This document shows, piece by piece, positions 1 to 64,000 of a stretch of DNA of 64,000 nt (within the stretch, counting starts at the first letter, position 1; each line of letters starts with the position of its first letter). A model generated the notes under the pieces. That model worked only from the letters and a program-made list of their open reading frames with translations, was not told where the DNA came from and searched no databases. The DNA is from Takakia lepidozioides (taxonomy: Eukaryota; Plantae; Bryophyta), in NCBI GenBank assembly GCA_030704615.1, contig CM060732.1:5518001-5582000 (forward strand). Reading direction: 5' to 3'. The translations under genes were made by a program, and so were the position numbers.

Positions 1-664
1 TAGCATCGGCTTTAACCAATAGAGGGATTAGTGGACCGTTTACCACTATGGCTCACGACCACTGCAACGAGCTACTTTTTTAGCAAACCTTTTAGGTTGC
101 GTAGGCAGTTAGGCAAACGGTCATTAACGACCGCAGACTGTAACGGCTCTTTCGAGCATAGTATAAAAAGGCTGCACGCAACTTAGAAGAGGGCAATATG
201 AGTATCAGTGATCAGTGTGTATTCAGGGACTCAGAGTGATTCAATGTGTACTTCTGTGATGATATGACGAACTCTGAAGTAAAGCCATGCTATTCGAAGT
301 ATCTCTGTGTAGAGTGAACGTGAGATGGAGAGAATGTGCATTATGAGAGAACGTGAGATGGTGAGAATGTGTATCATCTCAGGATAGTTCTTGTTTGCCT
401 TAACTACCATTTGCTTAACGACTGCAGTCTTTTCAACTAAGATCTTTCATGCCACAAAGACTGTAAGTTGAGCTTAATCAATAGGATTAAGCAGCCTGCA
501 GGGAGATGAATTCATACGATGTTCATGGTTTAGCCATCCTTTAAATGATTACTTCGTAATCGTTTCTGAAAGCATACCATCGGACAACCTCTGTTGCATG
601 TCTTAGAAAATGGGCAGTAGTGTTGATAGCCTGTTTTGTCTAAGTCATAAACCAGCGGTTAACA
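1..664 (+). repeat. 5' LTR of G1 (start lies outside the window)
   Basis: Ends in CA just before the PBS; TATA-like TATAAAA near 162. The partner LTR is not in the window. Confidence 0.65.
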
Positions 665-666
665 TT

Positions 667-684
667 TGGCGACCATACTGGGGA
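667..684 (+). promoter_or_regulatory. Primer-binding site of G1
   Basis: TGG-initiated 18-mer two bases after the LTR end; same sequence as 23968-23985. Resembles the Ogre/Tat-type TGGCGAC...CTGGGGA PBS; tRNA identity not verified. Confidence 0.8.
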
Positions 685-934
685 CTAACGGTATGTTGAG
701 TTCAAGTGTACTCAAGGAACCTGATGGTTACTCAGTGATTTCTTGAAATCACAAAAGAACAAGTCAACGGAAGCAAAGGAATGGAAAACATTCCTGGAAA
801 AATTTCATGGCTTAGCAATACAACATAAGATCTTTCTTTCAATTGCGAAAGAAGATGACAAATGGGGATTGAAGGGAGGAGTGATCAGTATTACACGAGC
901 ACCTTGAGAATGTAGAATCAGAAGTGAAGAATGG

Positions 935-1624
935 TTGTCCCGTCTAGCTTTATTGATTACTCTAATCCCAATCAGAAAAGTTTGCTACACTAGTTATATT
1001 TTCAGAGAAGGATGTTCAAATTATGAATATTGTCACATGATCATAGAAACAGTGGAGTACTGGATACCCAAAGACTTGTTGCAAGTTAGATACACTGAGA
1101 AAGACAGATGGTATTATTGTGCCCAAGTAGCAAGACTGGTATACGAAGTATCAGTAACCATTCTCAGAATGGAGGATGTGGCAGAAGGATATTCGTTACT
1201 ACTTGGCCGACCATGGTTAACACAAGCCCAATCACACCACAATTGGGGAAGTCAGACTCTCACGATCAAAAAGGGATCAGAACAAGTCACCATCACTACG
1301 AAACAACGAGGTACCATTCCACGAGAAAAACGACCTTGCATAGTGGAAGAGTATGATTGGTCTAGTGGACTATCAGATGAAGAAGAAGCCACAGTATATG
1401 CAGCACATCCACAGTTGGAACCTATTGGGCAATTAGTGGTCAAGCATACCACAACAGTAGGATGTCACATGGTGAACACCCAAGGAGAACCGAATACTTC
1501 GAGAACGGAAGATCCGGAGGAAGAAGCTATGGACACACCTCAACACCCTGCCCGTTTCTATCAAGAAAGGGAAGAGGATATTAAAATCAGTGAAGTACCT
1601 GCCACGATTGCAACCATCGGATAA
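935..1624 (+). pseudogene. Deletion-fused remnant: 5' extra ORF joined to the C-terminal half of the Gypsy aspartic protease
   Basis: WIPKDLL matches WIPKDIL in the G3 extra ORF (23858-24553). From ~1140 it reads VTILRME..SLLLGRPWL, matching the G3 protease. gag and the catalytic DGGS motif are missing. Confidence 0.75.
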
Positions 1625-1798
1625 GAGATTGCAGGAAGGACAGTAACGGAAGAAACTCAATTGATTCAAGTGAATCTAGGAACAGTGGAAGAACCATAGA
1701 TAATACGAGTAAGTGCAGGTCTTGAAGAATCATTTCTACAAGAAGCCACTGCATTATTCACTGAATACAAGGATGTATTTGCCTGGAACTACAAAGAT

Positions 1799-2410
1799 TT
1801 GAAGGGTATACCTTCTAACATCTGTCAGCACCGAATTGAATTGGAAGTTGACACAAAACCAATTCGTCAGAACCGTTACAGAATGAACCCCAACTATGCA
1901 GCTAAAGTCTGGGAAGAAATCAAGAAATTACTGGATGCAGGATTCATATACCCAGTAGAGACACCACAATGGTTATCGCCCATTGTGATAGTACCCAAGA
2001 AAAATGGAAAACTACGAGTATGTGTGGACTACCGCAAGTTAAACGCAGGAACCAAGAAAGACCCCTTTCCACTACCTTTCACCGAAATAGTATTGGACAC
2101 AGTGGCCGGACATGAGATGTACTCATTCATGGATGGGTTTAGTGGGTACAACCAGGTGCAGATTGCAGAAGAAGACCGAGAAAAGACCGCATTCATCACT
2201 GAATGGGGAGCCTATGCTTACAAAGTCATGCCATTTGGACTTTGCAACGCACCAGCCACGTTTCAGCGGGCAGTATATGAGATATTCAAGAATTATCTCA
2301 ACGATTTTATGCAGGTATTTTTGGATGATTTCAGTGTCTTCGGACAGAAATCCAAACACTTGGCACAGTTAAAACTTTGCCTACAAGCCTGCAGAAACAA
2401 TGGAGTAAGT
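1799..2410 (+). pseudogene. Ty3/Gypsy reverse transcriptase, 3'-truncated
   Basis: SPIVIVPKKNGKLRVCVDYRKLN, DGFSGYNQ, MPFGLCNAPATFQR and FLDD motifs. Confidence 0.93.
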
Positions 2411-2421
2411 GCCCCGGTGAG

Positions 2422-3069
2422 GGGGATTGCTATTTTGTCAGCCATCAGCCATCAATATGACGTGGACACACGAAAAATGGCCACGTGGCAAAGGGTCGTC
2501 CAATTTTTTTTTTCTTGGGCTGCCCGTAAATCCAAAACTGAATGATAGTAGTAGGAAATGAATGAGAACAACACTATATTGCTTGTCATCATTGGATAAC
2601 TAACGTCGAGACCTAACAAGGTAAAATACAAAACCCTTTAATTATCACAGAAGGTTGGCAAAGGCGGGGTATGAGTTGTGGACTTAAAGGACAGTAGTCG
2701 TAGGCTAGATGGCCGCGGAGAACACCTTCGTTGGCCAAAGGTGGAGGATGAAGAAGATGATCAGGGTAAAGTTGGGAAAAATGAAAATTTTCGTTTTATT
2801 ATTATTATTATTATTATTATTAAAAATTATTTTACATTGCTATATCATCCTCCACCTTTGATGGACGAAGGTTCGGGGTGAAGTGGAGGAAAATGATAAT
2901 TTTTGGAAGCACCATGGCTGAGCGAATGTTGTCACCTTCGTTAGTCGAAGGTGCAGTTTTTGGGCAGGTTCGTTGGGCAAGGGCAAATGTTCGTGCTGAC
3001 CTTCGTTGACCTTCGTTGACCTTCGTCACTGATGGAATTGAGCTGTTTACTGACAGAATAGGAGCTCTC
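2422..3069. mobile_element. Non-autonomous Mutator-like element (648 bp)
   Basis: Flanked by the 9-bp direct repeat CCCGGTGAG (2413-2421, 3070-3078). Imperfect TIR with CTATT(T/C)TGTCA at position 9 from both ends. Left end GGGGATTGCT resembles the left end of MULE-B (GGGGAATGCT). Internal CCTTCG/CGAAGG repeats. Confidence 0.65.
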
Positions 3070-3852
3070 CCCGGTGAGCAGGCGAAGCTCCGAATAGCCC
3101 GGCGGCCAGTTTGGGAGTTAGGCGCGCGCATCAAAGTGAGTAACTATGACTTGAAGGGGAGCTTACCGAAGTGAGGTACACGACACGAAAAATATGACCC
3201 AATCACACATGCTCTCCGTCAGCGAGGCTAGAACACGGCACCTCTTACCGTCATCACTGCGGGTGTCAGGGCGGTGCTCATATCCATCATATCCAAGGTT
3301 TGAAAGATAATCTCAACCTACCACCCAAATACACTACACTTCTACTACGAGCCTTACACTTCATAGCTATTACATCACTCACATCCCTAATCCTCAATAA
3401 ATGTAAAATTGAAAGTGGCGAGCTAGCCACTGTGTGACAGGTTACGGTGCGGATAGAGCTTATCCCTGAAAGGGGGCAGTACCCGCAATGGGAAGAGGCT
3501 CTTATTTACACTGGCTTCGTACATATAGTACAACAAGATAGTTTATTTTGGTCATAGTTATTATGTGATAAAAACCATTCACAACATTGTATAGTTATAT
3601 GGATTTGGGTTTTCGATGATGTTGCGACGGCTTCTCAAAACGACCAAAATTGTCCTAAAATCGAAAGCAAAAAATCAACCGGTTTTTATGTATCAGGAGC
3701 CACCGCTTGGCCCACCGTTTCTTCACCTACCCATTGTTACCTAAACAAATGCATGTAATCCATACAAGCCCTGCCATATAGGTTGTGACTTGTGAGGCAA
3801 GTCCTAATGGTTGAGTTGAGGTTATAGAGCCTTCCTGTTCTTTCCAATCATT

Positions 3853-4003
3853 TGTCGTGCGCATATATATCGCTACACAATTACATCGTTGTCCAAACCA
3901 CACAACATATGTGCACACCAAACACTAGTCTATCACTAGTGCACCACTAGGCTGCCACTAGACAGCCACTAGTCATCACTAGTGCAGCCACTAGTCCATC
4001 ACA
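3853..4003 (-). repeat. G2 terminal repeat A2 (151 bp, TG...CA)
   Basis: Near-identical to 4336-4486; rich in CCACTAG motifs. Confidence 0.9.
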
Positions 4004-4004
4004 A

Positions 4005-4333
4005 TGATAAGGAAGAAGAATACAAGCACAAGCTCATGCGAGCTCCCAAAGCTGAAGCGTAAACTCATGCATATATAACCTCATCACTCAAATACAAGTC
4101 AAGCCAAGTGCACCCCACGCCATGGGGAATCCACATTACGGCGCCATAGCTAGGCGCGGTGAGGCTCAACTCGAGAAAGATGAGCCCACCGCGATCTGCC
4201 GTGAAGATAACAACGTCAGGTGCCCAAACATGTATTGGCCCCTGGATTGACACTTGGGTCAATCCCAAATGTCAATATATAAAAGCTAGCTATTTCCTAG
4301 CTAACTTCACACTAGTGGTAAAATAACTTGACA
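4005..4333 (-). repeat. G2 terminal repeat B2 (329 bp, TG...CA)
   Basis: Near-identical to 48761-49090 (a few substitutions and a 1-bp indel in a C run). Confidence 0.92.
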
Positions 4334-4335
4334 GT

Positions 4336-4486
4336 TGTTGTGCGCATACATATTGCTACACAACTACATCGTTGTCCAAACCACACAACATATGTGCATA
4401 CCAAACACTAGTCTATCACTAGTGCACCACTAGGCTGCCACTAGACAACCACTAGCCACCACTAGTGCAGCCACTAGTCCATCACA
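4336..4486 (-). repeat. G2 terminal repeat A1 (151 bp, TG...CA)
   Basis: Near-identical to 3853-4003; directly follows the PPT on the minus strand. Confidence 0.9.
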
Positions 4487-4500
4487 ATCGCCCCCCTAGC
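4487..4500 (-). promoter_or_regulatory. Polypurine tract of G2
   Basis: Minus strand reads GCTAGGGGGGCGAT immediately before the TG of repeat A1. Confidence 0.6.
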
Positions 4501-4746
4501 TGGCGCTTAGGTCCTAGTAAGTCCAGGTAGCCACAAGATGTGATAGTGGCCATAGCCTCACTAAGTCCTCCACCACTATCCCTACTACACTCAAACTCAA
4601 TAGATCAAGAGGCTGGGTACAAGAGTTGCCCTATCGTTAGTCGCCGTCTTGCAACCTGTGAACTTGAGCCTGAGATCTTGGGTATTGACTCCTATGAGCT
4701 TGGCCTCCCATGTGTTGTGAGCTACCACTAGTCATATCCACTGCCA

Positions 4747-6345
4747 CTATCCCAAGCAGTGTGGACATAACCAATCTCCATCAGGAACCCTCTCAAGAGG
4801 TGGTGTCAAACATCCCATGTGCCAACCTCTTGAGCATCGATGACACACCAGCATAGTGGCGGCACCACGAGCATGCCTACATAGCATGCAACGCAATCCT
4901 GCAGGTACCACTGCAAGGTTGGGATCTATCCTCCCATCCACATGTGGAAGGTGACATGGCGCACAATTTCTCACATGGTCCTTCCATACCATGCCATCTC
5001 GACCCTCCAGAATCAACACTCCTGAAGGCAACACCTCCCTGACCCTTAGAATCACACGTCCTGCTGTGACATCCAAGGTCGTAAGCGCTGTCTGCTGCAG
5101 ATACACATAGTCCCCAGGGTGGAAATGCCGAACACCTAGCCGATATCCCCCTCCACGTATAGTGACATACCTCAATGTGTCTCGGTGTTGGGCAATAGCA
5201 AGATTCTCAAAAGCCATAGGCATGACTCTCTTGAACAACTCTGCCCGCTGGGCACATGCTTGTGTCCACACATCCGGATCATCAAGGTTGAGGACTACTG
5301 CAGCCTCCCTGTGAATAGACGCAGGCAAATCTGGCTCTCGGCCAAAGAGAAGGAAATATGGTGAGAAGGAGGCAAGTGATGCTTGCTTGCTAAACCTGTA
5401 GCCCATGGCTAGCCAAAGTACCTGAAGATCCCAATCTCCTAGGTGTCCTTTTTGCAAGTCATACTTGCGCAAACCCTTCTTCACCGTCTGCACCACTCTC
5501 TCTGCCAAGCCATCGGCCTCAGGATGATCCCGAGAAGTGGTATGGTGGTCTATCAAGGCTTTCTCACACAAAGCCTAAAACTCCCCTAATAACTCTCTCC
5601 CTTGGTCCGTGAGTACCTCAGCTGGAGCACCGAATCGGCTAAGCACACGATCCAGGAATGCATACGCAGCCCCCTCACTAGCCTTGTCAGGCAACTCAAT
5701 CCATTTGGAGAAGTGCTCCACCATCACCAACACATATCTGTGGTGACGCATCGTCAGTGGCAAAGGCCCTACACACCATGCACCTAGCCACGAACTGTTG
5801 CACCTCTGTGTGCATACCACGCCACCAATACTGCCCCTGCAGTAAACTATGAATGCGTCGCACTCCAAAATGCCCTAACTCCTCATGGGCATGCCGCACT
5901 AACCGTGCATGCTGTGTTGGGTGAGGCACGATCCTCACCCGACCATCCTCCCACACTCGAAGCAGGTGTATCCCCTCCCACTTGAATCTCTTGGCTCGTT
6001 GTAGGATCCGATCCCTCTCCTTGGCAGTCACACTAGCTGTCGTGTCTCCAGTGCGGAGGTAGTCCAACATAACCGAATCCTCATGTATATCTCTGGCACC
6101 ACCTGGCTCATCACTAGCCTCAGGGTTCTTAGACACTCCGTCTACAGTCATCCCTGTTGTAGGTCCAACCTGACTTCCCAATGCCAAGATACACAAAAAG
6201 GCAGATGCATGCCATCCCGGCACCATCTCCTTGTCCGTCTCACCATGCCACCGAGCTCCAGTGTCATCCTGCTGGCTCGTGCATGGATTGCGACTCAATC
6301 CATCTGCATCCCTATTGACCAAACCCGGTCGATGCACAACCTGAA
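4747..6345 (-). pseudogene. G2 pol C-terminus: end of RNase H, HHCC zinc-binding domain, DDE integrase and PHD finger (frameshifts, stops, small deletions)
   Basis: VVHRPGLVNRDADGLSR; HEELGHFG..YWW..CMVC; LTDQGRE; DGLAERVVQTVK; C4HC3 PHD CMLC..CHRCSRGWHMGC..WLCPHC. Confidence 0.92.
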
Positions 6346-6759
6346 CATGTCTCTCATGCTCCTCCACCATAGCATGAGAGGCAAAGCAATTCTTGTAAGC
6401 CTCAGGACCCACCGTATACATCGTCTCTCTCCTCTAGTGACAATAGGTCCAATGTCAGGCTCCCAATTGCCCTTCGTAACTGCAACCTTAAGTCCAGCAG
6501 GCTTAGAGGTAGAGGACGCGTCTCGTGGTTGCTATGCCGCAACCTCTTGAGCAGTACTCCCTGCCTACTCAGTCAATGACAAGGCCTCATCCTGCCCCAT
6601 CATCTCATCCTTGAGGACCTCCTCAACCTGAGAAGAATCCCTAACCTCATCCATCACAGCTGCCTTGGCTGCCAACTCCCTCTGAACCTCGAGCACCTCC
6701 CACGTGTGCCATGGATGTCTACACCCTGTGGTCCTCACCGGCTCGCCCCCACTCATTGC

Positions 6760-7790
6760 CTATACCGTCTCGGTAGGCAGAGAGATCGTCAAGGGAAATG
6801 CACTCCGCACTCTTCGTTGCTCAGCCATAGCCAAGCTGATAATCCAGGTCAAGCAATTTAGATCCATTGCTTGCCCCAACACCTGACGACGTGATGCCTC
6901 AGAAAGAGAAGGCACCGCCGTGGTCCCAGTGGAAAAACCCATAGCCCGCTCTCGCTTGTCGGCATTAGGCTCCACTAATTGTTGCAACTGAGCATCCCAC
7001 AAGAGGCCAGGTCCATTATCCCGGAAAGCATGCGATCCTGGGAAGCTGAGCAGTGTAGGTAGTGCTGCTCGTGGTTGACCCACCTCGTTGACCACTGCCA
7101 AAGGCGAACGGTCATCGTGTCTCACACGCTGAGACTGCCTCCCTGTGTCCAAAATGCTATCCACTGTGAGGTGTGCTGGCCGCTGCACCCCATCAAATGC
7201 ACGCTTAAGCAGTGCGGGTGGCATCAAGTTAGTCCACCATAACCGTGGACGATGAGCCCGTGACCCCACTGCAGCTGCATCCAGCAACATTGCTGACCCA
7301 AGCCACGACTGGACTTGATGCACACTGGCCATCACCCTGGCCCGAGAATCGCCCATCAGTGGCACATTCTCCAAGATGTATGCTGGAGATACAGCCTGAT
7401 GAAGCTGTAAGTGGCGCAAAACCCGCACCATCTCCCAAAACAGACCTGACCTCGAGTCTCGCAATCTATTGCTATGCCCGGCTGATGAATACCCTTGGCA
7501 GGGCCAACCTGCCACTACCAAATCAATGAAGCCAACCCGCTCCAAATCCTGCGCCCCCAGCAAAGAGATGTCTGCTGGCAAGGCCTGCTGATATCCACGA
7601 ACCGTAGACACCGGCAACAACTCAGGGTATTGCTGCACCAACTGAGCAATATGACGGAGTGAGATGCGTTGTGCAGTCTCATCCCTCTCCACATATAGGT
7701 AACGTCGAACTCGTACACCTGCCTGTAACACAGCAGCTAATCCGGTGCTGATCCCGCCAAACAAGTCCAGAATTCAAATGCCTTCATCCG
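6760..7790 (-). CDS. C5 cytosine DNA methyltransferase domain (DNMT3-like) embedded in G2 pol
   Basis: Motif I LDLFGGI, IV DLVVAGWPCQ, VI ILENV, VIII HRPRLWWTN, IX-X ERAMGF..RRQVLGQAM. In frame with the upstream protease apart from one TGA at 7774-7776. Confidence 0.92.
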
Positions 7791-8382
7791 GATACTGCCA
7801 CACAATAGGTGTGGTGTGCAATGGAGACAACTGAGGTGGTCCTGGTGCAATCCCCGCACTCTTCTCCTCTCCTGACGGTACAAAAGCCTCCACCCAGGCT
7901 TGTTGCACCCGTCGATCAGCATCCCGCTGCAAATCCTTGCTCGTGCCCCACAATGGAGTCTGAGCAACCATGGTAGGCAACTCCGCCATACCATACATGT
8001 CATCTTGCTCTCCCGGAGGTGGCACATCCTCTAAATGAGCGTTGCCCTCAAGCAACTCTCCAGGCCAACTCACTGCCGCTGTGAATGCTGTTAGTGTCCG
8101 CATCTTGCTTCGTTGGGCAACCGCAACTCCTCCTATGAACATCACAGGGAGCTGCACACGCCGGCCCTCCCCTGACTGCCATCCAGGCCTATAGGAAGCT
8201 GACTCCTCCCAAAAATCCAGGGTGAAGCCCATGGGGTACAACACTGCCCCACCAACAAGAACATCGTACGAGACCGCGTCTATCACAATGGCCTTGGTTC
8301 TCATCACTGAGCCATCTGTAGGATGATCCGGCTGTAGTCTGATAGCCACCTCACGCCGTGTTATGCCCCGAGCCGAGGTAGC
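7774..8382 (-). pseudogene. G2 aspartic protease C-terminal half and linker
   Basis: AIVIDAVSYDVLVGGAVL..GFTLDF retropepsin-like C-terminus; the catalytic D-S/T-G part is lost at the MULE-A junction. Confidence 0.65.
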
Positions 8383-9329
8383 CTATACTATATGCGCACA
8401 CAAATGCATGCATATGGAGGAATGTATGCGTGCATACAAATTTTAGATATGCATAGGAACAATTTTATATGCACAACACTTAAATAAGGGTACCCAAAAA
8501 AAAAAAAAAAATTGTGATTCATCTAATCTTAGGGTCCATAGTTAAAATATCAAATGATGGAATAAGAATATTGTATATAGAATATTCCATATTCATTGTA
8601 TTATTATTATTCCACATGGATGAGTGTAGGAATGGGAGATGAACATGTTGCTTTTATGGCTTTCCAACATGAGAAAAAAGGTCGAAAAATTAAAAAGTGA
8701 CAAGGCACGGCTCCTTGTTAGATACAAATGGTGAAAGTACGGGCTCTTCCAATGGTGGGAGTCTAGTTTGAAGTTCAGAATGGAGCAATGCTAAGGGAAT
8801 GCTAGGGAGCTTGACAATGCTAGGGAGCTTTGTTACATAGGTTTTGCAGTATCTATATATCTATCTTCTGAAACATTTTTATTTTACAAAACATAATGTC
8901 CATCAGAGATAGAACCCACAACCTATCGGGTATCAAGCCTAGTTCATACCACTACACTACCCATTCAGACTTGAAACACTAATGAAATGAAACACTAATG
9001 AGATAAAGATAGTCACCCTGTGTGTACATAACATGCCACAATACTCATAAGGGTTGATCTTACTAATGATGAAATTTGATAGTGCTGAAGTGCATGTCGA
9101 ACTTGCATTAAGGTAAAGGGATCTATGAAATGCAGTAGAGATCTATGTACAAACTATTACATAGATAAATCAAATGACAGGAAGATAACATGAAATCTGA
9201 TTTCAACACCATGTCATTTGCCCCATTTATTTTACCTTACACTAGAGAGAAATACATGTATCATAAAAAATAACAAAAAATTCGGACTGACAATGAGGAC
9301 AATGTATTGTATATGTAATTTCTAATTAC

Positions 9330-12300
9330 CTAGTCATCAGCTGATACTTCATCATCCGTGTCATAAGCCTGTGATTCAAAGGCATACACATCCATGAAAG
9401 CCTCAACTCTACGCAACCTATCCACGGATTGTCCAACAATAGCTGCTCTTCGGTCAAACAAGAGATCATTGGAAAGACCTACATCACGTTGTTGATGTAT
9501 TGAATGCAAAGCTTGGGACTCGGCATACGAAGGTAGATAAAACGATGAAAGAGGACTTTGGGTAGACTATTGTAGATGGTCCGCACAATCCCATCACTGC
9601 ATCACACATACATGTATACTTATGTTAACAAATCAAATGGGAATGGTTTGCTTTGCAAATAATATAGAGATTGCAACAAAGGGAATTGAGGCGAGACATA
9701 CTCACTAGGAAGTACTGCCGAGATGAAGACCAAGCTTGCGCGCCACCTTAGGAGCAGGGGGTTCCAACAAACTCACAGGACGTTGAATGGTTGGAGTTAC
9801 CACAGATGAAACCAAAACGGGTTGAGTATTTTGAAGTGCAGAGAGACGTGCTGCATACAACGTCTGGTCCCCCTCAAGACCAAATACGTGACGTCCAGAC
9901 TCGCGGGCAGCAATAAATGTAGAACCTGCAGGAAAAAAACATGCAATGATGATATTATATCGGATAACAGTTAATGATCATGAATCAGCTCAGAAGATTT
10001 TAATTACAAAATGGAGACCAATGCAAACCTGTGCCAGCTATGAGATCCAAAATGCGGGAGCCAGGAGGTGAGCATGTCTCCAACAACACTTGCATGAAGG
10101 CGGGACTACGGTCTCGCGCACCCCTCCAGGCTTGTTGAGGAGTTTGCATGGGTAGTGCAACATCTGGAATGTGGTTGTAGATGGCATCCAACTCAACAGG
10201 GTCTGCAAGGGGGTCCACAACTTTGCCAGACTCACGCAGTTTGAATAGTCCTCCTTGCTTGGTGAGGACATGGGCGTGGAAGAACATGGTCTGTTAGACG
10301 TGCCATTTCCACAAAAACAGTGCACCCGGATGGTTTAATAATATGTATGAGAGTAGGAAGATGAAACATCAAACAATGAGATATTGAAGAGGGATGATTT
10401 TTACCTTTCCTGTCTGAGTGTGTAGAGGGGTGGTATTGATGCAAGTATATTTCCTTGATAATACGGAAATAGAGCTGCCCCTGGAGTAAGAAAAGAGCTC
10501 CAATGCAAAGGAATCATCGGAGCCCTGCAAGAACACCAAGCATCCATTGTCATCCAACAGGTCATTAGCAATGGAGAATGCATACTCCCAATACCGTTTA
10601 AAAAGCATTCCAGGGAGGAACCTGTACACCATCCAAACAGCCCTGTACAGGCATTCCTGTTGGGCAGTCCACGATGATCATGTCCACAGCCACATGACGC
10701 TTTTTCCATCCACAACACTAGACCAAGTTCCTGGCAACTGCAAACAACATACAGAAAATGTAGGAGTCAATAGCCGGATGATGAGGATATAAAAACATCG
10801 AAGAATTCCTTACATTCAAGTTTGTTTGTTGGGGAAACTCACATTTTTTAAGAACTCCATGAGCTCTTTCAAGGTCGCATCAGGAGATGTACTTGAGGCC
10901 TCCACCATATCAATGAAATGAGTAGGCATGATCTTCATGCGATACATGCTAGGTGCACCAAGAGAAATGACACTGCACTGTAAGGATGTTCGCCTGCCTT
11001 TGGCTTGTTTCCTCGAGTAGTAGGTGCAGGCACTACAACCAACTGATTTGAAGGATGTGAAGAACTACCAATAGGACCAGCAATAGAAGCCACACCTGCA
11101 TTGGGGGCCACACCTGCATTGACATCCGCACCTTTTCTTTTTCGTGATTTGCGTTTTGGTACACCCACAACGGCAGGGACCACTTGGCTACAGCGTCAGC
11201 GGCCTGTGTAGCAATCTGTTCTGCATGCTCCAGATCAAGAACAGGGACTTCAGTGGAGATACCCCCTTCATCACTCACTGACTGCCTGCGAACACATTCC
11301 TTATGAAGTCCCATTTCTGCATAGGGGATAGTACCTTGGGCATATCCAAATACCAACCCCCCCTTCCGGTGTTCCACACCCCAATCTTCCTCAATTGCAG
11401 GTGTGTACATGGAAGCTTGTTGAGCACCAAACTTCCAGGCCATCAGAAACTTGGGCTCAGCCTTAAGTCGATCACTCGGTACAAGCACAAATCTCATGTA
11501 CCTAAAATACAAACACATTCAAAGTTATTGTGGAGACAAATATTTATGCAACCTGTTCAACAATTGAACAAGCACATTAAGAAACATGTATATCCCAATG
11601 TACTAGAAAAATACTTGAAGCATAGACATTTTTGACTTACAAGGTGTATACACTATCCATGTACAATGCAATGGAAAGATGGTACCTGAATAAAATCCGT
11701 CTCACCACCTTCTCCCCACCTGTTTGTTGTTCCCAATCATTGCCTCTGAATGGCCCCTTTGGCAATGAGAACTCTCTATGAAACAACTCATTGAAATGAG
11801 TCATCTTCCATGTATCCATGTAGTCTCCCAGACTCTCACTCTCTCCTTCCTCCAAGGCAACATGAAATTGGCCAAGCTGAGTGGTGTACAAGGCAAACTG
11901 AGCCAAGGCAACCTTGCGAAGCTGCCAGAAATACAGTCAGTCAGTTAAATAACTATGTAATGTGTCATCAACAAAATGAATTAATTGCATTGAGAAGATA
12001 GTGATTGTATATGTACCTGCCACCAAAAAGTCCTTCTATTCAGCCAAGGATCAAGTGTTGGCCCACTGATAGGCCCGGGTGGAAAAAAATTACGGTCGTG
12101 AAGTGTTTGGTCTCCATTCCATATATGTAGCCATTCCACCTTTTCTTCAGGATCCACCCGGGCGGTAGCAATGTTCACCATTTTTCTTGGGTCATTTCCT
12201 CTGATCCTGCCTTTACACGTGACCAATGCAGTTTAAGTTCTTGGAGAAACCCCTCTCCAAGGGTTGGATCAGCAATAGGAAGCAACTTCACAAGCTGACT

Positions 12301-15002
12301 CTTGTGTTGCTCCCTTGCTTTCAATCCAGCCTGTCTCATTGTATCTTCAAGGCCCTCTTGACTCTTTGGCCCCTCAGCAAGTTTGTAAGCTTCCCCCGCC
12401 ATGCGTTGGGCCTCAACAATATCATGCTGCCAAAAGAACCAAAACAGTTCATAACATGAACCAGAGGTGAATCTTGTCTATGGATGCAAAGAATGAAACT
12501 TGGTTAAGACATGATGTTACCTTGTACAAAATCTCTGTCATTGCATGGACTGTCAGGTTATACCAAGTCTTTCCTGCTTTCTTGATGCATTCGTCGTATT
12601 GCTCTTTCCTCAATACATTCTTCCATTCAGAGACAGGTGTAAGGCCAATCATATTGACCTTGCAAACCAAGTGCACAAATTTGGATGTAACATGTGCCCT
12701 CTCTGTTGCCCTGCACATATAAAATATGATCATTAGAAAGAAGATGTGTATATGTACATCCATTGAGCAAGAACATGACAACATTGAACATGAAAGTAAA
12801 TGAAGAATAGAAAGGGAAACTCACACATTCACTCCATCCATGATGGACCTGAGGGAACCACGATTTTCAATGTCCGCATTGAGCACCCAACTTGTCACAC
12901 AGACATGTCTTGACAAGTTGGCCCCATGAACTTCATTGATATAGGGATACCATGCTTGAAGCCTATGATTCCCATCCCAGACATGAAACATCTTCCCCCG
13001 AAGATGATGCAACTTTGGCTTGGACTCAAGATACTTCTCAAACTCATCATTGACTGTTTTCCAATGACTATCCCATGTAGAGATGATCAGGATCAGGACC
13101 TACATCTACAGTAGATCCATCAATCCCCTCAACAGAAACATAGAACACGGCTGCTCCTGGATGGTATCCAGAATAGAAGTCTCCTCTAAGCTTTAGGATG
13201 TCGTTGGCAAGGGCGGGCCTAACAACCTGCATAGAAATCATGCGACACAATGGAATGTCCATAACTCCATCCTCAATGAGGAGGGACCTGAAAGTTACAT
13301 TCAGATCTTGTTTCTTTTCCAGAATAATTGCCTGTTTGGCATCTAGAGAAAGAGGATCACTAGATGTTGTATCCTCTTCATACTCATCTGCCCCCCAATT
13401 CCCTGCATCAATGTCGTCAATAATGGTTGCAAGCGTCCCGCCTCCACAGCTTCAGTTGTAGTAGTAATTTCCTAATTCCATAGACCAAAACAGTTCAAGA
13501 TGTCAGTGTATGAGAAGAGCACATGTGTGAATGTATAATATGTAAAAAGAGCAGTTCAGTGTCATGGTTGCATGAAGAAAACAAATGAATTTGGATAGTC
13601 AACTAATTCCATGAATATCCTTGTCTTTCAAAGCTTACAACTTGGAGCAGAATACAGGCGTGAGCATCCCGACAGAGGACCTCCGACCACCTACGCCGGC
13701 GCATATGACACATATGTGCAACCAACTCAAAATTTGACAAGATTTGAGGCCCTTGAAGAAATTTTGCTCAAGGAGCTCCAAGCATATGCGCCGGCGCATA
13801 CCATGGAAGGGAGGTTGTAGCCAAACATACAGGAGCACCTTGAAAGATCAACTAGGCCTATGGAAGCATGTGGAGTGTGGAGGTGGCAACGTAGAAGCTT
13901 TGAGATACTTGAATACTGTGATCAACCAAAATAGGGAAGGTTCCCCAAGCGTCTGCGCCGACGGAGGTGGCAGCCTCGACACTTTGGAGCTTACGTAACA
14001 CAAGGAATATACAACAAAAAACCAAGCTCCAGCATCTCCGCCGGCGGAGATGCTTGCATGAGGTTCCTGAAACCTAGGAGCTAAGCAAAAAAAGATTGTG
14101 CTCAATGGGTATGCGCCGGCGGATATGGCAGCCCAGCCCGCTCGGAGCATCAACAACTTATGAGAATGCGGAGAAACAAAAGAGATGGAAGGGGGGGGAG
14201 AACTTCCTGAAATATGTGAGCAGCCCTGCTGCACGGGTCTGTGTTGACAGAGGTGGCAGCCTTGGCGCTTTGGAGCTTCCGTAACACAGGGAATATGCAA
14301 AAAAACCAAGCTCCAAGTGTCTCCGCCGGTGGAGACGCTTGCAGGAGGTTCCTGAAACCTATGATCTGAGCAAAAAAGAATGTACTCAATGGGTATGCGC
14401 CGGCGGATATGCCAGCGCAGCCCACTCGGAGCATCAGCATGCGGAAAAACAAGGAAGATGGAAAAGGGGAGAACTTCCTGAAACATTTGAGCAGCCCTGC
14501 TGCACAGGTATGCGCCAGCGGATACGCCAGCCCAACCCGCTCGGAGCATCAGCAACGTATGAGCATGCAAAAAAATAAACGGGATGGGAGTAGAGGAGCA
14601 CTTCCTGAAACATGCGAGCATCCCAGCTCCAACGGTATGCGCCGGCGGAGGTGGCAGCCCAGCCCTTCCAAGCATCAGAAAAAACCAAGGGGAATGAGCT
14701 GTCTCCGCGGCGGAGACGGTTGTGTGTATGTGTGGAGATTCGCAAACTTGTGAGACTTGAAGTGACTTAGGCATCTGCGCCGGCGGATGTGCTAGATAAG
14801 GAGCAGCTTGGTGGAAGTGACTTAGGCGCTGCGCCGCGGATGTGCTAGATAAGTAGCAGCTTGGTGGGGCTTCGCGATGGCGCATTGCCTAAGTGCAGGT
14901 CATGAAAACAACAAAACTACAGCTTCCTGCTCCCGTTCCACCACCTCTACCACCACCACCACCAGCAACGCCTCCCCCTCGAGTGTCCTTCTTCCTCCCC
15001 AT
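9330..15002 (-). pseudogene. Multi-exon gene: ParB/Srx-like domain plus beta-class N4/N6 DNA methyltransferase-like domain (MULE-A copy, frameshifted; first exon tentative)
   Basis: Exons encode IPLCRMISMQVVRPAL..GKMFHVWDGNHRLQAW (12.8-13.3 kb), VDMIIVDCPTG..WEYAF..LLDDNGCLV (10.4-10.7 kb), WRGARDRSPAFMQVLLETCSPPGSRILDLIAGTG (10.03-10.3 kb) and STFIAARESGRHVFGLEGD (9.85-9.93 kb). GT-AG introns; collinear with the MULE-B gene. Confidence 0.8.
13690..14842. repeat. Array of ~12 CGCCGGCG-centred palindromes within a longer degenerate tandem repeat
   Basis: AGCATCTCCGCCGGCGGAGATGCT (14031-14054) is a perfect 24-bp palindrome. TATGCGCCGGCG(C/G)A occurs at ~13786, 14110, 14394 and 14636. Confidence 0.85.
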
Positions 15003-16046
15003 CGCCGCAAACAGCTCGTTGCCTCGGGGTGGTATAGTATAAGGCCGAGATGCGGCGCCTCCATCTCCTCTTCGCAACGGGAGTCTCCAGGGTGTAGAGA
15101 CTAGAGACGTGTTAAGTGCTTGTGTAGTTTGTGTGTGTTTGTTTGGGGGAGTGGCAAGGGATAATGTGCAAGTATACTAGACTACGTTAGTGTAGTAATG
15201 ATACCGGGTTAGTCATGTAGTAATGGCAACAAGTTTAACTGAATAAAAATAGTTTATTAACAAAAAAAGTAGAGGTAGTTTCATTGAATAGAGCATGGCT
15301 TGTTGGTAAGGTTGTGGTGTATTTTCCACAAGGTTGCGGGTTCAAACCTGCCCCCGTCAAGGAGAGCGGGGGAAAAGGGGGGCGAGGGCGGAAGGCAAAG
15401 GCCAAATTGGCCAAATCTGAAATGTGAACCTTTTTTATACACTCTGGCGTTAGTGTTTTTTGGACTACATGGGTTACACGTGGATCCTCAGAAGATGGTT
15501 GTACGATTGACATGTTACTTTGTGGCGGCGCCTTCATAATACAATATAAAGTAAGTGATAAAGTAACTAAATATTTTGTTATGGGTGTCTTAATCAATTT
15601 ATTGGTTTTAGAGCCAATTGTCGCCACAAATACTTGTACTCATTACTCATATATGAGTAATCAAAGAACAAATCAACATACATGTCATGGGATTTGATGC
15701 CGTCTAGTGTGTCAGTTCATAGTTGGACGATTAATCAACGATTGGTTGTAAAATAAATGGAAACATGCAAAGCATTTATGTTTCATATGCTCATAAGAAG
15801 AAGGCAGTACATTGGATTCTAAGATCTCAACAACGGCGCCGTCGTCTTAAAAATAGGGGATAGTCCATTTAGTTGTTTCTGTCAGAGAATAATATGGATG
15901 GAGCACATGCCTCAAAAAATTTGCACCTTCTGGATTGATGATACACATAAGTAATGTAAGCCATTTAATGTATTTGCATAAGGTCTTGCAAGATGTGCGC
16001 TTTCATTCATTTTGCATCTTCTCTCAAACTTTGAGGGCATTGCCAA

Positions 16047-19000
16047 ATGTCTACACCAAAATATGCAGTGCTTTCATGTCCACCTGATGCAAAAGTGGTT
16101 CGTTATCCTTGCAATGGAAACAAGTGCATTATCCCAGAACCTTGGTTATGCAATAGATTCAAACTTGTTCCGGGTTCAGTTTTTTTGGAGGATGATGGAG
16201 ATGATGATGCCTCCACAGTGTTGCTTCTAGTTTTCAATGACGGCCAAAAGCAATGGGAGTTGTTTCCAGACACTTTCTCTAAGTACCGTGTCACAGGTAC
16301 GAGCTATACACAGTCACATGATGAGAGGCACACTTCTATTGCAAGAAAGAACGATCAAGCTGCAACAAATGGGAGATGTAAATTGAAGGAGGAGGTTGCA
16401 GATTCGGCGAGCTTGGGGTCTCATAATTCGGATTGTGTTGAGGTTTCTAAGAGTGTATTTTGTGGATCTCAACCTTCCTCATCTACTCATACGGTCTTGC
16501 TTCACGACATGAAGCCTCGGAAAACTCCATTGGACAACACCACGTCTGATTGTTGCGAATCTGCGAGGGGTTTATCTTCATCTCCACGACTAGCAGGGGA
16601 GGCTACATCTGCATTTCCTTCTGGTGTGTTGTCCATTTTGAGTATCTTGGCCACTGCTCGGAGGAATGGATCAAAATGAGAGCTTTCTACCTTGGACTAT
16701 AGTCACATTCCAGTGCATCGTGTTCGGTGTCTTCCTCGAGCTTTTGATGGAAAAGTGATCCACGAACTCCCCCCCGTGGTCAAACTACGTACGGACCGTG
16801 GTTCACAGTCCCTCCAAGGCATGGACCGCAAGTTTGATGGTCATCCTTGGTGCAAGACCAATACCTACAATATGTCTGGTGTTCCAATCATGTGAAATGT
16901 AGTAAGGTTCTTTGTGTTGGAAAGCTCATATGTCAAAGCAGCACTTGCCCCTTCTTCAAGAAAGAAGGAGAACGGAATGACCGCTATTGGGAAGGCAATG
17001 CAAACAAGGTGTTCATTGCAGGAGCCCAAGTTCCATTCAACCAGTTCAAGTGTAGTTTCTGCAAAGAAAGACCTTTCTGTGAGGCGCATTGTGGGGCAAG
17101 AATGTACTATGTCACAAGTTCCCTTCCAACATATACACGTGTTGCAGTTCACGTTGGGTTTCATAACCATCCATGTGCCAAGGGCGAGAATAGAGAGGCT
17201 GCGGAAAATGCATCAAGCATGATTCAAGAGCACGTTAAGATGAAGCCATGGTCGACCCCGGGAGCTATTTCCTTGTCAATGGCCCAAAAGCTCTTGATTG
17301 ATCGAGTTCTTGTGGCTGATGGCACAGAGACAGTACGTCTTGAGGGAGAGGCTTTGGAAGATATTCTTGAAGAGTTTGCCCATGTTTGTAGCCCCAATGT
17401 GAAAAACAAGGTCGCATCTGCACGTGTCAATTCCATCATGTCCATATTGGAGTTGAAGCGTCTGAGTACATACCATTTCATTCACAGCAATCTCCTTCCA
17501 GGCCAGCATACTTCTCATCTCCCCCATGTTTTCAAGATGTCTGTTGCTGGTCCCGGGAGTGGTGTTGATCTTGTGCGTCGCATGAGTGAGGGGGATCTAC
17601 GCACAAGTTGGGTAGTATTTGACCATGTCAAACGCATCAAGGATTGGACAACTCTTGCGTGTCATGTCTATGAACCATATGTCAAGCGAATGATGACCAT
17701 TGCCATTTGCGATATGAAAACAGAGGATGCAGATGCTCAGGTGTTATTCTGGGAGATGATCAATGAACAAGCAAAACTTGCTGGCTTGAACAAACCAAAT
17801 TTTGTTGGCTTCATGGTGGATGCAGCAGGAGCGAATTGGGCTGCTGTTCGAAGGGTTTATGGATCTGATCCCAATGTCCCAATGGAAGGTAAAGAAAGAA
17901 CATGTTTATATCATTGGGCTGAAAGCCTCCGAAGACACACCAACGACTATATCTTGGAGGACTTCCATGAACGGCACACTCAGCTCTGTTATGAATGGAA
18001 AGATAGTGCTACCTTGGAGGATGCTACAACCACATACATTGCAATTTGGGCTTGGTGGCTCTCTTCAAGAGCATGCACAGAAAAGAGTCTGCCAAAACTA
18101 GATTCATGGCTTGCATGGTGGCACTACAGATATCGAATGTGGGGCCAATGGATGAGAGAGGACATGGATGTGGAGGCAGATGCAGATATGCCTACCACTA
18201 ATTTGTCTGAGGCAGTCCATTCTGCTTGGTGGAAGACAGCAGGCAATGGGAAAAAAATGAAGGTGGATCTATATGAGGCCACCATGCATGACATGTCACG
18301 AGCTCTTTTGCAGCAGGCAACATTTTACAGGCACACCACAGGAAAGACATGGGGGACGGGGCCCGACAAAGAGGAGCTCATGTTGCGTCAAGCAGCTAGA
18401 TCTAATAGCCCAGCAAAAATGGGTAAGGTTGTACGTGGCATAGTAGTTGGAACACCCATGCACATAAGGGGGGTTCAATTGGAGGGAGACAATCGCACTA
18501 TTCCAGTCAAACGCAAGTTAGGCGATGAGCATGGTGGGCCAAACGAATCTTGGAGGTGTGATATGAATGTAAAGACTGTTCCAGTGTGCGCCACTGGGAT
18601 GCCCAGTCCACACCAGCCATCTAGGTTTGTCAGCTCCAAATCAAGTCATGACATTCCTGGTTCTTCGACTTTCTGTGAGACAAATCCACATGTTGCTATC
18701 CCTCCACAGCCAATGCAATGGGGAAATCCAGTGAGAGAGACACAAGACTTTTCCGATGCATTGTTCAGGATTCAGCGGACAGGTCCTGCTTCCATGGTTC
18801 GTTGTTCTGCCTTGGTTGGAGTTTCCAAAGATAAATGCAAAGCGCTCATCAGGAAAGGTAAAGGAAGTCCTGCACCTTGCTTCACTGGCAAGTTACTAGC
18901 ACCGAACATGAAAGAACCAAAACTGCAAGTTTTTTGGTTTTGCCCCACAGATGTTTTGTCGTGTGTTGGAGGGACCGTGCCATCCTATTGCTTGGGAAAA

Positions 19001-19588
19001 CCGGGTATACCTAACGTGTGGCCTGTGAAGGTTGGAACCAACCTTACACAAGAAGAGGTGGACAACTTGACCCTTGCAGGTTTTCGACTAGTCCATCCTC
19101 CCAACGTTCCTGATCCGAACTTTCATGTGGGACAACTTCCAGTGGAACAACATATGCATCAAGGTGTTGTCCTTCCCGTGGGTAAGTATCCCACTACACG
19201 CTATGGGGTGCGCATTCGGCGTCGGGATCCGACTCCTCGACACTTGAGTCGCCAAGAGTCAGCGGAGACTCTTATTGCTGAGGTTCGTGGATTCAGAAAC
19301 GTGCCTCAGCCAGGTTATGGGAGAATTTACCAGCTACAAACAGAGGGATCTACCAGAGCAGGATTGGTTTACAATGTATACATTGGTCAGTTTCCATCTT
19401 GTGACTGTCCCGACTTTGATGAGCTATCTGTCAAGAAGAAAAAACAAACATATCTACCTTGTAAGCACATGTACTTCATGTACAACGTGCATCTAGGATG
19501 CGCCGGGGCTTATGAGATCCACCAACCTTCCCTTAGCCAGTTAGAGGTTAGGGCTATGCTAAAGAAGGACCCTAGTTCAACTTCTTAG
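16047..19588 (+). pseudogene. Mutator-family transposase (GCM/WRKY-like DNA-binding domain, DDE core, SWIM finger); one stop and one frameshift near the 5' end
   Basis: DGHPWCKT..C..C..HNHP; VFDHVK, FMVDAA, CLYH (CxxH), TTNLSEAVH; SWIM CDCPDF..CKH. Confidence 0.88.
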
Positions 19589-19899
19589 TGACACATGAAA
19601 TGCACAAAAAAGAACCTCTAACTTGTGCCGTTCATTTTCATGCATGTGACATGTAATTATCTTGTTACTACTTTATTCCAAACATGACACATAGCATTTG
19701 TTAGTACAAAAGTTCCTATTTTGGTTAAAATGGAACTTGTGTCCATATTTTGGTTAATATGAAACTATTTTTCTTGAATACAAGTTTGCAAACTATTACT
19801 TTGGCCAGGGATCTTGTATTCTCTTCAGTTTAAGGTGGTGCATTAGTTGGAGTTAGTGGTCACATGCATCTTTGACCATTGACTACTGATTTTGTTAGC

Positions 19900-21878
19900 T
19901 AAAGAAGATGAAGTAACCTCCCCACTCTCACAGAGTGTAGCTACCAGCCTGAACACCTCAGCTGGTCTTACCCCCGGTGTCGCAATCATGGTAGCCGAGA
20001 ACAATAGAGCCTGGCACACAGATGTGGCTGCTCCTAGCAGCACACTAGCTGTCGTAGCCTTGGCAACACTAGGTAGTGATGCTACCCGTGTAGCTCTCCT
20101 CAATGGCATAGTAACCTCCGCCTCGGTAACAGTCGGGCGAGAACTAGGTGCCATGGATGGCGTTGACACTGTCTCCGCCAATGTGAATGACTGAGGAAGC
20201 CTAGCCTGACGGCTTGCCTCCCCACGCTGTGCATCCAACTCCACCTCTGCACCTCGTGGCTCAGGAACTTGTGCTGCTCCTCGAGTCACGGCTGCAGCAG
20301 ACTCCACCTGCACTAGTGGTAGTGCTGTTCCGCACATGAATCCCATGCCTCCCATATCTCCTCCCTCAAGAGCAGGAGGTGGACCATCCGGCCTTGGAGC
20401 CGGTACCACCTGAGCTATAGCCATGGCAGCGAGCCTCTGCTCTAGCTGCTGAAGCCGGTTGGCCATGCCTTGGTCAACACCCTGACCTCCACGTCCTTGG
20501 CCATGTTGAGCTTGCCCTTGGCCTGCACCTCGTGCCTGGCCAACTCGTCCTCTCTGGGCTGCTCCACCTCGCCCCCGGCCACCATTGTTCCCTTGGAACT
20601 GGCCTGGGCGCAACTCAGGATGCAAACCATAACACTGGGCCTCTCTATGCCCGTGCTTGCCACAATGCCCACACTGCAACTGTGCAAGCTGTGCATGTAC
20701 CGGCCCTTTGCCTCCCTCTAGACAATCCTTCTTGACGTGGGGTCCTCCACATGTCCAACACACCACATCTGCCCATTGTTGGCCTGCAAATGAAGGGAGA
20801 GACCCCTGCATCTGAGGTCCTCTCTGCCCTTCCCTGAGCTTCACCTGAGCCCCCTTGTTGCCTTGAGCACGTTGAGGTAGTGGTTGGCTAGGAGCACCAC
20901 TACCCCATGGTGTCTCCTTAGCAAATCCCACCATAACCACTCGTTCCTCCACCATGTTGAGCTCTATCCGCTCTGCTAGCAAAAACACATTTGCTAAGGT
21001 GGGTTGGGACGCTTGTAGGAGAGTTGCATCCCGCACCCTTCTCCTCACCTCCTTGTCCAATATCCCATACCATAATTGGACTGCCTGAGCTTCCGTAACC
21101 CCTTGGTTACATTTATCAAGCGCCTCATGCGAGTGAAAGCCTCCCTCAAGCTCTCGGTCGGCTTTCGTTGGAACTCTTGCAAGCTCCGCAACTTCTCTGT
21201 CCTCACCCCTTGGTAGTTCCCTCTCAACTCTTCGAAGAACTCCACAACAGGGTTGAAGGCAGGCACGGATACTAGTGCTGGTGCGGTAGTGGCTTGGGTG
21301 GACGTCGTAGCTACTGTACCACCAGTCCCACTAGTCCCACTGCTGCTTGCTGAAGCTACCGGTGCAGCAGCAGGTGTAGCCACTGCCCTCGTGGCTCTAG
21401 TGCCCCTAGTGATGGAGACATAGTCGGGTGACCAGTACATCCTCCACTCCTCGATCTCAACCTCGTGCCCCCGCCTGAACTCATGGTAATCATCCATAGG
21501 CAGCCCCTCAAGGTGCTGAAACAGCCCCTTCCATGCCATGAAAGGCGTAAATAGTTGTGGATTGCACATTTGCTGCAAATCACACCAACTATCAAACTCT
21601 TGGATAAAATCATCCAACTCGATGGTGCCCACCGCCCCAGAGTACCTTCGTGGCCCCTTGGTAGCTCCATACATCTCCTCCATTGTGTCCCACAACAATG
21701 GCAAGGAAACAACTTGCACCGCCGGTATGAGTCCTCCCGATTCACAATCCGAATCAAGACCTTCCGTAGAAGACACATGAGGTGAAGGTGGCCTAAACCG
21801 CACACCTCGTCTCGTGTACCCACTAGTATCGCTAGTGCTCGAACCGGCACTGTCCCCAGCAACTAGTGGCACCTCCAT
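19900..21878 (-). pseudogene. G2 gag with two CCHC zinc knuckles (frameshift near 21050-21100)
   Basis: Capsid-like FQRKPTESLREAFTRM; knuckles CWTCGGPHVKKDC and CGHCGKHGHREAQC; Gly/Arg/Gln-rich tract. Confidence 0.85.
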
Positions 21879-22559
21879 GTTGACAAACTGTCATTTAACC
21901 GGTCATGAACATGTCCCTAACCCCTCTCCACAAGGTAACCGGGTAGAGAACCTGTTGCGGCTTATGGTTTGGAATACTAGGTTCCTAACATAGCCTACAC
22001 CTGTACCTGCACCGCAAGCACTCCTATGGTTGGCTGGTCATCACCTCCAACCTCACCACAGGAGAATCAATGATGGTCTAGCTGGTCATCACCCCAACCT
22101 CACCATCGATAGCATGCTCTAGGACTGGCCGGTGATCAAATCCGGACCAATCACCTATAAAATCAAGCGCCCACACAAAACTAGCATGACGCACAGTCAA
22201 GCATGCAGGTATGGAGGGGATCCTAACACAAGAAATCAGAACGACAACTCCCCCACACCAAAAACAACTCCACGGTGTTGCTCCTGCAAGGACACCCCAG
22301 CCCAAACCCGGACTGACTCTTGCCTCCACCTACGGAAAGGTCTTGGCCTAATGAGAGGGTGGAAACTACGAGGAAGAGAAGCTAAAGCAATGCCTAACCC
22401 CAACATGCCCTCATCCCAACACTCTTCCTCTCCTCTCTTCCCTCACTTGCATGACCATGGGAATATCATGAAGATACTCCTCAAACCGCCCTCCACGAGC
22501 TCAAAATTCAGCCTTCAAGACCACATGCCAGTCCTTAGGCAGTCTACCAGTGCCTCCAC

Positions 22560-22961
22560 GAGTCAGCACAGGCCGTCCACAGGTCAACACGGGCCACCAC
22601 AGACTAGCACAGGCCCACACAGCTCACTGGTCACAGCCGTCACAGCCCCACACAGGCCACAGCCTGTCACAACCCTACACAGGTCACAGGGTCACAGCCC
22701 CACAGGCCGCAGCCTGTCACAGCCCTACAAAGGTCACAGGGTCACAGCCCGTCACAGCCCCATAGGCCACAGGGCACAGCCTGTCACAGCCCGTCACAGC
22801 CCGTCACAGCTCCACAGGCCACATGGCACAGCCTGTCACAGCCTGTCACAGCCCTACACAGATCACAGGGGTCACAGCCCCAAAGGCCACAGCCCCTCAC
22901 AGCCCCTCACAGCCCCACAGGCCACATGACACAGCCTATCACAGCCCTACACAGGTCACAG
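22560..22961 (+). repeat. CACAGCC-based satellite in the G2 leader, left part
   Basis: Degenerate tandem (GT)CACAGCC units; continues at 46990 on the other side of G3. Confidence 0.9.
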
Positions 22962-22966
22962 GGGTC

Positions 22967-23965
22967 TGTTAGAGGACTGTCTTAGGACTTAGGCACTTTT
23001 ACGGGATCTGTGGGGTACCCTTAATTTTTGCACAGACTGAGACCAACATGAGCCTTAGGGGTGACAGCAGTGCACTTTAGGAGGGGGTTACACAGCCCGT
23101 CACAGTCCGACACAACCCGTCACAGCCAACACAGCTCGTCACAGTCCAACACAGCCCGTCACAGTCCGACACAACCACACAGCCAGTCATAGTCAACACA
23201 GCCAGTCACAGCCCGACACAGCCCAACACAGTCGCACAGCCAGTCACAGCCCGACACAGCCGGTCACAGTTTCACACAGCCAGTCACAGCTTGACACAGC
23301 TGTCACGACCATAGGGAACGGATAGCAGGACAAGGAACGACTGTGGGGAACAACATCTGCGAATGGAACATGTTAGTTCACGGATGACGGTTAGTGAGGG
23401 AAACGGTTAGAACAACGGGTAGGAAGATAAAGCCAGGAGCAAAGACTGGAAAAGGATCAATTATGGGGGAGCACTTCTTGGGGGGGACTTCGGACATCAC
23501 TGGGGAAAATGAGGCAGAGAGCGCATCTCTGAGCAGAAAGAGGGAGAGCACGGAGTAGGAGGAGGACGATCTGTTGATGCTTGATGAATGCAAGCAGTAG
23601 AGTTGTAATGTAGAGCAGATTAGAGACTCCATGGCTTCAGCCTGATACTTGATAGATATTAATCTTATACATACTTCATACTCACACTGTGTAGAGAGAT
23701 CTGAGTGAAGCAGTGGAATGAATGGATGAGTTGATGGAATCCGATAGATTGCTAAAGCAAACTGATACTTAATTACCAACAGTAAGGTAACTAGCTAACA
23801 TGAATACGGGAAGGAAAACAAATAGGAAACACCCCCATGATACACTAGCTGTAGGTCATGACTGATTGTTCTGAGCGGGCTGAGTGCTTAGAGATTTCCA
23901 ACTCTTCTATCTTGGAGTTTCCGCCTCGGATAGCGAAGGGATGGGTGAGTAAAAGCCGCGCGACA
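22967..23965 (+). repeat. G3 5' LTR
   Basis: TGTTAGAGG...GCGCGACA; highly similar to 45988-46984; contains a CACAGCC array at ~23090-23305. Confidence 0.96.
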
Positions 23966-23967
23966 TT

Positions 23968-23985
23968 TGGCGACCATACTGGGGA
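23968..23985 (+). promoter_or_regulatory. Primer-binding site of G3
   Basis: TGGCGACCATACTGGGGA two bases after the LTR end. Confidence 0.85.
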
Positions 23986-23992
23986 ACTGGGT

Positions 23993-24553
23993 CATGAACA
24001 ACCAGATGTGACAGGCATCTGGTGGGATCATGGTGGTTGGAGAATTAAAGAATTTGATGTGAATCAAATTCCTTGTGAAACTGAGAAGGAAAGATTGTCC
24101 AAACGATTCTTTCAGAGGTTCTTGGAATTGCCAGACGGTTGTAAAGAAAACATTCTTAAGAGAGTGCATGATGCTGACCCTGAATGGGGTATGGAGAAAG
24201 GAGTGATAAAGATTTATCAGGTGGCCTGTAGAGGAAGAGCACGTTGGTTACCAACACTGGTTTATGTGATAGCATTGCTATCCATTAAGCGAGTAGAGTT
24301 TGAAGGTTGGGAGGAAAGAAAGGTGAATGTTTTTATTCATATGCATGAAGAGCTTGTACTGGTAAAGAATTGGATTCCAAAGGATATTTTGTGGATCAAA
24401 CTCACACCAAGAACAACTTTCCAGACTTGTTTGCCATATGGTTATATGGTAACGGAGACTTCTAGTATAGCCAAAGGTGCATTGAAGCTTGAAAGAAACC
24501 CAGGCATATACGAGAGATATTACAGAAGAGAGTTTTGGTTATTGCCACATTAA
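23993..24553 (+). CDS. G3 extra ORF upstream of gag, unknown function (start uncertain)
   Basis: Open frame between PBS and gag. A homologous remnant in G1 (WGLKGGVI / WGMEKGVI, WIPKD) indicates coding conservation. Confidence 0.55.
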   Translation, partial: HEQPDVTGIWWDHGGWRIKEFDVNQIPCETEKERLSKRFFQRFLELPDGCKENILKRVHDADPEWGMEKGVIKIYQVACRGRARWLPTLVYVIALLSIKRVEFEGWEERKVNVFIHMHEELVLVKNWIPKDILWIKLTPRTTFQTCLPYGYMVTETSSIAKGALKLERNPGIYERYYRREFWLLPH

Positions 24554-24574
24554 AAGAAATGAAAGACATGGGAC

Positions 24575-27004
24575 ATGAGTGATGAAAGAGAAGCTAGACG
24601 CCAGAGATATTCAACAAAAAGAGAAAGCTATCTGAAAGCTAATTATCCATATCTCTGGGAGAGAGGAATAGACATAGGGGAATCATCTGGACCTCTCACA
24701 CCATTAAGATCAGAGAGTACATCACCCATACCGGAAGAACTAGAGTTGGATGCCACTCCTTCTTTTTCTTTGCGAGAAAGATTAAGGGAATTGGTACGGG
24801 AAGAAGATCAATCACGAGGTGAAAGATCTGAGGTACATCCCTGGATAAAAGATTTGACATAAATCTTTGATAAGAGTTGGCATGGAACACCAAAAGCAGG
24901 AACTCCAGTTTCTGAAGCGGAAGGTGAAGAAAGAGGAGAGGATGTGGCAGAGCCAACGGAGAGTTCAGACTCTCCAACACCATTGCAGTTGAGTTACATG
25001 AGTGAAGAAGAAACCCAAGGGCAGAACTTGGAGGATGAAAATAGAGAGAAGAAATTGGAAGAGGAAGAGTATGAAGAAGTAGACCCAACAACTGAGGTTG
25101 AGACTACAACCAGGACATCCCAACCCGTTGGACCTGGATCAAGTGGAGCACTTGGATCACAGGCCAACGAAGGTGTCGGCTCAGGGGGATCAGGCGGGCT
25201 GCCTGGATCTGGCTCTGGGGGGACAGGGAGTGTGGGAAGTAGTGCAACTGGAGCTGGGAATACTGTGAATATCTTGGGGCCAGTAGCAGGGAGTGCTCAA
25301 GGGCCACCACTTGGTGGAAGATCCACCACAACAACAACAGGTCCTGAAGGACCAGCACCAGCAAGGGTGCAAGCACCTGTCAGTGGGCAGAAGGTAGGGC
25401 CATAGATGGCGTTACAACCAACACAGGCAAAACCACCTTTTCCAATATATTCAGGAAAAAAGGATCCCGATGTACACATTAGCCAATTTGAGCACATGTG
25501 TATAGTGAACAATGAGAATGGCGATGATGCCAAGATGAGATTGTTTCCTTGTTCACTTATCAAGAAAACAAGTGAATGGTATGCAAGATTCCCTGATAAT
25601 CAATTCCTAACCTGGAATGGCTTGAATACAACATTCCGAAATAGGTTGAGGACAAGTAAAACTGAGGATGAAGTATATGGAAGTTTACAACAATTAAAGC
25701 AAAAGAAGCATGAAACTGTTGAGGAGTATATGGAAAAGATGGAATTGATGATGAAAAAGCTGGCTGCTGTACCAGCACCAGGTTTACAGAAGACTTGGTT
25801 TGTGAGTGGACTAAGACCAGAGTTGTAGAAGAAAGTGGATATGTTACCCCATAATACAGTGGAGGAGGGATTTGAAACGGCAAACAGAATTGAGCAATTG
25901 GGAATGCTCAGGAGAGAGAAAAGGGATGATGAGGACTCTGAGGATGAGTCAGATGAAGAAGAAGAGCAAGAACTGAAAAGGAAGAGTAAGAGAAAGGAGA
26001 AGTTGAAGAGGGATAACTATGAGAAAAGATTAGAAGAAATCTTGAAGAAATATGCCACAGAGGCTGCAACACATTGGAGGAAGGGTGTTTGGTGTGTAAA
26101 GTGCCAGAATGAAGGCCATACCACCACTGAATGCCACATGAAGGAGAAACACTGTACTATCTGTAAAATGGATAACCATTCTACTGAGAATTGTTACTAC
26201 AACAGAAGGACAGCAGCTAGAGAACCTAGGCAAGTAAGGGTGCATCAAGTGCAGCCCCAGCCAAGAAGAAACAGTGATCAGGACCACTATGGTTGGCCTG
26301 GTGGTTATAACAATGGCATGGAAGGGAGAGGTAATTCAAGAGGGAATTACCAAGGAAATTCCAGAGACAACTATCAGGGTAATCCAAGGGGGAATTACCA
26401 GCCCGGGAATCAGGATTACAGAAATAATCCAAGAGCAGACCAAGGGCGAGGACCCAATGGTGAAGAACTATGTTACTATTGTAATCAGCCAGGACATCGC
26501 AAGGCAGCCTGTTCATTCTGGATTAGACACCAGAATGAGATGAGAGCTCCTGTGAATGAGGGCCCAGGGGTGGCAGCTCACATGGTTAGGCCATGTGTTG
26601 TATCAGAAGTAAGTACAATGATAGTAACAAGAAGCAAAGCCAAACTAATACCTCCAGTAGTTGAGGAAGATGATGATAATGAAGGTGGCAGTGATATGCC
26701 TGAAGATGATGAGGCTTGGAGAGATGAGAAGGAACTGCACAAGGAAGTGGCAGATACCATAAGGGAAATGCAGAAGAGTACTGATATTCCTGTGGCAGAT
26801 TCCTTTGATTCTGATGGAGAAGAAGAAGTGAGTGAGGATGAAAGGAAGAAAGAAGATGCAGACATGCAAAGTAATGAAGGGACTTTGGCTGAAGTAATAT
26901 GCCAGACCAAAGCAGAGATTACCATTGGACAGCTATTGGCTGTGGCACCTTATTGTAGACACAGGCTATATCAAGCAATCAATCGAATTGCCCAGGAGAC
27001 ATGA
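24575..27004 (+). pseudogene. G3 gag (acidic, Gly-rich N-terminal region, capsid, zinc knuckles) with in-frame stops
   Basis: YSGKKDPDVHISQF; LKQKKHETVEEY; CVKCQNEGHTTTEC, CTICKMDNHSTENC, CYYCNQPGHRKAAC. Confidence 0.88.
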
Positions 27005-27025
27005 AACACAAACCTGAACAGCAAG

Positions 27026-30000
27026 GTGACCAGTTATAATGTGAAGCCGGAAGGGCGAGAAACAGTCATGGACTTTGATGATTCTATGCCAGTAATCCAA
27101 TTGAGAATTGGAAGCACAGAACTAACTGATGTACTTATAGATGGAGGCTCTGGAGTAAATATCATGACAAACCAATTAAGAAAGAAGCTTGGTCTAAGTA
27201 ACATGAAACCAGCCCCATTTACAGTAACAATGGCAGATCAAAGGAGTGTACAGCCATTGGGATTAATAAGAGGAGTTAAGATACAGATACAGAAGATGAT
27301 CTTTATGATCACAGTAACTGTGTTGAAGATGGATGAAGTCATGGAGGCTGACTCCTTATTATTGGGACGTCTGTGGCTGAAACAGGCCAGGGTATTCCAT
27401 GACTGGAATTCTCAGTTACTAACCGTGCATAATGGGATGCACGAGATACAAATTACCACAAAGAAATCTAGTAGATTACCTGCTACGAGAAGACCTTGAG
27501 GGGTCAGAGAGTATGATTGGAGAGGAAGACTGGATGAGGAGCAGGAAGCTACCCTGTTTGCTGCACACCCAGAGTGGGAGCAGGTTGCAGCGATGCGGCT
27601 GGAAAGCCTAAGTTGTTTAAGAGGTATCTGCTGTGGTGTAGTGTCAGCAACACCAATTGAAGAGGAAACCAGTAGTTACCCATCACATTTCTATGAAGAA
27701 AGAGAAGGAGAAATGGAAATCCTAGAGGAACCAGCCAATGTGAGTTTACAGGATGAAGTGGTGACTGGTTGGACAATCACAGCTGATGAGCAGGTGAGGG
27801 AAGTGAATGTGGGGACTAAAGAGGAACCGAGGATGGTGAAGGTAGGAGCTGATTTGGAGCCAAAATTCTTTGAAGAAGCTAAGAGTTTGTTCATCAAATA
27901 CAGAGATGTATTTGCTTGGAGCTATGAGGATCTAAAAGGGATACCACCTGAAATCTGTCAACATAAGATTGAACTGGAACCAGGGTCAGTACCAATCAAG
28001 CAGGCAAGGTACAAAATGAATCCCAACTACGCACAGAAGGTTGGAGAAGAGATCAAGAAGTTGGCTGAGGCTAAGTTTATATACCCAATAGAGTATACAA
28101 CTTGGTTGTCACCCATTGTGATAGTTCCCAAGAAGAATGGTAAACTAAGAGTTTGTGTGAACTACAAGAAGCTGAATGCTTGTACGAAGAAAGATCCTTT
28201 CCCTTTGCCATTCACAGAAGCAGTATTGGACACTGTGGCAGGCCATGAGATGTACTCATTCATGGATGGCTTAAGTGGTTATAATCAAGTGCAAGTGGCA
28301 GAAGAAGACCAAGGAAAGACAGCTTTCATCACAGACTGGGGTGCTTATGCATACAAAGTCATGCCCTTTGGACTTTGTAATGCACCAGCAACCTTTCAGA
28401 GAGTGATAAGTGAATCTTTTCATGAGTATCTGGATGATTTCAGTGTGTACAGCTCTAAGAATGAGCACTTGCATAAATTGGAGTTATGTCTAGCCAGATG
28501 CAGGATGAGAGGTCTGGGCCTGAATCCAGAGAAATGTACTTTCTGTGTGAACTCAGGCGTGCTTCTGGGACACATTGTGTGTAAGAGGGGATGTTAAGAG
28601 TCTAAGGAGATTCCTTGGACAAACCAGCTATTATAGAAGATTTGTCAGACGGTATACACAGATAGCAGCACCATTGAGCAAATTTCTGAAGAAAGATGTT
28701 GTGTTTGCATGGACACCTGAATGTCAACAGGCTTTTGAGGAACTTACATTGTCAGTAACAACTACACCTGTGCTGATTAATCCTCACTGGCAGGAAATAT
28801 TTCATGTTCACTGTGATGCTTCTGGAGAAGCACTAGGAGCAGTGTTAGCCCAAAATGTTACAGGAATGATAGATTCACCTGTGTACTATGCTAGCCGATT
28901 GATGAGCAATGCCGAAAGAAATTATAGCACAACGGAAAGAGAAGCATTGGCAATGATCTATGCAGTGAAGAAATTCAGGCATTACCTGTTGGGCAAGAAG
29001 TTTATGTTCTATGTGGATCATCAGGCTCTGATATACCTGGTAAACAAACCTCTGATAAGCGGAAGAATAGCAAGATGGTTGATAATCTTGCACGAGTTTG
29101 AGTTCAAGGTTGTTTACAAGCCTGGGAGGCTGCATCTTGTGGTGGATCACTTGTCACGGTTATCAACAGGAGAACTAGCCACGGGAGTAGATGATCAATT
29201 ACCAGATGCAAGTCTATTTGCAGTGGAGGTGTAGGGAAGTGCAGATGACTGGTTAGATTGGCAGTGGCCAATCAGATACTACCTTGCTCATGGTCAGTGC
29301 CCACCAAGTTATGGAAAGGAGCAGAGAAAGAGAATTGCTATCAAGGCTCTATCTTACACTATGGTAGGGAGCAAAATGTATAAGCTAGGACCAGATGGAG
29401 TGCTGAAGCGATGCTTATACCACCATGAAGTTAATAAAGTTTTGGAGGAAGTTCATAAAGGAGTGGCATGAGGTCATTTTGGAGAAGAGACTACCAGCAG
29501 GAAGATACTACATGCAGGAGACTGGTGGCCTACTTTGTTCAAAGATGTACACAAGTATTAGGACCTTTGCAGAGATCTGGGAAGATGGCTTTGCATCCTA
29601 CAATGCCTACGGAACCATTTCAGAAATGGGGACTAGACTTCGTTGGACCAATTAACCCACCAGCCAAGAATACACAGAACAGGTACATAATTACAGCCAC
29701 TGATTATACTACGAAGTGGGTGGAAGCTAAAGCTTTGAGGGACAACACAGCCAAGTCCACAGCAAGGTTCCTGTATGAGAACATACTTACACGATTTGGC
29801 TGTCCCTTGGAATTTATCAGTGATCAGGGAAGTCACTTCATTAATGAGACCATTGAATTATTGACTAAAGAGTTCATGATTGTGCATAGGAAAAGTACAA
29901 CATATTACCCACAGGGTAATGGACAGGCAGAGGCTACCAACAAAATACTATGTACTATCTTGGCTAAGATAGTCAATGCAAACAGAATGGATTGGGATAC

Positions 30001-30622
30001 AAAGCTGCTGACAGCTTTGTGGTCATACATGACTTCATATAAAGTCACCACTAAGTATACACCATTCCAATTAGTTTATGGTATGGAAGCTTTACTTCTA
30101 GTGGAATTCCTGTGACCTACCATGAGAACGGAATGGGGAAAGAGAATGGAATTGCAAGATTCAATTAAGGTCAGGAAACATGAATTATACCATGTGGAAG
30201 AAGTACGTGCTGATGCAGCTGATAACATGACCAGAATTCAGATGAAGAGAAAGGAACAGTTTGATGAAGGCAAGATAAAGACTTTTAAGACGGGAGATTT
30301 GGTTCTCTGGTTGCAAAAGAAGGAAAAGATTAAAGCTTCTAAGCTTAAATCACCATGGAAAGGACCTTATGTCATACAGAAGATGTATGATAACAACACC
30401 GCCATGTTACAAACCATTAACAAAGAGATGCTGGGAAGAGTCAATGTCAATAAGTTGAAGGGGTACAGTGGTATCTATGACAAACCATTGCAGCATGAAT
30501 TGCATGTTGAAACGCAAAATCAGTCACGGGCTGCGCCAGTGATACCAACGAAGTATGGAGCACTTGTCGCTAGGCCGAGCATATATGCCAATTGGGAAGT
30601 TGGAACATGGGATTTGACATAA
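27026..30622 (+). pseudogene. G3 pol: protease, RT, RNase H, integrase (stops, frameshifts, small deletions)
   Basis: LIDGGSG; MPFGLCNAPATFQR and YLDD; CDASG..NYSTTERE; WGLDFVGP, SDQGSHF, QGNGQAE; WKGPY. Confidence 0.95.
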
Positions 30623-31500
30623 GTCCCCAACAAATTAAGTGTCATGCTTATGGAACTCATAAGCATGGTCTGTTGAGGGTCATCATGGTGAGTTTGCTGT
30701 TGTTCTCCCTGATCCTCAACAGTGTGATGCCTCACGAACCACTCAGGCCATTGCCCCACCAGATTTTCTTCCTGAACCACTTCATTCGTCACCGGTGCTG
30801 CAGTGTCTTGACATTCTACCTGTGGTACCTCCGTCACAGGTGTGTGTATTATATGCACCGCAGGGTTTCCCCTGTACAACTGTTGCACCTCCGGAATCAC
30901 TGTGTCCTTGACCAGACCAGAATATTCATAGAGAAGGTCCCCCTTCTCAATTTCTGCCACCACCTGTTCTGTAGTGGGAATATCTAACCCTTCTTTCTCC
31001 AAATCAATTATTTCTGGTGGAACTGCATGGACAACTTGTGGTAACTCTGTGACAAGCCGATCATCTGGCTGTGATGGCTGTGATACTGAAGTAACTTCCT
31101 CTTCCCTCTCTGAAGGTCCCGCTTCCAATAATAGCAGTTCTCTGTGCTGTTGTGCCCCTTCCTGCACAAGAACTTGGGAAACATTATCATGCGGTTTCCG
31201 TGAAGCCAGTGGATCCGCCACTACAGTCTTTCCCCGCCTCGGTCTCTTAGTTTGGGGTTGCCCTGCCAGTCCACCCTCACTGTGTGAAGAGCCTTGCTCT
31301 TCCATTGCAGTGGTTTCAGTTTCAAACACTCCCATCTCCTTTCTTTCTCGAGCATCAAGTATGCCAGAATCAAGAATTATTTGAGCAATGATTGGGCCAG
31401 ACACTATGATAGGAGACTTTGCGGCAGTGCCCTGTAATCTTTTCATCTCCTCTACCAGTGCGTTGTACATTATGTCCGCCCATTCTACCTCTTCTCCTCT

Positions 31501-31577
31501 GGGGAATGCTTGCGCGTGAGCCTGGCCGCGTGAGCCTGTGAGCCTGTGAGCCTGGCTAGGCTCACGCCATGTCAGCA
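31501..31577 (+). repeat. MULE-B left degenerate TIR
   Basis: GCGTGAGCCTGGCCGCGTGAGC matches the reverse complement of the right end (GTGTGAGCCTGGCGCGTGAGC) at the same offset from the terminus. Confidence 0.8.
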
Positions 31578-32157
31578 AACTTCTACGTGTTCAGGCCGTA
31601 ATTCTGTGCTTACCCCCCCTATTACCGCGGATCAGCTGTCGCCTATGTCCTAATTTTTTATCCCTCTTCAAGGCCCCCACATGAATATTCTTTGTGGCCG
31701 AGAACAATGGCAGGTTTGCGGATGAATTATGATTGAGGTCATGACTTTGGAATGAGGAGATCGTCCACTAGAGAACTGAATATTAAAAGCAAACATTTTT
31801 TTTGGGCAAAGCAGTACATTCATTCCAACACACAATCATTTTTCAATTCCGCAATCCGAAGACCTATTTTAGGCAATCCCCAACTGTACTTACGGGAACG
31901 CGCAAAGAACTTGAAAAACAATTTGGAGATGGAAGCAAAACCAAAATACAATTTATTGAGCCTCGGTACTTGAACCTAAAGAAATATTGGAGGTTTCAGA
32001 GGAACCACTTCCAGAGTGTACAGCAATATCATCTATGAATACAGCAGCACATCCATTACGTTTTTTTTTCCCTCGACCTTCATGGAGATGCGAGTACAGT
32101 GTTTGTTCGGATAATACCCGTGCGCAAGCTTCCGCGTAAACCGGCAAGCGGTTGGAT

Positions 32158-35100
32158 CTAGGGGGGCTCGGGGACATGTAGTATCCTTGGAAACCGAAAG
32201 GCGTCTGCTGATTCGATGACTGGTGCTGAACTCTGCAAAGCAAGAAGATGAATGGTGGTATATGTTAACATCCAGATATAGACAACGAAAGCCACTATTT
32301 CTCGAATGGGAACGACACAAGGAAATGCAACATATTTTGCACGAGTACACAAGAACTTACTCACACTCAAAATCGGAGTACACATCCAGATCCTCGTCAG
32401 GCGCTTCGGGCTCCTCCAGAAGTCCCTCTGTGGATGGGGCAGAAGTAGTGCCCGACTCAAGCTGACGAAGCTCGCTTGAGAAGAGCTCCGTATCAGCTTC
32501 CATGCCGAAGAAGTGCCTTCCGGCGCTCTTGCAAGCATGAAAACATGCTCCTGCAAATCCAAGAAGAACGAGAAATAAAAACCGGGTTTCCCTAAGGTCA
32601 CTGCCCATATGTCAAACACAATGTGAAGGGCCCCACCTGTGCCCATAGACAAGTCAACCACTCGTCCACCATGACGGCTGCATGTCTCCACCAAAGTCTG
32701 CATGAAAGCTGGAGATTTCTCCCGTGCACCTCTCCAAGGGACACCATTCGTCCTTTTCATAGTCCGACCCGAGTCGACGTAATTGAAGATAACATCATCC
32801 TCCACAGGCTCGCAGGTGGGGTCAATGTGAGCTGCAAGGTCCCTCAACTGAAACTCAGCAACACCAGCAGGAAGAGTGTCCGTCCGCCTCACCAGGCACA
32901 AAGCTTCGAACACTCGTGTCTGTCATTAATCACGAAGACAGAATGAGACAGAAGACATAACCCACCATTTTGATTTACCGGAAAACCACGAAACATCAAT
33001 TGAAAGGAACCAACTCACTTTTGGCCCCGGGAACTCGCCCTTCGTAAGAGGCAGAGTATTGATGCATGTCCAAGTTTTGATGACACGAAACCCGGAAGCT
33101 TTCATGTAGCTGAAAAGAGTTCTTCGAGCCGACATGTCCTTTGACTGCATGAGAAGAAGAGCCCCCGAGTCCGAAAGGAACTTGTTGCTGAACGAGAAAG
33201 CCCACTGCCAGTAACGAGAATCCGATTTGTTCCAAGTCGGGGTCGAATTGGAAGGAAACACATCAGGGACAGGAAAACCGTCAGGAATGTCCAGCACCAC
33301 AAGGTCAGTCGCGTATGCCTGTTGAACTCCATTCACCCATTCCGGACTTTTTGTGACCTACAGCCAAAAACATGAGACATTGTAAGAAGCCCAATCCAAA
33401 TCTAACAGGAGATCAATCCCCTGGACAAGCCACAACAAGCTGCCAAACACAATTATTCATACAACAGTTTAGACATAAGTTTTCACCTGAGTGAGGAACG
33501 AAACAAGCATGTCCCACGATTTCGAGGGCACCCCTTTGAATGTGGACTTCCTCGACTCCATCATTGAAAGAAAACTTTCATTCAGCACCTTACGATTGAA
33601 CTGGCCCAAAACCCTGGAGGGATGTTCTCTCGCCTCGAAAACTTGCTCCCTGGACTTTGAAGTTCTCCTATCCCTCCTTGCGGGAGAAGGCTGTCTTTCA
33701 GGAACCTCTGACGGTCCCTGTCCTTGCGGAGCTGCACTTTTCCCCTTCCCCTTCGGATCCCCGACAACCTTCCCCTTTCGTTTTGGAGTAGCAGTTTTCT
33801 CGGGCTCTTTTGCAGCCAGAGCCGAAATGATTCTGTCCTGGATGTCTTTCTCAGCCAATGGGGCAATCGCTGCGGCATTGTCGTTCAGGTTTCTCAAAAC
33901 AACTTCATCGAATGGGGTGTCCTGTTTTGGCAGGTCGAGGTACCACCCACAGTCTCGGAAGTGCGCCCTGCTCCAGTCTTTGGCAATACCAGCCGTGTAC
34001 ATTGTCTTGTCATTGGAGGGGTCAGCCCATGAATAGATGAAGTCTGGGTCATCGCTAAGGTACTTTCCCGGTATGAGGATATGATACATATACCTGAATC
34101 ACATACAAAAAACGCAGACAGTCATTCGATCAGAAAACGAAATAGAACACACATCCGGAAAAAGATATTGAAATGCAGGAATGCAAACTGAGAATTCTAC
34201 TTTTGAAATCCCGAATTAACCTTGCGTTGACGCAATGTTCATTCTAGCAGAAATGGGGAACACCAAATGATAATGTTGTATTGATAGAGACAACGAATGG
34301 AAACGCGATTCAACATTGCTTCAACGCAAGGTTGTTTTAGGGTTGAGAGGAAATGGAAAACACTGCATGAAAACTACCATCAGACTATGTACTGGTGCGG
34401 ATATTCAACATTGCGTTGGCGCAATGTTGAAATCCTCTGTTGAAACACATGTCAATGGTATCTGATAATCATAAGTTTCCTACAATTGTATTGAAATAGG
34501 TGGATGGCTGCGGGAAATTTGCAGCAAACCATACCGCCAAACAACCTTGCGTCAACGCAAGTCTGTTTGTTGGTACAGTTAAAGTTGAAAATAGCATTTC
34601 AAACCGACTCAAAACAGACTTATGTTCATCTTGGCAGCATTGGAACTGGATTTGAACTGCCCAAAACCACAGGAAAAGCTACATAGCCTGACACTTCATC
34701 AACCTTGCGTTGACGCAAGGCTGATTTTCCAGTCAGTTTATCCCTTTCACATTCAGAAAAACGGAATTATGGGATACCCAGGTATAGGTAAGTGAAACCA
34801 GGACAATGGGAATCAACCTTGCGTTAACGCAATGTTGCTCGACTGCACATGCAGAGCCCTCAGAGATCTCGCAAAGCACTGCAAATTCGCAATTCCTTAT
34901 GGAAAGAACGACACAAGATTGCAGAAACATGCCCTTCAAGCACCAATTTTGATTCAAGGAGGTCACACCTGTACAACACTCGCTTCATTGCTTGCTCGCT
35001 GTTGTACTGGTTTTTGAATTCGTAAGACCTGGAGATTCCTTTCTCTTTCTCAAACTCCCTGAAGAAGCAGTTGTTCCAGACAGCGAGCTTCCATCTCCTG

Positions 35101-37750
35101 ATATAGGCCTCCAGTGTGATCCGGGGGCAAGCCATCTGGATTTTGTAGTCTGCCATCGACTCAGCAAGTGCAGCCACTGCACGTTTTTCTAACTGCAACA
35201 AGAAAGCTCGTAAGAATTTTCAAGAGGTTACGGAGCATCAAAAATGTCTGAAAATGGTTTGGTTCAAACCTTACCTGGCTCCAGAATGTGGCTTTGTGTA
35301 GCCACTGGTCGAATGTGTGGTCGCTAACAACTCTTATTGCTTGTGTCTTCGGGTCCCTCTCTGGAGTTGGGAACATGTTCGTGTCTCTCACAAGAGGATC
35401 CGAATTCCATATCTCCAACCACCTGATTTTGGTTGCATTGTCCACCATTGAAATGGAAAGGCGATGTAGTTTCTCTTGAGTCATTTCTGGCTTGGAGCCA
35501 TACTTATCATAGTGTGCTTTCACCTGTTCCAGAAATTCCGTGCCAAGACCTGGGTCTGCTATCCGGATCTGTTTGTCGAATGCACTCATGAGGTTCTTCC
35601 TTTGATTTTTCATCTCGAACTTCATAATGTCCTCAAGCCCAGTTGCAGACCGCTGCTCTTCTGTGTGGGAATCATAGTACTCTGCTTTCGCCTTCAATCC
35701 AGTTTCTGCTATTTCTTGCTGCATACATAACAGGTAAAAAGAATCAAAGACTGCAATTTCATCACAAAATTTGCAGTATTAACAGGCAAAAGGTGTCAAA
35801 AAGCTTACAGTGTACATGTACTCAAGAAAAGCCTCCCTTGTCAAGCTGTACCATGTGCTTGTCTTCTTCTCAGCACACCTCTTCATCTGCTGAGGACTGA
35901 GCACGTTCGTGAATGACTCCAGTGGCATCAGCCCTACCTTCTGGATGCGGAATAGAGTGTGGCACAGATTGGTCGTCACATGAGATGTTTCATTGGACCT
36001 GGAAAAACCTTCAACTCATAAGATGATTTCAAATTGTCGAAACAAGTAACAGACACAAAGTTGGAAACTTACTTGTTTATGTCGTGCATGGCTGTCAAGA
36101 GCTGCGTGACACGTCCTTTGTGATCGAGAACCATGGAAACCACGCTCCAGTGCCATTCGATTCGTCCGAGTGCAAGCTTGAAATGTAATCCATCCAGGCA
36201 AGCAGTCTGTGGTTCCCATCCCAGACAAAAAACATCTTTCCCATGAATGCTTTTGTGGAGGCCTTTTTGGACAGCTTGAACTCGAACTCCCTGTTTACAT
36301 CCCGCCAGCATGCATCCCAACCTTGCTCAATGTCCTCTGTTACAAGACACTCCTCTCCTTTCGTGTTCATAGTGGATACGTAGAACACTGCTGATCCCTT
36401 GACATAGCCGTGAACAAAGTCGTTCTTCAACTTCGTTATATCGTTCCTCAAAGCCGGTCGAACAGCGGGCATGGAGATCATCCTGCACAGCGGAATGACC
36501 AGGTTTCCGCCCGGAACCTCCATCGACAGAATCACCTTCGACGAGTTCACTTTTTGCCCACCAATTATCTCCTCGGCCTTGTCTTCATAGTTTCCCTCCA
36601 ATGCATCTTCCTCACCTTCACCTTCTGACGCGGCCAAATCTTCCCCCTCGGATTTCCTTTTTCTTTTCCTCTGCACAGAATGAATTATCTGTGAGTGACA
36701 GATTGAGCACCCATGGATCAACATTGCTTTGACGCAAGGTTGATTGATGGGGATGTAGTTTAGACTGAAAAGCATACAGGAAAGACTTTTCAAGCAAAAA
36801 AGTGCTTTGCGTTGACGCAGGGTTCTTTTGGGAGCTTCAACTAATCAACTTTCCCTACCTTACATTTCAGGATATGAGAGATCGGACGCCTCCATTGAAC
36901 AAAAAACTCATCAAAACCAGCCTTGCGTCAACGCAATGTTGATTCATGTGCGGCATCTGTTCGTTTCACTAGAAGTTCTATCATACACAATGGAGGTAGG
37001 CATCAACCTTGCGTTGACGCAAGGTTGATTGCGAGCTCTCGGATCGGTGTTGAACAAACACAAAAGCTACAGGAAAAGTTGATTGCTGTCTCTTCTTCTT
37101 CTTCGAACTTGATGATGCGTCGCAAGCATCCATGTCTGTCTAGCTTGATTGTAGAGCAGCATCTGCACTGTTTTCATGCACAATATATACACTTGGGAGG
37201 TCGACTTCAACCTTGCGTTGACGCAAGGTTGATGTCGACCTCAATGCTTAGCAAGAACCAGAAAGAATCAGAGAGAGAGAAAGAGAGTTCATAGCCACCT
37301 CCGGTTTCTTCTTTGCACTTGATGATGCTCCTGACGCATTCAATCTTTCCATTTCGTCTGGAGGTAGCATGCTTCCAAGGAGGTCCCGATGGTGCGAAAC
37401 AAGGGCAGACGGCATCGTTTCCGCGTCCGTTTGTTCTCCCTGCTCTTTGAAGACCTGTTTCTCTACTCGCAGTGCTTCCTCCCTAGCCCAGCTCACTTCC
37501 TCGTCCTCCCCCCCTTCTATTGGAGGTTGCTCATCGGTCGCCTCCGGGATCACTTCAAGACCTTCCTCTCCACACTGCGGTTGCAGAATCCTGTTCTGCC
37601 CTTCGTCTTCCTCTACGCCGGATGTTTCTTCTCCCATTCTAAGTTCCCGTCTCGCCTTCCTCATCCTCTCCTTAGCGCGTGCCCTTTGCTTCTTTGATGT
37701 GAAATAAAGTGTTCTTCGACGCTTGCTTCTCCCTCGGAATGGGGTCACCG
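32158..37750 (-). CDS. Multi-exon gene: ParB/Srx-like domain plus beta-class N4/N6 DNA methyltransferase-like domain (MULE-B copy; at least one frameshift, exon limits approximate)
   Basis: IPLCRMISMPAVRPAL..GKMFFVWDGNHRLLAW (36.1-36.6 kb); TDLVVLDIPDG..WAFSFSNKFLSDSGALLL (33.0-33.35 kb); WRGAREKSPAFMQTLVETCSRHGGRVVDLSMGTG (32.64-32.9 kb); ACFHACKSAGRHFFGMEAD (32.36-32.55 kb). About ten GT-AG-bounded exons. Confidence 0.82.
34218..34837. repeat. Six intronic palindromes, consensus CAACMTTGCGTYRACGCAAKGTTG
   Basis: Copies at ~34218, 34310, 34404, 34542, 34698 and 34813. Confidence 0.9.
36717..37240. repeat. Five intronic palindromes of the same family (first intron)
   Basis: Copies at ~36717, 36806, 36918, 37002 (ATCAACCTTGCGTTGACGCAAGGTTGAT) and 37199-37240 (extended by GGTCGAC...GTCGACC). 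Confidence 0.9.
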
Positions 37751-38387
37751 TCTCTGCAGAATCCAGGGTTGCAAAGACAATAACGAGAAGAGGGAAAAAA
37801 GAGGACTATGGGAGGTTCATCGCAAGGCCTTCAACGCCAAGATGTTCGCTCGCAACGTTCAGTGCGCCACTGACTCATTCCACATGCATGGCGAACACGT
37901 GTCCATCTAATCGTTATGAAATATCGGCGGAGATCATTGGATCCTCATCCATTCAAAAACCGTTGGGGTCTAATCACCTCCCATCTGAAAAAGTTCGTTA
38001 TTCTGGCATGTTCCAGAGGAATGTCAAGTGTGTACAGTTGTACAGCGGTGTAGGTGCCGTTAAAATTAAATGGAAATGGGCATCTCTTCTGGCCTCTCTG
38101 ACATGACAACCAAACGGCGGCTCTGTCAGTCAATCTGTCAACGAATGCACTGGTGGGGCACTTGTGAAAAAACAGTTGGATTCTAGGATTAGGGCTGACA
38201 TTATGACCATGCGCTTGGTTTGCATGGGGAGACATTTCACAGAAGTGGAAACCCGCGTTAGGAGATCTGCAAGCCGGAGCGATACCTGCAATTCTCTGTG
38301 AGGACGCCAAAAACTCCGCTCCCACACAATTTGCATTCACAAGCACGGTCGGACTGTGAACTCTACTTTCTGAAGCAACATCGACAT

Positions 38388-41300
38388 ATGGCCTCCCAGG
38401 CCATGGGCTCCCTTGACGCGGACTTCTTCAGTGAGGACCACCCTGTGCCATTTTCTTACGAGGTGGAAGATGATGGTTTTGCGCTGGTGCATGAACACGT
38501 CCTCGCAACGCAGTTTCGGTTGGAAAATGGAACTCTATTCCTTCAAAGGGAAGTGTACGATGCCAATGGAAAACTCTCAAGTACGTGTTCCAGAAACCTT
38601 CGCATACTGCACCAGCCACACAATGGAGAGTGCCTCCAGGCAGATACAGGGTGCTCAGTGCCCCTCTGAGACAGTCTGCAGGATCTTTCCTTACTCCTGG
38701 CACGGCAGCATCAGTGGCCCAGGAGAAAACACCCGTGGTTGTCAAGAAGGAGACGAGTACCGTTAACACTGTAGTTGAGCTTTCGGACTCATCCTCCGAT
38801 GACACATGTGCAATACCGCCCGTGGATCAGCCATGTCCACCTGTAGAAGCAGATGTGGAGGAGATCACCAGTGTCATTCCTAAACTGAAAGCCATGGGAG
38901 GGATGGCAGGTTTCAAGAGTGAGTTGAGGGGGATAGACTGGAGCACTTTCAATATTCAGAGGGTGGCATTCTTGCCGGAATCTTTTGATGGTAATACTGT
39001 TTTCGAGCTGCCTCCTCCTGGTCGCTTGGGGGCATTTCTAGTCTCCTGGAAGGAATGGACAAAAAGCACGATGGGCACCCTTGGTGCCGCACAAAAACCT
39101 CCAATATTCACAACAACGACAAACTCATATTCAGGCGAACAGTCTGTAATGGGCACCTGAAATGCGAGAACATGAAATGCAGACACTTCGCATTGTCAGG
39201 TGTGCAAAACCAAAGCGAATGGGATGGTGTCAGTGAGAATCCATTCAAGCCTGGGGTGACACCACCATACAGTAACACTTTTGTGTGCAAGTTCTGTAGG
39301 GTACCACCTTGCTGCCTTGCTTTGTGTGGCGCCAGAATGTATTATGTGGTGCATCGATTCAAAACCCTGACTAGAGCCTGTGTCCATTTCGGTTTTCACA
39401 ACCACCCTGTGTCCAAGGGGGATTATAGGGAGAGCGTTGACACAGTCTCGCGTCTGATAAGGCAAGAGTTGGATACCAATCCAACTGGAACCACATCTGC
39501 AATTGCCATGGGGGCGAGCAAGTCCTTTCTGGAAAGCCGTATTCTGTGTGCATCAAATTCGGTTGGAGGAATACTGGAGGGATCGGCTTTGGACACTGTT
39601 ATGGACCATTTCTCAACTTTGACTTCTCCAAACATTAGGAATCAGGTGAACGCTTTAAGAATGGGCTCTGGGAGCCGAGGTTATATGGACAATATTATGG
39701 ATTTGAAGAAAAGGAGCATGTATGACTACATCCAAGACAGCGTTTTCCCGGGACAAGGAGCCAGGAAAGTGTTCTTGTTCAAAATGTCCACAAAAGGTGA
39801 GGGCAGCGGGGTCAGCCTGGTTAAACGTATGCAGAAGGGTGGTGATCTTGGCAACTGCTTCCTTATGTTCGATCATGTCAAGAGGGTTAAAGACTGGACC
39901 ACAATGGCATGTCATGTTTACGACCCTGTGTACCAGCGGGTCATGACAATTGCAGTGTGTGACATGCAGTCAGAGGACACAGATTCACAACAGCTCATGT
40001 GGGAAGCTCTCATTCGAGTTATGGCCTCCAATGGTCTCCCATCTCCCAATTTCGTTGGTTTCATGGCCGATAGTGCTCAAGCTAACTTCAACGCTGTCCG
40101 CATTGTGTTCGGGACGGGAGACCCAAAAGTGCCAATGCCTGGAAGAGAACGTACATGTCTTTTCCATTGGACACAATCCCTGGACAAACACACAAAGACA
40201 TACATCAAGCCAGATATGCAGACTATGCATCGCCAACTGTGCAACCAGTACAAGGACGCCAAAACTATGGGGGAAGCGAATACATTGTTCCAGACAATTC
40301 GTGCCTGGTGGTACTCATCTGGAGCGGCATCGGAGGACAGCATGAGGGCACTGCAAGACTGGTTCGCATTTTGGCACTTCCGTTACCGACAGTGGGGAGC
40401 GGCCATGACAACGGTGAGTGGTTTGTATTCACCTTCGTTTGGGTGCTTCGGATATATCTTTCAGGGTCCAATCCTAATATCGGGTTTCTGTTTTTTTTCC
40501 TTGCAGCATATGTCCATTGAGGAGATGGCGGACATGCCTTCTTGCAATCTTGCAGAGACAGTGCACAATGCCTGGTTGCAGCAATCCGGCAAAAAAGGGA
40601 GAGATTTGTATGCGGCGACGGCCGATGACCTCATTCGTGCTCTGCAGCAGCAAACCAGATATAGGTCATTCTTGAGGGGTGGCCTTGGTGGCAAAGGTCC
40701 GGACAGGAGCGAGTTGATGTTGCGGGCAGCTGGAAGATCAGGGGATCCCAGCAAAATAGCGCGGGCAGTGAGCATATGTGCAGATGGCACCCCTCTCGTG
40801 GGAAGAGTTCCCCATCTGGAAGGCGAAGAGAGATTCGGGTCTTGCAAACGGAAATTGGACACCCCTCCCGGATCGGATGCAGATTCCCATAGGCCGGACA
40901 GGGTGAACTTCTCGACGCCACGTGTTCACTTGGATCAGAGATGGAATTGCGGAACATCCACAGGTGAGGGCTACTCTGGCCCAGACCGGACCCCTGCATC
41001 AAGCATTGTCACTGCAATGGTTGAAGACCACAACGTGGTGCCGCATATAATCGAGTCCATGGGCTTGGACGAGGTTTGGCATATAGAACGCACAAGTGCT
41101 GGATCTCGTGTGAAATGCGCGGCGATCAGGGCCACCAATCATGAAAAATGTACATCATTAATCTCCAGAGGGAAAGAACGCACTGCAGCTCCTACATTCA
41201 CGGGTTTGTTTCTCCCTTACGGACAAGGCGAGGCAAAGAACCACAAGTTCTGGTTCTGCGCTGACGATTGTGGGAGATGTGTGCATGGTACAGTGAGGCC

Positions 41301-41889
41301 TTCCGTGGTAAGGAAGCCTACTCCACCAACCGTGTGGCCTGTGAAGATGGGCACAGGTCTCACTCACCGAGAGATTGCAATGCTGGAAGAGGCGGGTTTC
41401 TCCCTAGCCAGACATTCCATTGCACGTGAAGGTGCTTCAAGTGGAAGCGGTTCACGGGTACCTCCGCCTGACGCTCACTTGTGGCCAACCAGACGGAACG
41501 GGAAGCTTGTTCGACGATTCCCTCCAACCGCAGAACACTACGGCAAAATTGAGTCCGCCAGAATGCTTCACGCTCGTGTTGCGGGAACAATGGAAGTGCC
41601 TGATCCAGGGTATGGTCGGGTCTTCACCATGATCTCATCCGCATCTGCGCTGCAGGACAGGACGTACGAAATCACTGTTTCCAATTTTCCCAATTGTACA
41701 TGTCCAGATTTTGTTGGTATGCTTTCAAGTAGTTTGGGAAAGAGAGGGAAGTTCATACCGTGCAAACACCTTTACTTCGTCTTCTTGAGAAGGATGGTTT
41801 GTGATCCAAAGCGCGACTTCTTCATTCACCAAGCCACTATGAGTTTCAACGAAGTCAACACACTTCTACAGCGGGATACAAGCCCATAA
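38388..41889 (+). CDS. Mutator-family transposase (GCM/WRKY-like DNA-binding domain, DDE core, SWIM finger); frameshifts in the 5' part, 93-nt intron at 40414-40506
   Basis: DGHPWCRTKTSNIHN..C..C..HNHP; MFDHVK, FMADSA, CLFH, CNLAETVH; SWIM CTCPDF..CKH. Alignable with the MULE-A transposase throughout. Confidence 0.9.
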
Positions 41890-42068
41890 AAATCGGTGTT
41901 TTCCTTGACTACAACTTGTAATGGAATGACTATTCAAGTCCAGTGACTCTCAATGTATGACGTCAAACATCTTTGCTATGCGTGGGTCAATGCATTTGTC
42001 GCATTGGTTTGTCATTCTCTTTTCATTAGCAAACACAAGAAACTACCTTCAGATAGACAGATGATCAA

Positions 42069-42261
42069 ATCAACCTCGTCTCAACACGAGGTTTACTTGA
42101 AGTTCTCCAAATCCTCCTTGTGTTGACACAAGGATGATTTTAGTTCTCAGAAAACAACATCGTGTCAACACGAAGTTCATTTTTGTTCCAGGAAAACAAC
42201 CTTGTGTTAACACGAGGTTTTGTTGAAGTTCTCCAAATCCCCCTTGTGTCGACACGAGGTT
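42069..42261. repeat. Five variant palindromes, consensus AACCTYGTGTYRACACRAGGTT, downstream of the transposase
   Basis: Copies at ~42069, 42116, 42156, 42199 and 42242. Confidence 0.85.
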
Positions 42262-42414
42262 CATTTCAGTTCTACGAAATGAAGCTCCTGTTAACAGAAG
42301 GTTGAACTCCAGAAGCCCAAAACCCTTCATCCGTTTCACCTTCATGTGGTGAAATCAGCAGTTCGGGGCTCCACGGTTATAGGCCCACCTTCTTTGTGGT
42401 GACGTGTCATGACC

Positions 42415-42543
42415 TGGACCAGGCTCACGCCACATCAGCATCAGCGCCATGTCAGCAGCGTGAGCGTAGGCTCACGCCACGTCATCATTGTGTGAGCGTA
42501 CGCTCACACGCTCACGCGCCAGGCTCACACGGTAGCGTCGTTG
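42415..42543 (-). repeat. MULE-B right degenerate TIR
   Basis: Clustered GCTCAC(G) motifs, inverted relative to the left end. Confidence 0.8.
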
Positions 42544-43727
42544 TTCTCCTCTCAGGGCTTTGAGTATTTCCTCTGTGAAGGATCTGCTCAAATACTGTTG
42601 GTTCTGTTTCATGGCAAACAGAACGTTCAATACCTGGCCTACCTCCCTTAGCCCTGGGTACACGGCCTTGGTACAAGCATAACCCTGAGTTTTAAAGAAA
42701 CTCCTTTCTTGGAATAAGTCCCCTATTTGCAGTCTTGCCCTGTGCTCCTCCACATGCACCTGACCTGCTGGCAATCGAAACAATTGCTGTAGGTATAGGG
42801 GAGTAATTTCTAATTCAACTCCCTTCACCGTTGTTGCTCCTGTCCTAGGCTCAAAGTTCTGCAAGAATTGTAACATGTACTGTCTATGGTGCAATGTCCA
42901 ATCTTTGCTTTGCAATCCTTCCAATCGCAGCTCCTTCAGTAACTTTACCGCCTGTGGAGTAGCAATCGTTATTTCTGCAGGATTGTGGTGCTCTTCACCC
43001 TGATTTCTTCCATTCCTCTCACTCTCTTCATTCTAGACCCACAGAAAGGTTTTGGCTGTAATGCAGGGCACAAAGCATAAACGTATGGTTGCCACAAAAA
43101 GCTATGGGTAATTTCTTGTAAGCCTGCGGGGCTTGCAAGCATCGATTAAGAGAAAAGATTCGCTCTGTTCTTCTGTGCCTATGCCACTGCGTAAGTAATA
43201 TTGCGAGCGTATAGTCTGTTAGTTCCTCCATAACTTCAAAGCTATAGCATTGATGGTTTGTCCCGTCGAGACGCCCGTTACTTAGAACGACGCCGACTCT
43301 TGCGCTTAAATTCCCTCCAATTTCTTGATCCCTTTTCTGGCTTTCGATTGGCTGTAACCGCTGTGACTGGATTTTAGATTTAATTTTCTTTAGTGGACTT
43401 TTCCTGCTGGACTGTCCACTACGATAACACATGTGACAAGAATTTCGTTTTTCTGTACTTGCCGTTTGTTCTGTTGCCCTTTTTCCGTATTCATTAATGG
43501 GCCCGCCATTCATCCGAATTGACGTGCTAAGTAGGTACTTTGACGGCCATTCTTGTCCTCTTTCTTGATGACACCTGTTCTTGCACTTCCTTCTCAGCTG
43601 TGTGTCGCGCCCTGACTTCCACGTGTCCCTTTCTAAACTGGCTTCCGTCCTTTCTTCCGCCGGCCATTTCCCTGAAGTTATCCTGCGTCCACCTGTCACT
43701 GATTCTATGGATTGTGTAACCCTAGTA

Positions 43728-43894
43728 GGCTGTGTTGAGCTGTGACAGGCTGTGTCATACTGTGGTACGCTGTGATAGGCTGTGTTGCATTGTGGTAAGC
43801 TGTGATAGGCTGTGACACGCTGTGGTAGGTTGTGATAGGCTGTATTGCGCCGTGCTGGGCTGTGATAGGCTGTGTCACGCCGTGCTGGGCTGTG
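43728..43894 (-). repeat. Inverted (GGCTGTG) copy of the CACAGCC satellite inside G3
   Basis: ~30-bp units such as GCTGTGATAGGCTGTG... Confidence 0.8.
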
Positions 43895-45949
43895 AGGAGT
43901 ACAGAAGCGGCTTTGCAATTGGCCAAGGAACAATCGATTGAGGCAGGCCTCGCGCAAGACCAGTTGCACGAAGCACATAAGCAACAGCTATACCAAATGC
44001 AGGTGAAGCATGAAAGCAAATTGCAAGAAGTGAATGCACTACATACGGAATTGCAGACAGTGCATGACAGGATGGCCATACAATGTGCTACACTCACAAC
44101 TATGCTTGACCAAGCTACAATAGAAATAAACAGTCAAGCGGAAAGATGTACGAAGGCAGAGGCAGAGAATGTTGAGCAAGTGAAACTCATTGTCGATATG
44201 AAGAATACAATCTGTCGCAATGAGAATACTTTCAAGCAATACAGGCAGGTTGAAGCTGACCAAGAGAGGTACATCCTTGAGTTGCAACAAACACTCATGT
44301 CCAATAGAAATGAACTCTCTGTGGCTAACAAGGCTTGGAAGGAAGCCAATAATCTGGCTGCTGCCTATGCGAGTTTGGTTGAACCTCATGCAAAGCGCAT
44401 GGAGGCTTTTAAGCAGAAGATAGATGTGTACAGGCTCACAGAGGAGCAGACTCTCAGGGGTGCCACAAGCAACTTGGTGGATAACCACCTTATGCAGGTC
44501 TGGTTAGCACAAGGGCCAATGGAGGGCAAAGCACCACGAAAGCTCACCCAAAGAGAGATGAATGAGCTCAGACTGCAAGTGCAGAACATTGCCACAACTA
44601 CTATAGACAATGTCTATAGTAGGATAGCGGAGTTATAGGAGGATGTAGATGGCCGACAGACTCAAGTGGAGGACCTCACTTCAAATATCGACAAAAGAGT
44701 TTGTATACCTGAGGAACAGCTAATGGCTTCTCATTTACAAGCAAGAACTTTAGCTTTTCAGTCTTCTTCACATGGGGTGCAGGAGATGCCAATGGTACAA
44801 GAGCCAGTGTCACCAACACCACAACTAGTCACTGTGCCAGTAGTTGACCCTGTTGTTACTACAGCCACACCACAGCCACCACAGCCTGAGGTATGGGGGA
44901 ATGCTGCTTTTAACCCACCTAAAACTCCAGCTGCAAGGGAGTACAGTCGGGCTATGATTATGCCCTTCAACCAAATTCCCATTGTGTTGGATTTGGCTTG
45001 GAAAGAATTTAGTCCTCCGCAGTCATTGACACATTACTATCAAATCATGCGCATTTGGCTGCCAGTGGCCACTAGGACTAAAGTTCTTCCGAACAATCGA
45101 CCAATTGATGATCATCACTTTGCGCAGTACTGGCATGAGACAAGTACCATGTTGAAGGAATTAATTACCTTCCAAGTTGTACATGGATTCATTTATACCA
45201 AGACCAAAGAGATAGCAAGTATTGTCATGGGCTGCGGGTTATACTACGCTGCTTGTTTTCTGGTACGTTATCACATTGAGCAACAGAAGATGCAAACGCG
45301 CTTTCTGAATTATTCCAGTGGGGATCATTGGGTCTTACCTTCAGTGCCACATCATATGTACCTATATGAGGCAAAAGTTATGATGCAAAAGGATTCTCAG
45401 ATTCGTTCATGGTTTCATGCGGCCTGGAACAATTTGTCAACACAGAAATTCGGGCCTGACGATATTTTCTTTAAGGGACATGAGGCATGGAAATATTTGC
45501 ACAATTCACAAGTCATTAGTACACCACTCACCTGGATAGACAAAGAGCTCAGGGTCTTCACCAATTTTGCAATTCAGCGCTTACAACAAGTTTTACAATT
45601 TAAACTTCCAGACATGGTGGGACAACATTGTATGCCCCAGAGAATTCCAGTTAAAGTTCGACAGTTAAAACACCTCAGGGGGGACGAGGATTCTGATACA
45701 ACTGTTTCTTCAACGGACTCTTTTGACATGGCAGAGGACTATGCAATTCAGATGGCAGAGAAGAAGCGAAGGGGGTCTCCTATGCCTGAAAGATTACCTC
45801 GATATCCAGAGGGACTGACATATCCAGGTAGTGTTCAATCATCTCCCTCAACCAGTGACAGAACACGGACTCGCACACGGAGTCCTTCACGAGACTCTCA
45901 ACGTCACAAGGGTGCTTGCTCACAAAGGTTTACAAATCCCAAACAGTAA
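43895..45949 (+). CDS. G3 3' extra ORF: coiled-coil region followed by an unknown domain (one in-frame stop at 44636-44638; start uncertain)
   Basis: ORFs 43832-44638 (heptad-rich, E/Q/K/L) and 44666-45949 are in the same frame and end just before the PPT. Confidence 0.6.
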
Positions 45950-45970
45950 ACCGTGAGGACACGACTTTTT

Positions 45971-45984
45971 GAGAGGGGAAGGGG
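45971..45984 (+). promoter_or_regulatory. Polypurine tract of G3
   Basis: GAGAGGGGAAGGGG three bases before the 3' LTR. Confidence 0.9.
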
Positions 45985-45987
45985 TAA

Positions 45988-46984
45988 TGTTAGAGGACTG
46001 TCTGGGACTTAGGCACTTTTACGGGATCTGTGGGGTACCCTTAATTTTTGCACAGACTGAGACCAACAGGAGCCTTAGGGGTGACAGCAGCGCACTTTAG
46101 GAGGGGGTTACACAGCCCATCACAGTCCGACACAGCCCGTCACAGCCAACATAGCTCGTCACAGTCCAACACAGCCCGTCACAGTCCGACACAGCCGACA
46201 CAGCCGACACAGCCAGTCATAGTCAACACATCCCGTCACAGCCACACAGCCAGTCACAGCCCGACACAGCCCAACACAGTCGCACAGCCAGTCACAGCCC
46301 ATCACAGTTTCACACAGCCAGTCACAGCTGTCACGACCATAGGGAACGGATAGCAGGACAAGGAACGACTGTGGGGAACAACATCTGCGAATGGAACATG
46401 TTAGTTCACGGATGACGGTTAGTGGTTAGAACAACGGGTAGGAAGATAAAGCCAGGAGCAAAGACTAGAAAATGATCAATTCTGGGGGAGCACTTCTTGG
46501 GGGGGACTTCGGACATCACTGGGGAAAATGAGGCAGAGAGCGCATCTCTGAGCAGAAAGAGGGAGAGCACGGAGGAGGAGGAGGACGATCTGTTGATGCT
46601 TGATGAATGCAAGCAGTAGAGTTGTAATGTAGAACAGATTAGAGACTCCATGGCTTCAGCCTGATACTTGATAGATATTAATCTTATACATACTTCATAC
46701 TCACACTGTGTAGAGAGATCTGAGTGAAGCAGTGGAATGAATGGATGAGTTGATGGAATCCGATAGATTGCTGAAGCAAACTGATACTTAATTACCAACA
46801 GTAAGGTAACTAGCTAACATGAATACGAGAAGGAAAACAAATAGGAAACACCCCCATGATACACTAGCTGTAGGTCATGACTGATTGTTCTGAGCGGGCT
46901 GAGTGCTTAGAGATTTCCAACTCTTCTATCTTGGAGTTTCCGCCTCGGATAGCGAAGGGATGGGTGAGTAAAAGCCGCGCGACA
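45988..46984 (+). repeat. G3 3' LTR
   Basis: TG...CA; highly similar to 22967-23965; followed by the TSD GGGTC. Confidence 0.96.
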
Positions 46985-46989
46985 GGGTC

Positions 46990-47560
46990 ACAGCCCCAAA
47001 GGCCACAGCCCCTCACAGCCTGTCACAGCCCCACAGGCCACAGGGCACAGCCTGCCACAGCCCCTCACAGCCCCACAGGCAACAGGGCACAGCCCACCAC
47101 AGCCTGTCACAGCCCATCACAGCCTATCACAGCCCCACAGGCCACAAGGCACAACCTGTCACAGCCCCCCACAGCCTGTCACAGCCCCTCACAGCCCGTC
47201 ACAACCCCACAGGCCACTGGGCATAGCTTGTCACAGCCCGCCACAGCCTGTCACAGCCCCTCACAGCCCATCACAGCGTGTTATAGCTCGCCACAGCCTG
47301 TCACAGCCCCTCATAGCCCATCACAGCCCCACAGGCCACAAGGCACAGCCTGTCACAGCCCCACAGGCCACTGGGCACAATCTGTCACAGCCCGTCACAG
47401 CCCGTCACAGCCCCACAGGCCACATGGCACAGCCTATCACAGCCCCTCACAGCCCCACGGGCCACAGGGAACAGCCTGTCACAGCCCCTCACAGCCCCAC
47501 AGGCCACAGGGCACAGCCTGTCACAACCCCTCACAGCCCGTCACAACCCGTCACAACCCG
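46990..47560 (+). repeat. CACAGCC-based satellite in the G2 leader, right part
   Basis: Same degenerate units as 22560-22961. Confidence 0.9.
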
Positions 47561-48718
47561 ATCCATGGCCACTCATGGCAGTTTAGCCATTTCTCCAAGG
47601 GGTTTAGCCATGCCAAACTAGGGTTTGTGTCTCTTGGACTCTAGGCTTCTTTGCACCGAGCTATGGCGGCTGTAAAGAAATCAGCAAGGTATTCTTGCTC
47701 TTTCGGCTCCACACACCACCCATAGTAGCCCTAAGCCATGAGGAAGATGGTTGCCACAAACCAAGCCTTCTTTCTCACTTAGACTCCCCAAACACGCCAC
47801 TAAACTCAATGGCAAACAACCAAGCCTTGCTGGTTTCCAGCCCTTGTGAGTACTCATCCAAGCGTTTTCCTTGGCCATAGCATCTGTTTTAGAGCCTATT
47901 CCAGCCCCCTATATCTGCCACTTCAAGAGCCATGCTCTATCTAGGCTTGAGGTTGAAACCCCAACTAAGAACACGCTCTACGAGTGTCGGACTGTCACAT
48001 AAGAGCAGATCAGCCCCTTACCTTCTCTTCTAGTTCTCTAAAGCTTGAAAGTACAAGCCTTCAACAGGCTGAAAGCATGTTCCATACATGCATTGCTCTC
48101 ACATAAGGGAAGTCAGCCCTTCCCTCTTCCTTGCTTGCCCTCCAAGCTTGAAGATGGAAGCTTCAATGAGCTGAATACATGCTCCACACATGCAACCTCT
48201 TCACACAAGAGGTATCAGCCCCCTATCTTGGCTCCTTAGCTCCTTGATGCTCTCTAAGACAAGACTAAGCACTCCACAGCCCTTGCCAAGCTCCTGAAAC
48301 CCTAAGGCTTACATTTCCAGCCACAAGACACTCCTTTTGTGGTGCAAGAGCTCTTCTTCCAAGCTCTGAAACCCTTGGTGCACATTCCATGGCCTTGTCG
48401 CACCTCTTAGCTCCTGTTCCAGCCCTGCTCTTGCCATGACAAGAGCCCTCTCAATGCTGAAGCTCGAGATCGAAACCCAATCTCAACATACTCCACAAAG
48501 TGCACTAATTTGCCCCAAGCCAAATCAGCCCTTTCGCTTGGTCTTGCAATCATGCAACATGGTGCTTTCATCTCTGAAGCTGAAGATCGAATGCCAAAGT
48601 CTACCACCTCGTAACCCACATCGCCTCCGCTTCTAACAACCAAGAGCTTCACGGTGCTCCTTGCATAACAACTTGGTTTCTCTCATTCTCAAGCAAAAAC
48701 CACAAGTGCTACAACTAA

Positions 48719-48760
48719 CTCGTATCTGGCACTCACAGATACGAGCTCATCTTTCTCGAG
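48719..48760 (-). promoter_or_regulatory. Putative self-priming PBS of G2 with adjacent hairpin
   Basis: No TGG-type tRNA PBS. 48745-48761 is a perfect 17-nt reverse complement of 48926-48942 inside repeat B. A 10-bp stem CTCGTATCTG/CAGATACGAG spans 48719-48745. Confidence 0.7.
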
Positions 48761-49090
48761 TGATAAAGATGAAGAATACAAGCACAAGCTCATGTGAGCT
48801 CACAAAGCTGAAGCATAAACTCATGCATATATAACCTCATCACTCAAATACAAATCAAGCCAAGTGCACCCCCACGCCATGGGGAATCCACACTACGGCG
48901 CCATAGCTAGGCGCGGTGAGGCTCAACTCGAGAAAGATGAGCCCACCGCGATCTGCCGTGAAGATAACAACGCCAGGTGCCCAAACATGTATTGGCCCCT
49001 GGATTGACACTTGGGTCAATCCCAAATGTCAATATATAAAAGCTAGCTATTTCCTAGCTAACTTCACACTAGTGGTAAAATAACTTGACA
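48761..49090 (-). repeat. G2 terminal repeat B1 (5' end, 330 bp, TG...CA)
   Basis: Near-identical to 4005-4333; followed by CATT. Confidence 0.92.
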
Positions 49091-49869
49091 CATTTAATGC
49101 CAAAATTGCCCCAAAAATAGTACCTTCATTCTCTCTTTCTCTGTTTTTTTCACTTCTTCTTTTCCTGCCATCTTTTAGTATGAGATCCATGGGAGACTCA
49201 ATTGTCCTCATAGAAGTATTCCCTTATGAGGATAAGATATTTCAGTGAGAGCAAAAAGGATATGAGGAAATACAACTCATTGTCTTCCTTGGGGAGAGAA
49301 TCAGCTTGCGATGGCTCGTAGACGTACTCACACATGCATAAAACTATTCATCCAGATATTTCTTTCATTCATAGGTATGGATGAAATATTCCCATTACAC
49401 CTGTCTTGATCTAATTCGAAACTTAATCGCAAGTATTGATGCTAAGCATCAAAACCCTTTGCGTATTCCTGCCTTAGAAAGGTAGGGCCAATACAACCAT
49501 GATGAAAACATGATGATGAACTGGATGGCTGGGTATTATACCCCTCTGACTCCACCAAAAACTACTGACCACTTCATCCGTCGTGATTACTTTCCATCCT
49601 CCAACATGCTTTCCCAAAAATCTATCTTCCCTCCTTAGATCCTGCTCCACATCATCACCTGTACCCTGGGTGTCGCCGACTCAATGAAAGTATCATCTAC
49701 TTCCGGGCGCTCATCTATTCCTTAGGCTTATTTCATCCAAGCAGGTTACGGTCATTTCATCCCTTGTCTTGCAAACTTACCGACATCCTACCGAAATGTT
49801 TGTCACTTGCTTTTATGCTACAGTCTCTTCAAGACTCGATTGCTTGAAGCCCAATTGAGAGCAGCCTTT

Positions 49870-50145
49870 ACTACTGCCTTGCCTTGCCGAGGCCTGTTTC
49901 GAGAAACAAAGGGCTACCACCTTCTATTGGGAAGGTGGACACCTTATGGGAATAACTCGGGCAACTGGGAACCTCCCACTGAAAGTCCCCAAGTATCCAA
50001 TCACCCATTAAATAACGGGTTGATCTAGGATCCCTTTCTATAGGCGGGTTGGCTATAGTGGGTGACATCCAATATACACCTATGTGGATTTGAACTCAGG
50101 ACCACTTGTTCAGCAGCCTCAAGTGGGTAATGCCAATCTAATCAT
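49870..50145 (-). mobile_element. Possible tRNA-derived SINE remnant
   Basis: B-box-like GAGTTCAAATCC on the minus strand near 50086-50097; A box, tail and TSD not clear. Confidence 0.25.
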
Positions 50146-50633
50146 CAACAATAACATATGAATGAACTGCAAACAATGGAAGACTCGTGGCTACTCACAA
50201 CTCCAACATTCAACCACTGCAGAACAGTCTTGAGATTCCTCGAGCAATGCAAACCTCCGATAGCAAGACTTGTAGTTGAATGGACAAATCTTGATAAATT
50301 GTGCAAGTAAATGCAGGGCAAAGTACAAGGTGGTGTGTGGTTTCTCATTGTATTTTCCCTCGAGACTTTCACAGCTTTAGGCATGATTGATGCATATCTC
50401 TTGACGCAACTCCTTTCATGTCTTCCTAACTGAGTCTACGAGATGATCTCCAACAAGGTTTTGATTCTAGGAAAATTCACACCTCCCCATTTTCTTCACA
50501 TCACCAATGCAGACTTCCATGCGTTTTGAAACTGAACGCATGGAAAGAAGGTAACTGAATGCGTCATCACCCCTTGACAAGCGCAGGTGAGGATGAGCAC
50601 AAAAAGAGGCCACAAATCAGGTCAAAGTCTGCT

Positions 50634-53499
50634 TTACTCAGCAGAAAGCAACCGCCGCTTGTAGCGAACCATGACCTTGCCTTTCACACCAACCACCATG
50701 GCATTCCAGTCAATGTCTGGGAAGGGTGATATCAGCTCCATCTCAAATTTGCGGAGCAAAATACTCCAGATTGTCTTGACCTGCCTCAGTCCAACAACCA
50801 TCCAAATCTTTAAAGAGTCCCAAACTATTACCACTTCAAGAGCTTCAGTATGACCCAGTGAGGCAAGCTCTCCAGAGAAAGCCCCCAGAGTCCGGGCTCT
50901 CAATTACTTGAATGAGTCTCCTGGGTGACTACATAAAGAATCTAGACTCCTAAACATGTAATTTATGCAAAAATGCAAATTTATGTCAGATATCAGAAGA
51001 TGGTCGAGTCACTTCCCATCCCCTTTCCGCCCCTTACCCTCATTTCCCCCTCCTCGACAAAGTGTTCCCAAGGCTAACCTGCATGTAAGCAAATGTCTCC
51101 CCCAGGCATCCGTGTCGGCCTCCACCAAAGGAGATGTAAGAAAAGGGCCCAGCCTTATTGTCTTCTTCCCTACCTGGTGCAAACCGGTCTGGGTCAAATT
51201 TGTCAGGATTCTTATACACATGGGGTAAACGATTGGCAAATGCCGGTGATGTGGCCACAATGTGGCCCTTGGGGATTGTGTATTCCTTCCCTTCCCGTGT
51301 CTTCACAGAAAAGTCGCTGTGGCAGTAACGGAGAAGCATGATCAAGGGCGGGTGCAGCCGTAGGGCCTCTTTCATCGATCGATGGAGAACGTCCATCTCT
51401 GATAACACATCGTAGTTAAGTTTGTTGCCATGGCGATGCATCACCTCTTTCTGCTCGTCCAAGGCTGGGGGCATGTACTGCTTGCAACTGAACACATAAT
51501 TTTCAAATCTGTGTCACATTATCCAGATCCTCCAAACAGGAACTCACCATCTATGAAGGGCAACACTATCTGTTACTTCTTGGTCCTAGCATCAAACATT
51601 CATATTCTGCCTTATTTGCCAACTGATCGGATAACATCTTAACTCGAATTTCGGATATCTTGACATCATTCCTCATCCACAGTCCGTATAGTCATATGAT
51701 GAGATTGATGAACACAGCTTTGCATATCAGATGATTCCCAAAGATTTAAGTCCCACCTGAGGAGGTAGGCTCCTGTCCAAGTGGAGGTGATGGAGCTGGT
51801 ATGCTGACCAGCGAAAAGGGCTGCAATCAACAAGCCTGTGCACTCGCCCTCTGTCGTATACCTCCCCAGAGATCGATACTTGGAATCGATGAAGGCTTGC
51901 AGCATGTCAGCTTCTATCTTCCCTGATGCTTTCCGGTTTCTTATGATGGTCCCAAAAACATCTGCGAGCTCCTTCCGTGCCCTGGCCAAGATTCAAAAGT
52001 TGTTGGATACTTTCTTGCAAAACTCCTTACTAGAATGGCTAACAATATGGCCCACTAGCTCAATTCAGCACCTTCCAGCATGCTCACTACTTACCCCTCC
52101 CCTTCATTTCAAACCCAGCACATAATCCTTATTCAGGAGTCCCTGATGAGAGCTTGGTCAATAGCACCTGCAGAGAAGCCCAGTAACCAGTAGCTAAAGA
52201 GCTTCCTCGTAATCAGGGCAGCACATATAACAGAGCAACGCCAGAAAAAACTCTGACTTACCATCCTCAGAAAGGATGGCCATTGTGAAATCGTGCCAGG
52301 ATTCTGATGCTTGTCCGTGCTTTGTCTCCCACATCTTTTATCAACCCTATATTGCTTGAAAGGCCATGACTCTCTATCCCACTTTCTCATCTCAGGAGAC
52401 CCCAAACAACAGCTGGGGCAGAAGCACCCTACCAGTGGATCAGTGAAATACCAACCTGTCCCGGCGCTTATGGGCAGGGATGGGGAGGTACGGAAACACA
52501 ACGCTGATTGGCAGCATGCCATTGTCGAGGTCATGAAACAAATTGCTGACATTTTCAAACAATTGGTTCCGTACTTCCTGACCGAGGAGACATCGACTGG
52601 CAGTAAGAATGATAAGATGCTCCAGCTCTGCCTTTAGATCGACTTCTCCCTCTTCACCCCAGTTTGTGAAGAACAGCTGCAATAAAACAACCCAGCCCAG
52701 AAGAAAACGCAAGACAGGGTCAAGCTTCAACACTGAGGTATGAGTCCCTCGCGCCAACTGAAGCACACAGTTATACACGTGTTTGCATCCAAGCAGCTTA
52801 CTGGGGCCAGAGTCTCTATCCAGTGTAGGAAGGCCAGACATAACTTGGCACCCAATGCTCCTTTAAATTAAAATCTAATACCAGTAGATAAGGGGGAGCA
52901 GACCTCAGCCTCCTCGACCATGAACTCCACATAACTCTTCAGGCGCTTCACTGTGAGAGCTTCAGTAAAGAAACGAAACTGCTCCATGCGAATTGAGTAA
53001 TCCACATCAAACACGACCCCTGGACCGAATGTAGGCACATTGAACTGATACACCTGCGGAACAAACGAAAACCAATCAGAATTCCACACATCAAATGGCT
53101 TTGATGACCAACGACCAAAGAAACCCGTATGCAGAAATTAAAGAAGCCACGCACTCGCACCTCTTTTTGGCTCAACTCTGCTTCCTGAGCCTTGAAGAAA
53201 TGTGTAGAAACCTCTGGTCCGATTAGAAATGTGATGTTGCGTGTAAGAACCTTCACGGTAAAAACACTTCCCAGCCGATCATACTCCTCCCGCAGCATCA
53301 GCATTGGCCCCTTTATGAACTTCCATAAACCCCCAATGATCGGGATTGTCGCCACAACAGGAGGCAGCAATTTCGACTGAGTCGGACGAAATAACACCAC
53401 CAGAGAGATCAAAATGGCCACTATCAACGACCCTCCCAGCAGCAATTGTTTCTGACCCACAAATACATCTTCCCCTGCCACACCCCCCTCTACCTCCAT
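50634..53499 (-). CDS. CYP51: Sterol (obtusifoliol) 14-alpha-demethylase, cytochrome P450 CYP51; exons 53499-53161, 53053-52904, 52676-52456, 51981-51757, 51487-51079, 50780-50634
   Basis: N-terminal TM anchor; YQFNVPTFGPGVVFD; I-helix LIAALFAGQHTSSIT; EALR; heme motif FGGGRHGCLG. Canonical GT-AG introns and no stops. Confidence 0.96.
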
Positions 53500-53804
53500 A
53501 GCTTCAACACTTCCTCCACTCCACACAGCGACCCTACTAAAAGACTCAGCTTGTGGAGAAGATGCTGTCAGGCTGTCCCTGCAAGCATTCTTGAAACCCA
53601 CATTCACCGCACCAACGCTACACAGTTACCACTGACCCACACCTTGGTTATCTATGGCGTCCCGTTTGCACCTGTGGCAGGACTGCACTTCTCACGTGTG
53701 AGGGGCGGGTGAGGAGTTCTGACGCGGGCCAAGTCCCCAAGTGTGGCCTGGATGCACTTAATCGACTTGGCAGATTTAACAGACTTTACAGACCCCTCAA
53801 TTCC

Positions 53805-53960
53805 CACTACAGCATTAACTCTTCCCTTTATGCTGATGACACTGCTCTCAATAGTTCTTCCTCTAATGTGGATAGGACTCTAGCTGCCCTTTCCTCCTTC
53901 TCTGACGCTTTTGGGCTAAGTATCAACTGGAGAAAGTCGAAAGGAATCAAATTGAAACTC
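53805..53960 (+). mobile_element. LINE (L1-type) reverse transcriptase fragment
   Basis: SLYADDTAL..LSSFSDAFGLSINWRKS. Confidence 0.75.
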
Positions 53961-56179
53961 AGGGACCCTGCTGGTGCTGCTCCATCTGAAAATTACCTAC
54001 TACTAGAATCAAAGTTAAGTCAATGTAGCCTCAAACCTTACAAAGAACAAAATTAAATATTCAGTAGAATGATGTTTAACTTGTGCATATTCAATGATGT
54101 ATGATTTAACGCAAATAGAGTGCACCCCTCCGCCCTCCCTTTACCTTTATTTTTACTCAAGGCAACCTTTCCACTTGCATCCATAGTCTGCTTGACACGT
54201 GTCTTTCAAAAATACCTCCAGCCTATGAGTAATTCTAAATAAAATGTAATTAGAGCCTTTAACCTCTACCCTATATTCGTTTAAATGCTCCCGCCTATAT
54301 TTCTCATACCCTATATTACTCTTAAAAATGTTCTAATGTTTACTTGTAGAGAATTTATGGCACCCTATATTTTTTTGCACGTTCGGTGGTAATTTTTGGA
54401 AGTGGATCCCCCTAGTAAAAAACCCAAGATAAGGTTCAAAAGATACGCCATGGCGTAGTAGATTGTTTTGCGGTGATCTGGAGTGCCATACGAGAGGTTA
54501 GGAGCTCTCAAAGGGGAAGAAAGCATACTAAAGGGAGAGATGGCAGGAGAGCTCGCCGCCGGCGAGTTAGTCGTGGGAAGAATAGCGGCACCGGAGGGCA
54601 AAAAAGACAAGAAAACTATAATAATGGCGGAACCCTAGTAGGATAGTCATGGCTAAAATCGTAGCTAGATCACAAAGAGTAGTGGGGGGGGGGGGGGGGC
54701 TCCGTGATGTAGTACCTTCTACAAGTTCATTGGTGAAACATAACACCAAAGAAAATGACTTAGTGCCTCCACTGCCTCCAGTTTAGGGTTCAAATAATGT
54801 TGACTCTGCTGCCACGGACTCCTCTAAAATAGCCATGTTGGTTGTCTCACGAAATGTGTGCTTTGAAGCACGCAATTGTGGAGACAACAAACACCCAGGC
54901 AAAAGAGAGTTTTTTCAAAAGAAACCACATCAACTTCCAACTTGAGAGTTTTTTCAATGAAAGAATGCATGAGCTGAGCCCTTCATAGCTACACTCAACC
55001 TGTGAACAGTGAACATACTACATAGAATCAAACAAAGCCAAAAAATATATATTTCACAAACATGACCTCGATACCTTCCCTCCGTGTGGTTGGCTTTTTC
55101 AAGTGTGTACCAGGGATAATGGCCCAGCAGACGCACGTTTTTCAATTGGAACCATTCATGGCCTACCAGAACCATTCACCCTAAATAACAATAATAATAA
55201 AAACGGGATATAAAGCATTTGGGTTGCCGGAGAAAATGTGTGCATTGACGCACTCACTTTTTCCAACCCATATATATATATATATATATATATTAAAAAT
55301 GGACTGAAAAAAAGGTATGCGTCATCGCACGCATTTTTTCTAACAACCCAAACGCTATATCGTCTCTGTATCGTCTCAGTCAGACTTATGACCACTATCT
55401 CTACAATTTATCCCCACCTCTCCCCCCCCCCACCAGAAGAATCTCTCCCCCCTCAAACTGCCCACCCCTTATGCCCCCCCTCTCTACTTTTACATATTGC
55501 TATTGGCTCATCACTAACCCAGCTCTGCCTCTCTGTGTTGCAGCAAAAGCCCAAGAAGTACCAGGCCCCCACGAAGTTGACAGGCTCCGGGAAGTTACCT
55601 CCCAGCCTCACATCCAACCGCCATGCCCACGAACCAACAACAGACTTCATGATAGACTGCTCTGGTTGGATCAGTCTACTGTACATTGGACAATGCAGTA
55701 ATTTAGCTCATAGCCACTGCTGTCTTCCCAAAAAGTACTATCCTTATTCTCCTCCCCTCCCTGCTAATCCATACACTATGTGCTATATCAATATTTGTAG
55801 GTATACATATATTCTTAAGGAGTCTTTAGTTTGTAGAATTCACTGCTCCCATGACCCAAACAAGAAGCAGGCTGTATGCCCCATACCAATGTTAATTTTG
55901 TACTCTGCCATGATACACCATACTACATCCCCTCATATGATTGCCACACACAACGACCCCAGGGCTGGGCTCTTACTCATGATTCCCCTAGAAAGCTTAT
56001 ACACCACAACAATTTCTTACACACTATTTGGATCTCACTGGTTATCATGGGGCACTTCCCCCCTTCGGCACCATTACTCTTATCACCAACCACCAAGGGA
56101 TTACCCCCACGTGGCTATACGGATAATACACCACACTGACCCTTTCCGCAGGGGGTGCAAGAAACCAGAGCTATAAACT

Positions 56180-57135
56180 TTGAACTTCCAGCCATGAAGT
56201 AAAGCTCCAGAGCGGTATAGCGCGAAGAAAGCGAACTTGAAGCCCCCAACTTCACAGCCAAGCCAAACAAGAAGACACCTTCTATTAGCAGGGAACGAGG
56301 TTAGGGAAATACAGGACTCATGAATGTCTCCGGTGATGGACTCCCACCCTACCCTGACTCTTCTAGCGGAGAGGGTGGCTGCTACCACAGAATGGAGAGG
56401 AGGAAGCCATTTTCCCACACGTGCCGGAAATTGGAAACCCCTACAACTTCCCAATGTGCCCATCTGGGGGAGCACTTAACCAGCAGCTCAGAGCCTCGAT
56501 TAAAGTTACCAAACAAAGGCGGTCTAAGAGCCTCTTCCGGAAAGCTCGGCGATTTTTGGGAAAGAAGATCATGGACAGAGAACCAGGAATGCCAAATAGA
56601 TTGTTAGGCCCCTGAACCAGAGGTCATTACCGAATTGGAAGAACCTCCTTGAACACTGAGAGATGGGGCCCAAACCGAGATAGGGGACGGACGAGCTTGG
56701 AGAATATGGTGTCTGACAATCAAACTCCAAGGAGAAGTGAAATGAGAAAAAATCCTTGGGACCCATTTCGCAAGAAGAGCACCGATCTGCGATTGTGGAT
56801 CTATAATGCCCAGACCCCCATTACATTTCTTTTGAGTGAGTTGCTTCCAGCTCACAAGGGCTCTGCGAGATTGACTAGTCAAGGAGGCGCCCGAGATAAA
56901 GTTTCTAACAAGAGCCTTCACTCTCTTGATAATTGTCGCACCCGGAGACCAAACTGAGGAAAAAAAACCAGCACGAGGCCAGAAGCACTTGATTCACAAT
57001 AAGGGCTTTACCCCCAATAGATAGGTGAATAGAGCTCCAATATGAGAGTTTTTTTTTGAGGTTAGTCAAGACAACATCTGCCCTTTGTGAATCAGTAAGG
57101 TCGTGTCCCACCAGATGGCCCAAGAGGACATGTGT
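56180..57135 (-). mobile_element. LINE (L1-type) ORF2 fragment downstream of the RT core
   Basis: LLGHLVG..KKLSYWSSIHLSIGGKALIVNQVL..; LVSWKQLTQKKCNGGLGI..ALLAKW; frameshifted. Confidence 0.82.
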
Positions 57136-57991
57136 CTGTCCATCTTGCAGCCAGGAAAGGCTGAAGTTGTCACCCCAAGGCTGGCAATGATATCTCAAAT
57201 TTCAAATTGCGAAATTCATTGTGAAATCAACTTCAAGTCAACATTGAATCAAACCCTTCCGTGTTGTCTATACATTCAATGTAAAATCAATGCCAAATCC
57301 ACGGATTTTGATCCAATATTGATTGCACATACAAACGTTGGTAGTTGTACGAACGCATTAACGGCATTGAGGCTTGAGAAGTCGATTAGATGGATATGCA
57401 ACATGAGTTCTCATTTGTTGCATACAAATACTAACATCAATTCATAGATACTTTTGTTCTTATCAAATAAGAATTATATGACAGTAATTTACTGAATCGT
57501 TATTTAAAAAAATTGTTGTTTTGATTAAAGTTCAATATGAAGCCAATGGTTTAGTCATCTTTACCCAATTCAAATGGAAAATTATCAAATCAAATATTCT
57601 GCATGTAGACAATGTAGAGTCCTAGAAATAGAGGTATTATTTAACTTATGTAGTCTTGATTTGTCAATTTCGTATTTCTTATTTATCTATTCAAACTTTC
57701 AGATTTTATTATTTTTTCTTATTAGGGGAATTGTTTTACATCTTGCAGTATATATAAATGCAAATATCACTGTATAATATATTACTACTACTAATCTCCA
57801 ATAGGGTGGATTGAGTCAGATAACATTCTTGAAGACGTGCTTTTTATATAAAACAGAAAAAAATGTACAACGAAGGCCCACATGGCATAGAAGATCTCCA
57901 GAACTCTTTGATTTTCTAACAACTAATTTATATAACTATTTTAGACATTTCTCACTCACAGGCACTCTCCACTTGTTCAACATTGTATTTT

Positions 57992-60025
57992 CTAACTTCT
58001 TCCTCTTACACCGATCCGGGCAAGGAACTGCTGTTTCACACGTCCCTCCAATGTAAGCCGAGTAGAGTCGTCAATATCATGGGCGTCACTTCCCACATTG
58101 AGACCAAGCAAAAGTTCCCCAGCACCAAACACAGATTTGACAGGGCTGGGGCCCTCTCCAAGTTTAATGTCTTCTGGCAAAGAAGGGGCAACTTCCAAGA
58201 GAGGTTTGAAAGAGCGGTAGGTGCCAGCCCCTATCAGGGGTACTGGCACTAAACCCTCTTCTGTGATAGCTAAATTTTGATCAGGACTCTTGGCAAGTTC
58301 CAGTAGAGCACAGCGGGCCTCCTGACGAGTTACCTTGGACATTCCTTTGTCCTTCAAAAGTAGCTTGGCCTGCGAGCCAATCAAGCTTTAGAAGGGTACA
58401 GGAAAGTACAGGAAAAAATAATAAATAGCATGCAATTCACCAGGATCAGCCTAGAACAAGGAGACTGTACCTAGGGATTGCATCCCAAACAACATAGAAT
58501 GATGGTCATTTGGGCAGGGTGGGTAGAGAAAGAGAGAGCTCCATAAGAATCCAAGGTATTGGAGGCTTCAGGTGACTGTGCTATAAGTCTTCAGGGAACA
58601 TGGCAAATATTGCAAAGCTGTCATGCTTTTTGGTGTAGGCTTTCCGTGCTGATTGCTGGGTTCCACCATTTCGTACAAAGATTCAAAAGAGGTCTTTAAC
58701 AATGGGTTACTTCAACTGGACCAAACATGTGATAGATGCATTCCAACTTTCTAGGATTTCTAGTAGTTGTCAAGAGGAAGTGCCAGCAGCCACAGGCCAA
58801 AAGTTCCACGTCATTTTACTCGGATTGCTGTGGATTCGATGTGCTTCACCATACAGGTGGTTTAATTCTTTTGAAACTGTGAGCAGTTTGGCATGGAACA
58901 GGCCTTTTAAATCCTTCCAAGTTTTTCAAAATCAGACCAGTTGCTGTGAAGGGCTTGCACCAAATGGTGAACTGGAATTGTAGTGCTATTCACTTGGGAT
59001 GTGCTCAACTTGGAAGGAAAAATTTCAGCACGTCTACCCAGTTGGCATCGAGTGACTCAAAACACCTCAAAAAGGGATTTTTTGGCCTTCTTGATGCTTT
59101 GCCAGGAAATTTATTGTTTGCCTTGCAAACTCCAATGCAAGAAAGTTAAGATTGAGTGTTCGTGCATGAGAAATGAAGAACAGGGACACTTATATTAACT
59201 CACCTCGGGAGAAACTATGCAGCGAGTGAGTAAACCTGCTATTTCTTCCACTGCCCCAGCGTCAACCACCAAAGACCTGTCAGTCAGAACAGTTTCTCAC
59301 ACCAATGAAAGGGGAGAGAATAAGGAGAAAATTTATAACATTCACAGGAAGCCCGGTCAGCACATGGGCAAGGTTGGTTTCATGAAACAATCCAGAAAAG
59401 CAGTGAGAGAAACCAAGAACAAAGTGGTTGCCATACAGGGTAGACAGATGATGTCCCTCTCAGATGCTAACCCTATCAGAGCCAATTGTTGAGTCTCTCA
59501 TCCACCATGACAGGAAACTCAGTTCGAGATTTGCTATGGTGGATGTGCAAAACTGACGACACGTCGGTTAACAGCTTGATCGGGTGGTAATTTAAGAGCC
59601 AGCTCATGCACAGAGAGGAAAGACACAAATCCTGATCAGATCTATAATGTAAACACCGGAAAGACATGACAGAATGGTATATACCTGTACTGACTGTGGA
59701 GATGTTGCGTAGAAGATCACAGGCTGCCTCAGCTGTCTCTAACCTATCGGATGGAAGTAGGGACACGACGAGATTTAAGCATCCTGGGAATGCAACAATC
59801 TCATCTATGCTTTCCTTCCCACCCTTTGAGTGCCGCCACAATGCCAGCACGGCCTCCTCTCTATCCTGGACTGGGTTATCTAACCCTAGCAATCATACAA
59901 ATATTCCAACATACCCTTCCTGAACTTGAAGACCAGCTTTGTATTGGGGATTTAGGCCATGGTCTATCTGGTCACCCCCATATTCCCTAGCAGCTTGAGG
60001 TTCACCTTCAGCATTGAGACCCTGC
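57992..60025 (-). pseudogene. Plant ARM-repeat protein gene fragments (probable pseudogene)
   Basis: GYVGIFV*MLGLDNPVQDREEAVLALWRHS..LLRNIS with an in-frame TGA at 59893-59895; short exon LVVDAGAVEEIAGLL (~59205-59276); IT EEGLVPVPLIGA..FGAGELLLGL..QQFLARIG. Confidence 0.65.
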
Positions 60026-61402
60026 ATTGCAATTTGTAAGTTCCATCCTATGCAGAGCACATAGATTTCTATGTCAGCTGTGCAGCTTGCCAGGCCTCTT
60101 GGGAAATTACCACACTCCACATTCAGTGGTACTTTACTAAGTCCAGCGCACTGAATGTTGAGAATTCTCTCCTCTACCAAATTCAGGTTGCTTGCTACTA
60201 ATTCCATACCACTTAATCACGGTGCAAAGAGTTCTATCACAGGCAGGATGTCAATACCTTTAGGGAAAAAATGTCTGATTTTTCATAAAACCTGCTATCT
60301 TATGCTCAGAAGCAATTTAGAGCAAAACCAATTAGAGGCTGCTCTTGAATGTAAAACTCGTGGTTATATACTGTAATAAATGCGTGAGTCCCATGGAATG
60401 CAGCAGTAAGATTAACAAGAAAGGTTCCAATCCAACTACAATATCTCCCCTAGCCAGCCATGCACACAGTGAACAACAATCCACTTATAAAGCTTGAATA
60501 CTTGATGAAACAAGAAATAGCACAATCTTCGTACTAGAAAGCACCTTGTTGGTTCGAGCACCGGTACAGGTTACTGCTAACTCGATAAAGATACGTTCCA
60601 GTGCCAGTCACGCTGGGAAGCGACAAGGGCTCCTCTAAACATTTACCTATTTGAAAGAGACAGAAATTCCATGAGGAAAGGAGGTGAGCAAGCTAGTTGC
60701 CCGGAGGTTTACCAAATACTGCAGAATTTCCTCTCTGTTGCAGGGGGCAATGAATGCCACGAAGTATCATTCACTTCGTCCTCACCCTCCTTCCGGCCAT
60801 GAAGAGCATTGGCACATACATTTTGAGTACATTTTGAGTCCATAACTCTAGAGCGATTTGTTGCTTGACTAATTTGTGCAAGATGCAGCTCATCTCCAAT
60901 AAATTTACATAAGCCCCAATACCAGAAACAAAACAGCTAATGCTCACATACCCCTGTTTAAGCCATGCATACATTTCAGACCCATTTTTCCAATGTATTG
61001 AGTACAGTATACAGTAATTTGGGTTAATTTAGAGGTGCTAGAACCAGTCAAGTGAGCAAGCAGAAAAAAATGAAAATTTTCTTACATCACACCAAGTTTA
61101 TCAAGTGCCATGGCAGCAGCTTCTGTAGTAGCCTCATCTCCAAACCCCTACTCAAGCCCTGAAACCAGGATTTAGTGCAATAAATATCCTACCCTAAATG
61201 CCACAGCAGGTGCAATGTATGGAATAGAAAAGTTGCAGCAGTTGGTTGCGGCGAAAGACTGCTTGTAGCAACCCAACCGCCTTCTAGTCAATCTTTCAGA
61301 AGTGGGCCAAGATTTCAAAGAATTGTTCATGGTACAACATTGTTCAAAAGTATTGTACATTGTTCATTGTACAATACAGTTTCATTCTTTTCAACTACAA
61401 AA

Positions 61403-63271
61403 TCAATCCTGCCAATGTGCTGACCCCTCATCCAAGGGATCAGGAGAAAGATCAAGGATGATCAATCGGGTGAGACGCGGCAGTGCTTCCAAAAGCAGGT
61501 CTTCCTCCTTCTCCATGGCACGTTGATGGAAACGTGTATCTCCATGCATCAGATTTTCATCTTTCATCGCAAGGTTGAGCTGAACACATTGTCCACAAGT
61601 ACAGGCTGATGAAGTTATCAAAATGAACTAGTAAAGACGTTTGGATATAAAAGACTATAGAAATCAAGTACTGACTGCACTAGACGTCCTACAATTGAAT
61701 TTAGAATGCTAGAGTTTATAGTTCAGCTCACCACATGTACAAAGAAAGCAGCCTGCTCCAAGGTCAGCTCAATTGATTTGTCAGGATCATAGTTTCCTCC
61801 AAAAACCACCTTTGCGATAGCTCCATGAAATGCCGGAGATCCGTAAGGATCTTCACCACCGTCCTCAAGCCTCCGCATGCGCCAATTCCCTGCAACCAGT
61901 CCATCCTCAAACATGGTGAAACAATGGATTGGATCTTAATGGGATGGATAGTTTTAAGCAAACAATTTTACTTGCACTCAAGCCTCCGCATGTGCCAATT
62001 GATCCCTGCAACCAGTCCATCCTCAAACATGGTGAAACAATGGATTGGATCTTAATCGGATGGACAGCTTTAAGCAACCAGTTCATCCTCAAACATGGTG
62101 AAACAGTGGATTGGAGATCTTAGTCAGATGGACAATTTTCAGCAAACAATTTTACTTGCATGTAAGTTCTTGAAACTGCAGTAAATTGTTCTCTAGAACT
62201 TCCACAGGTTGTGAAGAGGTAATACCTTCCCTCAAGACTCCCAATTTTCGTTTCCAGGCCTCTTTGTCGCTTGTAGATGCATTGACAGGAGGCTTTGGAA
62301 TGTGAAGAATGCGATATAGTTCTTCTTTCGCCAAGCGTGTGAAATGGCCTCGGGTCATGCGGATATGAGCCATAGCATGTCGTCTCAAACCAGCTTCCGT
62401 GGTGTTTTGTGGTCCCCACTCAAGGTTCATTAAATCGCGCACAGTGGTATCATCTTCGTGAACATGATAGGCAGTTAGGATCGCTTCTTTTACCTTTCCT
62501 TCATCCGGAAAAAATGTACTCACAGAGCTGTCTTTTCCTAGAAGGAGCTCTCTGGTAATCAGAGGCATCTTCACCTACAACAGAGAATAGGAAATTGACG
62601 GAAACCTCTCAGAAACCATTTGAATGAGGTCTGAAATTGAACAAACAAAACCTTGACGCAATCCAACTTGAGGTCTAGGTTACAACCTTTACGGAATCCC
62701 ACTTCACACAAGCTGGCTTTTCAGCCCCATTCTTCAAAGACAGGTGCAGACTCTCAGTCAAGCTTCCAATTTGCTTCTTGAAAGCTGCGTTATCATTTCG
62801 AAGCTTTTTGAGGAGAAGACGCTCCCGAGCTCTCAGACCTTCTGCTGCTGTGTGTTGGCCTTCTGCTGTGTGTTGGTGGATCCTCCTTTCTGATGAATTG
62901 GTGTGCTGTTGGCTCGTTCCTTCTGCAGCGTGAAGTCCCCGACTCCCTCCGTCTCCTCCTTCTCTTACTTCTCTTGCTGGGAGTTGTCGACTTTGGTCAC
63001 GGCTTGGGCTTCTACTGCTATCTTCAGCACGGGGAGGCTGCTGACGAACAGAAATGCCACCTGCACAACCAAGACCAGAAACTCCACCTGTATGTTCGGG
63101 GCGTGCATGATTTGTTCTAACACCTACATCATGGCCGACAGAGCTTGCAGGCACATTTATGTAAGGTGTGGCAATCACTCTGTTTCTTCTTGATCTGTAG
63201 AGTACCCGATCCCTTGTCATTTTTCTGCAATCTGCCCCTCTGCACTTGTCACACTTTGAAGAACATCCCAA
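61403..63271 (-). other. Probable multi-exon coding remnants of unknown function (possibly transposon-associated)
   Basis: Several protein-like minus-strand ORFs (62675-63271, 62152-62574, 61723-61914, 61403-61621) with plausible splice boundaries; no recognisable motif. Confidence 0.3.
61864..62160. repeat. Local tandem duplication (~113-bp unit, about 2.5 copies)
   Basis: CATCCTCAAACATGGTGAAACA(A/G)TGGATTGG occurs three times; CTCAAGCCTCCGCATG occurs twice. Confidence 0.85.
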
Positions 63272-64000
63272 GGCACCTACACTGAGGCATCTCTAAAATG
63301 CATGCGACTTATCTGTGTCTTCCATTTCTTCAGCTCGTAAGTCTCCTTCCATTTCGTCGTCTCCACTCTTCCCCGCCCCCGCCATTGCATCAACCCGCCC
63401 ATGGGATGGATGGATGGAGGAATGGATGAATGGGGGTATAAGGCTTCTTTATAGGGCTACTACCATCCAAGGAAATGAAGATTTTTTAATGTGGGGGTGA
63501 CAGACGTCTTTCCATCAGGTTTTTCAGCAGATGCGTGTCTTTAGCGACGGTCTTCCTCACCAGGTATTTGGCTGTCACCCAGACTTGGAGGTCTCTCGAA
63601 ATCTCTGCTCGCTGTGTAGAACTACGCACCTATCGCTCTCTCGCACCTCAAATCGGACACCGTCACACTCTCACTTCTTTGTGGAACCCTCGCATTCTTG
63701 TGGCACTATTGCTCTGCCTCTACTTGAAGCTTTTGCAAGGTGGGTATAGTGGGAGCCGGCTGCTGCTGGGAGCAGGTGAGCTGTGGGTTATGATGTATCG
63801 GGGAGAGTGGTGCGGGGACGGATTCTTGTAGAGTGGAGTGGCGTGGGCCAAGATTTTGCATTGCATCTCGAGCTCGATCCTGGAGCCCTCTCAATGCTTG
63901 GACCAGCACGATGGTCTCTTCGCCTTGGGGTATGTAAATGTCGTCTTCTCTCTACCCCTTGTCTATAGTGTCTGGTTGTGTAATCTCGTTGTGTGTCCTG

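Follow-up and report, generated by a model that had tools for sequence, protein, structure and literature searches.

An approximately 11-kb, two-gene DNA transposon of the Mutator superfamily is inserted in another coding sequence of Takakia lepidozioides. One gene encodes a transposase, and the other, referred to here as the cargo gene, lies head-to-head (divergent) with it on the minus strand and comprises at least eight coding exons. On the basis of structural models and sequence comparison, the cargo protein is predicted to have approximately 960 or more residues, with an N-terminal ParB/Srx fold, a middle region of approximately 450 residues, and a C-terminal domain homologous to the beta-class methyltransferases. 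The gene pair is an old, selected feature of a transposon clade in non-seed plants. The analysed window is a stretch of 64,000 nt on the forward strand of CM060732.1 (GCA_030704615.1, positions 5,518,001–5,582,000); the element studied, copy B, occupies window positions 31501–42543, and a second, related copy, copy A, is located in the same window. Feature coordinates are summarized in Table 1.

Table 1. Features of copy B and its insertion site, in window coordinates.
Feature	Position	Strand	Details or basis
TSD, left copy	31492–31500	.	9 bp, TTCTCCTCT
Left degenerate TIR with GTGAGCC subterminal repeats	31501–31577	+	Alignment with reverse complement of right end
Cargo exon 9, mostly 3′ untranslated	32103–32232	-	Contig joint and pieces, sequence
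Cargo exon 8: rest of motif I (GTG + 9 aa + GR), motif II (FFGME), acidic tail	32360–32550	-	
Cargo exon 7: strand 7, variable region, motif X (EKSPAFMQTLVE), motif I (VVDLSMGT-G)	32637–32919	-	
Cargo exon 6: methyltransferase motifs IV (DLVVLDIPDG) to VI	33019–33357	-	
Cargo exon 5: conserved N-terminal part, low-complexity linker, first helix of methyltransferase-like domain	33487–34093	-	
Palindrome cluster 1: 6 copies, within cargo intron 4	34215–34840	.	
Cargo exon 4	34969–35192	-	Conservation with copy A, borders, phase
Cargo exon 3, middle region	35275–35718	-	Conservation with copy A, borders, phase
Cargo exon 2	35809–35998	-	GT-AG borders, phase; conserved in copy A and metagenome loci
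Cargo exon 1: acidic/basic leader and ParB/Srx-like domain (IPLCRM ... VWDGNHRLLAW ... MHDINK)	36073–36670	-	
Palindrome cluster 2: five ATCAACCTTGCGTTGACGCAAGGTTGAT-like units, a short distance upstream of exon 1 acceptor	36717–37234	.	
Candidate 5′ cargo exon, 166-aa low-complexity ORF	37248–37748	-	ORF only
Upstream transposase coding segments (candidate 5′ exons)	38876–39108	+	tblastn blocks common to copies A and B
Main transposase ORF, 944 aa, MULE-type DDE core and C-terminal SWIM finger	39055–41889	+	Pfam, fold match
42-bp tandem array with 5 variant palindromes (TG/CA replacing CG), adjoining right end	42067–42303	.	
Right degenerate TIR with GTGAGC(C/G) repeats	42397–42543	-	Repeat listing and end alignment
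TSD, right copy	42544–42552	.	9 bp, TTCTCCTCT

Copy B is flanked by a repeated 9-bp TTCTCCTCT, a length within the 8–11 bp of MULE target-site duplications (TSDs), and the host open reading frame (ORF, minus strand) reads in frame across the empty site (...LKALRGE/EVEWADIMYN..., the slash marking the site); both observations fit a true insertion with a 9-bp duplication. The terminal inverted repeats (TIRs) typical of MULEs are present in a degenerate form of approximately 45 bp made of GTGAGCC-type repeats, with approximately 80% identity across approximately 40 nt (positions 6–45) and mismatches in the outermost 5 nt. The original prediction had described a complete element; its 9-bp TSD and degenerate TIRs stand, whereas its completeness does not, owing to a 1-nt deletion in cargo exon 1 near 36160, where the match to homologues shifts from frame -1 to frame -3. 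Copy A is likewise frameshifted. Prokaryotic contamination was considered and excluded by the spliceosomal introns, the TSD within a eukaryotic ORF, and spliced contigs. The CpG observed/expected ratio is 0.69 over the whole of copy B and 0.31–0.45 in its flanks.

The main transposase ORF, which contains an in-frame 93-nt GT-AG intron (40414–40506), bears out the predicted DDE/CxxH/SWIM transposase: the SWIM finger is matched by Pfam (E 2e-4), and candidate D..D..CxxH..E residues are located at ORF positions 273, 339, 368–371, and 501. According to its AF2 model (pLDDT 75), the core adopts an RNase H-like DDE fold of the MULE/IS256-like kind; the closest Atlas folds are PF10551 MULE clusters including those of MuDR and FAR1 (TM 0.56–0.66), within the PDB, the IS256-family ISCth4 transposase scored best (E 2e-4), and the language-model neighbours are MULE clusters. 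At the sequence level, PF10551 (MULE) is matched neither in copy B, where SWIM alone was found, nor among the homologues, 0 of 89 of which carry the precomputed Pfam domain, because the family is too diverged for the Pfam model. The transposases of copies A and B are 38% identical, and a homologue of 1278 aa (P0282) was found with a query coverage of 99%.

In the cargo gene, every intron is of the GT-AG type, all phases are compatible, and the eight exons total 959 codons minus one base. The motifs VWDGNHRLLAW, DLVVLDIP, EKSPAFM..VVDLSMGTG, and GRHFFGME all occur in the order, and in the head-to-head arrangement, that had been claimed. At the phase 2 junction of exons 4 and 5, an Arg codon is rebuilt in both copies A and B. 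Exon 8 has an alternative donor at 32364, and the stop codon may lie across the exon 8/9 junction, depending on acceptor choice; for the candidate 5′ exon (Table 1), no conservation was detected against copy A. Cargo exon order is identical in 80 loci, across which no natural ORF spanning exons 6–8 or 2–4 was found. Evidence for expression is provided by transcriptome-like contigs of the same species, derived from copies 85–97% identical to copy B. Their joints fall at predicted intron 5 (33487 joined to 33357; run X1), at predicted intron 7 (32637 joined to 32550; run X2), and at one more intron after exon 8, and one contig ends at 35273, by the exon 3 border at 35275. The cargo paralogues are thus transcribed and spliced, as the proposal of an intron-rich, spliced gene implied.

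The N-terminal domain of the cargo protein is assigned to the ParB/Srx fold from the model of a homologue (P0001) 57% identical to exon 1 of copy B. The AF2 model of this domain (pLDDT 87) retrieved the ParB/Noc/KorB/Srx superfamily in 49 of its 50 top Foldseek matches and superimposes on Caulobacter ParB (7bm8) with a Z score of 8.9 and an rmsd of 2.1 Å over 94 residues. The phosphate-binding motif of ParB, G-x-x-R/H-R, appears as D-G-N-H-R, a nucleotide-binding-type motif in the modelled fold; across 54 homologues, G163, N164, and H165 show little or no variation, and G-N-H is the most conserved motif. The expected ParB/Srx fold was therefore recovered through the model, whereas the Pfam match was not: ParB_N (PF02195) matched neither the exon product nor ten homologues including four Adiantum proteins, and nothing relevant emerged when the ParB and exon 7 alignments were used as profiles against PDB sequences. 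In true ParB proteins, a helix-turn-helix reads parS; no DNA-binding domain and no helix-turn-helix were identified in the cargo protein, whose region following the ParB domain was not amenable to folding as a single chain.

The C-terminal domain is, judging from sequence comparison, a homologue of the circularly permuted (beta-class) N6-adenine/N4-cytosine methyltransferases, with approximately 240 residues collinear with these enzymes. The predicted beta order of the amino-methyltransferase motifs was upheld by hhalign, in which the spliced family alignment matched YhdJ at 92% (E 6e-7) over 209 collinear columns in the order IV, X, I, II, versus at most 26% for reversed, shuffled, and block-shuffled controls. 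The value was 90% for YhdJ as a single sequence, 32% for PrmA, which matched only around motif I, and below 1% for unrelated proteins. The domain accordingly has the permuted motif order of PF01555 enzymes (IV–VIII, X, I, II). In copy B, the motif I glycine loop and the motif II acidic residue stand at canonical spacing, and the exon 7/8 splice restores the PF01555-type arrangement GxG-9 aa-GR..G-x-E as VVDLSMGTG, 9 aa, and GRHFFGME. Language-model features of the exon 6 product point to amino-methyltransferase families. A PF01555 match had also been expected and did not materialize, no Pfam methyltransferase domain reaching threshold in the exon products or in the ten homologues already mentioned. 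As ancillary evidence, co-folding the exon 6, 7, and 8 products with SAM as a split domain gave a score of 0.41 versus 0.04 for the best control at a partner pLDDT of approximately 49, a result graded as ‘weak support’ under a calibration in which 51 of 78 solved complexes reached the mark, as did 2 of 108 mismatches, and passes at or below 0.60 were often wrong.

Whether this domain methylates DNA is uncertain, because motif IV reads D-x-P-x-G and not DPPY: it is D-I-P-D-G in copy B, D-C-P-T-G in copy A, and D/N-[IVM]-P-x-G/N in relatives (e.g., N-V-P-E-G), and the catalytic form (D/N/S)-P-P-(Y/F/W) is absent from every copy seen. In many metagenome copies, furthermore, the motif I glycine loop is S-T and not G-x-G. 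Catalysis may consequently be lost or altered, and the cargo protein could be a pseudo-enzyme, whose modules would serve as nucleotide- or SAM-sensing or DNA-binding scaffolds and aid transposition with no DNA methylation, for instance in end synapsis, in tethering the excised element, or in reinsertion, roles of the kind suggested for mudrB or the Harbinger Myb-like protein. Such a role is consistent with strong purifying selection, which would fit an essential, non-catalytic function, with the existence of two-gene MULEs with helper proteins (PMC6446971), and with the behaviour of ParB-family proteins as DNA clamps or bridges. By contrast, motif X, the motif II acidic residue (G-M-E or G-L-E), and the G-x-G loop are retained in copies A and B and several relatives, which suggests that at least SAM binding is preserved, and binding of a flipped base may still be possible through the catalytic-loop D-x-P, which is conserved. 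A pseudo-enzyme is considered less likely than not.

The gene pair recurs in copy A, 38% identical to copy B, and in peat-moss-type metagenome contigs, and the ParB-like gene is present in Adiantum ferns; the cargo homologues number 700 at E<1e-3, Adiantum proteins among them. A search for the same transposase-cargo pair, suggested by the original prediction, located the transposase head-to-head upstream of the cargo gene in at least 14 related loci (11 distinct contigs). Neutral evolution of the cargo, with dN/dS near 1, would have contradicted that prediction; the ratio between copy A and related loci is approximately 0.1 over 359–665 codons. The recurrent pairing and this ratio indicate that the cargo gene belongs integrally to the transposon family and is under selection, and is not a neutral passenger, and the earlier term ‘domesticated’ is misleading for a gene that still belongs to the element. 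MULEs often take up host fragments (PMC6446971), and the missing Pfam matches together with the frameshifts in both window copies could be read as a neutral, Pack-MULE-style captured host gene or fragment, or as chance motif matches. This explanation is largely refuted and highly improbable: in addition to the dN/dS ratio, the same gene stands in the same exon order and orientation beside the transposase in 38%-identical lineages and in other plants, fold and profile evidence was obtained with controls, transcripts are spliced, and frameshifts are expected in individual dead copies. Searches further afield gave no relatives: tblastn of phage and plasmid collections with exon 7 and the ParB domain returned only chance-level matches, and the FVWDG pattern found no relative in 185,579 prokaryote genomes; the prokaryotic derivation inferred in the original prediction gained no support. 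The C-terminal part of a fern protein (P0108), used to seek full-length relatives, retrieved only itself, and jackhmmer with the middle region of another fern protein (P0137) gave no link to the window copies.

The sixteen related palindromes originally noted in the non-coding DNA of copy B were confirmed as 11 internal copies, at 34218–34836 and 36720–37230, and five terminal variants, at 42072–42261. These 28-bp palindromes are private to copy B, with none elsewhere in the 64-kb window (chance expectation 0.00–0.05), and the corresponding site of copy A, beside the ParB exon, is occupied by a different array. Element-specific non-coding arrays that differ between lineages are seen in B and A, and 43 related metagenome loci showed no general palindrome enrichment upstream of their ParB exon (0.48 vs 0.44 per kb). 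The CpG observed/expected ratio in the arrays (0.76–0.81) barely differs from that of the rest of copy B, and there is therefore no sign of palindrome-specific protection. The palindrome core contains TGACG, a bZIP-type site, so that it could be read by host factors or by the transposase. It is conceivable, and in our judgement unlikely, that the palindromes are unconnected with the cargo protein and represent sites of the transposase (through its zinc-finger N-terminus) or of host transcription factors in a bidirectional promoter/enhancer, or by-products of local duplication, the cargo acting elsewhere, genome-wide or on RNA. This would agree with the TGACG core, with the lack of general enrichment in the related loci, with the position of cluster 2 between the divergent genes, and with that of the terminal array beside an end, where MULE transposases bind; furthermore, a MULE transposase alone can activate cognate copies, as a preprint reports (10.64898/2026.08.24.746577). 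However, cluster 1 lies deep in an intron, 3 kb from the promoter region, 7–8 kb from the right end, and approximately 3 kb from the left end, and the strongly diverged copies A and B each hold a private array at the same position beside the ParB exon.

We tentatively propose, at somewhat less than even chances, that the cargo protein recognises its lineage’s own palindromes and acts in cis on element DNA, in anti-silencing or transposition help. The ParB-methyltransferase-like protein would be the accessory factor of the clade, a role comparable to that of mudrB, VANC, or the Harbinger Myb-like protein; it would read the lineage’s own arrays between the genes, in an intron, and beside one end, and would then act through an amino-methyl mark (6mA or 4mC) or through SAM-dependent DNA binding, whereby the element may be kept expressed or transposition-competent. 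A precedent exists in VANDAL MULEs, whose non-coding parts contain element-specific motif arrays to which VANC proteins bind (PMC5735166). Against the proposal stand the non-canonical motif IV, the often degenerate motif I, and the lack of an identified DNA-binding domain, as well as the absence of general palindrome enrichment and of Pfam domains, the weak co-fold, and the frameshift in copy B. A stronger version, which we consider improbable, holds that this bryophyte/fern MULE clade encodes an active, sequence-directed amino-methyltransferase, ParB-loaded at lineage-private palindromes, that labels or shields its own copies; if true, it would be a eukaryotic, transposon-borne counterpart of the self-methylation of phages and plasmids against host defence.

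No published description of a MULE combined with a ParB-methyltransferase-like gene and its own palindrome array was found in the literature. To our knowledge, eukaryotic transposons with their own DNA-modification machinery are rare, the known cases being the C5-methyltransferases of some retrotransposons and the TET/JBP genes with which, as Iyer et al. reportedly described in 2014, fungal KDZ DNA transposons are associated. Both resemble the present family in being eukaryotic transposable elements with a DNA-modification enzyme as a conserved component, and differ from it in enzyme family (C5-methyltransferase, dioxygenase) and transposon class and in lacking a ParB domain and a private palindrome array. 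The cytosine-5 methyltransferases are carried by charophyte and dinoflagellate retrotransposons (PMC5890265).

MuDR (mudrA/mudrB) and other two-ORF MULEs (PMC6446971) likewise combine a transposase with a second conserved gene that the element needs and a 9-bp TSD, whereas mudrB has no recognised enzyme fold, MuDR transcription is convergent, and its TIRs are long and well matched. VANDAL21/Hiun with VANC (PMC5735166, PMC10398659) shares the Mutator element, the extra protein, the lineage-specific non-coding arrays, and the idea of an element-encoded factor acting on its own copies. By contrast, VANC has neither ParB or methyltransferase homology nor an enzyme-like fold and causes 5mC loss, and the motifs of copy B are 28-bp palindromes with a putative role. 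The ParB-N6/N4 methyltransferase fusions of phages, plasmids, and ICEs (PF02195 + PF01555; PMC4738411, PMC5512222) contain both folds in the same order, with a D-G-x-H-R-type ParB motif and a beta-class permuted methyltransferase; the cargo protein differs in approximately 450 extra inter-domain residues, in its motif IV, in at least seven spliceosomal introns, and in having no detectable sequence relative in phage, plasmid, and prokaryote collections. Bdelloid rotifer N4CMT (PMC8885841) and Marchantia DN4MT1 (10.1101/2021.02.12.428880) are also eukaryotic homologues of beta-class amino-methyltransferases, the former with a tie to transposon control in rotifers, whereas they are host genes with proven 4mC activity that cluster with prokaryotic enzymes by sequence, have no ParB domain, and are not transposon-borne.

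Copy B is distinct in representing a cut-and-paste transposon clade of land plants whose second gene fuses two typically prokaryotic/phage modules, is under strong purifying selection, and has expressed paralogues, while lineages A and B each possess their own palindrome array. An active protein would supply 6mA or 4mC to plant genomes and represent a novel form of counter-defence by transposons; even as a pseudo-enzyme, it would add a new type to the MULE accessory proteins. In both cases, the family provides concrete candidates for studying sequence-specific transposon self-recognition beyond Arabidopsis.

Element B, the two-gene Mutator-like transposon at 31501-42543, is flanked by two copies of a 9-mer (see table), and the minus-strand ORF halves on either side, of which the right-flank half ends in ...EEILKALRGE and the left-flank half starts with RGEEVEWADIMYNALV..., merge into a single frame when the 11,043-bp insert is excised together with one copy of the repeat. 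Element B is therefore a bona fide insertion that duplicated 9 bp of its target site. The degenerate terminal inverted repeats originally predicted along with this duplication were also recovered: one end, inverted, matches the other with ~80% identity across some 40 nt, both ends are composed of GTGAGCC-type repeats, and their outermost five bases are unlike. The CpG observed/expected ratio is higher in element B (0.69) than in copy A (0.48), a second, strongly diverged element in the same window, or in the repeats that flank B (0.31-0.45), and this composition is consistent with element B being a younger insertion. The neighborhood is rich in transposons. The interrupted ORF (30520-31500 and 42553-42924) has no Pfam match and is probably part of another repeat, and a 166-aa ORF at 30122-30622 on the plus strand appears, from its sequence, to resemble the C-terminal region of an integrase of the Ty3/gypsy type.

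Coordinates of the features of element B and copy A (window positions)
Feature	Position	Strand	Remark
Target-site duplication	31492-31500 and 42544-42552		9-mer TTCTCCTCT twice
Cargo exon 1	36670-36073	-	
Cargo exon 2	35998-35809	-	
Cargo exon 3	35718-35275	-	
Cargo exon 4	35192-34969	-	
Cargo exon 5	34093-33487	-	
Cargo exon 6	33357-33019	-	
Cargo exon 7	32919-32637	-	
Cargo exon 8	32550-32360	-	
Candidate cargo 5′ exon	37248-37748	-	ORF; candidate only
Transposase ORF	39055-41889	+	944 aa
Transposase intron	40414-40506	+	93 nt, GT-AG, in-frame; absent from copy A
B palindromes, cluster 1	34215-34840		six copies, within intron 4
B palindromes, cluster 2	36717-37234		five copies, directly upstream of exon 1 acceptor, between both genes
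B palindrome variants	42067-42303		five, 42-bp tandem array adjoining right end; TG/CA for internal CG
Copy A	~8384-19900		second diverged element, same two-gene architecture
Copy A transposase ORF	16847-19588		38% identical to B transposase
Copy A cargo exons	13343-9828	-	
Copy A palindrome array	13687-14793		~10 copies, GCGCCGGCGC core, unrelated to B palindrome

In the transposase ORF, a SWIM finger (E 2e-4) is the sole Pfam match, and the 89 database homologues are all unnamed and devoid of Pfam domains. Residues 200-560 were folded using 59 sequences (pLDDT 75), and the ESM-Atlas folds closest to this core model are PF10551 (MULE) clusters (TM 0.56-0.66), which include MuDR-family and FAR1 proteins; the language-model neighbors are MULE clusters as well. 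Among solved structures, the ISCth4 transposase ranks first (E 2e-4), above the P element and Hermes; it belongs to the IS256 family, the prokaryotic relatives of Mutator. The core fold, the SWIM finger, and the duplication length thus support the designation as Mutator-like, although a direct Pfam match to a MULE domain is lacking. Residues D273, D339, C368-x-x-H371, and E501 (ORF numbering) are candidates for the catalytic positions and, together with the SWIM finger, agree with the proposed DDE/CxxH/SWIM organization. Coding blocks conserved upstream of the ORF at 38876-39108 imply that the gene starts further 5′.

The exons of the second gene, referred to as the cargo, were delimited from eight minus-strand blocks conserved between elements A and B, followed by reading of the junctions. 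All introns between exons 1 and 8 are of the GT...AG type with a pyrimidine tract, and their phases are all consistent. The exons sum to 2876 nt, i.e., 959 codons minus one base, and the missing base shifts the frame of exon 1 near 36160, exactly where four homologues change from frame -1 to -3. The copy A cargo is itself frameshifted at least twice, near 13076 and 10597-10606. Owing to these frameshifts, the cargo gene is dead in both copies. The intron-rich second gene of the original prediction is upheld as a spliced model of eight exons, whereas the description of the 11-kb element as complete has to be qualified by the frameshift in its cargo.

Transcripts were examined in two runs of contigs (33 and 49 Mb) that bear the same species label and are guessed to be RNA. 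In both runs, contigs match parts of the cargo gene with 85-97% identity. One contig omits exactly 32636-32551, which is intron 7, a second omits 33486-33358, which is intron 5, and a third omits 138 nt from a donor at 32364, which adds an intron and, behind it, exon 9, most of which is untranslated. Close paralogues of the cargo gene are thus transcribed and spliced as predicted, if the contigs are RNA as guessed; were they processed copies in DNA, splicing would be implied equally. At 32638, a loose contig end has sequence (ASFHACKSA) corresponding to exon 8 of a paralogue.

The ParB/Srx-like domain is encoded by exon 1; a search of 1.84 billion representatives with the profile of this exon retrieved 700 proteins at E<1e-3. 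Most of these relatives are exon-sized ORFs, and four longer sequences come from Adiantum ferns, annotated as hypothetical proteins. The Pfam ParB_N model does not match the exon product or ten homologues. For the nearest homologue, P0001 (57% identity), a model based on 54 sequences reached pLDDT 87, and 49 of its top 50 Foldseek matches in the PDB are ParB, Noc, KorB, PadC, sulfiredoxin, or other superfamily members, with weak E-values (0.015 upwards) and probabilities up to 1.0. Realignment to Caulobacter ParB gave a Z of 8.9 and an rmsd of 2.1 Å over 94 residues, in line with the domain assignment first proposed from the motif. Conservation across the family peaks at the motif G-N-H in the stretch V-W-D-G-N-H-R-L, which corresponds to the phosphate-binding G-x-x-R/H-R loop of the superfamily.

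The methyltransferase-like domain is divided among exons 5 (its end only), 6, 7, and 8, and none of 80 related metagenome loci offers a natural ORF across exons 6-8. A 16-row family alignment was built from B (as the spliced model), A, and metagenome loci, with exons joined one by one by jackhmmer, and was compared by hhalign with 55 YhdJ-type PF01555 enzymes. The two alignments match along a single collinear path of 209 columns (probability 92%, E 6e-7), which leads from DLIFADPPYN in the YhdJ type and DLVVLDIPDG in B to VLDPFAGS...GRKFIGIE and VVDLSMGTG...GRHFFGME, respectively. The controls reached 0.2% for the reversed alignment, ≤9% for 20 column shuffles, and ≤26% for 10 block shuffles; a single YhdJ sequence gave 90% over 198 columns, the unpermuted methyltransferase PrmA 32% in the motif I region only, and two unrelated proteins <1%. 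The canonical spacing of G-x-G, nine residues, and G-R is restored by the exon 7/8 splice. The path, the controls, and this spacing together support the permuted, beta-class motif order that had been suspected. Language-model features of exon 6 likewise indicate amino-methyltransferase families, and a co-fold of three exon products with SAM (0.41 versus 0.04 for the best control) adds weak support. The second gene is thus predicted to encode a fusion of a ParB/Srx and a beta-class methyltransferase-like domain, with methylation as a putative activity. The catalytic motif IV, however, reads D-[I/C/V/M]-P-x-[G/N] in every copy and (D/N/S)-P-P-(Y/F/W) in none, and the first glycines of motif I are replaced by S-T in many metagenome copies. 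A non-catalytic helper role of the cargo protein is regarded as rather unlikely.

The proposed pairing of transposase and cargo recurs beyond the window. One scan of JGI metagenome contigs, the names of which presumably denote peat-moss-associated samples, yielded 80 cargo loci with conserved exon order, and at least 14 of them (11 distinct contigs) carry a transposase homologue upstream on the opposite strand. In ferns, the ParB domain is joined to motif IV in proteins P0071 and P0137 and to motifs X/I in P0108. DNA alignments between copy A and several metagenome loci (67-71%) are confined to exons, and Nei-Gojobori estimates over 359-665 codons gave a dN of ~0.19 and a dS of 1.6-2.0, the latter near saturation, with a dN/dS of 0.09-0.13, alike in the ParB exons and, where covered, the methyltransferase exons. 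This ratio, together with the shared exon order and transposase pairing, excludes a neutrally drifting captured gene, for which a ratio near 1 had been expected. Two loci, L007 and L008 (Ga0116231_10001224 and Ga0116229_10000134), carry a cargo ~70% identical to copy A at the DNA level with a frameshift in exon 7, and the surrounding 10 kb in each direction showed no transposase homologue.

All sixteen related palindromes originally noted in element B, based on a 28-bp unit ATCAACCTTGCGTTGACGCAAGGTTGAT, were recovered, and none lies elsewhere in the 64-kb window (chance expectation 0.00-0.05). The copy A array occupies a position equivalent to that in B relative to the ParB exon. Terminal variants differ from internal copies (TTGTGTTGACACAA versus TTGCGTTGACGCAA) by TG/CA exactly at the CG sites, a change that deamination of methylated CpG would produce, unless they are a distinct variant. 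That the palindromes are unrelated to the cargo protein is considered improbable. Across 43 metagenome loci, strict palindromes are not enriched in the 2 kb preceding the ParB exon (0.48 versus 0.44 per kb), which counts against a universal palindrome rule; a few of these loci do have repeated private palindromes. CpG observed/expected at the B arrays gives no sign of special protection. Furthermore, GGGACTCCCAAGTTGGAGTCCC-like and AGTCAAAYTGSCARTTTGACT-like palindromes ~200 bp apart occur in many related loci (e.g., L013:15480-15700, L020:11395-11625, and L037:14916-15137) at varying distances from the ParB exon, and may be element ends or an unrelated small repeat.

Searches of the phage and plasmid collections by tblastn and of 185,579 prokaryote genomes by pattern scan detected no relatives of the cargo, and a possible prokaryotic origin is suggested by its architecture. 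A full-text literature search returned no paper combining MULE or Mutator with ParB. The extra ORFs known from a survey of MULE diversity are mudrB, mutB, vanB, and vanC, with methyltransferases unmentioned. ParB-linked eukaryotic methyltransferases have been noted only for chlorophyte/chytrid Dam-like enzymes and for haptophyte enzymes derived from phage ParB loci (PMC4738411). In Marchantia, the beta-class 4mC enzyme DN4MT1 belongs to the host, and the preprint on it does not mention ParB (10.1101/2021.02.12.428880). The two-gene anatomy is real and, as far as can be told, undescribed. A Mutator clade carries a conserved second gene that fuses a ParB/Srx domain to a beta-class methyltransferase-like one, and at least two of its lineages have private palindrome arrays. 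As a tentative reading, somewhat short of an even chance, the cargo protein would be an accessory factor that is directed by the palindromes, acts in cis, and modifies or protects the DNA of the element.
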